Shown piece by piece: positions 1 through 58,646 of a stretch of 58,646 bases of DNA (positions are counted from its first letter, which is position 1; each line of letters begins with the position of its first letter). Origin of the DNA: an uncultured Gammaproteobacteria bacterium (GTDB lineage Bacteria; Pseudomonadota; Gammaproteobacteria; CAYTUN01). The DNA lies in assembly GCA_964441315.1 (NCBI GenBank), contig CAYTUN010000002.1, positions 1 to 58,646 on the forward strand. The letters are read 5' to 3'. A model generated the notes under the pieces. That model did no database searches. It saw nothing but the letters and a program-made list of their open reading frames with translations, and was not told the DNA's origin. Both the position numbers and the translations under genes were made by a program.

Positions 1-82
1 TTATTTTATTGGCAGATGTCATCAAAGTTGTCCTTCTCCCCTTGCGGGAGAAGGTGCCCCAACGGGGCGGATGAGGGGTGAT
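1..82. repeat. Family-1 MITE-like element, right half only (cut by window start)
   Basis: ttggcagatg...gtccttctccccttgcgggagaaggtgccccaacggggcggatgaggggtga is the reverse complement of the ~50-nt arm cacccctcatccgccccgttggggcaccttctcccgcaaggggagaaggac at 53011 and 58594. Confidence 0.85.
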
Positions 83-109
83 TTAAAATCTAAATTCAAA
101 GTTTCAAAT

Positions 110-1597
110 TCAACCTGGCGGCAAAATTCCTACCAACACGTCAACTGTATTCTGAGGTTTATTTGAACGATGCCGTTCAACCTGCATCACTCCCAAATTA
201 ATTAAATTCGGATATTTTTGATAAACCTCTGATGGAAAATCTTTGCCATCAGATTCGAGCCATAAAAAAATCGCACCGGATTTTTTCATTTGATCAATAT
301 CAATGCCTGGACTTTTGACCGGGTCCCAATCAATAAAAACCTGGGGTTTTTCTTTGCCATAATGTAAAACATAGCCTGCTAAATAACGATTACCCGCAAC
401 ATATGCCAGTGGTTTTTGATAACGCGACTGCCAAATATTTTCAATATTTTCGGCAAAATTTTTGGCAGGAAAGTTTCCACTGGAATCGCTATTTGGCTTA
501 GTCATTGCATAACTATAACCAATAGCATAAGCCGCAAAAATTAATACAACAGGAACCAGCACCTGACATAGTTTTTTCGGCGTCACTACCGGTTTTAATA
601 AAGTCACTGCTAATAAACCAGCGAGTGATAATAATGGCATGCCCCAAAGCGTATGCAGTTGCCAACCAGTAATTAAACCAAGCAAAATCGTAATAATAAA
701 AGTTCCTGTCGCCGTAAATAAAATAAACGAGCGATCAAATTCGGAAATTTCAATTAACATTTGACGTGGCAGGCCAATAAAAACAAAGCTCAAGACGATT
801 AATGCTATCGCCAAATTGATTAATTGCAATAATCCAAAACGTAAGCTTGGCATAATATATTGCCAAAGATTAAACGCCTGATTATCGGAAACGCGATTGA
901 ATGCATATTGCACGGTAATAAATTCGTGCTGATAAAGCCAAATCACATGAGGCAGTACCAGGCAAATAAAAACAATAAAGGAAATATATAAACCTGCGGA
1001 TTTAAAACTTAAGCGAGCTTGTTTATTAACAATTAAAAAAAGTAATAAAGTGATCAAAAAAATGACAGCGTAATATTTCGTCATTAAAGCCAAAGCAGAA
1101 AAAATTCCAACAATAATCCAGTCGCGAATTTTTTGTTGCATCAAGGCGCGATAAAAAAATAAAGTGATTAAAGGCCACAAACCTAATTCAATGACATTAT
1201 CATTAAAATCCACCGCCGCTAAGCTGTAATATTGGATCACTTCCAAAACAATCACAGCCAATAATGCCTGCAGCGGAAGTAACCATTTGCGCCCGAGACG
1301 ATAAACTGCCAGCAATCCCGCAACAACAAATAATTGGCTAAATAAATAAACCAGCCAATCCTGCCCCTGACTTAAGTTCAATGCAAAATGTGTCAACCAA
1401 GCATTCATCCAAGGATTACGATCATAGCCCCAATCTAAGTGCTGCCCCCATACCGCGCCTTCTAAAGAATCCATCGGCAGGGCATAACGCAGTGTGGCTG
1501 GCAATAAAGTCCAGATAAAAACATGCAGCACGCAGAGCGTGCTGAAAAGGGTGTTGGCTAGTTTGCGATGTGGTACAGGGTTACCCGTCATCATCAT
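110..1597 (-). CDS. Polytopic membrane glycosyltransferase, ArnT/PMT-like (GT39/GT83 type)
   Basis: 495 aa with many TM helices. The N-terminal pattern LPMDSLEGAVWGQHLDWGYDRNPW resembles lipid-carrier-dependent glycosyltransferases. Family-level call only. Confidence 0.55.
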   Translation of the reverse strand: MMMTGNPVPHRKLANTLFSTLCVLHVFIWTLLPATLRYALPMDSLEGAVWGQHLDWGYDRNPWMNAWLTHFALNLSQGQDWLVYLFSQLFVVAGLLAVYRLGRKWLLPLQALLAVIVLEVIQYYSLAAVDFNDNVIELGLWPLITLFFYRALMQQKIRDWIIVGIFSALALMTKYYAVIFLITLLLFLIVNKQARLSFKSAGLYISFIVFICLVLPHVIWLYQHEFITVQYAFNRVSDNQAFNLWQYIMPSLRFGLLQLINLAIALIVLSFVFIGLPRQMLIEISEFDRSFILFTATGTFIITILLGLITGWQLHTLWGMPLLSLAGLLAVTLLKPVVTPKKLCQVLVPVVLIFAAYAIGYSYAMTKPNSDSSGNFPAKNFAENIENIWQSRYQKPLAYVAGNRYLAGYVLHYGKEKPQVFIDWDPVKSPGIDIDQMKKSGAIFLWLESDGKDFPSEVYQKYPNLINLGVMQVERHRSNKPQNTVDVLVGILPPG

Positions 1598-1602
1598 TGC
1601 AC

Positions 1603-2955
1603 TTAGTGGGTGGCGGGCATTGATTTAGGATTTTTTTCTTGCGCATCGTTTTGAAATTGCGCTTCGCAGTGAGTTTCTTTGATAAACCAGATGGATGCGA
1701 TTAGAGCGATAATTGATGAGATCGGCACCAGGGCCAGTGCATAGTGATAATCATGCACATTATAGCTGGGCGCATTTTTAAACATTGAGCCATCCCACAT
1801 CGCTTTGAGTATTAGACCTGCGATAGGTTGCAGCATAGTGCCGCCAATAATCACTGCCATGTTTTGAAAGCCAATGGCGGTACCGGCAACATTGTGATTA
1901 TTAATGTCTTTAATGACGCCAAAACTCACTGCCTGGCCGGAAGAAGCAACACCAAAGAAAAACAAGAGAACATACATTGCCATGATAGAAATGCTGGGGA
2001 AATAAATCAGCCAGACAGAAGAAATCAAACCGATCACGGCGCAGATAATCAAAGGAATTTTACGGCTGCCGATATGGTCCGACCACCAGCCAAATGCAGC
2101 ATTGCCAATACCAACACCTACCCAGAGTAAAATACTAGATAATGCCGCCTGCTCAGGGCTGATATTAAAACGCACCACTAAGAAAGGAATGCCGAATAAG
2201 CCAGCGAATAAAACAATTGGCGACCAGATACCGAAAGCATAAATCGCTGCCCACCAGTTCTGCATTTTAGACATTACCCGCTTTAAGCGCGTAAATTCGC
2301 TCATCGTTTCCGTGCTGGAAAGTGAGTGTGAGCGGCTGCTGTGGTTTTCACCTGGCTTAGGGCTTTTTGCGCGTTCACGAATCAAGAGCGCCATCATTAA
2401 CATGCCAAGAAAACCGACTATGGCAAATACGACAGTGGTCGGGCGCCAGCCAAAGGCATTAGCGGCATAAGCAATCGGCGCCTGGCCAACGATGGCGCCA
2501 ACGCAGCCCATAAACTGGACGATACCCACATTTAGCGCAAAATATTGCGGCGGGAACCAACGCGCGGCGATGACTAAAGAACCAACAAAAGCAAACGCGC
2601 CTGAAAAACCGACCAAGAAAAATGCGAGGTTGGCAATAAAAAGGTTGGGCGCGAGCGCGAATAATAAAGTACCGAGTGAACAAACTCCCATTGCCGAAGT
2701 GAGCAGAAGTCTCACGCCAAAGCGATCGTACAAAAGCCCCACCGGCACTTGCATGCTGACATAGCCATAATAAAAAAGTGAAGTTAAAAATCCGAGACCC
2801 GCAGCCGACATATTAAAATCGCGCATTAATTCTTGGGTAATCGCACTGGGGATCGTGCGAATCGCAAATTCGTAAAGATAGAAAAATACGCCGAGACTAA
2901 AAACAATAATCGCAAACGCGTATTTGTGTTGATTTTTTTGTGTCGAATTTTCCAT
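1603..2955 (-). CDS. MFS transporter
   Basis: 450 aa with a 12-TM-like profile. MFS-type loop GLLYDRFGVRLLL after TM2, and a central hydrophilic loop. Confidence 0.8.
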   Translation of the reverse strand: MENSTQKNQHKYAFAIIVFSLGVFFYLYEFAIRTIPSAITQELMRDFNMSAAGLGFLTSLFYYGYVSMQVPVGLLYDRFGVRLLLTSAMGVCSLGTLLFALAPNLFIANLAFFLVGFSGAFAFVGSLVIAARWFPPQYFALNVGIVQFMGCVGAIVGQAPIAYAANAFGWRPTTVVFAIVGFLGMLMMALLIRERAKSPKPGENHSSRSHSLSSTETMSEFTRLKRVMSKMQNWWAAIYAFGIWSPIVLFAGLFGIPFLVVRFNISPEQAALSSILLWVGVGIGNAAFGWWSDHIGSRKIPLIICAVIGLISSVWLIYFPSISIMAMYVLLFFFGVASSGQAVSFGVIKDINNHNVAGTAIGFQNMAVIIGGTMLQPIAGLILKAMWDGSMFKNAPSYNVHDYHYALALVPISSIIALIASIWFIKETHCEAQFQNDAQEKNPKSMPATH

Positions 2956-3085
2956 GGGGGTCGATTCTATACTGCAAGTTTTGGAGAATCAACAACCACC
3001 TTTGCAGCTTCGCTGCAAAGCAAAGTGTTGGTCGGGCGAGTTGCGAGTTTGTTAATTTGATATTTTTTGCTTGGAAAATTATGCT

Positions 3086-3186
3086 CTTTGTCATTGCGAG
3101 CGAAGCGCGGCAATCTCCTGAGTGCGAGAGGCTGTGATGTTAATTTGAAATTAGGGGATTGCTTCGCTTTGCTCGCAATGACAAAG
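3086..3186. repeat. Family-2 palindromic element (inverted pair of the ~35-nt unit gtcattgcgagSgaagcg..ggcaatctcctga)
   Basis: ctttgtcattgcgagcgaagcgcggcaatctcctga ... aggggattgcttcgctttgctcgcaatgacaaag. The same unit recurs at 36452, 42573 and 52295. It lies between the divergent MFS and ubiC genes. Confidence 0.85.
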
Positions 3187-3196
3187 GGTGATTAAT

Positions 3197-3706
3197 ATGC
3201 ATTATAAATGGCAAAATTCGATTGAAACCATCTGCAACGAAGAAAAAATTTGCTCGTGGTTAATTTATAAAAATTCAATGACTGCGGCATTAAATCAATT
3301 AACGCAAAATCAATTAGTCATTGAAATATTAGCTGAAAAATTTGTCGATCAAGATTGGCAACGTGAAACTTTGCTTTTGGCTGATAATAAACCGTTGATG
3401 TATGCGATTAGCCGGTTTCCTGAAAATACTTATTTAAATTGCAAACTGGAATTAAATCACTTGGGACAAAAATCTTTGGGTGCGACTTTAATTGATAAAG
3501 AAAGTTTTCCAAAAAGAAATTTTATTTTTGCGGAAATAAAAATCGACGATGAAAATTTAAAAACATTTGCGCCATTTCACTCTGAAAGAAAATTTTGTTA
3601 CTTGCGTCAAAGTGAGCTCAGCATTAAACAGCAGCCATTAATTTTAACGGAATATTTTTTACCCCATTTGCTGGATTGGATCGCCAATTCACCGCGAATT
3701 TTATGA
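3197..3706 (+). CDS. ubiC: Chorismate--pyruvate lyase
   Basis: Sits immediately upstream of ubiA with an ATGA stop/start overlap. Has UbiC-like motifs (RETLLL...PLMYAISRFP, LGQKSLGATLI). The ATG at 3197 is preferred over the GTG at 3188. Confidence 0.6.
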   Translation: MHYKWQNSIETICNEEKICSWLIYKNSMTAALNQLTQNQLVIEILAEKFVDQDWQRETLLLADNKPLMYAISRFPENTYLNCKLELNHLGQKSLGATLIDKESFPKRNFIFAEIKIDDENLKTFAPFHSERKFCYLRQSELSIKQQPLILTEYFLPHLLDWIANSPRIL

Positions 3707-4569
3707 CCCAGTCCAAAGTTAATTTCACTTATGAAATCCTCCGCTTGATGCGTGTCGACCGTCCCATCGGCTATTTATTATTGCTTTGGCCAACCTGGTG
3801 GGCGCTCTGGCTCGCGGCTGGCGGGGTGCCGCCATTGAAGTTGCTAGTCATTTTTACCGGCGGGGTAATTCTCATGCGCTCGGCGGGTTGTGTGATTAAT
3901 GATTTTGCTGATCGCAAAATTGATCCAGAAGTCGCTCGCACCAAAAATCGCCCTTTGGCAAAAGGGGCGATAAGCCCGAGGGTGGCAATTGCTGTGTTTC
4001 TGGTTTTGATTACGATCGCTGGCAGTTTACTGGTTTTTTTGAATAACCTGACTCGGCTGCTTGCTCTGATAGCGGTTTTAATTACTCTTATTTATCCCTT
4101 TTGCAAACGCTTTTTCATCTTACCGCAACTGGTCTTAGGCAGCGCCTTTGCCATGAGCGTGCCGATGTCTTTTGCCGCCACATTGGGCAGCATCCCCTGG
4201 ACTGCCTGGTGGCTTTTCGCGGCGGTGGTGGTTTGGACTTTTGTTTATGATACGTTTTATGCGATGGTGGATCAGGCCGATGATGCAAAGGTAGGGGTTT
4301 ATAGTTCAGCGCTGTTTTTGGGAAAACACGCGCTCTGGGTCACTAGCCTCTTACAGCTTGTATTTGTTTTACAGCTCTCAGCTCTAGGTAGTTTTATGCA
4401 GCTTGATTGGAGGTATCAATTGGGCGCATTAGGCGCTTGCCTATTATCGCTTTACCAGCAATATTTGCTGAGAAAAGGGCAATCTCAGGATTACTTTAAG
4501 GCATTTAGTAATAATAGTTGGCTGGGTTTGATAGTATGGCTGGGAATATGGGTAGGTTTACATAAATAA
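3703..4569 (+). CDS. ubiA: 4-hydroxybenzoate polyprenyltransferase
   Basis: NDFADRKIDPEVARTKNRPLA and YDTFYAMVDQADD are the two Asp-rich UbiA prenyltransferase motifs. Multi-TM. The ATG at 3703 overlaps the ubiC TGA. Confidence 0.93.
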   Translation: MTQSKVNFTYEILRLMRVDRPIGYLLLLWPTWWALWLAAGGVPPLKLLVIFTGGVILMRSAGCVINDFADRKIDPEVARTKNRPLAKGAISPRVAIAVFLVLITIAGSLLVFLNNLTRLLALIAVLITLIYPFCKRFFILPQLVLGSAFAMSVPMSFAATLGSIPWTAWWLFAAVVVWTFVYDTFYAMVDQADDAKVGVYSSALFLGKHALWVTSLLQLVFVLQLSALGSFMQLDWRYQLGALGACLLSLYQQYLLRKGQSQDYFKAFSNNSWLGLIVWLGIWVGLHK

Positions 4570-4700
4570 ATTATCTGTTGTAAGTGAAAAATACTATTTT
4601 AATCTTTCTTTAAGCCACAAAGTACATACTCATCACTAGCTCAATCGGATTTGACCGGTTAAGATTGCAATTAACTTTAATTAATTATTTGAGAAAAATT

Positions 4701-7700
4701 ATGGGAACAGAAGTATTAAAACCCGCAGCTATACAACCATCTTTTCAAGGGTATTTATCAGATTCAACTGCTGTTCAAAATATATCTCGATCGGAGCTGC
4801 ACAAAGATCTTTTATTGCTTCAAGGTATGTATGGAAAATTGACGGTTTTTCTTACTGAAGTTAGCAACGAAAGAACTCTTGTGGAAGATATTGCTCGTTT
4901 ATACAAGACGAATGTTGAAGAACGACGGGGTTATCTCCATGTACATTTTGATGATAAGGATTTAGAGAACCTCAAAATCAAATCTAATAAACTAAGCAAT
5001 CTACTTGAAGCGGCCCTTAAAGATAAAAAAAATCAAGAAGAAGAAGCCAAGCTTTCAGCTGCAGTCGGTCTCTTAAAAAAAATGATCAGTGAAATTGATC
5101 TAGTTAAAAATACAAGACAAGCGCAAATTACTGCAGAATATCTAAAAGAAAACTCCGCACTTAAATTATTCAAAAAAGATGCTGATGGCTACTACCAAGT
5201 CATCACAGTGCCTGATAATAAACAGCAGGAGATAGCGCAAAATTTACAGCAACGTAACCATCAAAGCTTCCGTGTCTGGACCAGCAGTGTTTCTGGAAAT
5301 GAGACATTAATAGCGGCTGAAAATGAACCTGCTTGTATTGAAGCAATGGCGAATTATCTGATTGAAAAATGCAAACAAGACCCCACTAAAACAGTTTTCA
5401 TCAAAGAAGGCAAGCCAAATGAAAAAGAGATCGTTTTAAAGCTTTGCGCGCGTGCGGGCGTAATCGTCAAAAGCTGTGGCGGACAAGGGGGTTGGCCAAG
5501 CCCAAGCTTAAAAGCACTGCATGAAGCACTTGCTCACTTTAAGAACGTTGAAAGAATTGATATTTCTGATTGGGCAGCAGTATTACGCCGCTTCATGGAA
5601 AACTCCAAGCCTATTAAAAAGCCAGGTTTTATAGAAACATATCTTCCAGCCATCGCACCTATCACAGATATCATCACAGATATCGTCACACCAATAGATT
5701 TATTTAAGACCTATCTCAGCTGTTTTCAGCCTAATGATGAAGTGGTGATGAGAGTTTTAAATCTTTCTATAGCCAATATAGGAAGTGAAAAAGCAGCAGA
5801 CATCAAAACTGCACAGCTAAATGCTATGAAAATATTTCGTGCATTGGATGGGGATGAGTCTACTAATTTTCTTAGTCAACACGCAGTTTTTAAAAAGCTG
5901 ATTGAACTAGACCCAGATGGCAATAACGCAGAGGTCGCTCTTAAACGCCATGATCTTTATGCTTCTTGCATGCTCGATAAAGAAAATTTTACTGGAAATT
6001 TAAACTCGCTATTCAAACAAGTTTGCAAAATCCGGCATAAACTCGAATCTAAAAAAACTACAGAGAAGGCATTTGGTGACAAGCCAGTTGATTTTTCAAC
6101 AGAAGAAGAAATTGCGAAGGATGAAAGCAAGGAGCTCATAAAAGCTCTAATCAAATATCCCGATTTCTTGAGCACTTTTATGAGAAGTTACCCTCAAGCA
6201 GGTCCGCTTCGTAAGTTGGTAATGAGCAACGCAACCGTTGAAGATCTACAAAAGCTTGTTGACAATATTCCAAATATTAAAAGTGGCGAAAAAGCAGGCA
6301 CATTGCAGGGTCTCCTCAAAAGTTTTGGCGACGTTAAAGAAACTGTTTTGTTTGGATTTTTAGAAAATTCAAAACCAGATGTTCGCATAATGGTTATGAC
6401 ATATTTAAGCAAAGACCTGCGAAATAAAATCATAGCAAAAGAACTCGAGTTAGCTAAAACCGTATTGCTTGGCATGGTAAAGAAACCTTTGGATCATAAA
6501 AGCGCAATCATTGAGCTTTTTTCCGAATCTAACTCTGAAAATGCTATTAGTCTATTGATTGGTTATCCAAGTCCTAAAAAACCTAAAATCAGGTTATCTG
6601 ATATTATAAAATCCTGTAAAGATCCAGAAATTTCTGAGATTTTTAATGGCATTCTTGCTGTAAGCAAGAATGCTGACAATAAGCTTGATCAAGCCCTATT
6701 TAATACCTGTGTAGGTAATTTTTTTCAATGCGTTGATGTTAATCCCGAAACGCGAAATGAATTCGGTAAGTCTTGGCAATCACTTAAAACTAATGGACTT
6801 ATTAAAGAGCTCCGTGAAATTGAAACTTGCTTTTCGCTGACTCCTAAATTATTCGAGGTAGTAAAACTGCAAGAGATTGAGGCTGCAAAAGACACATTTA
6901 TTCGATTATTAGAAACTTCCTCTGAAGGCACCTCAAAGCAAACTATTCTGCGCCAATTTTTACTTAAAGTTCCGTCAGTTTATCTGGAAGGCGCAAGTTT
7001 TAAAGCTATCACATACTTGGATGTCATGCCCAAATTGCCACCAAGCAAAATATATCTTATTCATAACGAAATAGTACAACTAAAAGAAGCTGAGCGAATT
7101 TTATTAACTAGTAAATTTATTCGCGCTTTAGATAGCTGCCCTCAATTTGATCTTAAAACTTTTTGGCAAGGTTTATCGGTTGAAACACGTAGAACTTATG
7201 AATCCTTTCTGACAGATTCACAAAAAACAACTTTGCGCGATGTAGAGGTTACATTTGTAAGAACTGCATTCATAAAATTACTTGAAATTGGAATTTTTTA
7301 TGGAAATAGAATCAAACAGGCATCCAAAGAAAGCAAAATACCTATGCCTCTAATCCAACGAATGAAATCTGAGATAGTAACAAAATTAACTCAATATCTT
7401 TCAAATGACCCCAAGGCATATTCCAAGGATACGAGTTTTAAAACCATTAATGCCAAAGATATTATCAAAAGTATGGACAAGCATTCTATTTCCAACTTGC
7501 GTTATTTTATATTTGACTTCGTACATGGATTAAGAAAATCAGAAAGAGCAGAAATCGTTCCGCAATTATTTGTTGCTTTAGGGGACGCTAATGGTGAGTG
7601 CAAAAATGTTTGGAAAGATTTTTTAAATGATTATGTGGCGAATATCAATATCTTGGAAGCAATAACTGAATTGGATGAACCAACACAAGCAAGGATACTT

Positions 7701-8387
7701 CCTGATGTTTTTACTGCTTTAGATAGTGTGGAGGGTGCGTTCGCGCATCTATGGCAACATTTAGATTTGGATGAAAAGAAAAAGTATGCGCCGTACTTGA
7801 GCAGTAATCAAATTGAATTTCTAACGCAACAATTTAAGGAAAAAATACCTTCATATAATCCGCGTATAAACGAAGCCGGAGTTCATGTGGGGAATAATTT
7901 TTTACTGGAATTTGAGGACGACCTTGAAAAACGTTTCGCGATTTTGAAAGCAAAAACGAGACGTGATGATCCGCCCATCGCTATCGAACAAGAGGAAAAA
8001 GCACCTATGATTAATGGCGATAGTCTCGACGCATCCTCCATCAAAGAATACTTTGCACTAGTCGAGGGGAACCCACAGTTTATAAAGGGATTAATGGCCA
8101 AATTAACTCCTGATCGAATTTTATATTTATCCAATAAAATTGAAGCAATGCCACACAATGATAAAATTTTTATTTTGCCTGATCTCTATCGTAATATTCC
8201 AGATCAAAAACTGCCCGAAATTTTGGATAAAATACCCAGAGAACATACATTTAAGAAGAATTTAGAAGAATACTGCCGCATACATATATCAGAATCAAAT
8301 TTAGAATCTAATAAAGAAGGTGATGTAAGTGACCCAGAAGAAACAGGATCCCCTCAACTTGGATCACCTACTCAGCATAGAAGCTGA
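4701..8387 (+). CDS. Large hypothetical protein (~1228 aa from the ATG at 4701), no recognisable domain; candidate secreted effector
   Basis: Long uninterrupted ORF, helical and charged, with no TM helix or signal peptide. Contains degenerate internal repeats (ALDS-x8/9-WQxL-x7-Y...). The C-terminal tail is acidic and Ser-rich. Confidence 0.7.
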   Translation: MGTEVLKPAAIQPSFQGYLSDSTAVQNISRSELHKDLLLLQGMYGKLTVFLTEVSNERTLVEDIARLYKTNVEERRGYLHVHFDDKDLENLKIKSNKLSNLLEAALKDKKNQEEEAKLSAAVGLLKKMISEIDLVKNTRQAQITAEYLKENSALKLFKKDADGYYQVITVPDNKQQEIAQNLQQRNHQSFRVWTSSVSGNETLIAAENEPACIEAMANYLIEKCKQDPTKTVFIKEGKPNEKEIVLKLCARAGVIVKSCGGQGGWPSPSLKALHEALAHFKNVERIDISDWAAVLRRFMENSKPIKKPGFIETYLPAIAPITDIITDIVTPIDLFKTYLSCFQPNDEVVMRVLNLSIANIGSEKAADIKTAQLNAMKIFRALDGDESTNFLSQHAVFKKLIELDPDGNNAEVALKRHDLYASCMLDKENFTGNLNSLFKQVCKIRHKLESKKTTEKAFGDKPVDFSTEEEIAKDESKELIKALIKYPDFLSTFMRSYPQAGPLRKLVMSNATVEDLQKLVDNIPNIKSGEKAGTLQGLLKSFGDVKETVLFGFLENSKPDVRIMVMTYLSKDLRNKIIAKELELAKTVLLGMVKKPLDHKSAIIELFSESNSENAISLLIGYPSPKKPKIRLSDIIKSCKDPEISEIFNGILAVSKNADNKLDQALFNTCVGNFFQCVDVNPETRNEFGKSWQSLKTNGLIKELREIETCFSLTPKLFEVVKLQEIEAAKDTFIRLLETSSEGTSKQTILRQFLLKVPSVYLEGASFKAITYLDVMPKLPPSKIYLIHNEIVQLKEAERILLTSKFIRALDSCPQFDLKTFWQGLSVETRRTYESFLTDSQKTTLRDVEVTFVRTAFIKLLEIGIFYGNRIKQASKESKIPMPLIQRMKSEIVTKLTQYLSNDPKAYSKDTSFKTINAKDIIKSMDKHSISNLRYFIFDFVHGLRKSERAEIVPQLFVALGDANGECKNVWKDFLNDYVANINILEAITELDEPTQARILPDVFTALDSVEGAFAHLWQHLDLDEKKKYAPYLSSNQIEFLTQQFKEKIPSYNPRINEAGVHVGNNFLLEFEDDLEKRFAILKAKTRRDDPPIAIEQEEKAPMINGDSLDASSIKEYFALVEGNPQFIKGLMAKLTPDRILYLSNKIEAMPHNDKIFILPDLYRNIPDQKLPEILDKIPREHTFKKNLEEYCRIHISESNLESNKEGDVSDPEETGSPQLGSPTQHRS

Positions 8388-8673
8388 GCTAAGCCTTTTT
8401 TAAATTTTTAAATAATTTGGGCTTGTTTGCCACTGTATTTTCTTTGCAAGAAAACCAATGTTTTGTGCAAAATAGCACCGCATTTAAAAAATGCATAATT
8501 GATATACGACGAAAATTTAGTGCTATTTCGCTATTAGGCTTTGATTTTTGCAGTCAGAAAAGCAGATGCTATTCGTGATGTATTTAAAGTGATGTATTTA
8601 AATTTAAGGCTAGTTACGCAAAATCCTGTTAATTTATTGGCGTTAATAACAGAAATTTTTATTCAAAATTTTA

Positions 8674-9255
8674 TTACCGCCCCCGCCGAAACGAGGCCGA
8701 AAAACTGCTTTTTTTGTAAGAAGACAAATGCTCCCTCACCCGCCTCCGTTTCAGAAAATCATCTTCCGTAGGCGCGTAATTTTCTAAAGTAATATCATAA
8801 TCCTCTGCCGCCATCCAGGCCGCCCATTTCATTAGACTGCTGCCGGAAAGAATTTCAAAAGAATACCAATCAAATCCTTTGGCTAAAGCCAACATGCTGT
8901 ATGCGGTTGTGACTGCTTGATTAATGATCGTCCCCTGCTGCCCGCCGCCATCCTCATCATCAGGATCGCCATTACCATACAGTCGGATACCTGCCGAGGA
9001 GGACATGTGGATTCCATCGTACTGAATTTTCCAACCGCTATCGGCACGGTAACGTAAGGTTTCATTAAAGCGGTAAACACCGCCTGACATACTGGTTGCG
9101 GCAATTTCTAAATAAGGGTAATGCTCCAGCAAATAAATCAAATCGGATTCTTTGACAGGACGGCTCCAATCCAGGCGGCCTGCTTCAAAATCGTCCAGGC
9201 CTTGATTGCGGAGCGTCCAAATATTTTTTGCTATTTCATCGTCACGATTTGTCAT
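8674..9255 (-). CDS. Hypothetical protein, translationally coupled to the upstream alpha/beta hydrolase
   Basis: 193-aa ORF. Its ATG (9255-9253) overlaps the hydrolase TGA (9254-9252) as ATGA. No family recognised. Confidence 0.6.
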   Translation of the reverse strand: MTNRDDEIAKNIWTLRNQGLDDFEAGRLDWSRPVKESDLIYLLEHYPYLEIAATSMSGGVYRFNETLRYRADSGWKIQYDGIHMSSSAGIRLYGNGDPDDEDGGGQQGTIINQAVTTAYSMLALAKGFDWYSFEILSGSSLMKWAAWMAAEDYDITLENYAPTEDDFLKRRRVREHLSSYKKSSFSASFRRGR

Positions 9256-9881
9256 ATTTTTGCTAATTCTTCGATTAAAATTTCACGTAATGGGATTAGT
9301 TTAGCATGAAAAAAATGGCCGGTGTCGGGAAAAACTAGATAATGCGGCGGAGTTGGAAATTGCTTTACCCAGGCGCTGACTTGATTGTTAGGCACTACTT
9401 CATCATTTTCGCCTTGCACAATCCAGCAAGCTAAATCGGGAAAATCATCTAAAGAAAATTCAAAATGATTGACCGGTGGCGCGATTAAAACTAATTTTTC
9501 CGGCCCAATTTTTTTCGCAGCAGAAAAAGCAACATAACTACCAAAAGAAAATCCGGCGAGTGAAATTTTAGGATGGGAATATTTTTGCTTTATTTGTTCG
9601 ATAATTTCTAATAAATCTTCCGTTTCACCGATTCCTTGGTCAAATATTCCTTCACTTTTACCAACGCCGCGAAAATTAAAGCGCAATGTATTAATGTTGA
9701 GTGAATTAAAAACTTTTACTAATGTGGTGACGACTTTATTTTGCATCGTGCCGCCTTGCAAAGAATGCGGATGGCAAACGATGGCGAATTTATCGGCGTC
9801 TGCGTTTTCCGGCTCTGACAATATGGCTTCGACATTGCCGGTTTTTGTTTTTAAAAATAATGGGGTTTCTTTTATTTTCAT
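9252..9881 (-). CDS. Alpha/beta hydrolase (small COG2945-like serine hydrolase)
   Basis: CHPHSLQGGTM, FNFRGVGKSEG, nucleophile elbow GFSFGS, and C-terminal DEVV/..GHFF. Start moved to MKIKETP (9881) because the longer ORF reads into a MITE arm. Confidence 0.7.
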   Translation of the reverse strand: MKIKETPLFLKTKTGNVEAILSEPENADADKFAIVCHPHSLQGGTMQNKVVTTLVKVFNSLNINTLRFNFRGVGKSEGIFDQGIGETEDLLEIIEQIKQKYSHPKISLAGFSFGSYVAFSAAKKIGPEKLVLIAPPVNHFEFSLDDFPDLACWIVQGENDEVVPNNQVSAWVKQFPTPPHYLVFPDTGHFFHAKLIPLREILIEELAKI

Positions 9882-9920
9882 GATTGATTGATTAAATTTT
9901 TTTGAAAATTGGTTTTTATT

Positions 9921-10184
9921 ACCCCTCATCCGGCCCGTTGGGCCACCTTCTCCCACAAGGGGAGAAGGCCAGCTTTAAAAACATCTGCCAAATTAAATAA
10001 AACTTGTGTAATTAAAACAAAACCTAGTGTAATCAAATAAAGCTTAGTGTAAGGAAATACGCCTATTTGTAAATTTCCATGGGGCAAGCCCTGTGGTTTT
10101 AAGCACTGTATAAAAAGCCATTGAACTTCGAAGAGGCCTTCTCCCCTTGTGGGAGAAGGTGGCCCAACGGGCCGGATGAGGGGT
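9921..10184. repeat. Family-1 MITE-like element, complete copy (variant arms)
   Basis: Terminal inverted arms acccctcatccggcccgttgggccaccttctcccacaaggggagaaggcc / ggccttctccccttgtgggagaaggtggcccaacgggccggatgaggggt, separated by ~160 nt of AT-rich core. Confidence 0.9.
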
Positions 10185-10248
10185 AATAAAACCATCTGCT
10201 CATCAATAATTAAAGCCACTTAAAAATCAAAGCCACTTAAATAAATCT

Positions 10249-11799
10249 TTACTTAACCGGCTGCATCCCTTGCAAAGTTTTTTGACTGCGGACCCAAGGG
10301 TTTTTCTCGCGTAGATTCGCTGGCAATTGATTTTTTGCGGCTTTGGCTGCTGCAGCAGTGGTGTAATTACCGGTCACTAAAATGTACCAGGTTTGTCCGT
10401 CGCGCGACATGCGATAGATGCGCGAATTTTTAAGACCGGAAGATTTTAATGAGGTGCGGATCGCATTTAAATTATTCGAAGCAGCTAATTGCAAAACAAA
10501 TCCACTATCAATGCTATCAATGCGTTGCATTGATGAGGATTTTTTCTCGGCTTTTGCAGGAGCAGCGCGTGGCGCTGCTGTGGCGCGGGGAGGGTTTCGT
10601 TCGGGGCGTTTGATGGGTAGTTCTTTTACTACTATTTTTTGTGGGTTTGCTGTTGTTGCAGCTGGGGCTGCAACAATGGGTGTTGTGTTGGTTGAGGTAG
10701 TTGTTTCTGCTGGGGCGTTAATTTGGGATGCTGTTGTTGGCTCATTAATATGATTTGTCGTAGTAGTAGCGGAATTTTCCGGCATTGAATGCGTCAACGT
10801 TTCAGCAGCGTTAGTTGAGTTCAAATCGGTATTTCCAGAATTATTTAAAGTTTGATTTGCGGGAGTAGAAGCTTGCGCGCTTGTTTGTGCTGACGGATTA
10901 ATCTCATTAACCTTATCGCTAGCGCTAACGTTAGCTTGACCACCATTGTCGCTATTTTGCTCCTGAGCTAGCGGCGCCGTTGATGCCGCATGCAATGCGG
11001 CATTCGGTTTCGTTAAATCTTTATGATGCTGCCAATACCAAATTAGCGCAAATAAGATGACTAATAATGTCAAACTAATCCAACGCACATGCGGATTGCG
11101 TTTGACATTTTCTTCTGATACTTGTTCGTTTTCAGTTTCGGGGGTTTTTTCCATTTTGATCCTTGGACGTTTTAAAATGTAATTTTGCATTTTTGCTAAA
11201 TTACCAGAAGTTTTTTCATACAAAATTTCAAACGGTTCGATAAATTGCACGGCTTGTTCACGCATAAATTGATAAAACAATTCCGTTTCATGCTGCGTCA
11301 ACGTATCGATATTAAAACAAGGCACTTGCACGCGGTCAGCCCAAATGCCTAATAAATTATTAATTCTGGCTTTTAATGCTGGTAATCCTACTAAAACAAA
11401 ATAGAGATGATAATGCGTTGCTTTTTGCTCTTGTAAACATTGCATCATAAATGACATCGTCGCCAACGGCAGTTTTTCTGCATTATCAATTAAGTAGATT
11501 AATTTGCGTTGTTGTTGATTTAAATTAGCGACGGTATTGCTAATGGATTTATCGCGACTTCCGGCTTGTTTCGCTAAATCGGTTTGTAAAATTTCAGCGG
11601 TGAGATTTTCTGCATCTTCAAATACCAGCAAATTTTCTTTATCGGGACACTGATTGAAAAATTCTTTTATCAATGTCGATTTACCCACACCTTCGGCGCC
11701 GACCAATAAAACCAAAGGATCAAAGGTCTGCCTTAGGGCGAGCAGGTATTGGATATAGCGTTTGAATTGCTGGGAAGGGTAATAAATCGTGAGGGCCAT
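10249..11799 (-). CDS. ExeA-like P-loop NTPase / TM / low-complexity linker / C-terminal SPOR domain protein (DamX-like)
   Basis: N-terminal Walker A LLVGAEGVGKST and LIYLIDNAEKL. TM helix WISLTLLVILFALIWYW. Linker rich in T, A, N and P. C-terminal FVLQLAASNN...WYILVTGNYTTAAAAKAA is SPOR-like. Confidence 0.7.
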   Translation of the reverse strand: MALTIYYPSQQFKRYIQYLLALRQTFDPLVLLVGAEGVGKSTLIKEFFNQCPDKENLLVFEDAENLTAEILQTDLAKQAGSRDKSISNTVANLNQQQRKLIYLIDNAEKLPLATMSFMMQCLQEQKATHYHLYFVLVGLPALKARINNLLGIWADRVQVPCFNIDTLTQHETELFYQFMREQAVQFIEPFEILYEKTSGNLAKMQNYILKRPRIKMEKTPETENEQVSEENVKRNPHVRWISLTLLVILFALIWYWQHHKDLTKPNAALHAASTAPLAQEQNSDNGGQANVSASDKVNEINPSAQTSAQASTPANQTLNNSGNTDLNSTNAAETLTHSMPENSATTTTNHINEPTTASQINAPAETTTSTNTTPIVAAPAATTANPQKIVVKELPIKRPERNPPRATAAPRAAPAKAEKKSSSMQRIDSIDSGFVLQLAASNNLNAIRTSLKSSGLKNSRIYRMSRDGQTWYILVTGNYTTAAAAKAAKNQLPANLREKNPWVRSQKTLQGMQPVK

Positions 11800-11932
11800 A
11801 ACGGTCAGAAATCTCAGTGAAAGTTGATGAATTAGGATAACGAATTTGGCAGCATTTTAAAACCCACAGCGGTCCCCGCTGAAACGTAATTACGGTATTG
11901 CATCAGCTTTTTTACCAACAGATGATGGGAGT

Positions 11933-12979
11933 ATGAGTAAAAACCTTCATCAACCGCATGACCATTTTTTCAAGCGCTGCTTGAGTGACCCGCGTGTCGC
12001 TAAAGATTTTTTGCTACAGCATCTGCCGTCTGCGATTAAAAATGCGGTAGATTTTGATACGTTGAAGTTGAGCAAAAATTCGTTTATTGACCAGACATTT
12101 AAACATGCTGAAGTGGATGTGCTTTATCAAGCAAAAATTAATCAAGAAACTGGTTTCATCTATGTGTTACTAGAACACCAAAGCACAATTGATGCGCTAT
12201 TGGCGTTTAGGCTGTTTAAATATTTAATTGCAATTATTGATCAACATTTGAAACAATCAAAGAATAAAGTTTTGCCTTTAGTTTATCCGCTGGTTTTTTA
12301 TACCGGTGCTGCTGAATATAACGGCCCGAAAGATATTTTTAGTTTATTTGGTGCCCAATACGAACTGGCTAAATCGATTTGGCTCAAGCCTTTTCATTTA
12401 ATAGATGCCAAACATATTCCTGAAGATAATTTAAAAGAACATTTCTGGGCCGGCATTATGCAATTCATTTTTAAGCATCGGATGCTGGGTGATTTTGTTG
12501 ATGCGATGGAGCCATTTTTAATTTGGTTACGCGAAATTGAATTGGCTGGCGGCTATGATTTTGGATTGGATTTGTTAAAATATATCGCAGAATTCGATGA
12601 AAATGTTTATGGCGAAGAATTTATTCGATTGGCAAAAATTCATTTAAGTGATCAATTGAGGACTGAAACTATGACACTAAAAGAGCAATTTCAGCAACAG
12701 GGCTATCAGCAAGCATTAAGGGAAGCTATGACATTAAAAGAGCAGTTTCAGCAAGAAGGCTATAAACAAGGCATTCAACAAGGTATACAACAAGGCTTGG
12801 AGCAAGGCATAGAACAAGGCCTGGAGCAAGGCAAACAGAAAGGCGCTATGGAAGTGCAAGCAAAAATCGCCAAGGCAATGCTTGCAAATGGCCTGTCTGA
12901 AGTAATGATTGCCCAAATAACTGGCTTAGACTTAAAAGTTTTGCAAAACCTTATCAGAATCCAAGTTGAAACCAAGTAA
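11933..12979 (+). CDS. Rpn-family recombination-promoting nuclease / putative transposase (YhgA-like PD-(D/E)xK)
   Basis: N-terminus HDHFFKRCLSDPRVAKDFLLQHLP and EVDVLYQ...YVLLEHQS are typical of the Rpn/YhgA family. C-terminal tandem MTLKEQFQQ.GY and (Q/E)QG(I/L) repeats. Confidence 0.85.
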   Translation: MSKNLHQPHDHFFKRCLSDPRVAKDFLLQHLPSAIKNAVDFDTLKLSKNSFIDQTFKHAEVDVLYQAKINQETGFIYVLLEHQSTIDALLAFRLFKYLIAIIDQHLKQSKNKVLPLVYPLVFYTGAAEYNGPKDIFSLFGAQYELAKSIWLKPFHLIDAKHIPEDNLKEHFWAGIMQFIFKHRMLGDFVDAMEPFLIWLREIELAGGYDFGLDLLKYIAEFDENVYGEEFIRLAKIHLSDQLRTETMTLKEQFQQQGYQQALREAMTLKEQFQQEGYKQGIQQGIQQGLEQGIEQGLEQGKQKGAMEVQAKIAKAMLANGLSEVMIAQITGLDLKVLQNLIRIQVETK

Positions 12980-12984
12980 AAAAA

Positions 12985-14244
12985 TTAATCCACAATTTCC
13001 GGCGTGATAAAAATCAGCAATTCTCTGGTATTGTTTTCTTTTTCACGCTGTTTAAACAAACCACCGACTAAAGGAATTTTTCCTAAAACTGGAACACGCT
13101 CTTCTCGATTTTGCGCGCTTTGTTCGTAAATACCGCCTAATACAATCGTTTGATTATTTTGCGCTAAAACTTGTGTTTGAATTTGCTGGGTTTCAATTGC
13201 AGGTACGCCATTGACAGTAATTCGACTGACTTTATCCTGATTTAAGCTGAGTAATAATTGAATTTGATTGCGATTAGTAATTTCCGGCGTCACTTTCAAA
13301 CCGAGTACGGCTTTTTTAAAAGCTACATTAGTGGCGCCACTGGAAGTTTTTTCTTGATAAGGAATTTCTTGGCCAGCTTCGATATAGGCAGCGACACCAT
13401 TGGCAGTTAATAATTTGGGATGTGAAATTAATTTTCCATGGCCTTCTGCTTCTAAAGCAGCGATTTCCGCATCTAAAGTACTAGTGGAACCAAAGCGCGC
13501 TAAAGTAATGCGTGCTTCATTCGTTGATAAATTAATATTATTGCCGGTATTGGTATTATCGGTGCCAGTTTGATTTTGGTTGCTGGAAGTAAATTTCACG
13601 CCTAAGCGATTTAAATAATTGCGATCGACATTCACAATTCTTCCGGTAATACGAATCTGTTTCACCGGAACATCTAGAGCCGCAATAAATTGCCGTAATT
13701 TTAATAAATGCGTACGATCATCCTGCGCCCAAAGTTGGTTTGTCCTTGGATCAACGACCAACGAACCATCAGCAGATAACAAACCGGAAGTTTGTTTGAC
13801 TAACTCCGCAATTTTATCCGCTTGCGCAAAACGCAAACGAAGCAGTTCAGGTTTAAAACCGGCAATTTCATCAGTTTCTGGCGAGATAAATAAAATATTA
13901 TTATCCGTTTCGGCTTTTAAATTTTTCATCCGCAAAATCGCATTCAACGCCTGCTGCCAGCTGACATCTTTTAAATAAAGACTGACATCGCCTTTTACGG
14001 CGTCATCAATCATGATGTTATAATCGAGCTCATGCGCCAAGACTGTTAATAATTTTTTGACATCCACCGCCTGAAATTCCAAAGTCATTTTCTTATCGGC
14101 AGGGACAGGGACAGGCGTAGCCAAACTAAAATTTGAAATTATTAGCAAGCAAACAAAAATGTAAATCAAGCGGATATGATTAATATAAAATCTCCTCAGT
14201 TTTATTGCTTGCCGGCAATTGCAAAACAATACGATTGTTTTCAA
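12985..14244 (-). CDS. pilQ: Type IV pilus secretin PilQ (short form, no AMIN domains)
   Basis: Secretin C-terminal domain (VPVLGKIPLVGGLFK, ELLIFITPEIV) with N0/N1-like N-terminus. Last gene of pilMNOPQ. The true start is probably internal, because the long ORF overlaps pilP by 65 nt. Confidence 0.85.
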   Translation of the reverse strand: MKTIVLFCNCRQAIKLRRFYINHIRLIYIFVCLLIISNFSLATPVPVPADKKMTLEFQAVDVKKLLTVLAHELDYNIMIDDAVKGDVSLYLKDVSWQQALNAILRMKNLKAETDNNILFISPETDEIAGFKPELLRLRFAQADKIAELVKQTSGLLSADGSLVVDPRTNQLWAQDDRTHLLKLRQFIAALDVPVKQIRITGRIVNVDRNYLNRLGVKFTSSNQNQTGTDNTNTGNNINLSTNEARITLARFGSTSTLDAEIAALEAEGHGKLISHPKLLTANGVAAYIEAGQEIPYQEKTSSGATNVAFKKAVLGLKVTPEITNRNQIQLLLSLNQDKVSRITVNGVPAIETQQIQTQVLAQNNQTIVLGGIYEQSAQNREERVPVLGKIPLVGGLFKQREKENNTRELLIFITPEIVD

Positions 14245-14491
14245 TAGTTAAAACCTGTGCTTTTTCCCAACCAATCACCTCATTTTGCTGAAGCAAAATC
14301 AGCTCTCCCATTGGCCCGGATAAAACTACCTGGTTACTGCCATGATTTAATTTTCCGACCCACTTAAACTCTTCCCAGGAATATTGAGATTGAATCGGTA
14401 AATTTTGCAGACGTTCCTCTGCAAATGGATTGGCATAAGTCGTTATGACACAAAAATAGAGAAAAATTAAATATATTTTCATAATGAACAT
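14180..14491 (-). CDS. pilP: Pilus assembly protein PilP (short)
   Basis: Signal or lipoprotein-like N-terminus followed by a PilP-like beta domain (WVGKLNHGSNQVVLSGPMGELILLQQNEVIGW..VLTIENNRIVL). Positioned before pilQ. Confidence 0.6.
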   Translation of the reverse strand: MFIMKIYLIFLYFCVITTYANPFAEERLQNLPIQSQYSWEEFKWVGKLNHGSNQVVLSGPMGELILLQQNEVIGWEKAQVLTIENNRIVLQLPASNKTEEILY

Positions 14492-14778
14492 CTAACTGAT
14501 AATAAATTTTTGTTTGCATTAATCACTAATTTCTTTATCAAAAAATTATCCGGCAACGAAGATAATAGGTTTATAAAATCTGTATAACTGAATCGACATA
14601 AATAATCTTGCCCCCCATCTAAAAACTGGCATCCCGAATAATGAATCAACTGCGGCCCAAGCATAGCGCTTTCTGCCGCCACTAGGGTGGCAGAGGGCTT
14701 CAGTTGCATAGCAAAAAAAATCAACAGAAACAAATTTGTCGAAATCAATATCCAGCTCCATTTGTTAATTTTTTTCAT
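14479..14778 (-). CDS. pilO: Pilus assembly protein PilO-like (short)
   Basis: Single N-terminal TM (WSWILISTNLFLLIFFAM). Fourth-from-last position in the overlapping pilMNOPQ series. Call is by position only. Confidence 0.45.
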   Translation of the reverse strand: MKKINKWSWILISTNLFLLIFFAMQLKPSATLVAAESAMLGPQLIHYSGCQFLDGGQDYLCRFSYTDFINLLSSLPDNFLIKKLVINANKNLLSVRCSL

Positions 14779-15169
14779 AAAAACTCATCTTGAAACTTAC
14801 ACCTTCAGCTACAGCCTGATTTAAATTTTCATTCAATTTTAAACCGCTGATTGCAGCAAACTGCTTAGCAAAATAGCTGATCGATTTTTCGCTATAGCTA
14901 ATTCCTGAGATCATTATCTCATCTGGTGTTAATGTTAAAGAATTGAGTCGCATATTTAATGGCAGAATTTGATCAAGTTTGTATAAAGTATCCAAGATTT
15001 TTTTAGCTTTTAACCCTTGTGAGGCTGATGACATTGGTATTGTTACTTTTTCCTGTTTTAATTGAAAATAGCCAATGTTTCCCAACAACAGAATTAGAAG
15101 AATAAAAATTAAAATTTTATTAATCGAAGTTTTATTTTGCGTTGCAAAATAATCAGTTAGCAAATTCAT
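14765..15169 (-). CDS. pilN: Pilus assembly protein PilN-like (short)
   Basis: N-terminal TM (ILIFILLILLLGNIGYF) and a 4-nt overlap with pilM. Positional call. Confidence 0.5.
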   Translation of the reverse strand: MNLLTDYFATQNKTSINKILIFILLILLLGNIGYFQLKQEKVTIPMSSASQGLKAKKILDTLYKLDQILPLNMRLNSLTLTPDEIMISGISYSEKSISYFAKQFAAISGLKLNENLNQAVAEGVSFKMSFYEKN

Positions 15170-16017
15170 TCGTTTCTCTTAAATTTTTTCCAGGCTAAGT
15201 GAATCAAATTGCTGCCTTTTCTAATCAGGCTTGGCTGCTTCATCAGCTCATTGGCTAAAGATCCGACTAAAAATATTTGCGCGCCGTCATTAATGCTTAT
15301 GGAATATTTTTTATTGATTTCCTCAGTTAAATTGAGCAGGGGCAAATTATAATCAGCCAACTCAAAATCCTGATTGGCCAAAATCTGTTTGGCGCCAGGA
15401 ATAATTTGCTTGATTTTCACCATTGCATCTTCATTCGGATAACTTTGGCTAAAAATAATTTTTTCATGCGACATAAAAACTAGCAGGGTTTTTATTGCAT
15501 TCGCAATATACAAATAAGGGGTTAGCACATGATTACAAAAATGCAGCGCCACCAGTTGTTGCAAAGCAAAAATATCGACGTGGATCGCTTTTAAATTTAA
15601 TCCCGCATTGAGACAACGCTGAAAAACCTGATCGATTAACTTGCGTTTAACCAAAACATATTGCAATTTATCGCCATCAGGATTTTTTGTCAGCTGATAA
15701 TCCATCACAAAATCTTCGGCTTTAGCGTTGAATGCCTTAGCCACCTGCAACCTCAACCAATTTAGTATTTGCGATGTTTTTAATTCTACTGGTACATCGA
15801 TCGAACGAATCAGAATTTGATCAAAGCTCAACACATAACGCAGTGTATATTTTCCTAACTGATAGCGCTCCTTAAAAACCAACAATTGCTGTTCAATTGT
15901 TTTTTCTTCCATATCCGATAAATTTTCACTCACCAGCCGCGTAATTTTCCCCTGCTCTAAACAAACCAAATGAAAGCATTCCGCCTGAATGCAAAATGCT
16001 GCTATTTTTTTCGGCAT
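15166..16017 (-). CDS. pilM: Type IV pilus assembly ATPase-fold protein PilM
   Basis: First gene of the overlapping pilMNOPQ series, divergent from PBP1A as in Pseudomonas and Legionella. The ATG at 16017 (MPKKIAAF) is preferred. The track ORF extends to a TTG at 16155. Confidence 0.65.
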   Translation of the reverse strand: MPKKIAAFCIQAECFHLVCLEQGKITRLVSENLSDMEEKTIEQQLLVFKERYQLGKYTLRYVLSFDQILIRSIDVPVELKTSQILNWLRLQVAKAFNAKAEDFVMDYQLTKNPDGDKLQYVLVKRKLIDQVFQRCLNAGLNLKAIHVDIFALQQLVALHFCNHVLTPYLYIANAIKTLLVFMSHEKIIFSQSYPNEDAMVKIKQIIPGAKQILANQDFELADYNLPLLNLTEEINKKYSISINDGAQIFLVGSLANELMKQPSLIRKGSNLIHLAWKKFKRNE

Positions 16018-16203
16018 AAAAAATCCAATTAATTTTTGTGCCAAGTCTAGAAATATTTCTGACGTCAACAATACCGTTCTTTTTCCTGTATTGACTAACA
16101 GGCCGCCTTTTGGGCGGCCTGAAAAGTACCGGTCAAGATATGAGGCACTAATCAAAAAATTTACGTAAAAATAAATTGATTACTGTGTAAACAAAAAAAT
16201 AAA

Positions 16204-16290
16204 CGTAGGGGGGATTAGCGCAGCGTAATCCACCGTTTTTTCCAATGCATGCCAAAAACGGTGGATTACGCTGCGCTAATCCCCCCTACA
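16204..16290. repeat. Family-3 REP-like palindrome
   Basis: gtaggggggattagcgcagcgtaatccacc - loop - ggtggattacgctgcgctaatcccccctac. A second copy lies at 54959-55050. Confidence 0.9.
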
Positions 16291-16429
16291 AATACCAAAG
16301 TCATTATTAAGATTATTGCCATTTGTCACAGCGTTCAAAGCAAACCAAAAATAAAAAAATTCTCGCCAAGCAAATAGATTATAGGTAAGGCACCTCGAGC
16401 CATAGCATCTCCCCGAAGTGGCACTAGCT

Positions 16430-16456
16430 CCCCCACCAATCCCCAAACCCACCCCC
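16430..16456 (-). other. Potential G-quadruplex motif (G5-N6-G4-N3-G3-N1-G5 on the minus strand)
   Basis: The plus strand reads cccccaccaatccccaaacccaccccc. On the pilM-sense strand this gives four G-runs of 3 or more with short loops, inside an otherwise AT-rich intergenic region. Confidence 0.5.
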
Positions 16457-16497
16457 AACTCAAGCCATCACATTAAGAGGACGCAACTAAGCCTTTA

Positions 16498-16598
16498 GGA
16501 TTTTGGCGGTAGGGGATTTTCAGACCGTAAAATACAGGGACGTATTTTCCGACCGCATGGACGCATCTTCGTCTGAAAATCCCCTACCGCCAAAATCC
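16498..16598. repeat. Perfect 28-nt inverted repeat with ~45-nt spacer
   Basis: ggattttggcggtaggggattttcagac ... gtctgaaaatcccctaccgccaaaatcc. This is the only copy in the window and lies just upstream of mrcA. Confidence 0.85.
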
Positions 16599-16698
16599 CT
16601 AGCACTCAGCCCCCGTCCTTTTAATGAGATGGCTGACACAAATCCTCGCCAACAAGTATAATTACGGCGTCCTAACCCCATTGAAGATCAAAGCCCGA

Positions 16699-19068
16699 AT
16701 GAAATTCCTACAATTCCTAGCCCGCCAATCCGTGATTGCGCTTTTAAGTCTATTAATCAGCGTTTTAATTGTTGCTGGCTGTGTCTATTTTTATATGATG
16801 GTGCATTTGCCAAATGTGGATCAATTAAAAGATATGCGGATGCAGGTGCCGTTAAGGATTTATACGGCTGACGGGCAGCTGATTGCAGAATATGGCGAGA
16901 AAAAACGCATTCCAGTGACGATAGATCAAGTCCCGCAAACTTTAATTAATGCGATCGTTGCCACGGAAGATCAGCGCTTTTTTGAACATGGTGGTGTCGA
17001 TCCCGTGGGTTTAGTCCGCGCGACAAAAGAATTATTACTTACCGGCAAAAAGTCCCAAGGCGCGAGCACCATTACCATGCAAGTAGCGCGCAACTTCTTT
17101 CTCAATCCGCAAAAAACTTATGCCAGAAAAATTAATGAAATTTTATTAGCGATTAAAATTAATCAAACTTTCAGCAAACAGCAAATTCTCGAACTGTATT
17201 TAAATAAAATTTATTTAGGCCAACGCGCTTATGGCGTCGCTGCGGCAGCGCAAATTTATTATGGTAAAAAATTAAATCAATTAACCTTGCCAGAAATGGC
17301 GATGATTGCCGGTTTACCGCAAGCGCCTTCGCGCGATAATCCGATTACCAATCCAGCCGCTGCCAAAGAACGTCGCAACCATGTTTTAGAACGCATGTTA
17401 GATGCGGGTTATATCAATCAGCAAACTTACCGCCAAGCGATCCAGGCGCCAGTCGATGATGTTTCCTATCATGGCGCGGAAATCCAGGTGAGTGCGCCTT
17501 ATGTCGGCGAAATGGTCAAAGATATGTTGGTAGCGCAACTCGGCGAAGAGCGCACTTACACTGAAGGTCTAAAAGTCTATACGACCTTAAACCCAACTTT
17601 ACAAAATGCTGCTGAAACCGCTTTAAAAAAAGGCCTGATTCAATATGACCAACGTCATGGCTGGCGCGGCGCTGAAGCAAACTGGTCAAAATCACCCAGC
17701 GATAGTTGGCCACAGCAATTGCAAGCGGTTCCTACTTTAGGCGGACTAATGCCCGCTGTGGTTTTACACACAACAGCACAAGATGCAACGTTATTGCTGA
17801 AAAACAACAACACCATCACCCTTCCCTGGTCGAGTATCGCCTGGGCAAAAGCCTATCGTGAAAGCAAATACCCGGGTGGCGCCCCTACTTCGGCCAATCA
17901 AATTTTAAAGAGCGGGGATCTGGTTCGCGTATTAAAAACCGATGACGGCTGGAAGCTGGCGCAATTGCCAAAAGTAGAAGGCGCAATTGTTTCACTCGAT
18001 CCACGCGATGGCGCCATTTTAGCTTTGGATGGTGGCTTTAGTTTTGACCGCAGTCATTTTAATCGCGTCACGCAAGCGCTGCGCCAACCCGGTTCTAATT
18101 TCAAACCTTTTATTTATGCGGCAGCATTAGCCAAAGGATTCACTTTAGCAACCATTATTAATGACGCACCTTTGGTCATTAATGATACCGGTGATAAAAA
18201 TAATTTATGGCGCCCACAAAATAATGAGCAAGAATTTTATGGGCCGACGCGGCTACGCGTTGGTTTAATTAAATCGCGTAATTTGGTTTCAATCCGTATT
18301 TTGCGCCAAATTGGCATTCCTTATGCTTTAAAATATGTAAATAATTTTGGTTTTGATTCGACAAAATTGCCGCGTGCATTATCTCTCGCTTTGGGTTCAG
18401 CTGATGTCACACCCTTGGAAATGGTGCGAGGTTATTCGGTATTTGCTAATGGTGGTTATTTAGTTAATCCTTATATTATTAATAAAATTGAAGATAACGA
18501 TGGTAATTTAATTTATCAGGCTGCACCGAATGTAGTTTGTGTTGATAGCAACTGCGATGCTAATCAATTAAAACATCCGGCTGCGCGCACCGTTGACCCT
18601 GACGTGGCTTATTTAATTAATAATGCATTACAAGACGTGATTGAACATGGTACTGGTAGAGGCGCTCTAGTCATCGGCAGAAAAGATATCGCTGGAAAAA
18701 CTGGAACGACCAATCAACAAATGGACGCTTGGTTTTCCGGATTCAATGCACACGTCGCAACGACTGTTTGGGTCGGTTTTGATCAACCGAAATCTTTATA
18801 TGAATACGGCGCTGAAGCTGCCTTACCGATCTGGATTGATTACATGGAAGTGGCGCTAAAAGATCAACCGGAAGTAGTTTTACCGACACCGGCAGATATT
18901 GTGATGGTAAGAATTGATCCTGATACCGGATTACTTGCAGCGCCCGGTCAGAAAAATGCGATTTTTGAAATGTTTCGCAAAGATGATATTCCTTCGGAAT
19001 CAGTGTCGTCTGGGGAACAGACCGAGCAGGCAACAGATAACGCTCCTGATTCTGGTGGGTTATTTTAA
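16699..19068 (+). CDS. mrcA: Penicillin-binding protein 1A (bifunctional transglycosylase/transpeptidase)
   Basis: GT51 motifs ATEDQRFFEHGGVD and RKINE. Transpeptidase motifs SNFKP (SxxK), SRN and KTGTT. ATG at 16699 (MKFLQFL + TM). Confidence 0.93.
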   Translation: MKFLQFLARQSVIALLSLLISVLIVAGCVYFYMMVHLPNVDQLKDMRMQVPLRIYTADGQLIAEYGEKKRIPVTIDQVPQTLINAIVATEDQRFFEHGGVDPVGLVRATKELLLTGKKSQGASTITMQVARNFFLNPQKTYARKINEILLAIKINQTFSKQQILELYLNKIYLGQRAYGVAAAAQIYYGKKLNQLTLPEMAMIAGLPQAPSRDNPITNPAAAKERRNHVLERMLDAGYINQQTYRQAIQAPVDDVSYHGAEIQVSAPYVGEMVKDMLVAQLGEERTYTEGLKVYTTLNPTLQNAAETALKKGLIQYDQRHGWRGAEANWSKSPSDSWPQQLQAVPTLGGLMPAVVLHTTAQDATLLLKNNNTITLPWSSIAWAKAYRESKYPGGAPTSANQILKSGDLVRVLKTDDGWKLAQLPKVEGAIVSLDPRDGAILALDGGFSFDRSHFNRVTQALRQPGSNFKPFIYAAALAKGFTLATIINDAPLVINDTGDKNNLWRPQNNEQEFYGPTRLRVGLIKSRNLVSIRILRQIGIPYALKYVNNFGFDSTKLPRALSLALGSADVTPLEMVRGYSVFANGGYLVNPYIINKIEDNDGNLIYQAAPNVVCVDSNCDANQLKHPAARTVDPDVAYLINNALQDVIEHGTGRGALVIGRKDIAGKTGTTNQQMDAWFSGFNAHVATTVWVGFDQPKSLYEYGAEAALPIWIDYMEVALKDQPEVVLPTPADIVMVRIDPDTGLLAAPGQKNAIFEMFRKDDIPSESVSSGEQTEQATDNAPDSGGLF

Positions 19069-19095
19069 TAATAATTAATTTAAATGAGGTAACTA

Positions 19096-19632
19096 ATGAA
19101 AGAAGAATTAAAAACACAAGAACAAAAAAAACAACACTTAATGAGTATCTTAACTCCTCTCGAGACTAAGCTAAATAATTTGCAAGAGGAAATTAACTTA
19201 TTTTATCCTAGTGCTAGACATATTTCGTTATTGCCTTTAACTAACAAAGAATTATCTGAGAAAATTGGAATTGGAAAAATTAATGAACTTGGATGCGAAA
19301 AAATCGTAACTTGTACAAATACTATTTTTGATAGTAAAGAAAAAATATCTGATATAAAAAACGAGATTACCGGGGAAATTACTAAAGAGCGTTTTGATAA
19401 AATTCAAGAAGAATTACTAAAAATCGATAACGATACTCAAAAATTTCCTGAGCTTATCACTACTTGTAGAAACAAAACGTTGGATTTATTAAACCAATAT
19501 TTCCCATTATTAATCAGTAAGTTATCATTAGCTAATAAATCTATTATTGATTTAAAAGAACAAGTGGCTGGTTTAAAAGAACAAGTGGCTGATTTAAAAG
19601 ATAAAGCACATAATTCAACATTTCGAAAATAG
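19096..19632 (+). CDS. Hypothetical coiled-coil protein
   Basis: 178 aa with SD gaggt 7 nt upstream, starting 27 nt after mrcA. Rich in K, E and L, with a 21-nt tandem repeat near the 3' end (DLKEQVAGLKEQVADLKDK). No family recognised. Confidence 0.55.
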   Translation: MKEELKTQEQKKQHLMSILTPLETKLNNLQEEINLFYPSARHISLLPLTNKELSEKIGIGKINELGCEKIVTCTNTIFDSKEKISDIKNEITGEITKERFDKIQEELLKIDNDTQKFPELITTCRNKTLDLLNQYFPLLISKLSLANKSIIDLKEQVAGLKEQVADLKDKAHNSTFRK

Positions 19633-19663
19633 TTTTTTTAATTGAACTATTAAAACTCTTCTC

Positions 19664-19692
19664 AAAAAAAGGGGGCATACGCCCCCTTTTTT
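19664..19692. terminator. Bidirectional rho-independent terminator
   Basis: aaaaaaa-gggggc-atac-gccccc-tttttt between convergent genes (ends at 19632 and 19695). Confidence 0.85.
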
Positions 19693-19694
19693 AT

Positions 19695-20096
19695 TTACTG
19701 AACCATTTCCTTCAACTTCTTCAACGCTTTAATTTTCACAACATTGCGAGCTGGTTTTGCTTTGAAAGTGGTGGGCTCACCGGTAAAAGGATTAATACCT
19801 TTACGAGCTTTGGTGGCAGGTTTTCTTACAACACGGATTTTTAACAGGCCTGGGAAATTAAACTCGCCAGCGCCGCCTTTTTTAACATGCGCGCTAATAA
19901 TTTCCTGGAGTGACTCGATAACGTGGCCAACTTCTTTACGTTTCAAGCTGGTCATATCAGCAATGTGGTTGAGCATTTCGGTTTTGGAATGCGCTTTTTT
20001 TACCAGACCCAGGCTTTTTACTGCTTTGGGTTTTTTATCAGCAGTTTTTTTTACTGCTTTTTTAGAAGCTTTAGGGGCAACCTTTTTTTTAGCCAT
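19695..20096 (-). CDS. HU/IHF-family DNA-binding protein with a lysine/alanine-rich N-terminal extension
   Basis: C-terminal ~90 aa are HU-like (MLNHIADMTSLKRKEV..., arm RKGINPFTGEPTTFKAKP). The N-terminal ~35 aa (AKKKVAPKASKKAVKKTADKKPKAVK) are histone-H1-like. Confidence 0.85.
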   Translation of the reverse strand: MAKKKVAPKASKKAVKKTADKKPKAVKSLGLVKKAHSKTEMLNHIADMTSLKRKEVGHVIESLQEIISAHVKKGGAGEFNFPGLLKIRVVRKPATKARKGINPFTGEPTTFKAKPARNVVKIKALKKLKEMVQ

Positions 20097-20311
20097 TATA
20101 AATTTCCTCTTGAGTTATTTCCTATTTATTCTATTAATTTGGTCAAACCAAATTAATAAACCAATTATATTTCGAGCCGAAAAATACCATTATTTTTTAG
20201 AAAATGCATCATTTTTGAATAAAAAAGTTCGACATTGCTATTCGGTTTGAGCATAACATAGGAAAAGAGCGTGTTTTTTAAACAAGATTGCAGTAGGGGC
20301 CTGTTTACAAT

Positions 20312-21451
20312 TTATTGCTGAAGACCAGAGGCCATCGACATGAGAAGTTTTTTAAGCGTTTTACTAGAATCAATTCGTTTAATAGCAGATTGGCGCAACT
20401 GAGTAAACGCGGGATTTTGCTGTAAAAATGCAGCTTTAATAAAATCGATACCATAATAATAATCCATAAATTCCAGGCTACGGGCACGTTGATAACGTCT
20501 TAAAAGTAAATAATCGGCAATTGCTTTCGGCTGTGAATTAAGTATCTGACTTAAACAAACTGCATCGGCAATGCCCAAATTCAAGCCCTGGCCAGCCAAG
20601 GGATGAATCGCATGCGCCGCATCACCAATTAAAACCAGGCCGGGTTTTACGCAATTTTTTACCCAAATTCTTTTTAAAGGATATTCACTTGGGGTTGAAA
20701 TTAAATCTAGCTCGCCAAAATAACCCTGCGTTAATTGCATCAATTCCATTAACAAAGCTTCTTTTGGCATCGCATTTTTAGCTCTTGACCAAACTATTGC
20801 CCACTCAGTACCAGCCATATTTAAAGGCAAAAATGCCAAAATATTTTCCTGGTAAAAACGTTGCCAAGCTAAAAAAGGTCGCGCCAGTTCGCTTTTTACG
20901 ACGGCAATAACAGCTTGTTGCTGATAGTCTTTTATTTCTGTATGAAAAGCCGCGCGATGGCGCAACCAGGAGTGAACACCATCGGCGCCAATAATTAATG
21001 GAGCGGAAAAAATTCCCTGAGTGGTATGGAGTTGCCAGTTTTGTTCCTGGGCCAGATGTTTTATTTCGGTAGCAAAGTAACAATCGATATTTTCTGCTTG
21101 ATGGCAATAAGCTAATAAAACTTCATATAAAGTTTGATTCGGTACAATAAAGCCCAAGTTTTTTTCAAATACATCGAGCGCGGAAAATTGTAAAACATGC
21201 TGTTTTTCCTGATCCCAGACTTCCATTTTGTAAAAAGGCTGGCTAGCAGCGGCTATTTTCTGCCACAAATTTAAATTGGTAAAAACATTTTGAGTCGCTG
21301 AATTAATGCTGCTCACTCGTGCCGGATGAAATTGACGCTGTTCGGATTGCTGCTCAATCAAGGCGATTTTAAAATTGGCCTTAGCCAGTAAACTGGCTGC
21401 CGTCATACCGACGGTGCCTGCGCCTAAAATAATGACATCATAATTTTTCAT
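20312..21451 (-). CDS. ubiI: FAD-dependent ubiquinone-biosynthesis hydroxylase (UbiH/UbiF/VisC/COQ6 family)
   Basis: GxGxxG VIILGAGTVGM and GDAAHAIHPLAGQGLNLG. Second of two tandem paralogues downstream of pepP, as in E. coli pepP-ubiH-visC. The gene symbol is assigned by position only. Confidence 0.8.
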   Translation of the reverse strand: MKNYDVIILGAGTVGMTAASLLAKANFKIALIEQQSEQRQFHPARVSSINSATQNVFTNLNLWQKIAAASQPFYKMEVWDQEKQHVLQFSALDVFEKNLGFIVPNQTLYEVLLAYCHQAENIDCYFATEIKHLAQEQNWQLHTTQGIFSAPLIIGADGVHSWLRHRAAFHTEIKDYQQQAVIAVVKSELARPFLAWQRFYQENILAFLPLNMAGTEWAIVWSRAKNAMPKEALLMELMQLTQGYFGELDLISTPSEYPLKRIWVKNCVKPGLVLIGDAAHAIHPLAGQGLNLGIADAVCLSQILNSQPKAIADYLLLRRYQRARSLEFMDYYYGIDFIKAAFLQQNPAFTQLRQSAIKRIDSSKTLKKLLMSMASGLQQ

Positions 21452-22652
21452 AAGGGATGCCTGCTAATAAAGGCGCTGGGGCGGAAGCCATTCCCAGCAT
21501 CGGTTTCATGAAAGAACGGCGCAAGAATCGCGATAAATTTAATCCGGAAAAAATAATTTCCTGTAATAAGGGTGAAATTTTAGCGAAATGCGCTTGGCTT
21601 TCAATTAAGCCTGTCATACGTAAAATTTTTTCCTGGTCTGCCTGGCATAATTTAAGATAGTTTTCTAGCAAACACTGTTTATTAATGCGCCCTGCAAGTG
21701 TCATTTGCGTTAAACTTTCTGCCAGATGCGCGATATCACGCAAACTTAAATTAAATCCTTGTGCTGCGATCGGGCTGATTTGATGCGCTGCATTGCCTAA
21801 TAATACCAGGCCTGGTTTGATTTGCTCTTTCGCAGTTAGCGGCTGGAATTGATGCGTTTGGACTTCAGTTAATAAATCAATTTTTCCTAGAAAAAAACCA
21901 AATTTATCTTGTATCAATTGCTGAAATTCGGTTTTTGATAGCGTTGAATACTTTTTAGCGACGGAAGACGCCGCAGTTAAAACCAAACCCGCAGCCCCAT
22001 CAACACGCGGCAGCATCGCTAGCGTTTCACTGTTGATAAAACGCTCATAAGCGGTATTTTCTAATTTTTTTTGCGTTTCGACTAAAGCCAATAACGCAAG
22101 AAATGTAAATTCATTTCTTTCAGTTTCAATATTTAATAATTGACGCACTCGAGAATTAACGCCATCAGCAGCGATGAGAAACGAGGTTTTTAAATTAACG
22201 CTTTCTTTTGGTGTTTTTAAATGCAATTCAAAATCATCGACATGCTCAATCAAGTTTTCTAAATGATGCTCATAAAAAACCTGCAAATTCGCTTGTTCAG
22301 CCAATTTTTGATGTAAAACGACTTCTAGCTGTTTCGTGGGAATGACATAGCCTAAAGCCGGTAAATTAAATTCGCTTGCATTTAATTGAGTTTTTTGAAA
22401 TCGGCCTTTAGCAGAAATATGGATTTTACGTATAGGGCAAGCATCAGCAGCTAAATCTGGCCAAATAGCTAATGCTTGCAGAATGTTATGGCTAATCCAA
22501 TTAAGCGCTAAAGATTGATAAGTTGTAATCGCGCTGTTTTTGGGTTTGGCGGCAACCAAAGTAATTTTCAGTGGCAAATGCGCCAGACTTTTTGCCAGAC
22601 TTAAGCCCGCCAACCCATCGCCAATAATCGCAATATCAGTTTGAAACGCCAT
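21438..22652 (-). CDS. ubiH: 2-octaprenyl-6-methoxyphenol hydroxylase-like FAD monooxygenase
   Basis: IAIIGDGLAGLS and GNAAHQISPIAAQGFNLSLRD. Position matches pepP-ubiH. Confidence 0.8.
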   Translation of the reverse strand: MAFQTDIAIIGDGLAGLSLAKSLAHLPLKITLVAAKPKNSAITTYQSLALNWISHNILQALAIWPDLAADACPIRKIHISAKGRFQKTQLNASEFNLPALGYVIPTKQLEVVLHQKLAEQANLQVFYEHHLENLIEHVDDFELHLKTPKESVNLKTSFLIAADGVNSRVRQLLNIETERNEFTFLALLALVETQKKLENTAYERFINSETLAMLPRVDGAAGLVLTAASSVAKKYSTLSKTEFQQLIQDKFGFFLGKIDLLTEVQTHQFQPLTAKEQIKPGLVLLGNAAHQISPIAAQGFNLSLRDIAHLAESLTQMTLAGRINKQCLLENYLKLCQADQEKILRMTGLIESQAHFAKISPLLQEIIFSGLNLSRFLRRSFMKPMLGMASAPAPLLAGIPYEKL

Positions 22653-23391
22653 TTTGTTTTTGTTGCTGCCTAAGCTTTAGATCATTTAATAAGGTTAGAG
22701 TATAGCCAACTATCAGCGGGTAAAAAACTAAAGTGATAAGAAACATGCCTGCTGTATATAGCATGAAACGTAGTTGCCCCGTGATGAGAATCGCAATGCC
22801 ATTCAGTATTATTAAAACTAAAACGAAAAATACCCAGGGAAGAAATGCACGCCACCAATTTCCAATGACCAAGCGTGCGCTTTTCTCAAAAGAAGAAAAC
22901 ACTCTGGAATTATCTAAAACAATTAGCGGTACCGCAAAATAAATCAAAATTAAAATAAATAAATTTAAAACCGCAGAGAAAATAATAACTTCTTTATCGA
23001 GATGCACGATTTCCGCTGCCTGGATTAATGCTAATTCAATAAAGCTGGCAAAAGCCAAAATGAAAATAAATATCACATTGCCTGCCAAAATCGCAATAAA
23101 ACGCCGGCGCGCATGCCGCCACACCATTTCATAGCTGATTGCTTCGCCTTTTAAATAATAAAAGCTACGATAAATAATTGCCGCAAATAAAAACCAAATC
23201 AGCAAAATGCATGCGACGACAAATGCCAAACCGACATAAACATTAAATTTCAAAGCCCATGGATAAACTAAATGCAAAAATGCCGTGATAGTAATCAACG
23301 GCCAAGTCAGTTTAAAAATAGCAGGATAAAAATAAAAAACATCCAAAATATTTTGCACTATCGATTGCGGCTTGTTGGCAAGCGTTTTCAT
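22636..23391 (-). CDS. Hypothetical polytopic membrane protein
   Basis: 251 aa with 6 or more hydrophobic helices. Overlaps the ubiH start by 17 nt. No family recognised. Confidence 0.5.
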   Translation of the reverse strand: MKTLANKPQSIVQNILDVFYFYPAIFKLTWPLITITAFLHLVYPWALKFNVYVGLAFVVACILLIWFLFAAIIYRSFYYLKGEAISYEMVWRHARRRFIAILAGNVIFIFILAFASFIELALIQAAEIVHLDKEVIIFSAVLNLFILILIYFAVPLIVLDNSRVFSSFEKSARLVIGNWWRAFLPWVFFVLVLIILNGIAILITGQLRFMLYTAGMFLITLVFYPLIVGYTLTLLNDLKLRQQQKQNGVSN

Positions 23392-23522
23392 GGCAACGAT
23401 TCTCCCTAATTTCGTATTATTTAATTATATACTTAAACTGAAGAGAATTTTGGTGTTGTTAAAGATAAACACCCTGTGCCAAGCCGCACAGGAAATTGCA
23501 AATTGAATAATGCTATTTCTAT

Positions 23523-23762
23523 CACCCCTCATCCGCCCCGTTGGGGCACCTTCTCCCACAAGGGGAGAAGGGTCTCTTCAAAATACAGCAGCTTTTCAAA
23601 ATAAAGCTTATTTCATTAGCTTTTCAAACAAGGCTTATTTCATTAGCTTTTCAAAACAAGGCTTATTTCATAGCAATTAACTTTATTTGTTTGGCAGATG
23701 TCGTCGACGTTGTCCTTCTCCCCTTGCGGGAGAAGGTGCCCGCAAGGGCGGATGAGGGGTGG
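23523..23762. repeat. Family-1 MITE-like element, complete copy with an internal ~27-nt tandem triplication
   Basis: Arms cacccctcatccgccccgttggggcaccttctcccacaaggggagaagg / ccttctccccttgcgggagaaggtgcccgcaagggcggatgaggggtgg. The core holds about three copies of gcttttcaaa..aaRgcttatttcatta (23590-23672). Confidence 0.9.
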
Positions 23763-23773
23763 TTTTTCCACGC

Positions 23774-25069
23774 TCAACTTTTCATCAAGGCTTCGATATC
23801 AGCCACATTTTTCGGCAATTTTTCACTGAAAACATGAAAGCCTGTTTCGGTTACCAAAACATCATCCTCAATTCTCACACCAATTCGCCGCCATTTTTCA
23901 GGCACATTGACGTGTTCAGGAATGTAAATACCAGGCTCGACCGTAAACACCATCCCCGGCTGCAATTGACGCCATTCGCCAGCAATACGATAGCGGCCCA
24001 CATCATGCACATCCAAACCTAGCCAATGCCCGCTACGATGTGGATAAAATTCACGGCAGGCTTGTTTTTCCAGTAATTCCGTTATATTTCCTTTTAAAAG
24101 ACCCAGCTCAACCAATCCTTCCGTAATCACACGATCGGTAATTTTTTGTAATTCATTCCAAACTAGACCCGGTTTAATCGCATTAATCGCTTCAACATTA
24201 GCGCGTAGTACAATCTCATAAATTGCTTTTTGCTCGGGAGAAAATTTTCCATTAGCAGGGAAAGTGCGTGTTAAATCCGATGCATAAAGTTGATATTCAC
24301 AACCCGCATCAATTAAAACGATATCACCATCTTTTATTTCGCAATTATTGTCGATGTAATGCAAAACGCAGCTATTATTTCCCGCGCCAACAATTGAAGG
24401 ATAAGCCATCTGCTGCGCGCCCTGCATCATGCATTCATGCACAATTTCAGCTTCTAATTGATATTCATATTTCCCTGGCCGACAAGCGCGCATAGCGCGT
24501 TTGTGCGCAGCCACGCTAATATCTGCTGCTTGCTGCATAATTTTAATTTCGTCTGCGGATTTAAATAGGCGCATTTCATGCAGTAATTCATCTAAATTTA
24601 ACATCGCTTGCGGAAAATGTGTGCCGGAACGAATTTTTGCACGCAATTGTTGCCATAACTGATTTATTTTTTTAACTAATGCGGAATCAGAAAAACTCAA
24701 ATAAATGCGGTCTACTTTTTCTGCTAATTCGACAAAGTATTTTTCAAACTCGCTAATATCAAAAGCGCGATCCGCATGAAAATTTTCCACCGCACCTGAT
24801 TGCCCCGCGCGCTTGCCAGTCCATAATTCCATCGCAGCATCGCGTGGCCGATTAAACAAGATAAATTCCTGTGAATTTTCTGGAGTGAGAATAACTGCCA
24901 TTGCTTCCGGCTCAGTAAACCCTGTCAAATAATAAAGATCGCTGGATTGGCGGAAGGGATAATGGCTATCACCCGCACGCAAATATTCTTGCTGACTGGG
25001 AATAAGGGCAATAGCATTCGGGCCCATTAATTTTTCTAGTTGTTTTCTGCGTTGGGCGTAGATATTCAT
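23774..25069 (-). CDS. pepP: Xaa-Pro aminopeptidase
   Basis: M24B motifs: DGDIVLIDAG, HRSGHWLGLDVHD, VFTVEPGIY and IGVRIEDDVLVT. ATG at 25069 with an aggaa SD. The longer ORF is unsupported. Confidence 0.9.
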   Translation of the reverse strand: MNIYAQRRKQLEKLMGPNAIALIPSQQEYLRAGDSHYPFRQSSDLYYLTGFTEPEAMAVILTPENSQEFILFNRPRDAAMELWTGKRAGQSGAVENFHADRAFDISEFEKYFVELAEKVDRIYLSFSDSALVKKINQLWQQLRAKIRSGTHFPQAMLNLDELLHEMRLFKSADEIKIMQQAADISVAAHKRAMRACRPGKYEYQLEAEIVHECMMQGAQQMAYPSIVGAGNNSCVLHYIDNNCEIKDGDIVLIDAGCEYQLYASDLTRTFPANGKFSPEQKAIYEIVLRANVEAINAIKPGLVWNELQKITDRVITEGLVELGLLKGNITELLEKQACREFYPHRSGHWLGLDVHDVGRYRIAGEWRQLQPGMVFTVEPGIYIPEHVNVPEKWRRIGVRIEDDVLVTETGFHVFSEKLPKNVADIEALMKS

Positions 25070-25210
25070 GCTGGGTTCCTGATTGAGAATGAGAGGCAAT
25101 CTTACCAAGAACTTACTACGCACAGCAAAACTAAAGGCTATTTTAATACGCTTGAGATTCCAGCCCAAGCCCGTTAAGATTGAAAATATCGCTAAAATAA
25201 GTATGAAATC

Positions 25211-25414
25211 ATGGATCCCATTGAATTTGAAAATTTTGAACAGTCAATCGAAGTATTACTAGCAGAGTTAGCTAAACTACGGCGTGAAAACCAAAAACTG
25301 TCTTTGACCATTAAGCAGCTCAATCTCGAACGTGAGCAGCTGATAGCAAGCAACCGTGAAGACCGCGCCAAAATCAAATCCATTCTCGCCAAACTGAAAG
25401 AGCAACTCGTATGA
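25211..25414 (+). CDS. Small coiled-coil protein coupled to zapA (TIGR02449-like)
   Basis: 67-aa heptad-rich ORF whose stop overlaps the zapA ATG by 4 nt. A similar small gene precedes zapA in other gammaproteobacteria. Confidence 0.5.
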   Translation: MDPIEFENFEQSIEVLLAELAKLRRENQKLSLTIKQLNLEREQLIASNREDRAKIKSILAKLKEQLV

Positions 25415-25731
25415 GCAATGACCAAAACACTGTTTCTATCACGTTATTAGATAAAATTTACAAAGTGAAATGCCCGCAAGACAAAATGGCAGAGCTGCGT
25501 GAATCCGCGCAATATCTCGATGAAAAAATGCGTGAATTAAATTTAGACAATAATAAATTTTCTTCCATCGACCGCCTCGCCGTCATTGCCGCTTTAAATA
25601 TTTCGCATGAATTATTGATGCAAAAGCGCCAAGCCAGCAGCCATATTGATGCGATGAATAAACGCATCCAATATCTCTCCGATAAAATTAACCAAAGCTT
25701 AAAAGACACCAGCACCAGTGGCGCTGAATAA
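25411..25731 (+). CDS. zapA: Cell division protein ZapA
   Basis: ITLLDKIYKVKCPQDKMAELRESAQYLDEKM...RLAVIAALNISHEL parallels E. coli ZapA. Has zapA-ssrS-ygfA synteny. Confidence 0.88.
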   Translation: MSNDQNTVSITLLDKIYKVKCPQDKMAELRESAQYLDEKMRELNLDNNKFSSIDRLAVIAALNISHELLMQKRQASSHIDAMNKRIQYLSDKINQSLKDTSTSGAE

Positions 25732-25865
25732 TTCCTCAAGCTTTTTTAGCGTTACTTTTATAGCGTTACACTGTTTCCAATGTCATATCCAAACACAAAA
25801 GCCAACCCTCACTTTGTTTCAGCGGAACCGCTGAAATATTTCTCATTCGCATGCTATAATTACTT

Positions 25866-26040
25866 TCTCTGCGGTAGCCGTGAGCAGGCTTAGATTCTTG
25901 AACCGATAAATGATGAATCAACTGGTTCCAATGTGACTGCGGTGTGCAAGCCTCCCCGAGAGGAAGCCTAAAACAGCCCTAGGGACCGATGCTGGACCTC
26001 TGGGTTCAGAAATAAAGCTTGTAACGCTATTGCGGAGTTT
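25866..26040 (+). ncRNA. ssrS: 6S RNA
   Basis: Lies between zapA and the 5-formyl-THF cyclo-ligase gene, as in E. coli. The 5' uuucucugcgguagc pairs with the 3' gcuauugcggaguuuc. Conserved blocks cuugaaccgaua, ccgagaggaagccuaaaac and ggguucag are present. TATAAT at 25855-25860. Ends are approximate. Confidence 0.85.
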
Positions 26041-26046
26041 CTTTTT

Positions 26047-26619
26047 ATGAATCGTGATGATCTCCGTCGCCTCCTTAAACAAAAACGCCTGCAATTAACT
26101 GAAGCTTTTCAATTAGAAGCAGAAAAACGCGTTTTTTCTCATATTCTTCAATCGAATTTACTGAATGAAGCAAAACATATTGCCTGCTATATGCCTATTA
26201 ATGGCGAAGTTGGTACACAGTTATTAATTAATTTTTTGTGGGAGCAAAACAAGCAAGTTTATTTGCCAAAAATTACCGGAAATAAAAATTTGCTATTCAT
26301 TGAATATAATAAAAACACTATTTTAGAAAAAAATAAATTTAATATCTGGGAACCCGGAAGCAATGCAAGCAGCATTGTAGCTGAAGGACTCGATTTAATT
26401 TTTTTACCTTTATTGGGGTTTGATAATCACGGTAATCGCCTCGGCACCGGACAAGGTTATTACGACCGTAGTTTTACTTTTAAGCTTAATGATCCAAAAA
26501 TTCCACCAAGCTTGGTAGGCTTAGCTTATAGTTTTCAGAAATTAGAAAAGCTCGCAGCAGAAAGCTGGGACGTTAAATTAGACTATTTGATTACGGAAGA
26601 AGAAATTATCAGTATTTAG
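26047..26619 (+). CDS. 5-formyltetrahydrofolate cyclo-ligase
   Basis: PINGEV, LLGFDNHGNRLGTGQGYYDRSF and DVKLDYLITE. Position downstream of ssrS (ygfA equivalent). Confidence 0.85.
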   Translation: MNRDDLRRLLKQKRLQLTEAFQLEAEKRVFSHILQSNLLNEAKHIACYMPINGEVGTQLLINFLWEQNKQVYLPKITGNKNLLFIEYNKNTILEKNKFNIWEPGSNASSIVAEGLDLIFLPLLGFDNHGNRLGTGQGYYDRSFTFKLNDPKIPPSLVGLAYSFQKLEKLAAESWDVKLDYLITEEEIISI

Positions 26620-27752
26620 ATCAGCTTAGACCTCAAATCGAAATGATTAAATCCTCTCATTTCTTTAGCCAATCCTTTCTGTAAAGAAATGACTTTAACA
26701 ATCTCTCCCATTTCCTGCGGCATAATTAATTTTTTTATTTTTTGTAATTCCATTAAGCGTTTTTCGTTATTTAATTGATTTAACAAATTATCTAAACCAG
26801 AATTAATGATAAAATGCGCCTGTGTTACAAAACCCGCTAGTTTAAATCCCGCCGAGATTGCTGCTTCAGCTAAATGCGTAAAATCGACATGGGCGGTAAT
26901 ATCTTGTAAACCAACTCTTTCCAGCGGATTATTGTAGCTTTGATGCTGATAAAAACATTTCAGCGTTCCCTGATTTCTTTCGGAATGATAATACTCAGCG
27001 CGCGGATAACCATAATCAAAAAAAATCACCGCACCTTTTTTGATCAAATTAAATAAAGTATCCATCAAAGCCGGATAATTTAAATTAATTTCGCTGACAT
27101 AATCAGCGGGAAACTCTACATCTTTTGCCAATTTTTCCAGCGCATTTTCCAAACCTGGCGACTTTATTGCTGATTTTTTAAAAATCAATTGATGATTTTG
27201 CCAATCCACCAATAATTCGTGAAACGAATTATCATAATAAAATAAATGACAAGGCAGCGCGTCTAAAAATTCATTAGCAATAATAACGGCTTCCTTAAAT
27301 GATTCATTAAGCTGATTAATCCATTTTATTCGAGAAAAAAAATCTGGCACTTCTGTCTGTAAATAAGCCTTTTGTTTTTCTATCAAACACGAACTAATTT
27401 CATAAATCACATATTGTTCCGGCAATTGGTCTTTTTGCGCGAGCCGGCGCAAAATATCTGCGGCCATCTTTCCTGACCCTGCGCCTAATTCAATAATGAT
27501 TTTTGTTTCAAGTTGCTGAAAAATTTCGCTAATTTGATTGGCAACACAAGCCGAAAATAAGGGTGAAATTTCGGGTGCAGTAATAAAATCCCCCTTTTTC
27601 CCGAAGATTTCCGGCATTGCCATGTAGTAGCCCAAGCCTGGCGAATACAGTGCCAATTCCATAAAACGTGCAAATGCTATCGGGCCGAGGCTCTTAATTT
27701 CTTCGGCGATTTGTTGCGTTAATTGTTTTGAGCGAATGGTGGGATCGATCAT
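26616..27752 (-). CDS. Class I SAM-dependent methyltransferase, DUF185 / MidA (NDUFAF7)-like
   Basis: FITAPEISPLF, IIELGAGSGKMAADIL and ANEFLDALP. Confidence 0.75.
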   Translation of the reverse strand: MIDPTIRSKQLTQQIAEEIKSLGPIAFARFMELALYSPGLGYYMAMPEIFGKKGDFITAPEISPLFSACVANQISEIFQQLETKIIIELGAGSGKMAADILRRLAQKDQLPEQYVIYEISSCLIEKQKAYLQTEVPDFFSRIKWINQLNESFKEAVIIANEFLDALPCHLFYYDNSFHELLVDWQNHQLIFKKSAIKSPGLENALEKLAKDVEFPADYVSEINLNYPALMDTLFNLIKKGAVIFFDYGYPRAEYYHSERNQGTLKCFYQHQSYNNPLERVGLQDITAHVDFTHLAEAAISAGFKLAGFVTQAHFIINSGLDNLLNQLNNEKRLMELQKIKKLIMPQEMGEIVKVISLQKGLAKEMRGFNHFDLRSKLI

Positions 27753-28660
27753 ATCAACTTGGCAAGACGGGCTAATTGAAATAATCCTTCGGTACTAACG
27801 CGATCCACATCATGAATTTCGGCGCGAATATTTTTTTGTGCGAACGCAATCTGATATAACTGCGCGACACGTTCATTGGCAACAATGCCAACCGGCATTT
27901 GTAAAACTTCAGGATAGTGTTGTAATCCTTGTTTAATTTCATAACCAATTAATAAACCCGATAAATAACTATGCACTTCAGTTTCAGCCAATTGTTTTGC
28001 TAATACTTTGGTGCGGCCTTGAAAAATTTGTGACAGCCACTCGTCGGTTTGTTCCGCTTCGTTTAATCCTTCAATAAATATATTTTCTACATGAATTTTT
28101 TGCGTCAGCAAGCGCGATAAAATGCTGTAACGCGCCAACAAAGTGAATAATTCACCGGTCATGTAGGTGGTAAATTTCGTGATGACATGGTCTTCGATGA
28201 TTGCCCATTTACTGTGCGTACCGGGCAAACAGAGCATTTGCCGCGATTTTTCTTGCTGGCCAATAGCACCGGCAATTTGCGTTTCTTCGCCACGCATCAC
28301 GTCATAGCGCTTCGCGCTATTGACATCAACACCGGGGACTATGAGTAAAGATCGGCCTAGCGCCTCAATCACTGTGAGATTATTTGCCAGCTGATTCAAG
28401 TTGCAGGGGCAGTGCTGGTAAGGGACTTCTACCCAACCTTGACGTGAGCCGATCATGCCCGACATGATGATTGGCAAATCGGGATATTTTTTTAGCCAGT
28501 CACCCACCGTAAATTGCAGCGCATCCTGAAAGCGGTTCTTACGAACATTTAAAATCCCGCGACGTGCAAATTTTTTCCCGAGGATTTTTCCGTCATCATC
28601 TAACAAAAAAACCCGCAAATTTGTGCTGCCCCAATCGCAGGCAATGAGCTTTGGTGTCAT
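27749..28660 (-). CDS. dgoK: 2-dehydro-3-deoxygalactonokinase
   Basis: IACDWGSTNLRVFLL, MRGEETQIAG, LPGTHSKW and YMTGELF align with E. coli DgoK (IAIDWGSTNLRAWL, MRGEETQLIG, MPGTHCKW, VMTGELH). Confidence 0.82.
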   Translation of the reverse strand: MTPKLIACDWGSTNLRVFLLDDDGKILGKKFARRGILNVRKNRFQDALQFTVGDWLKKYPDLPIIMSGMIGSRQGWVEVPYQHCPCNLNQLANNLTVIEALGRSLLIVPGVDVNSAKRYDVMRGEETQIAGAIGQQEKSRQMLCLPGTHSKWAIIEDHVITKFTTYMTGELFTLLARYSILSRLLTQKIHVENIFIEGLNEAEQTDEWLSQIFQGRTKVLAKQLAETEVHSYLSGLLIGYEIKQGLQHYPEVLQMPVGIVANERVAQLYQIAFAQKNIRAEIHDVDRVSTEGLFQLARLAKLI

Positions 28661-28819
28661 AAAAATCGAACCATCAATTTAAATTGGCCTGAAGTTTGTA
28701 ATAGCGTGTTTGGCTTGTCAACGAAGCCTCTTAAGCTTTGCAGTCAATTGCAATTCATTTATAAAGAATTTATCCTAGTTTATAAGTAACCTATAAACTC
28801 ATTATAAATTGATATAATT

Positions 28820-30004
28820 ATGGATCCTATACAGAACCCCTACGCGCCAGGCGCTGGCGCACCTCCTCCTGAGCTTGCTGGTCGCGCCGAATTGTTAATG
28901 AAAGCAAATGTTGCTTTGCAGCGCATTGCTTCTGGGCGGTTTGGGCGCAGTCTTATTTTAACGGGGCTAAGGGGGGTTGGGAAAACCGTGCTATTGAACC
29001 GTATTCGGCAAGAAGCTGATAAAGCCAATATGATCACAATTCGTCTTGAAGCTTCTGAAGGACGTTCTTTGCCCTCTTTATTGGCGCCCGGTTTAAATTC
29101 AGCGCTGTTGCAGCTGAGTCGTGGTAGAGCAGCAACTGATCTGGTGGTGCGCGGCTTCAAGGTATTGGCTAATTTTGTTCGGATGATGAAACTGAAATAT
29201 GGCGATGTTGAACTGGGGCTTGATATCGAACCAGAACCTCATTTATTTAGTTCAGAAGAACTGGAAGATAATTTATCGCAATTATTTCAGTCGGTGGCCG
29301 CAGCTGCTAAAGAAAAAGATACCGCTATTGTTTTGTTTATTGATGAACTTCAAGTGCTTGAAGAAAAGCAATTAGCCGCGCTCATCAGCGCATTTCATCT
29401 GCTTGCTCAAGATCTCTTGCCGATTACTCTCGTTGCAGCAGGGTTGCCCCAAATCCTGGCTAAAATGGGAGAAGCGAAAACTTATGCAGAACGATTATTC
29501 GAATTCCCAGAAATTGGACGCCTGGATCAGAAATCAGCCACTCAAGCACTCGTTGTTCCTGCCGAAAAATTAGGTGTTTGTTTCACAAAAGGCGCGCTAG
29601 AAGAAATTTTGCAGCAAACCGAAGGCTATGCGTATTTTTTGCAAGAATGGGGCAAGCATGCCTGGAATATTGCCAAAACCTCACCGATTACTGAAATTGA
29701 CGCCAAAGATGCCACGTTTCAAGCCATCGCGGAGCTGGATACAAGCTTTTTCAGGGTACGGTTTGATCAGTTAACCAATATGCAAAAACGTTATCTGCGC
29801 GCAATGGCCGAGTTAGGAGCCAAGGCGCATGGCTCGGGTGAAATCGCAAAAATATTAGGAAAAAAAGTAACTGATCTTGGTCCAGTGCGTGAACAGCTTA
29901 TTAATAAAGGGCTGATTTACAGCCCAGCTCATGGCGAAGCGGCATTTACCGTCCCTCTATTCGACGCTTATATGCGTCGAATTATGCGGGGACTTAGGGA
30001 ATAA
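28820..30004 (+). CDS. Stand-alone AAA/ORC-Cdc6-like ATPase with a C-terminal winged-helix-like region
   Basis: Walker A LTGLRGVGKTVLL and Walker B IVLFIDELQ. C-terminal YLRAMAELG...GEIAKILGK is HTH-like. Visibly GC-richer than its neighbours. Confidence 0.7.
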   Translation: MDPIQNPYAPGAGAPPPELAGRAELLMKANVALQRIASGRFGRSLILTGLRGVGKTVLLNRIRQEADKANMITIRLEASEGRSLPSLLAPGLNSALLQLSRGRAATDLVVRGFKVLANFVRMMKLKYGDVELGLDIEPEPHLFSSEELEDNLSQLFQSVAAAAKEKDTAIVLFIDELQVLEEKQLAALISAFHLLAQDLLPITLVAAGLPQILAKMGEAKTYAERLFEFPEIGRLDQKSATQALVVPAEKLGVCFTKGALEEILQQTEGYAYFLQEWGKHAWNIAKTSPITEIDAKDATFQAIAELDTSFFRVRFDQLTNMQKRYLRAMAELGAKAHGSGEIAKILGKKVTDLGPVREQLINKGLIYSPAHGEAAFTVPLFDAYMRRIMRGLRE

Positions 30005-30031
30005 AATTTTATATTGCGAACACTAAAAAAA

Positions 30032-30925
30032 TTAAGCTTGTCTCAAGATATTGCTCGTCACTTGTTTTACAAGCGCATTAAAAGCTTTATGTTTTTTATT
30101 TTCAATCGCCCAGCTATGCCAATAAACTGGCATTTGCCAAACTTTATCGGGGAATAAATTGATTAATTTTTTCTGTATTAATTCTTTTTTAATATCAATT
30201 TCAGGTATCAGTGCATAAGCATAGCCTTTTAATGCAAATTGGCGAAATCCTGTCACCGAAGGAACGACATGATGATTGAGTTGAGATTTAGCTATTTTAA
30301 AAAATTTCTCAAGATAACGGGCATGTAAATCATCTTTATGATCAAAAATAATCGAAGGAGCGTTAATTAAACGAGTATTTATATTTTTATGATTTGAGAA
30401 ATGTTTTTTTATAAAAGCAGGTGAGGCTACTAAAACATAATCAAAAAAGCCGATGAATTCTGCCTGGCAACCATTAATCGGTTTAGCTATGCTGGAAGCA
30501 CAAGCAGAAACCAGGCCTTTTTTCAAATAATCCAATGTCATTTCTTGATCATCAGCAATAATTTCTAACTTAATATCAGCCGATAAAGCGCTGAATTTTT
30601 CCATCACTTTGCCAAACCAGGTTTCCAGGCTATCGCGGCTGATGGCAACCGAAATCGTTGGCGCTTCCACCGCCATACTCATTTCAGAATGCAGGCAAGT
30701 TTCCAAAAACATTAATTGTTTATAGTGGCCCAATAACGTTTTGCCTAATTCCGTCGGTTCATAAGGTTGTGAGCGAATCAAAACCGGCTTGCCAAAATGG
30801 TTTTCCAAAGATTGGATCCGCTGTGAAACAGCGGATTGAGTGATAAAAAGCTTTTGTGCGGCGGCCTCAAACCCTTGTGTTTCAATCACAGCGTGTAAAG
30901 CAGCAATCGCGCGATAATCTAGCAT
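30032..30925 (-). CDS. argP: LysR-family regulator ArgP (IciA)
   Basis: [25 protein letters not shown] matches E. coli ArgP [25 protein letters not shown]. Divergent from an ArgO/LysE exporter gene. Confidence 0.8.
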   Translation of the reverse strand: [297 protein letters not shown]

Positions 30926-31029
30926 AACGCCTCATTAGAAAAATTAATAATATATAAAAATAATTAATTATACTTAATATGTAGCTCCTAGTAAAATTCC
31001 CTGAGATGAATTTTTGGGAGGAAAAAACT

Positions 31030-31644
31030 ATGACACATGCTTTTTTATACGGTCTTGTTTTAGCTTTTGGTTTGATTATTCCATTAGGCGTGCAAAATAT
31101 TTTCATTTTTAATCAGGGCGCATCGCAGCCGCGTTTTATTATGGCCATGCCAAGCGTTTTGACAGCAGCAATCTGCGATACTTTACTGATTTTGATTGCA
31201 GTTTTAGGAGTATCGTTGATTGTTTTAACGATAACGTGGTTAAAAAATAGTATTCTTATCGCAGGCGCTGGTTTTTTATTTTATATGGGATGGATAACCT
31301 GGAAAAACAATCATAAAAATGTTGCGAACAATACACCGCCCTACTCTGCCAAACGCCAAATCTTGTTTGCTGCCAGCGTTTCATTGCTTAATCCGCATGC
31401 ATTAATTGATAGCATCAGCGTCATCGGCAGCAATGCATTAAATTTTTCTGGAAAAGAGCGTATCTGTTACACATTAGCTTGTGTAATGATTTCCTGGGCC
31501 TGGTTTTTGGCTTTATCAATAGCAGGGCATTTTTTTCATCGGCTAGATAAATCAGGTTTAACAATTAAGTTTATCAATAAATTTTCTGCACTGATTATGT
31601 GGGCAGTGGCGGTTTATATTGTTGGAAAATTATTTTTTTACTAA
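31030..31644 (+). CDS. argO: LysE/ArgO-family basic amino acid exporter
   Basis: ~204 aa, 5-6 TM helices, N-terminus FLYGLVLAFGLIIPLGVQNIF. ggagg SD before the ATG at 31030. Paired with argP. Confidence 0.75.
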   Translation: MTHAFLYGLVLAFGLIIPLGVQNIFIFNQGASQPRFIMAMPSVLTAAICDTLLILIAVLGVSLIVLTITWLKNSILIAGAGFLFYMGWITWKNNHKNVANNTPPYSAKRQILFAASVSLLNPHALIDSISVIGSNALNFSGKERICYTLACVMISWAWFLALSIAGHFFHRLDKSGLTIKFINKFSALIMWAVAVYIVGKLFFY

Positions 31645-31789
31645 GGGCTGTTTATATTTGCTTAATTCTGCTGCAAAAAAACAATTGTAAATAGATCATG
31701 ATAATTGCACCGCAACTTTTGACTCGGCTTGCAGCGATTTTCTGCAACATGCATAATGCAGTCCCTTTTCTTATTGCTAGCTAATACTT

Positions 31790-33508
31790 ATGGCCGCAAA
31801 AAAATATCGTAGCTCACAATGGTTCGGCAAATTAGACCGTGATGGTTTTATTCATCGTTCCTGGATGAAAAACCAGGGTTTTCCGGATGATGCGTTTGAT
31901 GGCCGTCCCGTCATTGGCATTTGTAATAGCGCCTCGGAATTAACGCCTTGTAATAATCATTTACGTTATGTCGTTAATGCCGTCAAAGCTGGCGTTTGGG
32001 AAGCTGGCGGTTTTCCGCTGGAATTTCCAACTATGTCTTTGGGTGAAACCAATTTACGCCCGACGGCGATGTTGTTTCGTAACTTAATGAGCATGGATGT
32101 CGAAGAGTCGATCCGTGGTAATCCGCTGGATGGCGTCGTTTTAATGGCAGGCTGTGATAAAACCACACCGGCGCAAATTATGGGCGCTGCCAGCGTTGGC
32201 TTACCAACGATTATGATCAGCGGCGGCCCGATGTTGAATGGCAAATATAAGGGCTGTGATATCGGCTCTGGTACGGATGTGTGGAAGTTCAGTGAAGCGG
32301 TTCGCGCTGGCGAAATGTCGGCACAAGACTTTTTCGCGGCAGAAAACGGTATGTCGCGGAGCCATGGCCACTGCAATACCATGGGCACTGCCTCCACCAT
32401 GACCAATCTGTCAGAAGCGCTCGGCCTACAATTGCCTGGCTCTGCTGCCATTCCAGCGGTCGACGCTAGGCGTTATCGCAGCGCTCACATGGCTGGCCGC
32501 CGGATTGTTGAAATGGTCAAAGAAGATTTAACGATTGATAAAATTTTAACGCGTCAGGCGTTCGAGAATGCGCTTCGTGTGAATGCGGCGATTGGCGGCT
32601 CAACCAATGCGATCATTCATCTGCTTGCTATGGCAAGACGCATCGGTGTGCCATTGGTATTGGATGATTTTGATCAGCTGACTAAAGATATTCCTTTGCT
32701 AGTCAATCTAAAGCCCAGCGGCAAATATTTGATGGAAGATTTTTATTATGCCGGTGGCTTGAAAGCTGTGATGAAAAACATGGGCAATTTATTGCATCAG
32801 GACATTATGACTGTCAGCGGCAAAACCGTTGCTGAAAATGTAGCGGATGCCGAAACCTACAATGCAGATGTCATTGCCACTTTGGAGAAGCCCTTCCATG
32901 CCCATGGCTCGACTGCTGTTTTAAAAGGAAACCTCGCACCCAATGGCGCGGTGATTAAACGTTCGGCTGCTTCAGCCCATTTACTAAAACACCGTGGCCG
33001 TGCGGTTGTATTTGAAACGATTGAAGATTTCAAAGCACGAGTTGATGATCCCAATCTCGACATTGATGAAAATTGCATTATGGTGCTCAAAAACTGCGGC
33101 CCCAAAGGCTATCCTGGCATGCCGGAAGTGGGCAATATGCCGCTGCCACAAAAGCTTCTGCAAAAAGGCATTACCGATATGATTCGGATTAGTGACGCGC
33201 GTATGAGTGGTACTGCCTATGGCACTGTCATCCTGCATGTCAGTCCGGAAGCGGCTATTGGCGGCACTTTAGCTCTGGTAGAAAATGGCGACATGATTGA
33301 TGTTGATGTTGAGGCCAGACGATTGCATTTAATGGTATCTGATGAAGAACTCGCTAAACGCCGTAACAACTGGCGTCCCCTTGATCTCGGCTATCATCGT
33401 GGTTATGCCAAATTATATATCGACCATGTAAATCAGTCGCATGAAGGCGCCGATCTGGATTTTCTGGTAGGGAAAAGTGGTAGCGTGGTCAAACGTGAAT
33501 CGCATTAG
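31790..33508 (+). CDS. IlvD/Edd-family sugar-acid dehydratase (pentonate/hexonate dehydratase-like)
   Basis: SQWFGKLDRDGFIHRSWMKNQGFPDDAFDGRPVIGICNS..TPCN, VKAGVWEAGGFPLEFP, GCDKTTP, and SDARMSGT. Confidence 0.88.
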   Translation: MAAKKYRSSQWFGKLDRDGFIHRSWMKNQGFPDDAFDGRPVIGICNSASELTPCNNHLRYVVNAVKAGVWEAGGFPLEFPTMSLGETNLRPTAMLFRNLMSMDVEESIRGNPLDGVVLMAGCDKTTPAQIMGAASVGLPTIMISGGPMLNGKYKGCDIGSGTDVWKFSEAVRAGEMSAQDFFAAENGMSRSHGHCNTMGTASTMTNLSEALGLQLPGSAAIPAVDARRYRSAHMAGRRIVEMVKEDLTIDKILTRQAFENALRVNAAIGGSTNAIIHLLAMARRIGVPLVLDDFDQLTKDIPLLVNLKPSGKYLMEDFYYAGGLKAVMKNMGNLLHQDIMTVSGKTVAENVADAETYNADVIATLEKPFHAHGSTAVLKGNLAPNGAVIKRSAASAHLLKHRGRAVVFETIEDFKARVDDPNLDIDENCIMVLKNCGPKGYPGMPEVGNMPLPQKLLQKGITDMIRISDARMSGTAYGTVILHVSPEAAIGGTLALVENGDMIDVDVEARRLHLMVSDEELAKRRNNWRPLDLGYHRGYAKLYIDHVNQSHEGADLDFLVGKSGSVVKRESH

Positions 33509-33529
33509 GACGAATAGGAACTGAGAATA

Positions 33530-35170
33530 ATGTTACAAAACCACCTGAATCCCATCGACTGGCTGATTGTTATTATTTATTTTATTTTTGTTTTGACGAT
33601 TGGCTGGTATGTCAAAAAACAAACCAAAACCGGCAATGATTTTTTTCTGGCGGGCCGTAGAAATTCTTCCTGGGTAGCTGGCATTGCATTTTTGAGCGCC
33701 AATATGGGTGCTCTGGAATTGCTCGGCATGTCGGGACAAGCTTATCAATATGGCATTTTAACAGCGCATTTTTACTTGATTGGCGCAATCCCCGCGATGT
33801 TATTTTTAGGCATATTTATGATGCCATTTTATTATTCCAGCCGGATCCACTCGGTACCTGCTTATTTAAATTATCGTTTTAATCCACAAACGCGTACTTT
33901 AAATGCAATCGCTTTCGCGATCATGACGCTTTTGATGGCGGGGATTAATCTCTATGCGATGGCCTTGGTATTACATGTTTTTGTTGGCTGGGACATCAGC
34001 ATTAGCATGTGGGTATCTTCCATCACGATTGCCATTTATATTTTTCTTGGCGGTTTAACTTCGGCGATTTTTTCTGAAGTCTTGCAGTTTTTTCTCATTT
34101 GGGCAGGTTTATTGCTCGCTGTCATTTTGGGCCTGATTGATGTCGGCGGCTGGAATGAAATCATGCAGCGGGTGCCAGAAGGTTATACCCATCTTTGGTC
34201 AACAACCGCTAATGCTAGCCACAACCCCATGTTGATTGACTGGTTTGGCATTGCCATGGGATTAGGTTTTGTTCTTTCATTTGGTTATTGGACGACGGAT
34301 TTTCTCGTAGTGCAGCGCGCTTTCTCCGCACGCGATGTGCGCTCGGCGCAAATGACACCGATTTTGGCTTCATTCTTTAAGATGGCTTTGCCAATCATCG
34401 TCGTTTCTGCTGGACTCATCGCTCTGGTATTAGCAAAGAATCATCAAATTGATCCGCCTGCCCGCGCTGACGATGCCTTGTTAATTTTAATTGACCGTTA
34501 TTATCCACATGGCCTATTAGGCTTGGGCGTGACGGCCTTATTGGCTGGATTTATGTCCGGACAAGCCGGTAATATCAGTGCTTTTAATACAGTTTTTACC
34601 TATGATCTTTATAAAGCCCACATGAATAAAGAAGCTTCAGATGCGCATTATTTATGGGTGGGCCGAGTTGCGACCATTGCGGGAATATTTTTAAGCATTA
34701 TGACTGCTTACTGGGCGATGGGCATGCCAACGATCATGGAATACATGCAAGCTTTATTTTCGATCGTCAATGCGCCCTTATTCGCCACCATTATCCTTGG
34801 CATGTTCTGGAAACGCATTAATGGCACCGGTGCTTTCTGGGGTTTGTTAATTGGCATGGTCAGTTCAGCCAGCATGTTTTTATTAGTCAAATGGGGTTGG
34901 CTGGATGCTGCTACCTTTACCGTAAGTTCAGTCACTAGCCCGATGGCAGCCGATTTCTGGCGCGCGATTTGGGCCTGGTTAATTACTTTTAGCATTACCA
35001 TTGTGGTAAGCCTTTTCACCAAACCGCAAGATGAAGCATCTTTGCGTGGCTTAGTGCGCCACTTGACGCCAATTGATCACTATAAAAATTTGCCCTTATT
35101 GCGCCGCCCTGTCTTTTGGGCAGTAATTTCATTAGTAATCTTCCTGGCAATTAACATAATTTTTTGGTGA
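33530..35170 (+). CDS. Sodium:solute symporter (SSS family)
   Basis: 546 aa with ~13 TM helices. N-terminus FFLAGRRNSSWVAGIAFLSANMGALELLG is typical of SSS transporters. Confidence 0.85.
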   Translation: MLQNHLNPIDWLIVIIYFIFVLTIGWYVKKQTKTGNDFFLAGRRNSSWVAGIAFLSANMGALELLGMSGQAYQYGILTAHFYLIGAIPAMLFLGIFMMPFYYSSRIHSVPAYLNYRFNPQTRTLNAIAFAIMTLLMAGINLYAMALVLHVFVGWDISISMWVSSITIAIYIFLGGLTSAIFSEVLQFFLIWAGLLLAVILGLIDVGGWNEIMQRVPEGYTHLWSTTANASHNPMLIDWFGIAMGLGFVLSFGYWTTDFLVVQRAFSARDVRSAQMTPILASFFKMALPIIVVSAGLIALVLAKNHQIDPPARADDALLILIDRYYPHGLLGLGVTALLAGFMSGQAGNISAFNTVFTYDLYKAHMNKEASDAHYLWVGRVATIAGIFLSIMTAYWAMGMPTIMEYMQALFSIVNAPLFATIILGMFWKRINGTGAFWGLLIGMVSSASMFLLVKWGWLDAATFTVSSVTSPMAADFWRAIWAWLITFSITIVVSLFTKPQDEASLRGLVRHLTPIDHYKNLPLLRRPVFWAVISLVIFLAINIIFW

Positions 35171-35177
35171 TACACGC

Positions 35178-35381
35178 ATGAAAAACGCAAGTATTTGGTA
35201 TTTTGTCGCTTTAATGTTCTTAATTTATGGCGCGATTATTTTTATTTACGGCATGTACTTCTGGGCTAATCAAGCAGCACCGAGTAAGGCACTTGATAAT
35301 CTGCATCCTTCGGTTTGGTGGGGATTATTGATGCTGGCGTTTGGGGGGGTGGTTTTTTATTTGAATTTTAAAAAGAAATAA
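35178..35381 (+). CDS. Small two-TM membrane protein downstream of the symporter
   Basis: 67-aa ORF starting 7 nt after the symporter stop. Two hydrophobic helices. Contains a G7 run at ~35344. Confidence 0.5.
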   Translation: MKNASIWYFVALMFLIYGAIIFIYGMYFWANQAAPSKALDNLHPSVWWGLLMLAFGGVVFYLNFKKK

Positions 35382-35487
35382 TATTTTGCCGTAAGCGGCA
35401 AAATAAAAGTATTTGGCAATTTTCTCGCTACAAAAATGCTTATTGATTTTTTTATTCTTTTCAATAATTAAGAATCAGGGAAAAAAT

Positions 35488-36419
35488 TATGACACCGGAT
35501 GATTTATACAAGCAAATTAGCATGCGGCTGCAAGGTTATTTAAAAACTAAAACTATCAACGCTCCTGCTCATGCAAAACTGGTAATTAAAAAAAAATTCT
35601 CCCGGTTTTAAAAAGCCTTGGCGAGTAACTGATAAAACTTTTGTATTAGAAGTTCAAAAACCGTCACTCATCCCATTTGAATTAAAAGTTATTGATGGCA
35701 GAAAAATTACTTTAAACAAGAGAGGTTCTACTCATCCAATTGATAGTGATAGCTTTACACAAGCTGCTTTAAGCGAAGTCAAAAATGAAAAGAAACGTAT
35801 ATTGGAAATCGGAGCTGCTTATGGCGATGTAAGCCTCAAGTTTGTCGAAACTGGAAAAGGAAATAAAACCAAAGCCGTTGCTGTTGACATTGATCCCCGC
35901 CACCTCGAAATATTAAAAAACCATATTCCTGCCAATTTCAGCAGCCGAATAACCTGTGTTGCTGGTCAATTTCCTGAAAAGCTGGAATTTCCTGATAATT
36001 ATTTTGATACGATCCTTGCAAATCATTTATTTCATTTTTTAGAAGGTAAGCAAATAGAGCAAGGAATTAAAAAAATGCATCGCTGGCTAAAGCCAGGTGG
36101 CAAAATTGTTGTTGTGACAGCTACACCATTTACAAAGCCATTTGAATCAAAAGGTTTTACTTCAATTTTTGAAGAAAAGAAAAAAGAAAAAAAAGTGTTC
36201 CCAGGTTTTATTCATAATTTTCATTATTATCTTCCTCCAGAATCAGCTGCTAACCAGCCAGAATTTTTTCATACTTTTGATAAGGAAATTTTGACTGAAT
36301 TATTTAAAACACATAATTTTGAGATTGTGAAAGCAGAATATGCAGAAAGTTTAATATCAGAAATTCGCACTGGAAGAAAAGAAGAATTAGTCGGTGTGAT
36401 TGCTCAAGCAAAAAAATAA
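35488..36419 (+). pseudogene. Class I SAM-dependent methyltransferase split by a frameshift at an A9 tract (3' part is ORF 35802..36419)
   Basis: An ATG at ~35488 opens a frame that stops at ~35608. The methyltransferase frame (motif I ILEIGAAYGD, then LKPGGKIVVV) is open back to ~35585. The two frames overlap only in aaaaaaaaa (~35587-35595). Confidence 0.65.
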
Positions 36420-36451
36420 AAGTTTTAGCTGTAAGCGCTATGGCTGATTAT

Positions 36452-36650
36452 TGCCAACTTCTTGTCAGGAGATTGCCGCGTCCGCTACGCTCCCTCGCAA
36501 TGACAAAGCGTTATTATTTTAGCATTCATCAACTTCGCAGTTACGTAGAGCAACAATATAGAAACAAATAATATAAAAGCAGCATTTTAATTTTCTTGTC
36601 ATTGCGAGGGAGCGTAGCGGACGCGGCAATCTCCTGACAAGAAGTTGGCG
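36452..36650. repeat. Family-2 palindromic element (units facing outward)
   Basis: gccaacttcttgtcaggagattgccgcgtccgctacgctccctcgcaatgacaaag ... cttgtcattgcgagggagcgtagcggacgcggcaatctcctgacaagaagttggcg, between convergent genes. Confidence 0.88.
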
Positions 36651-36698
36651 CTATAGCTAATACAGATTGTTAATGAGAGAGTGGCCTACGCTAAAAAA

Positions 36699-37139
36699 CT
36701 AACGCTGTCTAATCCATTCCTGCGTGCGGCCTAAAAGAGAAATGCCAATATAGCCACGCACTTTCAGCGTTTTGCCATCGGGAGATAAGCTTAATTTGAC
36801 GCGATAAAGTTTACCGTTTTTGGGATCTAAAATACGGCCTTCGCCCCATTCGTTATTACCGGTGGGTTTGACATTCCACATGAAGGTCAAATTTTCAATG
36901 GGCTTGCCTTTTAATTCACCGGGGCAGTTGTGACAGATGCCGGTGTCGCCGGGTTGGGGGAAAACTTTTAAAATTTTTGCGAAATATTCATTTTTTTCGG
37001 TGTAAATTTGGACAATGCTGCGGGGTTTATTGGTTTTGTCATCGATGGTGAGCCATTTTCCAGCGGGGCTTAATTCGGCAAAAATACTGAGCGAAATGAA
37101 CGAAAGCAAAACGACCGATAAAACTTGCAGTTTTTTCAT
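36699..37139 (-). CDS. DUF2147-domain periplasmic protein
   Basis: Signal peptide, then GKWLTIDDKTNKPRSIV, CHNCPGELKGKP, GRILDPKNGKLYRVKL and LKVRGYIG. Confidence 0.72.
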   Translation of the reverse strand: MKKLQVLSVVLLSFISLSIFAELSPAGKWLTIDDKTNKPRSIVQIYTEKNEYFAKILKVFPQPGDTGICHNCPGELKGKPIENLTFMWNVKPTGNNEWGEGRILDPKNGKLYRVKLSLSPDGKTLKVRGYIGISLLGRTQEWIRQR

Positions 37140-37166
37140 GAACTTTCCTTATTTAAATTTGCTCAA

Positions 37167-38084
37167 CTAGCGGCTGCTAGGCGCCCATACCGGAACAAAA
37201 GCAACCGGCATCCGTGCTTCATCTTCATAAGTGACGATTTCATATGCCGTTTGATCTGCGAGCAATGCCTGGCGCAATTGGTTATTGAGCTTGTGGCCGG
37301 ATTTATAGCCAACGTAGGCGCCAATCATGCTATAGCCTAATAAATACATATCGCCGATGGCATCGAGAATTTTATGCTTAACAAATTCATCGTTGTAACG
37401 TAAGCCGTCTTCATTAAGAATGCGGTAGTCATCTAACACAATCGTATTATCAAGACTTCCGCCCAGACCTAAATTATTTTTTCTGAGCATTTCACATTCG
37501 GCTAAAAAACCGAAAGTGCGGGCACGGCTGACTTCTTTGATGTAAGAACTACTGGAAAAATCAATTTCAGCACGTTGGATGCTGGAACGGATTGCGGGGT
37601 GATTGAATTGGATAGTGAAATCGACTTTGAAGCCTTCATAAGGTTCTAAAGCTGCCCATTTATCGCCATCTTCAACGCGAATTGCTTTTTTCACTTTAAT
37701 AAAACGTTTAGGCGCATTTTGCTCAATGACGCCGGCGGATTGCATAAGAAAAACAAACGGTGCTGCGCTGCCATCCATAGTAGGTAATTCGCTAGCCGTT
37801 AAATCAACATAAGCGTTATCAATGCCCAAGCCAGCAAAAGCCGAGAGAATATGCTCAACGGTTGAGACCTTAGCGCCGTCTTTCATCAAGCAGGTATTGA
37901 GCGTGGTATCGCCAACGTAATCCGCCCCAGCAGGAATATCAATCGGGCTGTCAAAATCGGTGCGGCGAAACACAATGCCAGTATTCGGCTGAGCAGGCCT
38001 TAAAGTCAAATAAACCGGTTCCCCACTATGCAATGCCACTCCCGTGGCCTTAATGCTATTTTTTAAAGTCCTTTGCTTAATCAT
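37167..38084 (-). CDS. lpxC: UDP-3-O-acyl-N-acetylglucosamine deacetylase
   Basis: [24 protein letters not shown] matches the E. coli LpxC N-terminus. HKILDAIGD motif present. Lies downstream of ftsZ. Confidence 0.93.
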
Positions 38085-38374
38085 TGATCGATCTCGTTTT
38101 TTTGCCAAAAAATTGATGGGATTTTAACACAGTTTTAAGTGTTAACAAGGGAAATATAGCAGGTTGGTTGGGGTTTTTCCCTGGGGTGATGACTGAATGA
38201 TATCAGTTAAAATTATAGGTATAGATCGTCACGCCGATCTTTCGATTGGTATTTATTAACACCGTGATAAAACTTTAGATGATATTTTTACGAAAGCTTC
38301 AATTCATTAACTGACTCAGCAATATTGCCACTATTAGATCATCTCATATACAATAAACATTAAGACTATGCCTG

Positions 38375-38737
38375 CTATAGTTTAGCAATTTCTTTTAGTT
38401 CGACAACATTATTTTTTAACTTTGCGATTTCATTACTTAGCTGCACTAATTCTTCTAACATCTCATCTCCTAAAAAAGTCACTTTAACGCTCTCAAAAAA
38501 GCTTTCTTTAAATAATTTTTGATTTAAATTTTTTAAATTTTCTGTGTTAAGTAAAGCCTCTAGTTCCGAATAATTGATTGGATTTTGGTCAAAAGCATTT
38601 ATTAAATTTTTAACAAAATTTATCCGCTTTGCTGGAGTTTCTAAACCAAACTGAGTTTGATCCACTCTATTTTTAAGACAAGTAAATACTTTATCTAACA
38701 AACCATTTGTGTACAGAAGGAACTTTGCAAGGTTCAA
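38375..38737 (-). CDS. Hypothetical protein (ORFan inserted between ftsZ and lpxC)
   Basis: 120-aa AT-rich ORF that is helical and charged, with no recognised family. A MITE half-copy lies 25 nt upstream of its start. Confidence 0.4.
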   Translation of the reverse strand: MNLAKFLLYTNGLLDKVFTCLKNRVDQTQFGLETPAKRINFVKNLINAFDQNPINYSELEALLNTENLKNLNQKLFKESFFESVKVTFLGDEMLEELVQLSNEIAKLKNNVVELKEIAKL

Positions 38738-38761
38738 TAGTTTTATAGTTTTAGATAATTC

Positions 38762-38865
38762 GGCTTATTTCATGGCACTTAAGTTTATTGATTTGGCAGA
38801 TGCACCCGTCAGTTGGCCTTCTCCCCTTGTGGGAGAAGGTGCCCGTCAGGGCGGATGAGGGGTGA
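38762..38865. repeat. Family-1 MITE-like element, solo right half
   Basis: ggcttatttcatgg..tttggcagatg..ggccttctccccttgtgggagaaggtgcccgtcagggcggatgaggggtga. No matching left arm nearby. Confidence 0.85.
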
Positions 38866-38943
38866 TCAAAAATCAAAAAAATCCATTTCTTTTGTTTTAA
38901 ATCACTCAAACCGCATTGGATATTGATTTAAATTAACTGCAAA

Positions 38944-39021
38944 GGATTTTATCGTAGAGGCAGCCCTTGGCTTTGGTGAGTACCGAAACCAGGGCAGGCA
39001 GCACGGGGGCCTGCCCCTACA
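38944..39021. repeat. Family-4 GC-rich REP-like palindrome
   Basis: ggattttatcgtagaggcagccc...gggcaggcagcacgggggcctgcccctaca is collinear with 53184-53268. It abuts the ftsZ stop codon. Confidence 0.8.
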
Positions 39022-39027
39022 ATGTTT

Positions 39028-40191
39028 TTAGGCTTCTTCTTGCTTGCGCAGGAAGGCGGGAATTTCGAGATAATCGAAATCGCGGCTTGAGAGGTCGGCA
39101 GCTACTGCAGCCGCGGCTGGTTGTTTACGGATGACGGTGGGTTTTTCCAGATTTTGATAATCGGGGGAGCCATCGGTTTTTACGGCGGGTTCAACCAGGC
39201 GGATTTTAGGTTCAGGTTGGATGATGGTTTCTTCGGGGCGGTTTAGGCCGGTGACAACGACGGTGACACGCAATTCATCTTTCATTTCAGGATCGATGAC
39301 GGTGCCGACAACCACGGTAGCATTTTCCGAAGTGAAGCCGCGAATGATTTCGCCGACGGCTTCGAATTCACCGATGGACATATCCATACCGGCGGTAATA
39401 TTCACCAATACACCTTGCGCGCCGGTTAAATCAATATCTTCTAACAAGGGGCTGGAGATAGCCGCTTCAGCTGCTTCTTTGGCGCGATTTTCGCCACTGG
39501 CAACGCCAGTGCCCATCATAGCCATGCCCATTTCTGACATCACCGTTCTTACGTCGGCAAAGTCGACGTTGATTAACCCCGGACGGGTAATTAATTCGGC
39601 GATGCCTTGAACAGCACCTAGCAACACATTGTTGGCTACCTTGAAAGCATTCAATAAGGTGATGTTTTTGCCAAGGACGGTCAGCAATTTGTTGTTTGGA
39701 ATCGTAATTAATGAATCCACATACTGTGATAGCGCTTTAACGCCAGCATCAGCAATTTGCATGCGTTTTTTGCCTTCAAACACAAAAGGCTTGGTGACAA
39801 CAGCGACGGTTAAAATGCCTAACTCTTTAGCGATAGAGGCAACCACAGGTGCTGCACCCGTACCCGTACCACCGCCCATGCCGGCGGTAATGAATACCAT
39901 ATCAGCGCCACGAATAATTTCTTCAATACGTTCGCGGTTTTCTAAAGCGGCTTCACGACCAACATCAGGGTCAGCGCCTGCGCCTAGGCCCTTGGTCAAA
40001 TCAGTGCCAAGTTGCAATAAGGTATGCGCATTGGATTTTTTCAACGCTTGCGCGTCGGTATTAGCGCAAATAAATTCCACACCATCAATATGCTCTTGCA
40101 ACATATGCTCAACCGCATTGCCGCCGCCACCGCCAATGCCGATGACTTTGATAACAGCACTATTCGCATTTGATTCAGTTAATTCAAACAT
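39028..40191 (-). CDS. ftsZ: Cell division GTPase FtsZ
   Basis: Tubulin signature GGGTGTGAAPVVA, N-terminus VIGIGGGGGNAV, and C-terminal peptide DYLEIPAFLRKQ. Confidence 0.97.
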   Translation of the reverse strand: MFELTESNANSAVIKVIGIGGGGGNAVEHMLQEHIDGVEFICANTDAQALKKSNAHTLLQLGTDLTKGLGAGADPDVGREAALENRERIEEIIRGADMVFITAGMGGGTGTGAAPVVASIAKELGILTVAVVTKPFVFEGKKRMQIADAGVKALSQYVDSLITIPNNKLLTVLGKNITLLNAFKVANNVLLGAVQGIAELITRPGLINVDFADVRTVMSEMGMAMMGTGVASGENRAKEAAEAAISSPLLEDIDLTGAQGVLVNITAGMDMSIGEFEAVGEIIRGFTSENATVVVGTVIDPEMKDELRVTVVVTGLNRPEETIIQPEPKIRLVEPAVKTDGSPDYQNLEKPTVIRKQPAAAAVAADLSSRDFDYLEIPAFLRKQEEA

Positions 40192-40253
40192 CTTTACATC
40201 CTCTGGTTAAATTAATCCCTTAAAATTTGCAGCCGAGCTGCAAGTCCTTAACT

Positions 40254-40415
40254 AGGGCCTGTTTACAATTGCTCTTTCTACTGCAATAAGCAATGTTTGG
40301 CCAAAATCGTATCAAATTTTCGTTGCATAGAATAACTATGCCGCTTCAAATTTGATACGATTTTGACTCAACCCTTGCTTTTTTCGTCACGAAACAGCAA
40401 TTGTAAACAGGCCCT
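40254..40415. repeat. Family-5 nested palindromic element in the ftsA-ftsZ spacer
   Basis: Outer IR is agggcctgtttacaattgc / gcaattgtaaacaggccct. Inner IR is caaaatcgtatcaaattt / aaatttgatacgattttg. A partial outer arm also occurs at ~20296-20318. Confidence 0.85.
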
Positions 40416-40424
40416 AAAAACAAA

Positions 40425-41660
40425 CTAAAAATTCCCTTGAAACCAATTACGCATGCGGCCAAAAACGCCACGCATGCGATTAGGCACTAATAAAGGAACA
40501 TTTTTCTCACTTTGCTGCTTCAATCCATAAAGCAGCAAACCGACTGCTGTTGCATAAGCAGGCGATTCGGTTACGTCTGGCAATCCTTGAACGTGTTGCG
40601 GTAAGCCCAAACGCACGGGCATACGGAAAACTTCTTCGGCTAATTCAATGACACCTTCCACTTGAGCGGCTCCGCCGGTCAAAACGATGCCGGAGGCGAC
40701 GAGTTCTTCAAAACCACTGCGGCGTAGTTCGCTAAGCACTAGGTTAAATAATTCTTCGTAGCGGGCGTGTACTACTTCGGCTAAGGAACGCTTGGAAATA
40801 AGGCGCGGAGATCTTTTCGCTACACTAGGCACTTCAATCGTTTGTTCAAAATTAGTTTGCAGCGGTGATACGGTGGCGTGATTAATTTTGATAATTTCCG
40901 CATGATGTGTCGGTGTGCGCAATGCGACGGCAATATCATTTGTCACTTGATCACCCGCAATTGGGATCACTGCGGTATGACGGATAGCGCCTTCAGTAAA
41001 AACAGCGATATCCGTAGTACCACCCCCAATATCAATCATGCAAACGCCGAGTTCTTTTTCATCTTCATTTAATACGGCATAACTCGATGCTAATTGTTCT
41101 AAAATAATTTCACTCACTTCCAAGCCACAACGCTTAACGCATTTGACAATATTTTGCGCAGCAGAAACCGCACCGGTAACAATATGCACGCGCGCTTCCA
41201 GACGAACGCCCGACATGCCAACGGGCTCACGAATGCCTTCTTGACTATCAATGACGTATTCTTGCGGCAGCACATGGATAATTTTTTGATCGGCGGGAAT
41301 CGCCAATGCTTTTGCAGCATCAATCACACGCTCAATATCAGCGGGTAACACTTCTTTATCGCGAATGGCGACCATGCCATTGGAATTGAGACTTCTAACA
41401 TGACTGCCAGCAATGCCGACATAAGCGGAATGAATTTGACAACCAGCCATTAATTCGGCTTCTTCAATCGCGCGTTGAATCGATTGAACAGTCGCTTCGA
41501 TATTAACTACAACACCACGCTTCAAACCGCGCGAAGGATGATTGCCAATACCAATAACTTCAATTTGATCTTCATCGTTAATTTCACCGACCAAAGCAAC
41601 GATCTTGGAAGTGCCGATATCTAACGCAACAATCAATGGTTTATCTGATCTTCTTGACAT
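40425..41660 (-). CDS. ftsA: Cell division protein FtsA
   Basis: Actin-fold motifs IVALDIGTSKIVALVGE and DIGGGTTDIAVF. dcw position. Confidence 0.95.
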   Translation of the reverse strand: MSRRSDKPLIVALDIGTSKIVALVGEINDEDQIEVIGIGNHPSRGLKRGVVVNIEATVQSIQRAIEEAELMAGCQIHSAYVGIAGSHVRSLNSNGMVAIRDKEVLPADIERVIDAAKALAIPADQKIIHVLPQEYVIDSQEGIREPVGMSGVRLEARVHIVTGAVSAAQNIVKCVKRCGLEVSEIILEQLASSYAVLNEDEKELGVCMIDIGGGTTDIAVFTEGAIRHTAVIPIAGDQVTNDIAVALRTPTHHAEIIKINHATVSPLQTNFEQTIEVPSVAKRSPRLISKRSLAEVVHARYEELFNLVLSELRRSGFEELVASGIVLTGGAAQVEGVIELAEEVFRMPVRLGLPQHVQGLPDVTESPAYATAVGLLLYGLKQQSEKNVPLLVPNRMRGVFGRMRNWFQGNF

Positions 41661-41824
41661 GATTTAATAAATTCCTTTACTAAATAAATAATTTGATAAA
41701 AATCAATTAATAAATTAGCGGAAATTATAGCGGTAAATATCGGATTTGAAAACACAAATTAAATCGCTTGCGCGATTTAACAGGGTTTTGTTGGAGTTAT
41801 GGCGTGAAGTTAAAGTTATTTATT

Positions 41825-42493
41825 TCATTGGACGGCTAAGCCGTTGTTGTATCTGAGGTCGACAACTTTTGGTTTAGTTGTGTTGTTGGCAAATAGCTTG
41901 GGATAAATATTGACGAATTTTGTGAGGCGTTCGGTTTGTTTTTGGCTGCCGACATTTAATTGCATTTGGTTGGAGAGAATGAGGGTGAGATTGTCTTGCG
42001 CGTCTAATTGCAATTCGGTGATGGTTAATTGAACAGGTTTAAGTTCGGTTTCAACTTCCGACAGGAGTTCATTAACATGGGAAGGATCTGCAACCGAATT
42101 GATTAAAGGTAAATTTTGATAACGCGGTTTAATAGGCGTTTCTGGAACGATACTGCCATCTTGCGTTAGTAAGCCATTTTGGCCCCAACGGGCCAAAGGG
42201 ATTTTTTCATTTATTTGAATTTGAATGCCGTCTGGCCAAACGCGGACGACCTCGGCGGATGCTACCCAAGGTTCATTTAATAAATTATCACGTAATTTAA
42301 ATAAATTAACCGAAAAAAAACCTTGATGAGCATAGGGCAATAATAATTTCGCTAATGAATTTGCATCAAAATTCCGCAATGGCGCTGCGACAGATATTTC
42401 CCTTAACGGGAAATAAAGCGGTGATAGCAAAATAATGCCGGCTAACACTAAGCAGAGAAGTAAAGTTAAATAGGAAAGGATGCGTTCTAACAT
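41825..42493 (-). CDS. ftsQ: Cell division protein FtsQ
   Basis: N-terminal TM followed by a POTRA/FtsQ-type domain. Lies between ddl and ftsA. Confidence 0.85.
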   Translation of the reverse strand: MLERILSYLTLLLCLVLAGIILLSPLYFPLREISVAAPLRNFDANSLAKLLLPYAHQGFFSVNLFKLRDNLLNEPWVASAEVVRVWPDGIQIQINEKIPLARWGQNGLLTQDGSIVPETPIKPRYQNLPLINSVADPSHVNELLSEVETELKPVQLTITELQLDAQDNLTLILSNQMQLNVGSQKQTERLTKFVNIYPKLFANNTTKPKVVDLRYNNGLAVQ

Positions 42494-42500
42494 AAATTAA

Positions 42501-42552
<52 letters not shown>

Positions 42553-42572
42553 CAAAAAATTTACTTTCTATT

Positions 42573-42723
42573 TTGTCATTGCGAGTTCTTTGTCATTGCG
42601 AGGGAGCGAATGCGACCGCGGCAATCTCCTGACGTGATTTTAGCACTAGATTGTCTAGTGCAATGTTATCATCAGGAGATTGCCGCGCTTCGCTCGCAAT
42701 GACAAAGAACTTGCAATGACAAG
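42573..42723. repeat. Family-2 palindromic element (units facing inward, with an extra partial unit at each end)
   Basis: ttgtcattgcgagttctttgtcattgcgagggagcgaatgcgaccgcggcaatctcctga ... tcaggagattgccgcgcttcgctcgcaatgacaaagaacttgcaatgacaag. Confidence 0.88.
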
Positions 42724-42745
42724 AGACTTATCATGACAAGCCAAA

Positions 42746-43855
42746 TTATTTCTCCCCCGCCATGACAGCACGCGAAATATTATTTGTCGTTTGTTGGCGC
42801 TTCAGCGCCAATTCGATCAATCCCGACACTAATTCTTTTTGCGGTTTACCGGATAATGCAAATAAACGCGGATACATACTGATCTGCGTAAATCCTGGCA
42901 TGGTATTCAGTTCATTTAAATAAATTTTATCTTCCTGCACAAAAAAATCGACACGCGCTAAACCTTCACAGCAAAGCACATCAAAAGCATGGCATGCGAT
43001 TTTTTGTAAAGCTTCTAGCATTCCTGGTTCAAATTTAGCAGGTGCAATTAATTCCGCACCTTCAGGATCAAAATATTTTCCGTTATAAGTATAAAATTCG
43101 TATTTCGCTGCGGGAATAATTTCTCCCGCAACTGATGCAACCGTATTTTTATGCACGCCAAAAACACTTAATTCAATTTCACGTCCGGCAATAAATTCTT
43201 CTGCTATTAATTTATCATCATAAATTTTCGCTGTTTCCACTGCTTTTTGATAATCCATTTCTGATTTAATTTTGTGCACACCAATTGAAGAGCCGGTATT
43301 GGCGGGTTTTAAAAAAAACGGTAAACCCAATTGATTTTTTATTTGTTCAAAAGTAGGCGCTTTTTCTTCCGCATAAAAACTTAACCAACGCGCAGTTAAA
43401 ATACCGGCTTGTTGGCAAAGACGCTTCGTTACCTCTTTATCCATATTAATAGACGAACCTAAAACACGTGAGCCAACATAAGGAATTTTCATCAATTCCA
43501 ATAATCCCTGCAATGCACCATCCTCCACCATTCGACCATGCATAATGGGAAAAACGACATCAACTTGAAAATTTCGATTTGAACCATCTTGATATAAAAA
43601 TTGCGCAGCAGAATTACCTGGCAATAATGCTAACGGAACGCCATTTTCAGCAGCAGTTAATTGCTCAACTTTATTATAATCAAATAAATATTTATGATTT
43701 TTAATCAAATACCAATTGCTATCGCGGTCAATATAAATCAAATAAATAAAATAATTATTTTCTTCCAACGCTCGATAAACATTTCGCGCTGACATAATCG
43801 AAACTTCATGTTCCGCCGAAGGGCCGCCAAAAATTAATCCGACGCGATATTGCAT
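42746..43855 (-). CDS. ddl: D-alanine--D-alanine ligase (long, DdlA-type length)
   Basis: VGLIFGGPSAEHEVS and the ATP-grasp C-terminus YLNELNTMPGFT. The ATG at 43855 lies 1 nt after the murB stop. Confidence 0.92.
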   Translation of the reverse strand: MQYRVGLIFGGPSAEHEVSIMSARNVYRALEENNYFIYLIYIDRDSNWYLIKNHKYLFDYNKVEQLTAAENGVPLALLPGNSAAQFLYQDGSNRNFQVDVVFPIMHGRMVEDGALQGLLELMKIPYVGSRVLGSSINMDKEVTKRLCQQAGILTARWLSFYAEEKAPTFEQIKNQLGLPFFLKPANTGSSIGVHKIKSEMDYQKAVETAKIYDDKLIAEEFIAGREIELSVFGVHKNTVASVAGEIIPAAKYEFYTYNGKYFDPEGAELIAPAKFEPGMLEALQKIACHAFDVLCCEGLARVDFFVQEDKIYLNELNTMPGFTQISMYPRLFALSGKPQKELVSGLIELALKRQQTTNNISRAVMAGEK

Positions 43856-43856
43856 A

Positions 43857-44726
43857 TTATTTTTCCCCAATAATGTGACATTCACGCACTAATTGAACGC
43901 CAGTTTTTGCTAAAACTTCTGCTTGTACCAAATCAATTAAATTTTCAATATCAGCGGCTGTCGCCGCATGATCGTTAATAATAAAATTGGCGTGTTTTTC
44001 TGAAACGACAGCACCACCGATTCTTTTGCCCTTCAAACCACAACTTTCAATTAACTTTGCGGCAAAATTTCCTGGTGGATTGCGAAATACTGAACCGCAA
44101 TTAAAGCTACCAATCGGCTGTGTGTCATTTCTTTTTTGTAAATAAGTTTTTATTTCTCTCGATGCTTCAGCTGCATCACCGAGTTGAAACTTGAAATAAC
44201 CGCAAACAAACCATTCGTTAAGCTTACGCTTAACTTCACGATAACCAACTTCAAATTCATTTTTATCGCGATGGTGGATCTTACCGGACTGGTCAATCGT
44301 ATCGACTGCGATGCAGTGGTTCCAGGTTTCATGGCCGAATGCTCCCGCATTCATTGCCAAGGCACCGCCAACAGTACCCGGAATTCCCGCAAAAAATGCG
44401 CTGTCGGGAAAGCCTAATTGAGCAGCAAATTTTGCTAATTTAGCGCAAGTCACACCGGCTTCGGCAATAATGATTTCATTTTCGTAAGCGATTTTATTTA
44501 AATAGGCTTGAGTGTGTATGACTGTGCCAGCATAACCGCGATCACGAATTAAAACATTGCTGCCTAAACCTAACCATATAATCGGCTGAGAAGAATTGCG
44601 TTCTGCTAAAAATTGGCTTAATTCATCTAGAGATTTTGGTTGATATAATTCATGACAAATCCCTCCCACATGCCAGGAATTATATTGCATTAAAGATTCA
44701 TTTTTCAGGATCACAAATTTGCTCAT
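43857..44726 (-). CDS. murB: UDP-N-acetylenolpyruvoylglucosamine reductase
   Basis: FAD-binding LGLGSNVLIRD plus AGIPGTVGGALAMNAGAFG, GSVFRNP and SEKHANFIIN. Confidence 0.93.
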   Translation of the reverse strand: MSKFVILKNESLMQYNSWHVGGICHELYQPKSLDELSQFLAERNSSQPIIWLGLGSNVLIRDRGYAGTVIHTQAYLNKIAYENEIIIAEAGVTCAKLAKFAAQLGFPDSAFFAGIPGTVGGALAMNAGAFGHETWNHCIAVDTIDQSGKIHHRDKNEFEVGYREVKRKLNEWFVCGYFKFQLGDAAEASREIKTYLQKRNDTQPIGSFNCGSVFRNPPGNFAAKLIESCGLKGKRIGGAVVSEKHANFIINDHAATAADIENLIDLVQAEVLAKTGVQLVRECHIIGEK

Positions 44727-46162
44727 TCTTTAATGAGATTTGCTAAATTTTCCGCAAACTGACCAATGCTGCCTGCGCCTTGTGTTAATACTATATCGTT
44801 ATTTTGAATTGCTATTTTTAGAGCTTGTGGCAATTCTTCAATGTGTTTCACAAAATAGGTCGGTTTATCTTGGCGCATTTGTTTTACTGCTTGATATAAA
44901 TTTTCGCCGCTGATTTCAGTAATCGGTTTTTCGCCAGCAGAATAAATATCTAATAAAATACAGACATCTGGCTTACTAAAAACCTGAACAAAATCGCGGA
45001 ATAATTCTTGCACGCGCGTATAACGATGTGGTTGGTGCACTAAAACAATACGACGATCTGGCCAGGCATCACGCGCTGCATTTAATGTCACTTCGATTTC
45101 TTTTGGATGATGACCATAGTCATCAACGTGTAAAAATTTTCCCTGAGGAATTTCATATTCACCATAAATCTGGAAACGCCGTCCCACGCCTTTAAATTGC
45201 GATAAAGCTTGATAGGCAATCACAATGGGAATATTAAAATGTTTTGCCGCAATGTAAGCAGCGGTTGCATTGGCTGCATAATGTCTGCCCGGCATATTCA
45301 ATACTAAATCGATTTTCATGCCATCGCGTTTATCATGAATTGTAAAAGCGGAACGGGTGTCATGCGGGTGGTAATCTATTATTTGCACCATCGCATGATC
45401 AGCATAACCATAAGTGACATAAGGCACTTTGATATCGGGAAACATTTGCGTTAAATGCAAATCATCAGCGCATAAAATTGCTATACCATTAGGTTGCAAG
45501 CGATGAATAAATTCAAAAAAACTTTGTTTTAATTGTTCAAAATCATGGTTATAAGTACTTAAATGATCCGCATCAATATTCGTTACAATAGTAGCGAAGG
45601 GATTTAAAAATAAAAATGATGCATCGGATTCATCAGCTTCTGCTATAAAATATTTTCCTTGGCCAAGAAAAGAATTTCTCCCAGCGCTTTGTAGAATGCC
45701 GCCAATCACATAAGTTGGATCCAATCCTGCTTCGGTGAAAACAGAAGTGGTCATACTAGTAGTAGAAGTTTTACCATGCGTGCCCGCGATCGCGATGCCG
45801 GTTTTTAATTGCATCAGATGGGCTAACATTTCCGCGCGGGCTAAAACCGGCAAACAGCGGGCGCGGGCTTCGATTAATTCAGGATTGCCTTCATCGATGG
45901 CGCTAGAAACCACGACAATTTCAGTATTTTTTATGTTTTCTGCAGAATGGTTTAGGTAAATTTCAACACCTAAAGATTCAAGCCGCGTCACCAGTTTATT
46001 ACGCTTCACATCCGAACCACTGACTTGATAACCAGCAGATTGCAGCAACTCAGCAATGCCACTCATTCCTACGCCGCCGATACCAATAAAATGAATGCGC
46101 TTGATGCTCGATAAATCCAGCGGCTGAATGACATGCTCTTTTGCTAATAACTGCGCTAACAT
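44723..46162 (-). CDS. murC: UDP-N-acetylmuramate--L-alanine ligase
   Basis: IHFIGIGGVGMSGIAELL, AGTHGKTSTTSM and DDYGHHP. Confidence 0.95.
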   Translation of the reverse strand: MLAQLLAKEHVIQPLDLSSIKRIHFIGIGGVGMSGIAELLQSAGYQVSGSDVKRNKLVTRLESLGVEIYLNHSAENIKNTEIVVVSSAIDEGNPELIEARARCLPVLARAEMLAHLMQLKTGIAIAGTHGKTSTTSMTTSVFTEAGLDPTYVIGGILQSAGRNSFLGQGKYFIAEADESDASFLFLNPFATIVTNIDADHLSTYNHDFEQLKQSFFEFIHRLQPNGIAILCADDLHLTQMFPDIKVPYVTYGYADHAMVQIIDYHPHDTRSAFTIHDKRDGMKIDLVLNMPGRHYAANATAAYIAAKHFNIPIVIAYQALSQFKGVGRRFQIYGEYEIPQGKFLHVDDYGHHPKEIEVTLNAARDAWPDRRIVLVHQPHRYTRVQELFRDFVQVFSKPDVCILLDIYSAGEKPITEISGENLYQAVKQMRQDKPTYFVKHIEELPQALKIAIQNNDIVLTQGAGSIGQFAENLANLIKE

Positions 46163-46259
46163 AGGAAAAACCTCGTAATAGACATCCTGTCAGTGTTAAT
46201 TATAGACTGCGAATGTAGCTTTTTTTGTCGGCTGAGACAACCTGAAATAATCCCAAAAC

Positions 46260-47597
46260 ATGTCAGAAACTAATCTAATTAAACAAATAAAAACCATAAC
46301 AATTATCGCATTACCGTTAATGGCAGCATTTTTAGCACAAAAAGGCATACAGATTACCGACACGATCATGTTGGGCTGGTTGGGAACAAATCAGCTGGCA
46401 GCAGGCGCATTAGGCGTTGCTATTTTTCTGACTTGCGGCACATTTGGTTTGGGCACATTAAGCTCCGTTGGGATTTTTGTCGCCCGCGCTCGCGGCCAAG
46501 AAACACATGATGAAATACCGCTGATTTTGCAACAGGGTATCATCATGGTATTTATCATGGCATTACCATTAATGTTACTTATTTGGCACTTGCCCGCTAT
46601 TTTGTTGAAATTCAATCAAGATCCCGCCGTCATTAAGCAAGTTGCATTACTCGTTCATGGTTTAATTTGGGGTTTTCCCGGGTTTTTATTATTTTTCGTG
46701 TTTCGCGAATTTATTGCAGCGTTTGCTTTAACACGCATCATTATGTTGGTTTGTTTATTTTCGGTTCCGCTCACTTTTATCGGCAATTATATTTTTATCT
46801 ATGGGAAATTCGGTTTTCCTAATCTAGGAATTGCTGGTATTGGTTATGTCGGTGCAGCGATATATTGGTTGATATTTATGAGTTTATTCAGCTACTACAA
46901 ATTAAATTCACAACTTAAAAAATATATTCAATTTTCTTCTTTTAAATTGGATTTAGAAAAAATACTTGCGATGTTTCGTTTGGGTACGCCTAGTGGCGTA
47001 ATTTTAGTGCTGGATGCAGGCATGTTTTCCATCGCAGCAGTGATGATGGGCTCCTTTAGCAGTGCTGCATTAGCGGGACACCAAATTGCCATCATTTGTG
47101 CCAGCACGGTTTTCGCTATTGCTTTTTCTATTTCAATGGCGACAGCGCTGCAAGTTGGCTATGCAGCAGGCGCCAATGATTTTGTCACAGCGAAACGATT
47201 TGCCTGGATAGGCTTAAGTCTGGGTTTAATTATCACACTAGTGATTGCACTGTTTTTTATTTTTATCCCGGGATTGTTTGTAAAAATATTTTTAAATCGT
47301 CAGGTCAGCAATTATTCAACGGTAAAATATTACGCTTATCAGCTTTTGATGATTGCTGGCATATTTCAATTTTTTGACACATTACAGATCACACTAAATG
47401 GTATTTTAAAAGGCATAAAAGATACTTTTGTTCCCATGCTGTATTACATCGCTTGTTATTGGATAATCGGTCTTGGTTCTGCTTATTATTTAGCTTTTCA
47501 TACTTCGCTTAAAGCTTTTGGTGTCTGGTGGGGTTTAACGGTGGGAATTATCAGTATAGCGGCGGTTTTGTTTATACGATTTTTGAAGAAATTTTAA
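46260..47597 (+). CDS. MATE-family efflux transporter
   Basis: 445 aa with 12 TM helices and a NorM-like N-terminus (IIALPLMAAFLAQKGIQITDTIMLGWLG). Opposite strand, inserted between murC and murG. Confidence 0.85.
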   Translation: MSETNLIKQIKTITIIALPLMAAFLAQKGIQITDTIMLGWLGTNQLAAGALGVAIFLTCGTFGLGTLSSVGIFVARARGQETHDEIPLILQQGIIMVFIMALPLMLLIWHLPAILLKFNQDPAVIKQVALLVHGLIWGFPGFLLFFVFREFIAAFALTRIIMLVCLFSVPLTFIGNYIFIYGKFGFPNLGIAGIGYVGAAIYWLIFMSLFSYYKLNSQLKKYIQFSSFKLDLEKILAMFRLGTPSGVILVLDAGMFSIAAVMMGSFSSAALAGHQIAIICASTVFAIAFSISMATALQVGYAAGANDFVTAKRFAWIGLSLGLIITLVIALFFIFIPGLFVKIFLNRQVSNYSTVKYYAYQLLMIAGIFQFFDTLQITLNGILKGIKDTFVPMLYYIACYWIIGLGSAYYLAFHTSLKAFGVWWGLTVGIISIAAVLFIRFLKKF

Positions 47598-47621
47598 TTT
47601 AGGAAAATTTTTATTTATTAT

Positions 47622-47896
47622 CACTCCTCATCCGCCCCGTTGGGGCACCTTCTCCCACAAGGGGAGAAGGCCAACTTCGGCTACATCTGCCAATCAAATA
47701 AACTTCAATGCGATGAAATAAGCCTTGTTATGAAAAACTAATCAATAACCCCGCAGCAGAGCTGCGGGGTATGAAATGAATTTTTTATTTCTATCGAAGC
47801 AGCGCTTCGAGGAATTAAACCTTCAAAGATTAAATCATGATGAAGGCCTTCTCCCCTTGTGGGAGAAGGTGCCCCGTAGGGGCGGATGAGGGGTGA
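47622..47896. repeat. Family-1 MITE-like element, complete copy
   Basis: Arms cactcctcatccgccccgttggggcaccttctcccacaaggggagaaggcc / ggccttctccccttgtgggagaaggtgccccgtaggggcggatgaggggtga. The core has two extra hairpins (ccccgcagcagagctgcgggg and tcgaagcagcgcttcga). Confidence 0.9.
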
Positions 47897-47940
47897 TCAA
47901 AAATTTAAAAAAATTTTATGAATTTTTTTACATTAACAAT

Positions 47941-48981
47941 TTAACGAGCCACACGCAAAACAGCTGCTGTAATTTTCTCCACCGCATCCCCCATCACCAG
48001 TTTTTTTAATTTTTGCGACATCGCTGCCAGCTTTTGCGGATTTACTAATAACGTTTGAATCATGTCAGTCAATTTCTGCTGATCAATTTCATTTTGACGA
48101 ATAATAAAAGCTGCATCTTGATCAGCTAAATATTTGGCATTATAAAATTGATGATCATCGACTGCGTGCGGAAGAGGAATAAAAATCGCTGGGCGGCCGC
48201 TTGCTGCGATTTCGCTGACGGTTAGTGCACCGGAACGCGCAATGACTAAATCAGCCCAAGCATAAGCTTGCTGCATTTCACGCTCAAACCCGGAAATTTT
48301 AGCAGTTAACTTTAATTGATGATAAAACTCAGTGGTTTGCTCTTGGTGTTTGCTACCAGCAATATGCCAAATATTTAATTGCTCTTTATCAAACTGCGTT
48401 AAAATTTCTGGAACTTTTTCATTAAAAATTTTTGCGCCTTGGCTACCGCCGACAATTAAAATTTTTAATGGCAAATTAATTTTCGCTAATGCAGCAATCG
48501 ATCGAATATCAGCACGTACTGGATTACCTGTCGTTATCGCCTGTTTAAAACTATTCGGAAATGCCTGGCAGGTTTGATCAGCAATTTTCGCCAACAAACG
48601 ATTGGTCAAACCCGGAATCGAATTTTGTTCATGAATTACCAAAGGAATACGATTGCGCTTTGCTGCTAAACCACCGGGCAAACAAACATAACCGCCAAAA
48701 CCTACGACTACTTCGGGTTTAATTTTTTTAATAATTTTTTCCGCTTGAAAATAAGCTTTCAGCATATGCTGAGTTGCACTCAGCATCTTTAGGGGGGATT
48801 TTCCTCTGACACCGCTGGCTGCAATCACGTGTAGCGGATAATTTTTAACTAATTGTTGTTCGAGTCCCTGCGGTGTGCCTAGCCAATGCAGTTCATGAGA
48901 TTCATTCGTTAATCGATCAGCAATCGTTAGCGCCGGAATAATATGGCCGCCAGTACCGGCGGCCATGATTAGAATTTTCAA
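47941..48981 (-). CDS. murG: Undecaprenyldiphospho-muramoylpentapeptide beta-N-acetylglucosaminyltransferase
   Basis: MAAGTGGHIIPAL, GGSQGA and ARSGALTVSE. Confidence 0.95.
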   Translation of the reverse strand: MKILIMAAGTGGHIIPALTIADRLTNESHELHWLGTPQGLEQQLVKNYPLHVIAASGVRGKSPLKMLSATQHMLKAYFQAEKIIKKIKPEVVVGFGGYVCLPGGLAAKRNRIPLVIHEQNSIPGLTNRLLAKIADQTCQAFPNSFKQAITTGNPVRADIRSIAALAKINLPLKILIVGGSQGAKIFNEKVPEILTQFDKEQLNIWHIAGSKHQEQTTEFYHQLKLTAKISGFEREMQQAYAWADLVIARSGALTVSEIAASGRPAIFIPLPHAVDDHQFYNAKYLADQDAAFIIRQNEIDQQKLTDMIQTLLVNPQKLAAMSQKLKKLVMGDAVEKITAAVLRVAR

Positions 48982-50111
48982 TATTTTACTCCCTGATTCG
49001 ATTCACGCCAATTTTCATACGACAGGCGCAAAAATATTCCTAACATGACGCAATTCACTAAAATACTGGTGCCGCCATAACTCAATAATGGCAAGGTCAA
49101 TCCTTTTGTCGGCAACAAGCCGCAATTCACTGCCATATTAATGAATGCCTGAAATCCCATAATTAATCCCAGGCCCCAGCCTAAATAAGCATGAAATAAT
49201 TCGTTGACTTGATAATCACGATACGCAATTAAAAATACTCGCGTAATTAATCCGGCAAATAATAAAATGACAAACATTTCACCCATAAAACCGAGTTCTT
49301 CACCTAGTACCGCAAATAAAAAATCGGTATGGGCTTCTGGCAAATAAAATAATTTTTGGATGCTGTTTCCCAACCCTACACCAAAAAATCCGCCACGGCC
49401 AAAAGCAATTAAAGATTGTGTTAATTGATAACCACTATCAAATTGATTCGCCCAAGGATGCAGAAAAGTGGTGAGCCGCACTAAACGGTAAGGCGCGGTA
49501 ATTGCCAATAAGGTTAAAGCAGAACCCGCCAACACGACAATTATAATTAAAGGAAATAAACGCGCACCGGCTAAAAATAATAATAAAATGCTGGCAACCG
49601 TAATCACCGCCACTGTACCAAAATCTGGCTGCTGCAATAATAATAATGCAATTAATGCTAATACTAAAAACGGCTTGATAAAACCGCTAAATTTTTCGCG
49701 CACTTCATCTTCGCGACGCTCGAGATAACCAGCCAAATAAATAATAAAAAATAATTTCGCTAATTCGGAAACTTGCAAAGTCATAAAACCTAAATTAATC
49801 CAGCGCATACTGCCATTCACTTCACGCCCGACGCCCGGCACTAAAACAAATAATAATAAAGCAATCGTAATCAACACACAGTAACCACTGATGCGATACC
49901 AAAATTTAATCGGCAAAAATAAAACAAATGCCAAAGCCGTTAAACCAAAAGCCAGATAACCGGCCTGGTGAATTAAATAATTAAACGGCGTGTGATACTG
50001 GCTTTCAGAAATCACCATGGAACTGGAGGCGACCATTAATAATCCCATGCCAATTAAAAAAGCGGCGGGAACGACTAAATAACGATCGAGATAAAATAAA
50101 TTCTGTTTCAT
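48978..50111 (-). CDS. ftsW: SEDS-family peptidoglycan glycosyltransferase FtsW
   Basis: 10-TM SEDS profile with QVSELAKL, PDFGT and LPTKGLTLPLLSYGGTS. Lies between murD and murG. Confidence 0.93.
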   Translation of the reverse strand: MKQNLFYLDRYLVVPAAFLIGMGLLMVASSSMVISESQYHTPFNYLIHQAGYLAFGLTALAFVLFLPIKFWYRISGYCVLITIALLLFVLVPGVGREVNGSMRWINLGFMTLQVSELAKLFFIIYLAGYLERREDEVREKFSGFIKPFLVLALIALLLLQQPDFGTVAVITVASILLLFLAGARLFPLIIIVVLAGSALTLLAITAPYRLVRLTTFLHPWANQFDSGYQLTQSLIAFGRGGFFGVGLGNSIQKLFYLPEAHTDFLFAVLGEELGFMGEMFVILLFAGLITRVFLIAYRDYQVNELFHAYLGWGLGLIMGFQAFINMAVNCGLLPTKGLTLPLLSYGGTSILVNCVMLGIFLRLSYENWRESNQGVKY

Positions 50112-51442
50112 GATAAATCTTTTACTAAGTGAACAAATTGCTCGCCACGATCTTCAAAGTTTTTAAACATATCGAAGCTGGCACAGGCTGGCGCCAATAA
50201 TACGGCATCGTCGGCTTTTGCTAAAGATTTTGCCAGCAAAACGCCTGCTTTTAAATTTTCGGCTTCATGGGTTTTAGTCACTTGACTGAAAGCCTTTAAC
50301 ATCATTGGCTTATCTTCTCCCATAATAACGGCAGCTTTGACATAGCTAGCTAGTGTTGGATTCAATTCGCTGAAATCAGCGCCTTTTCCTTGGCCGCCGG
50401 CAATCAAAATGATTTTACCTTTAATACTTTTTCCAATCGATTCGATGGATGCTTTAGCGGCGCCGACGTTAGTCGCTTTAGAGTCATTGATCCACAAAAT
50501 ATTATCTTGAGTCGGAATAATTTGGCAGCGATGCGCAAGGCCAGTAAAATTTTTTAAAGTTGATATCATCGCTTCAAATCTGATTCCATAACAATGCGCT
50601 AATGCAATTGCTGCCAGCGCATTTAATATTTGGTGTTTGCCTAATAATTTTAAATCCGTTGCCGCGATAATTTTTTCTTTTCCATAAGATAAATGGCTGA
50701 CGCCATTTATTACAGTGATGCCGAAATTATTTTCGGTTGGGGCATCAAAGCCGAAGCTGATGATTTTTTTTGCTTGGATATTTTGGGTTAATTCGGGTTG
50801 CTCACGATTTACGACAGCAAATTTTATGTGGCGATAAATTCTTTGTTTTGCTAAAAGATAATTTTCGAGGCTGCCATGGCGGTCGATATGATCGGGTGAT
50901 AAATTTAAAATAGTGGCTGCTAATAAATTGAGTGAGTAAGTTGTTTCTAATTGAAAGCTGGATAATTCTAAAACATATAATTCAATGTCTTCTGATAATA
51001 AATCCAAAGCAGGCGTGCCCAGATTTCCGCCGACTGCGACTTTAATACCGGCATTTTTAGCGATTTCTCCTAGCAAAGTGGTGACTGTACTTTTACCGTT
51101 GGAGCCAGTAATCGCAATCACCGGCGCTTTCGCGGCTTCTGCAAATAATTCAATGTCACCGATAATCGGTATATTTTTGTGTTGCGCAGCAATAATGACA
51201 GGTTCAGTTAATGCAATGCCTGGACTAACAATCAGTCTTTTTGCTTGTTGGCAAAGCGTTATATCAAAACCGCCAGTGATGAGTTTATTATGAGGAAATT
51301 TCTGTTTAAACGCTTGCATGAGTGGCGGCTCTGGCCTTGAATCCATTACCAAAAAATCCTCGCCTCTTTCAGCAAAATAATTTGCGCAAGAAAAACCGGA
51401 TTTGCCTAAACCAAGAATAATATTTTGAGCTGAGGTTGACAT
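50108..51442 (-). CDS. murD: UDP-N-acetylmuramoylalanine--D-glutamate ligase
   Basis: ILGLGKSG, ITGSNGKSTV and NDSKATN. Confidence 0.95.
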   Translation of the reverse strand: MSTSAQNIILGLGKSGFSCANYFAERGEDFLVMDSRPEPPLMQAFKQKFPHNKLITGGFDITLCQQAKRLIVSPGIALTEPVIIAAQHKNIPIIGDIELFAEAAKAPVIAITGSNGKSTVTTLLGEIAKNAGIKVAVGGNLGTPALDLLSEDIELYVLELSSFQLETTYSLNLLAATILNLSPDHIDRHGSLENYLLAKQRIYRHIKFAVVNREQPELTQNIQAKKIISFGFDAPTENNFGITVINGVSHLSYGKEKIIAATDLKLLGKHQILNALAAIALAHCYGIRFEAMISTLKNFTGLAHRCQIIPTQDNILWINDSKATNVGAAKASIESIGKSIKGKIILIAGGQGKGADFSELNPTLASYVKAAVIMGEDKPMMLKAFSQVTKTHEAENLKAGVLLAKSLAKADDAVLLAPACASFDMFKNFEDRGEQFVHLVKDLS

Positions 51443-51529
51443 ACTGCGGCCTTTTTAGCTTTTAAAATTTATCAATCCTCGCCATAATAACACGAACACT
51501 GATTAAATTTGGAAGCTTAGGATTTGCTA

Positions 51530-52264
51530 ATGCGGCGCTTGATCATTACCTGTTTTGCTTGTTTTTTGATGCTCGTCATCAAAAACGCATTTTGCTGGAA
51601 GGAATTAAGTCCCGGCATTGAATATGAAAAATTAAATTTTTCCAGTGATTCAAGCCACGTCCATGCATTTAAAATCGACCCAAAACGTTATCATTTCGAT
51701 TTAGTCGTAAAAAACCGCCTTGATCATTTTCCCACCAAACAATCTTTTTTGCCTGACAATGCTTTGATTGCGGTCAATGGCGGTTTTTTTGCGCCCGATT
51801 TGCAGCCCTTAGGCTTGCGTATTAACAACGGAAAAACTTTAAGCAGTTACAAAGCCATCAGCTGGTGGGGAATATTTTTTATTCAAGATGATGTGCCACA
51901 AATTATTGCATCAAATAATTTTCAGCCGAATAAAAAAATCAATTTTGCCGTACAAAGCGGGCCGCGTTTAATTGTTGATTCGGATGTACTCTCATTAAAA
52001 CCTGGAATTGCTAATCGCAGCGCTTTATGCATTGATAAAGAAAAAAATATTATTATCGCTGTAACGGAATTTTATCCGCTGGCTTTAACGGAATGGGCGC
52101 AAATCTTGATGAATAATTTGGGTTGTCAATTTGCACTTAATTTAGATGGTGGCCGCTCAACGCAGCTCGCGGCAAAGATTGGTGATTTTGCTTTAAATAT
52201 CGGCGGTTTTACGCCGGTTTCTGATGTGATTGCGGTTAGTCAAAAAAGTGCGGGCAACTTTTAG
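51530..52264 (+). CDS. Phosphodiester glycosidase-family protein (DUF2233)
   Basis: Signal peptide, then IAVNGGFF, QSGPRLIV and ALNLDGGRSTQL. Opposite strand, inserted in the dcw cluster. Confidence 0.75.
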   Translation: MRRLIITCFACFLMLVIKNAFCWKELSPGIEYEKLNFSSDSSHVHAFKIDPKRYHFDLVVKNRLDHFPTKQSFLPDNALIAVNGGFFAPDLQPLGLRINNGKTLSSYKAISWWGIFFIQDDVPQIIASNNFQPNKKINFAVQSGPRLIVDSDVLSLKPGIANRSALCIDKEKNIIIAVTEFYPLALTEWAQILMNNLGCQFALNLDGGRSTQLAAKIGDFALNIGGFTPVSDVIAVSQKSAGNF

Positions 52265-52294
52265 CATTAGAAAAGCTATGGTGCTAATTCGCAA

Positions 52295-52399
52295 TCAGGG
52301 GATTGCCGCGCGCTGCGCTTCCTCGCAATGACAAAGAAAAGGCACAATGCCACTCTTTTGTCATTGCGAGGAAGCGCAGCGAACGCGGCAATCCCCTGA
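52295..52399. repeat. Family-2 palindromic element (units facing outward)
   Basis: tcaggggattgccgcgcgctgcgcttcctcgcaatgacaaag ... ttttgtcattgcgaggaagcgcagcgaacgcggcaatcccctga, between the convergent DUF2233 and ahpD genes. Confidence 0.9.
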
Positions 52400-52422
52400 C
52401 CAAAAGTCGGCGCCAAACTTTA

Positions 52423-52950
52423 CTAGTTCTGCCCCACAAACACCGCATTCGCAGCCGCTTTTAAAACCGCAGCAATTCTAATCGCCGATTGCAAAGCGAC
52501 TTTGCTGACTTCAAATTTTTCTAACGTTTTTAAATGCGCATTAATACACATACCACAAGCATTAATTGCCGAAACGGCAAGACAAGCTAATTCAAAATCT
52601 TTTTTCTCGCCTTGATGTTCTTTAATCATATTCATCCGAATTTTAGCCGGCATACTGGCGTAATCTTTATCATCAGCTAAATGAACAAAGCGATAATAAA
52701 CATTATTCATCGCCATCGTCAGCGCTGCAGCTTCAGCACAAGCTTTCATTTCTGCATCGATTTTATCTTCGTTTAAAAGAGCTGTGATTAATTCTTTATT
52801 TTCAGTCGCATAGGCCGAAGCTAATGCAATAATATAAACTTGTTTTAAAGTTAATCCTTCTGAACCTTCTTCCGATAAAATACTACTTAAATTTAATCTG
52901 ACGTCTTTAGCGGTTTCCGGTAATTTTTGCCTCAAATTTTCGATAGTCAT
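52423..52950 (-). CDS. ahpD: Alkylhydroperoxidase AhpD
   Basis: Carboxymuconolactone decarboxylase/AhpD core with CxxC (ACGMCINAH). Downstream of ahpC. Confidence 0.85.
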   Translation of the reverse strand: MTIENLRQKLPETAKDVRLNLSSILSEEGSEGLTLKQVYIIALASAYATENKELITALLNEDKIDAEMKACAEAAALTMAMNNVYYRFVHLADDKDYASMPAKIRMNMIKEHQGEKKDFELACLAVSAINACGMCINAHLKTLEKFEVSKVALQSAIRIAAVLKAAANAVFVGQN

Positions 52951-53010
52951 AATGGTTTCCTTTAATTAAGTTTTAAATAAGCTTTTAATTAGGGAAGAGT
53001 TATTTAACAA

Positions 53011-53346
53011 CACCCCTCATCCGCCCCGTTGGGGCACCTTCTCCCGCAAGGGGAGAAGGACAACTTCTTGTACATCTGCCAAACCAATAAAGTTAAATGC
53101 CATGAAATAAGTTTTGTTGTAAGAAAGCTATTGAACTTTGTTGAGAGCCTTCTCCCCTTGTGGGGGTATTGTTGAATAAATCCGATTTTTTGTAGGGGCA
53201 ACCCCCTGTGGTTGCCCATCGCATCGGTAGCACCGAGACCAAGGCAGGCACAGGGGCCTGCCCCTACGTTTTGTTTTTTTATTTTTTTGAATTATTCAAC
53301 AACGCCCCTTATGGGAGAAGGTGCCCCAACGGGGCGGATGAGGGGT
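53011..53346. repeat. Family-1 MITE-like element whose right arm is interrupted by a second element
   Basis: The left arm is intact. The right arm is split: gccttctccccttgtggg | insert | ccccttatgggagaaggtgccccaacggggcggatgaggggta. Lies in the ahpC-ahpD spacer. Confidence 0.9.
53165..53304. mobile_element. ~140-nt nested MITE-like insertion carrying the family-4 GC-rich palindrome
   Basis: 11-nt terminal inverted repeat ttgttgaataa (53169-79) / ttattcaacaa (53292-302). Flanked by the direct duplication ccccttgtggg (53154-64) / ccccttatggg (53305-15). Confidence 0.75.
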
Positions 53347-53424
53347 AATAAAAATACCGATCATCGATAGCACAACACACCCCAAGATTAGCACAAAACA
53401 CCCAATACCCCTTTGATTGCAGCG

Positions 53425-53964
53425 TCAAGCTGCAATAGTTTGTTCACCTTTTTGCCAATTGCAAGGGCAGAGTTCATCGGTTTGCAACGCATCCAACACG
53501 CGCAATACTTCTTTTGGATTACGGCCAACTGATAAATCCGTCACCATAATAAATCGCACTATATTATCGGGATCGACAATAAAAGTAGCACGTTGAGCAA
53601 CACCTTCGGCTTCATCCAAAATATCGAGTGCTTGTGATAATTCGCGTTTTGTATCTGCTAGCATTGCAAATGGCAAATGACGAATTTCTTCTTTATGGAT
53701 TCGCCAATTTAAATGGACGAATTCAGAATCGGTGCTGAAGCCGTAAACGACTGCATCGCGCTCATTGAATTGCGCATTCATTTTGCCGAATTCTGCAATT
53801 TCTGTCGGACAAACAAAGGTAAAATCTTTAGGCCAGGAGAAAAAGATTTTCCATTTACCTTGATCAGTATTTTGATCAATCTCTTTGAAAGCTTTACCTG
53901 GCGCTATATCTACCACTGCTTTTAAATTAAATTGAGGGAACTTTTGGCCTATTTTGATCATCAT
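53425..53964 (-). CDS. ahpC: Peroxiredoxin AhpC (AhpC/TSA family)
   Basis: Peroxidatic Cys motif FTFVCPTEI and C-terminal Cys pair ELCPCNW. Paired with ahpD and divergent from oxyR. Confidence 0.9.
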   Translation of the reverse strand: MMIKIGQKFPQFNLKAVVDIAPGKAFKEIDQNTDQGKWKIFFSWPKDFTFVCPTEIAEFGKMNAQFNERDAVVYGFSTDSEFVHLNWRIHKEEIRHLPFAMLADTKRELSQALDILDEAEGVAQRATFIVDPDNIVRFIMVTDLSVGRNPKEVLRVLDALQTDELCPCNWQKGEQTIAA

Positions 53965-54023
53965 TTATCTCCGGTAGGTAAAATTGATAGGTGGATAATA
54001 CGCTGCAAAAATTGATAAATCCA

Positions 54024-54060
54024 ATTGATTGTTACTATAATGTTAATAGTTATTATCTAT
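54024..54060. promoter_or_regulatory. Putative OxyR operator in the ahpC/oxyR divergent region
   Basis: ATTG-n7-CTAT-n7-ATAG-n7-CTAT, versus the E. coli OxyR consensus ATAG-n7-CTAT-n7-ATAG-n7-CTAT. Confidence 0.5.
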
Positions 54061-54074
54061 TATTGAGTGATGCC

Positions 54075-54956
54075 ATGAACTTGCGCGATTTTGATTATTT
54101 GATAGCTTTGGCAGAGCAGCAGCATTTTGGCAAAGCGGCAAAACGCTGTCATGTTAGCCAGCCGACTTTAAGTATGCAAATAAAAAAATTAGAGCGTGAA
54201 TTGGGTGTGAGTTTAATTGAGCGCAATCGCAAGCAATTTCGCTTAACGCTGTCGGCAGAAAAAATTATTGAGCATATTAGACAAATTCAACAGCAAATCA
54301 AAAACATTAAAGAAATCGGATTATTAGCGCAAGACAGTCTCGCAGGCAATGTTTATTTAGGAGCAATTCCAACGGTTGCGCCCTATTTATTGCCTAAAAT
54401 TATGCCGAAACTGACACATGCGTTTCCAAAAATTAACTTTTTTTTAATTGAAGCGCAAACCGAGCGCTTATTGGAAATGTTACATTCTGGCAAATGTGAC
54501 TGCGCTATTTTAGCTTTACCAATTAATGATACGCGTCTACAAGTAAAAACACTTTTGAGTGAGGATTTTTTATTGGCTGTGCCAACAACTCATCCATTTG
54601 CAAAAAAAACCACCATTAAACTAGAAGAACTGCGCAAGGAAACGCCGCTATTGTTAGAAGAAGGCCATTGCTTGCGCGAGCAAGCATTAGAAATTTGCCA
54701 ACAAGTGGGCACGCTTGAATATGATTCTTTTAAAGCAACCAGTTTAGAAACTTTACGCCAAATGGTTGCAGCTAATTTGGGTGTTACGCTCGTGCCAGAA
54801 ATGGCAGCATTGCCGACAAAAAATTGTGTTTATTTACCGTTTGCGAAGAAAGCACCGCAAAGAAAAATTGCACTGGTGTGGCGCAATGCGCATTTGCGAG
54901 ATAGATTATTTAATTTGATGGTTTCGTTGTTGGTGAATGAGGATATTCAAAAATAA
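54075..54956 (+). CDS. oxyR: Hydrogen-peroxide-sensing LysR regulator OxyR
   Basis: MNLRDFDYLIALAEQQHFGKAAKRCHVSQPTLSMQIKKLE parallels the E. coli OxyR N-terminus. The redox Cys pair lies in EEGHCLREQALEIC. Confidence 0.88.
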   Translation: MNLRDFDYLIALAEQQHFGKAAKRCHVSQPTLSMQIKKLERELGVSLIERNRKQFRLTLSAEKIIEHIRQIQQQIKNIKEIGLLAQDSLAGNVYLGAIPTVAPYLLPKIMPKLTHAFPKINFFLIEAQTERLLEMLHSGKCDCAILALPINDTRLQVKTLLSEDFLLAVPTTHPFAKKTTIKLEELRKETPLLLEEGHCLREQALEICQQVGTLEYDSFKATSLETLRQMVAANLGVTLVPEMAALPTKNCVYLPFAKKAPQRKIALVWRNAHLRDRLFNLMVSLLVNEDIQK

Positions 54957-54958
54957 TA

Positions 54959-55050
54959 TGTAGGGGGGATTAGCGCAGCGTAATCCACCATCAAGCATTG
55001 CAGTACTGCTAAACTAATTGGTGGATTACGCTGCGCTAATCCCCCCTACA
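54959..55050. repeat. Family-3 REP-like palindrome
   Basis: tgtaggggggattagcgcagcgtaatccacc ... ggtggattacgctgcgctaatcccccctaca, between the convergent oxyR and mraY stops. Confidence 0.9.
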
Positions 55051-55064
55051 TTTATTTGATTTAT

Positions 55065-56153
55065 TTAGCGCAACTTCAATGTCGCCAAACCAATCAACAC
55101 CAAAATAAATGTAATAATCCAAAACCGCACAATCACACGCGGCTCTGGCCAACCTTTTAATTCAAAATGATGATGTATTGGCGCCATGCGAAAAATACGT
55201 TTGCCGGTTAATTTAAATGAAGCAACTTGGAGAATGACCGAAACGGTTTCAATAACAAAAATTCCACCCATAATAAATAAAACTAATTCCTGTTTCACAA
55301 TTACTGCAATCGTTCCTAATATCGCACCTAGACCCAATGCACCAACATCACCCATAAATACTTGCGCCGGATAAGTGTTGTACCACAAAAATCCCAGACC
55401 AGCGCCAACAACCGAAGCGGCAACAATCGCGACTTCACCAGAGCCTGGCACAAAAGGAATCACTAAATATTTCGAGAAAATCGCATTGCCCGTTACATAA
55501 GCAAAAATACCCAGCGCACCTGCAACCATCACTGTTGGCATCACTGCCAAGCCATCCAAACCATCAGTTAAATTAACGGCGTTACTCGTGCCAACAATCA
55601 CAAAATAAGCAAAGATAATAAAAAACACGCCGAGATGAATGGTAAATGATTTAAAAAACGGAATGACTAAATCGGTTGCCAAATATTCTTGCGGCGACAA
55701 AATAAAATACAAAGCGATGGCGATAATAATGCCAAATAAAGATTGCAACGGATATTTATAGCGCGCTTTTAAACCATAATGATTCTTGCGGGTCAATTTT
55801 AAATAATCATCCAGCCAGCCGACAAAACCAAAACTCAACATCGCAAATAACGTCAGCCAAACATAAGGATTAAATAAATCAGCCCATAAAATCGTGCTTA
55901 AAAAAATTGCAACGAGAATTAATGTGCCACCCATCGTCGGCGTGCCTGCTTTGCTGAAATGCGATTGTGGGCCATCTGTGCGAATCACTTGTTTAATTTG
56001 ATCTCGCGATAAACGGCGAATTAACCACGGCCCAATTAACCAGGAAATGATCAATGCCGTCAGCGTTGCTAAAATCGAACGCAGACTCAAATATTGAAAA
56101 ACTCGAAAAAAACTAAAATAATGGAATAAGTATTCCGAAAGCCAAACTAACAT
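55065..56153 (-). CDS. mraY: Phospho-N-acetylmuramoyl-pentapeptide transferase
   Basis: [25 protein letters not shown] matches the E. coli MraY N-terminus. [13 protein letters not shown] and HHHFE motifs present. Confidence 0.96.
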
Positions 56154-56172
56154 TTTCTATCCTTATTTTATT

Positions 56173-57504
56173 TTATATTAATGCTTGAACGATTTCTTCC
56201 ATCTTCATTGAACGCGAGCCTTTTACCAAAATGCTGGTATTTTCTGGCCATTCGCGTTTTAACGCTTTAATTAATTCCATTTTATTCTCAAAATGCTTCG
56301 CATTTTGACCATAGGATTTGACGGCTTCTTGCATCAGTTCACCGGTTGCGTAGAACTGGTTAATTCCGGCTTGTTTGATTTTTTCGCCGATTTCGCGGTG
56401 ATATTGCGCTGCGTTTTCGCCTAATTCGCGCATGTCGCCCAATACAATGATTTTATAGCCAGGGCGTGAAGCTAGAATATTGATGGCGGCGCTGGTGGAC
56501 AAGGGATTAGCGTTATAAGTATCGTCGATAATTTCTAAATGACTACGTTGGTGAATCACGAGGCGTTTATTGGGTGCTTCTGCTTTTTCCAGGCCTTTTG
56601 CAATCGCGGTCATCGGAACATTTAATGCATGAGCACAAGCTGCTGCAGCAAGCGCATTCATCACATTATGTTGTCCCATAATATTTAATTTAATCGTTGC
56701 CGTTTTTTCACCAATGACTAAATCAAAACGCGCGCAACCATCTTTTTCAATTTGAGTATTTTTTGCAGTGACATCAGCTGGATTTTTTATGCCAAAAGTA
56801 ATAACTCGATGCGTCGTATTTAAACCTTTCCAATAACTCGCATGTGTATCATCGCTATTAATAACGCTAATATCGTTTGCACCTAGTTGACCATAAATAT
56901 TGCCTTTTTCACGCGCCACGCCATCGACACTACCAAAACCTTGCAGGTGCGCTTCAGCGGCATTAGTAATTAATGCGACATTCGGTTTTGCAATTTGCGT
57001 TAAATAAGCAATTTCGCCAAGATGATTAGCGCCGATTTCTAATATGGCGAATTTATGTTGTGAGTTTAATTTTAATAAGGTTAACGGACAGCCAATATTA
57101 TTATTAAAACTGGAAACATTCGCCAACGTCTCGCCGGCTTCGGAAAGAACATTCGATAACATGGTTTTAGTCGTCGTTTTACCACAACTGCCAGTCAAAG
57201 CGACCACCGGCGTTTTAAACTGTTCGCGATGACACCGCGCTATTTCGCCCAAAGCTTGAATCGTATCACTAACCAATAATTGCGGCAGATCAACTTCGGT
57301 TTTTTTGCTGACTAATGCAGCGACAGCACCTTTATTTTTCGCTTCTTTAATATAGTCATGACCATCTAAATTCTCGCCCAGAATAGCGACATAAAGTGCT
57401 CCTACTTCTAAATTGCGAGTGTCTTGTGTCACTGAGGTAAAAACCACATCGTTACCGATGATTTGTCCTCTTGTGATGTGTGCGGCTTGCGATAATTGCA
57501 TCAT
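56173..57504 (-). CDS. murF: UDP-N-acetylmuramoyl-tripeptide--D-alanyl-D-alanine ligase
   Basis: LTGSCGKTTTKTM and DDTYNANP. Immediately upstream of mraY. Confidence 0.95.
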   Translation of the reverse strand: MMQLSQAAHITRGQIIGNDVVFTSVTQDTRNLEVGALYVAILGENLDGHDYIKEAKNKGAVAALVSKKTEVDLPQLLVSDTIQALGEIARCHREQFKTPVVALTGSCGKTTTKTMLSNVLSEAGETLANVSSFNNNIGCPLTLLKLNSQHKFAILEIGANHLGEIAYLTQIAKPNVALITNAAEAHLQGFGSVDGVAREKGNIYGQLGANDISVINSDDTHASYWKGLNTTHRVITFGIKNPADVTAKNTQIEKDGCARFDLVIGEKTATIKLNIMGQHNVMNALAAAACAHALNVPMTAIAKGLEKAEAPNKRLVIHQRSHLEIIDDTYNANPLSTSAAINILASRPGYKIIVLGDMRELGENAAQYHREIGEKIKQAGINQFYATGELMQEAVKSYGQNAKHFENKMELIKALKREWPENTSILVKGSRSMKMEEIVQALI

Positions 57505-57571
57505 TTAACTCGATTTTTTGCTATGGCGTTATTATGGCCGATTATCGAGGGACTGCAAGGGTTTTACGGTA

Positions 57572-57599
57572 TTGACGCTTCGCGGATGCTAGTTATAAT
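57572..57599 (+). promoter_or_regulatory. Near-consensus sigma70 promoter for the Panacea-domain operon
   Basis: TTGACG (57572-77), a 16-nt spacer, then TATAAT (57594-99), ~45 nt upstream of the ATG at 57644. Confidence 0.6.
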
Positions 57600-57643
57600 C
57601 GGGACGTTTTCAGCTCAATAATAATAACTAATGCTAAATTACT

Positions 57644-58171
57644 ATGAATAAGCCGGAAATTTCTAGCATGGCCTATCCCGCACAAGCAATCGCGAATTAT
57701 TTTATTAAAAAATCTCTCGAAGAGGGCCGGTTTGATATGACTGTGATGAAAGTATCAAAACTCATTTACATTGCTCATGGCTGGAGCTTGGCGCTTAATG
57801 ATCAGCATTTAATTGGAGAGCCAATTCAAGCTTGGAAATTTGGGCCGGTGATCGAAAGTATTTATCAGGAACTGAATTTTTATGGTCGTGATCCTATTAG
57901 CTCACTGATTATTAAAGTAGAGCCTGATGCTGAAAATCCCTATGAAATTGATGCCAACGATCAGGAAACAAAAAAATTATTAGATCGGGTTTGGGATGTT
58001 TATAAAAAATACAGCGGTTGGGAACTATCAGAATGGAGCCACCAAAAAGACGGCCCTTGGTATCAAGCCTGGCATAAAGATGGCGGCTCAAAAAACCGTT
58101 ATCATGTTATTCCGAACGAAATCATTAAAGACTATTTTTCTAAATTGATCAATTCACATGCCAATGGATAA
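57644..58171 (+). CDS. Panacea (DUF4065, SocA/GepA-like) domain protein; putative PanA-type antitoxin
   Basis: AQAIANYFIKKSLEEGRFDMTVMKVSKLIYIAHGWSLALNDQHLIGEPIQAWKFGPVIESIY matches the A..ANYF...lt.lKL.KLlY.A.GW.La...pL..e.f.AW..GPV...Y pattern of DUF4065 proteins. Confidence 0.8.
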   Translation: MNKPEISSMAYPAQAIANYFIKKSLEEGRFDMTVMKVSKLIYIAHGWSLALNDQHLIGEPIQAWKFGPVIESIYQELNFYGRDPISSLIIKVEPDAENPYEIDANDQETKKLLDRVWDVYKKYSGWELSEWSHQKDGPWYQAWHKDGGSKNRYHVIPNEIIKDYFSKLINSHANG

Positions 58172-58565
58172 AGAAAAATCCGCTATCACGGACGAAAGCA
58201 TCCGTTCTTTTATTGAAAAAAATTATTCCAAAAAGAACAATAAAGAAAATGAAACATTGGAAGAAGTTTTAGAATTAAGAAGAAAAAGAGCTTTAGAATT
58301 GCGCCGAATTGCGGTGGAAGTGGCGCATGGCGAAGAATTAGTGGAATCTCTCATTGAAGATAGAAAAGCACGTAGACGTTATGGGCGGGGTATTTTTATT
58401 TTTGTAATTTGTTATATGGTTGCGGTTTTTCTCTGTCTACTTGATCACAGCAAATATAATCTTTCAGAAAAAGTTTTAATCGCGCTTTTGACAACGACGA
58501 CGTTTAATATTATTGGTTTATTGACGGGTGTGGTGCGTTATCTGTTTCCGCACCATAAAAATTAG
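58158..58565 (+). CDS. Small two-TM protein overlapping the Panacea gene; candidate toxin partner of unknown family
   Basis: 135 aa with a 14-nt overlap on the upstream gene. The N-terminal half is charged and helical. Two TM helices are predicted (GIFIFVICYMVAVFLCLL and VLIALLTTTTFNIIGLLTGVV). Confidence 0.55.
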   Translation: MPMDKEKSAITDESIRSFIEKNYSKKNNKENETLEEVLELRRKRALELRRIAVEVAHGEELVESLIEDRKARRRYGRGIFIFVICYMVAVFLCLLDHSKYNLSEKVLIALLTTTTFNIIGLLTGVVRYLFPHHKN

Positions 58566-58593
58566 TGATCGGTTTTGTTTGAGTTTGTTAGAT

Positions 58594-58646
58594 CACCCCT
58601 CATCCGCCCCGTTGGGGCACCTTCTCCCGCAAGGGGAGAAGGACAA
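58594..58646. repeat. Family-1 MITE-like element, left arm only (cut by window end)
   Basis: cacccctcatccgccccgttggggcaccttctcccgcaaggggagaaggacaa is identical to the left arm at 53011. Confidence 0.88.

Follow-up and report, generated by a model that had tools for sequence, protein, structure and literature searches.

A divergent PanAT-type gene pair with a putative T3 membrane toxin next to murF in an uncultured gammaproteobacterium

Two overlapping genes, panA and panT, lie on the forward strand at the far end of contig CAYTUN010000002.1 of an uncultured Gammaproteobacteria bacterium (assembly GCA_964441315.1; the whole stretch of 58,646 nt that was analysed is referred to as the window). 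The first of them, panA (57644..58171, +), encodes a 175-aa single-domain protein of the Panacea (DUF4065/SocA-like) type, a putative antitoxin. The Pfam model PF13274 (SocA_Panacea) matches PanA over profile positions 3–113 of 113 (E 2.7e-21; 77 bits, cutoff 25.7), bearing out the Panacea/DUF4065 signature that an earlier note, made from the letters alone, had read in this ORF, and a search of PHROGs returned phrog_1281 with an E-value of 7.5e-43. In a 120-sequence Panacea alignment PanA keeps the consensus in 35 of the 43 conserved columns, and the core motifs A63-W64, F66-G67-P68-V69, S132-H133, and P138-W139 are all present. Judged by its sequence, PanA is a complete, conserved Panacea-domain protein. 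No PADLOC-DB v2 defence model matched it, and a PDB sequence search gave only a weak match to CCA-adding enzymes, which we took as spurious.

The second gene, panT (58158..58565, +), begins 14 nt inside panA and encodes a putative membrane toxin of 135 aa, labelled “hypothetical protein” by public pipelines. The public gene call (P0001) uses the second ATG at 58164, which gives 133 aa and an 8-nt overlap; both start choices give overlaps inside the range seen in the toxin family. Residues 1–76 are rich in charges (18 K+R, 17 D+E) and are followed by two hydrophobic segments, TM1 at residues 78–96 (58389..58445, +; GIFIFVICYMVAVFLCLLD; maximum of 2.6 in a Kyte-Doolittle window of 19 residues) and TM2 at residues 106–126 (58473..58535, +), the latter carrying the family signature LSEKVLIALLTTTTFNIIGLLTGVVRYLFP and forming the best-conserved block of the family alignment. 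An AlphaFold2 model built from a 49-sequence alignment (mean pLDDT 87.6) shows one helix from residue 12 to 100, a 3-residue turn, and a second helix from 104 to 129, with TM1 as the C-terminal part of the continuous first helix. ORF call, hydrophobicity, and model agree in this with the earlier description of an overlapping 135-aa ORF with a charged helical half and two TM helices. The basic motif DRKARRRYGR stands just before TM1. Because RKARRRYGR before TM1 and RYLFPHHKN after TM2 are both basic, the positive-inside rule indicates that both termini are probably cytoplasmic. Both ORFs are full length, and PanT retains all family-conserved residues (R72, N117, V125, Y128, and F130).

Of the two proteins, only PanA could be placed with the curated libraries: next to the PF13274 match for 57644..58171, neither Pfam nor NCBIfam holds a matching family for the 135-aa protein. 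Its matches in PADLOC-DB v2 stayed below threshold (Csn2, 0.0015; TIR-TM, 0.0016; 4TM effector, E 0.02), and those in PHROGs were weak and to families of unknown function. A PDB sequence search found no relative of PanT, and Foldseek with the PanT model against the PDB returned nothing, the best E-value being 3.1.

Upstream of the pair, a sigma-70-like promoter candidate (57572..57599, +) reads TTGACG-16 nt-TATAAT, as had been reported before, and agrees with the consensus at 11 of 12 positions; it is a consensus match only. It lies 45 nt ahead of the panA start codon, inside a 139-nt divergent intergenic region that is common to panA and murF. Four promoter-like sites were found in the region under lax settings, a number not above that in shuffled sequences (3.5 ± 2.1). 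Inspection of the sequence revealed no clear Shine-Dalgarno motif before panA or panT. The G/C content is 38.4% in panA and 35.5% in panT compared to 40.0% in the window, and the GC3 values are similar to that of murF. A foreign origin by composition was rejected, since GC and GC3 of both genes are near those of the window and murF.

Downstream of panT, a MITE-like inverted-repeat arm (58592..58646, no strand assigned) runs into the contig end, which is reached 81 nt beyond the panT stop codon; we regard the arm as context and not as part of the toxin-antitoxin (TA) module. Positions 58594–58646 are 100% identical to 53011–53063, which pairs as an arm with 53305–53349 to give a complete inverted-repeat element (53011–53349, about 340 bp), so that the gene pair is indeed followed directly by a MITE arm, as the first reading of the sequence had it. 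A GC-rich perfect hairpin at 58620–58642, within the arm, could serve as a transcription stop. The window contains nine copies of the repeat arm where 0 are expected, and at either end the contig stops within this dispersed repeat (46–78 and 58596–58628). As a dispersed repeat ends the contig on both sides, the contig end represents an assembly break.

The gene next to the pair, murF (56173..57504, −), has panA-panT and not murE as its upstream neighbour within the contig. Along the window the dcw genes and their interruptions follow the order ftsZ-ftsA-ftsQ-ddl-murB-murC, MatE with a MITE, murG-ftsW-murD, then NAGPA, AhpD-like, AhpC, and LysR genes with a MITE, mraY-murF, and finally panAT with a MITE. 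The dcw genes are thus broken twice more, each time beside a copy of the same MITE element. The closest relatives of the host's MraY are 72–73% identical. One of these relatives has the order rsmH-ftsL-ftsI-murE-[unknown 445 aa]-murF-mraY, beyond which the genes are unrelated; in a second, murF-mraY stands alone between an ankyrin-repeat gene and metabolic genes, and TA genes are absent. Relatives are therefore also fragmented around murF-mraY without a TA module, indicating that fragmentation is a trait of the lineage. The earlier note had seen the pair at the place of murE/ftsI, at the broken end of the dcw cluster. The pair does stand upstream of murF where murE would be expected, but the contig stops 81 nt past panT, and a special meaning of the broken end is not supported in view of the repeat-caused assembly break, the two other MITE-marked breaks, and the fragmented, TA-free relatives. 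For the same reasons, we rejected the idea that insertion of the TA module broke the cluster. The exact MurF sequence is found on no other contig on record, and the window proteins have no cluster mates at 90% identity.

A word-index search for PanT gave 2 hits, with a single partial relative among them, and left the impression of an orphan protein. This was overturned by an exhaustive HMMER search of 1.84 billion cluster representatives (50% clustering), which identified PanT homologues in 795 representatives at E ≤ 1e-3, 13 of them at E ≤ 1e-10, nearly all 105–180 aa long. The T3 toxin family, to which we assign PanT below, is thus far larger than the word-index search implies. PanT shares about 25–45% identity with other family members, and its closest relative is 59% identical across the C-terminal half. 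The family has a common architecture: a variable acidic or charged N-terminus leads into a helical stretch ending in (Q/D)DRxxRKxY(A/G), followed by TM1, a short loop, and TM2. While the toxins vary most in the N-terminal half, where PanA is presumed to bind, TM2 forms a strongly conserved block, LSDxVLIALLTTTTANVIGLxxxVVRYLFP. Against a family HMM built from 103 genome-scan members, with the window protein excluded, PanT reaches 87 bits (E 4.5e-29) along residues 12–134.

The toxin gene is accompanied by a Panacea gene in almost all genomes covered. In six of eight diverse members that were looked up, precomputed Pfam annotation places a SocA_Panacea gene directly upstream of the toxin. A scan of species-representative genomes, using a degenerate DNA pattern on the toxin TM2 motif alone, detected at least 120 loci; toxin ORFs in these were confirmed by the family HMM, and upstream ORFs were classed by a Panacea HMM seeded from Pfam-annotated neighbours. 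Among the matches listed, there are 117 toxin ORFs, nine of them at the edge of the locus. In 103 of the 108 evaluable loci, the toxin gene is immediately preceded by a Panacea gene in the same orientation; four have no Panacea and one has another arrangement. Together with the earlier look-ups, these matches amount to 133 toxin ORFs (nine at an edge); of 124 evaluable cases, 116 have Panacea immediately before the toxin gene in the same orientation, seven have none, and one is arranged otherwise. Viral contigs yielded 37 pattern matches and 36 toxin ORFs, five of which are at an edge; the remaining loci are without exception complete pairs in this same arrangement (31 of 31 evaluable; 0 without Panacea, 0 with another arrangement). 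Conservation of the gene pair in other genomes, the lack of which the earlier note had named among the things that would refute its proposal, is borne out for genomes and viral contigs alike. Family members without a Panacea partner include L033, L039, L052, one of two copies in L053, and P0238.

Hosts among the genome matches listed include Bacteroidota, Alpha-, Beta-, and Gammaproteobacteria, Cyanobacteria, Acidobacteriota, Planctomycetota, Deinococcota, and others, and the modal distances between panA and panT in this set are −1, −4, +3, −11, and −14 nt. Beyond the two genes there is no recurrent neighbour: the 120 flanking genes represent 148 Pfam families, each present in four at most, and a conserved third component was rejected on account of these unrelated flanks. 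The chromosomal copies are mostly flanked by housekeeping genes. As the flanking genes differ from genome to genome, the unit appears to be a self-contained two-gene cassette, as expected of a TA module. The layout by which PanAT pairs are recognised, namely two adjacent genes on the same strand that overlap or are separated by less than about 100 nt and are kept together in unrelated genomes, is the one found here.

Nine PanAT pairs have been validated experimentally (Kurata et al. 2022, PNAS 119:e2102212119, PMC8832971), and the membrane is the target of three of the validated PanT proteins, which come from E. coli STEC O31 (cluster T3), Bartonella apis (T12), and Helicobacter sp. (T4) (PMC8832971). 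The T3 representative, PanA WP_000287252.1 with PanT WP_000019185.1 from E. coli STEC O31, has a toxic PanT that is neutralised by its cognate PanA (PMC8832971). The E. coli and Bartonella PanT proteins halt transcription, translation, and replication all at once, with depolarisation reported by DiSC3(5) and cells permeable to SYTOX (PMC8832971). PanAT pairs form complexes, that is, they show direct type II neutralisation, and T3 and T12 are possibly homologous in the authors' own view (PMC8832971).

To relate PanT to cluster T3, loci in the covered part of Dataset S1 of that study (PMC8832971) were paired with ours through the host organism and the exact intergenic gap, and PanT was compared with their toxins by phmmer. 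Four loci could be assigned in this way. In Niastella vici DJ57 the listed PanA-T3 gap of −1 is also that of our locus L044 (PanT match, 44 bits), and the same gap is shared by N. yeongjuensis DSM 17621 and L036 (46 bits). Sphingobacterium paludis is listed with a gap of −14, as found at L084 (30 bits), and for Chitinophaga terrae DSM 23920, listed with gaps of +3 and +5, locus L050 has +5 when counted from the first ATG (27 bits). The T3 link rests on these four loci and on E. coli Panacea-adjacent homologues with accessions other than WP_000019185.1. These E. coli toxins score 34–37 bits against the family HMM and 16–25 bits against PanT, and their TM2 motif reads FSDxVLIAxTxAxTLNxFAAFLGVIRGLFP. 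In the phage, plasmid, and E. coli genome collections searched, six E. coli Panacea loci were detected, five with a Panacea-toxin pair and one with a Panacea gene without annotated partner; the pair WP_000287252.1/WP_000019185.1 was not found in these collections.

PanT also has the composition described for T3, a charged N-terminal region (here residues 1–76) together with a TM region (78–96 and 106–126). We file it under T3 because it matches the four listed T3 toxins and scores 87 bits against the independent family HMM; by this homology PanT is a T3 member. In common with the published T3 loci, a single-domain Panacea antitoxin gene lies upstream in the order A/T, followed by an overlapping or close gene for a protein of about 110–160 aa whose N-terminal region is charged and whose TM region lies at the C-terminus. 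T3 is broadly spread over Bacteroidota, Proteobacteria, and phages. The locus described here differs by its divergent sequence, with 30–45% identity to most members, and by its uncultured gammaproteobacterial host. Since the toxin family is published, widespread, and experimentally tested, the locus is, at the sequence level, an ordinary new and divergent member of the known PanAT family and not a new system. The earlier note had proposed a PanA-PanT pair. Its core, a Panacea protein with a small membrane protein as putative toxin in a pairing conserved across phyla, agrees with our data. Its claims of a new TA or defence pair and of a toxin outside every named family do not, as cluster T3 was already published with a validated membrane-depolarising E. 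coli representative and PanT belongs to it by its match to four Dataset S1 toxins and through 795 family representatives.

Taken together, we consider it likely (probability about 0.82) that the two genes form an intact, self-contained TA cassette of type II, in subclass T3 of the PanAT class, working as follows. panA and panT would be co-transcribed from the promoter just upstream, and their translation would be coupled via the overlapping stop and start codons. The C-terminal two-TM hairpin of PanT is predicted to insert in the inner membrane with both termini probably on the cytoplasmic side. Free PanT would dissipate the membrane potential and probably permeabilise the membrane, probably by forming pores. 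PanA would neutralise PanT by binding it directly with the Panacea domain, the likeliest contact sites on PanT being the cytoplasmic N-terminal region and the helix preceding TM1. That PanT is toxic and depolarises the membrane, and that PanA neutralises it by direct contact, we infer from homology to the E. coli T3 and Bartonella T12/D11 pairs.

A mechanistic parallel comes from T12, or NetFlax node D11 (Bartonella apis, now B. choladocola; PanT WP_077993242.1), a small membrane-depolarising toxin of similar composition, with charges in its N-terminal part and the TM part at the C-terminus, that is neutralised directly by Panacea. The antitoxin is predicted to contact the unstructured N-terminal region of this toxin and a short helix before its TM region, and the PanA substitutions Y56A and H120E abolish neutralisation (Ernits et al. 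2023). The AlphaFold2 model of PanT (pLDDT 87.6) shows just such an architecture of charged N-terminal part, pre-TM helix, and TM region, and H133 of PanA may be the counterpart of H120. In contrast to PanT, the T12 toxin belongs to a separate FlaGs cluster, and none of the organisms listed for T12 is among the genome-scan matches listed. Small toxins that depolarise or permeabilise the inner membrane via a TM segment are also known from other TA classes, such as HokB, TisB, and GhoT; these are unrelated to PanT in sequence and have an antisense RNA (type I) or an RNase (type V) as antitoxin instead of a Panacea partner. RmrT of the RosmerTA system (Gordonia phage Kita) is likewise a small protein whose C-terminal or sole TM segment depolarises or permeabilises the inner membrane, but its sequence is unrelated, and its antitoxin is an ImmA/HTH protein and not a Panacea protein. 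RmrTA also defends against phage (Ernits et al. 2023).

The biological role of the cassette is a separate matter. panA-panT might act mainly in anti-phage abortive infection, with Panacea sensing a phage cue or being depleted so that the toxin is freed, a role that is compatible with the TA mechanism and that we regard as possible but doubtful. The family is common on viral contigs, as shown by the 31 complete pairs among the 37 pattern matches described above, and several E. coli copies occupy accessory or defence positions typical of prophages and other mobile elements. In Stx2-converting phages the cassette adjoins a BsuBI-type R-M pair in the early region, in another lambdoid prophage it has the repressor on one side and kil-gam-bet on the other, and further copies are located beside DinI and tail-fibre genes, in an ssrA island, and in an ICE. 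These mobile contexts fit a role in phage defence or in competition between elements, and one metagenomic member adjoins an HsdM methylase. On the other hand, PanA has no match and PanT has only sub-threshold matches in PADLOC v2, the flanks of chromosomal copies are mostly housekeeping genes, and the neighbours in the window are murF and a MITE and not a defence island. Moreover, protection against phages by a T3 pair is not reported in Kurata et al. 2022 (PMC8832971) or Ernits et al. 2023. The wider proposal that T3 PanAT cassettes, including the one described here, are phage- or ICE-borne abortive-infection modules, with Panacea as sensor and the hairpin toxin as membrane-collapsing effector, is somewhat more doubtful still. 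As the T3 family is frequent on phages and ICEs, it is nevertheless a reasonable candidate for phage-defence testing.

It appears improbable that the 135-aa protein is a harmless membrane-anchored protein, or the cassette a decaying relic, with the Panacea gene having some other role. The JGI annotation of one PanT homologue, which reads no more than “uncharacterized membrane-anchored protein”, would agree with such a view, as would the position of the cassette beside a MITE in a repeat-rich genome. In addition, more PanT candidates were tested than validated, according to the plasmid list of Kurata et al. (PMC8832971). However, both ORFs are full length, with all conserved residues kept in PanT and 35 of 43 columns in PanA, which is not the picture of a decaying locus. 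The overlapping two-gene layout is strictly conserved across phyla and phages, and cluster T3 has a validated toxic member.

In the type VI SocAB system of Caulobacter crescentus, the antitoxin SocA, which has the same SocA/Panacea domain as PanA, is a ClpXP adaptor for SocB, a toxin that targets the beta sliding clamp. That PanA is likewise a proteolytic adaptor delivering its toxin to ClpXP is very unlikely: it has a partial match of 95 bits to the NCBIfam SocA equivalog model NF047745 but misses the cutoff of 190 bits, its partner is a membrane hairpin protein that is unrelated to SocB and without any other Pfam or NCBIfam match, and PanATs form complexes with direct type II neutralisation (PMC8832971).

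For the type II cassette that we favour, the position next to murF allows a more speculative suggestion, namely that sharing the 139-nt divergent region with murF-mraY couples release of the toxin to cell-wall precursor synthesis. The known workings of PanAT systems are unchanged by this locus, and its main value lies in annotation: a “hypothetical protein” without Pfam, NCBIfam, or PADLOC model can now be named as a T3-type PanT paired with PanA, and the conserved TM2 signature of the family could seed a Pfam or NCBIfam model.

At least five distinct Panacea-toxin pairs resembling T3, the PanT toxin cluster of Kurata et al. 2022, were found in E. coli (loci L137/L140, L138, L139, L142, and L182), where RefSeq labels them "Panacea domain-containing protein" and "hypothetical protein". 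All of them reside in a mobile context. In the Stx2 phages of E. coli O103/O145 (L137/L140) the pair adjoins a BsuBI restriction-modification pair. The remaining pairs lie in an ssrA island, in a lambdoid early region, beside prophage tail-fibre genes, and in an ICE, where traD and RAQPRD are the flanking genes. A further ICE-borne Panacea protein of 257 aa in E. coli RM11911 (L141, 1594-2367) has no partner gene annotated in the 428 nt after it, and may represent a fusion or be followed by an unannotated small toxin.

Some homologs of the window PanT occur without a Panacea partner. One of these, P0238 (112 aa), is present on 42 contigs, and at L012-L014 (2089-2839) it is overlapped by an upstream partner gene encoding 139 aa, the pair being located within a glycosyltransferase cluster. 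Neither a Panacea nor any other Pfam match was detected in the 139-aa partner, which may reflect an antitoxin swap. In Candidatus Deianiraea vastatrix (L053), two family toxins are encoded in one region (2849-3154 and 5209-6102), one paired with a Panacea protein and the other solitary, and a Thermodesulfobacteriota MAG (L029) carries a short solitary family toxin (6499-6759), with a Panacea gene 1.1 kb away. Such solitary genes may be orphan or decaying toxins.

The dcw cluster of the window (39028-57504, minus strand) is split into four blocks separated by unrelated genes, in the order ftsZ..murC, MatE, murG-ftsW-murD, NAGPA-like, AhpD-like, AhpC, LysR/OxyR-like, and mraY-murF, with MatE as one interruption and the four genes from NAGPA-like to LysR/OxyR-like as the next. 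The dcw cluster is likewise fragmented in the closest relatives, L143 and L144; in L143 an unannotated gene (445 aa) sits between murE and murF. Every interruption within the window is accompanied by a copy of a dispersed MITE-like inverted-repeat element of ~270-340 bp with the arm sequence CCCCTCATCCGCCCCGTTGGGGCACCTTCTCCC. Copies or arms lie at 46-78, 9922-10183, 23525-23557, 47624-47893, 53011-53349, and 58592-58646, giving nine arms within 58.6 kb versus none expected, and the contig stops in such an arm at both ends. One arm, at 23525, appears to be unpaired.

Two near-perfect palindromes, one between the LysR gene and mraY (54958-55051; 47-nt arms, no spacer) and one after the NAGPA-like gene (52311-52381; 34-nt arms, 3-nt spacer), could represent further small repeat elements, or else terminators. 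A weak sequence match in the PDB (E ~5e-4, 23 bits) links a C-terminal stretch of 50 residues in PanA (124-173; 58013-58162) to the C-terminus of CCA-adding enzymes (7otr, 6ibp), a likeness that is probably spurious. The sole Rfam family reaching its gathering threshold in the window is 6S RNA (RF00013, 73.5 bits), encoded at 25863-26042 on the plus strand.
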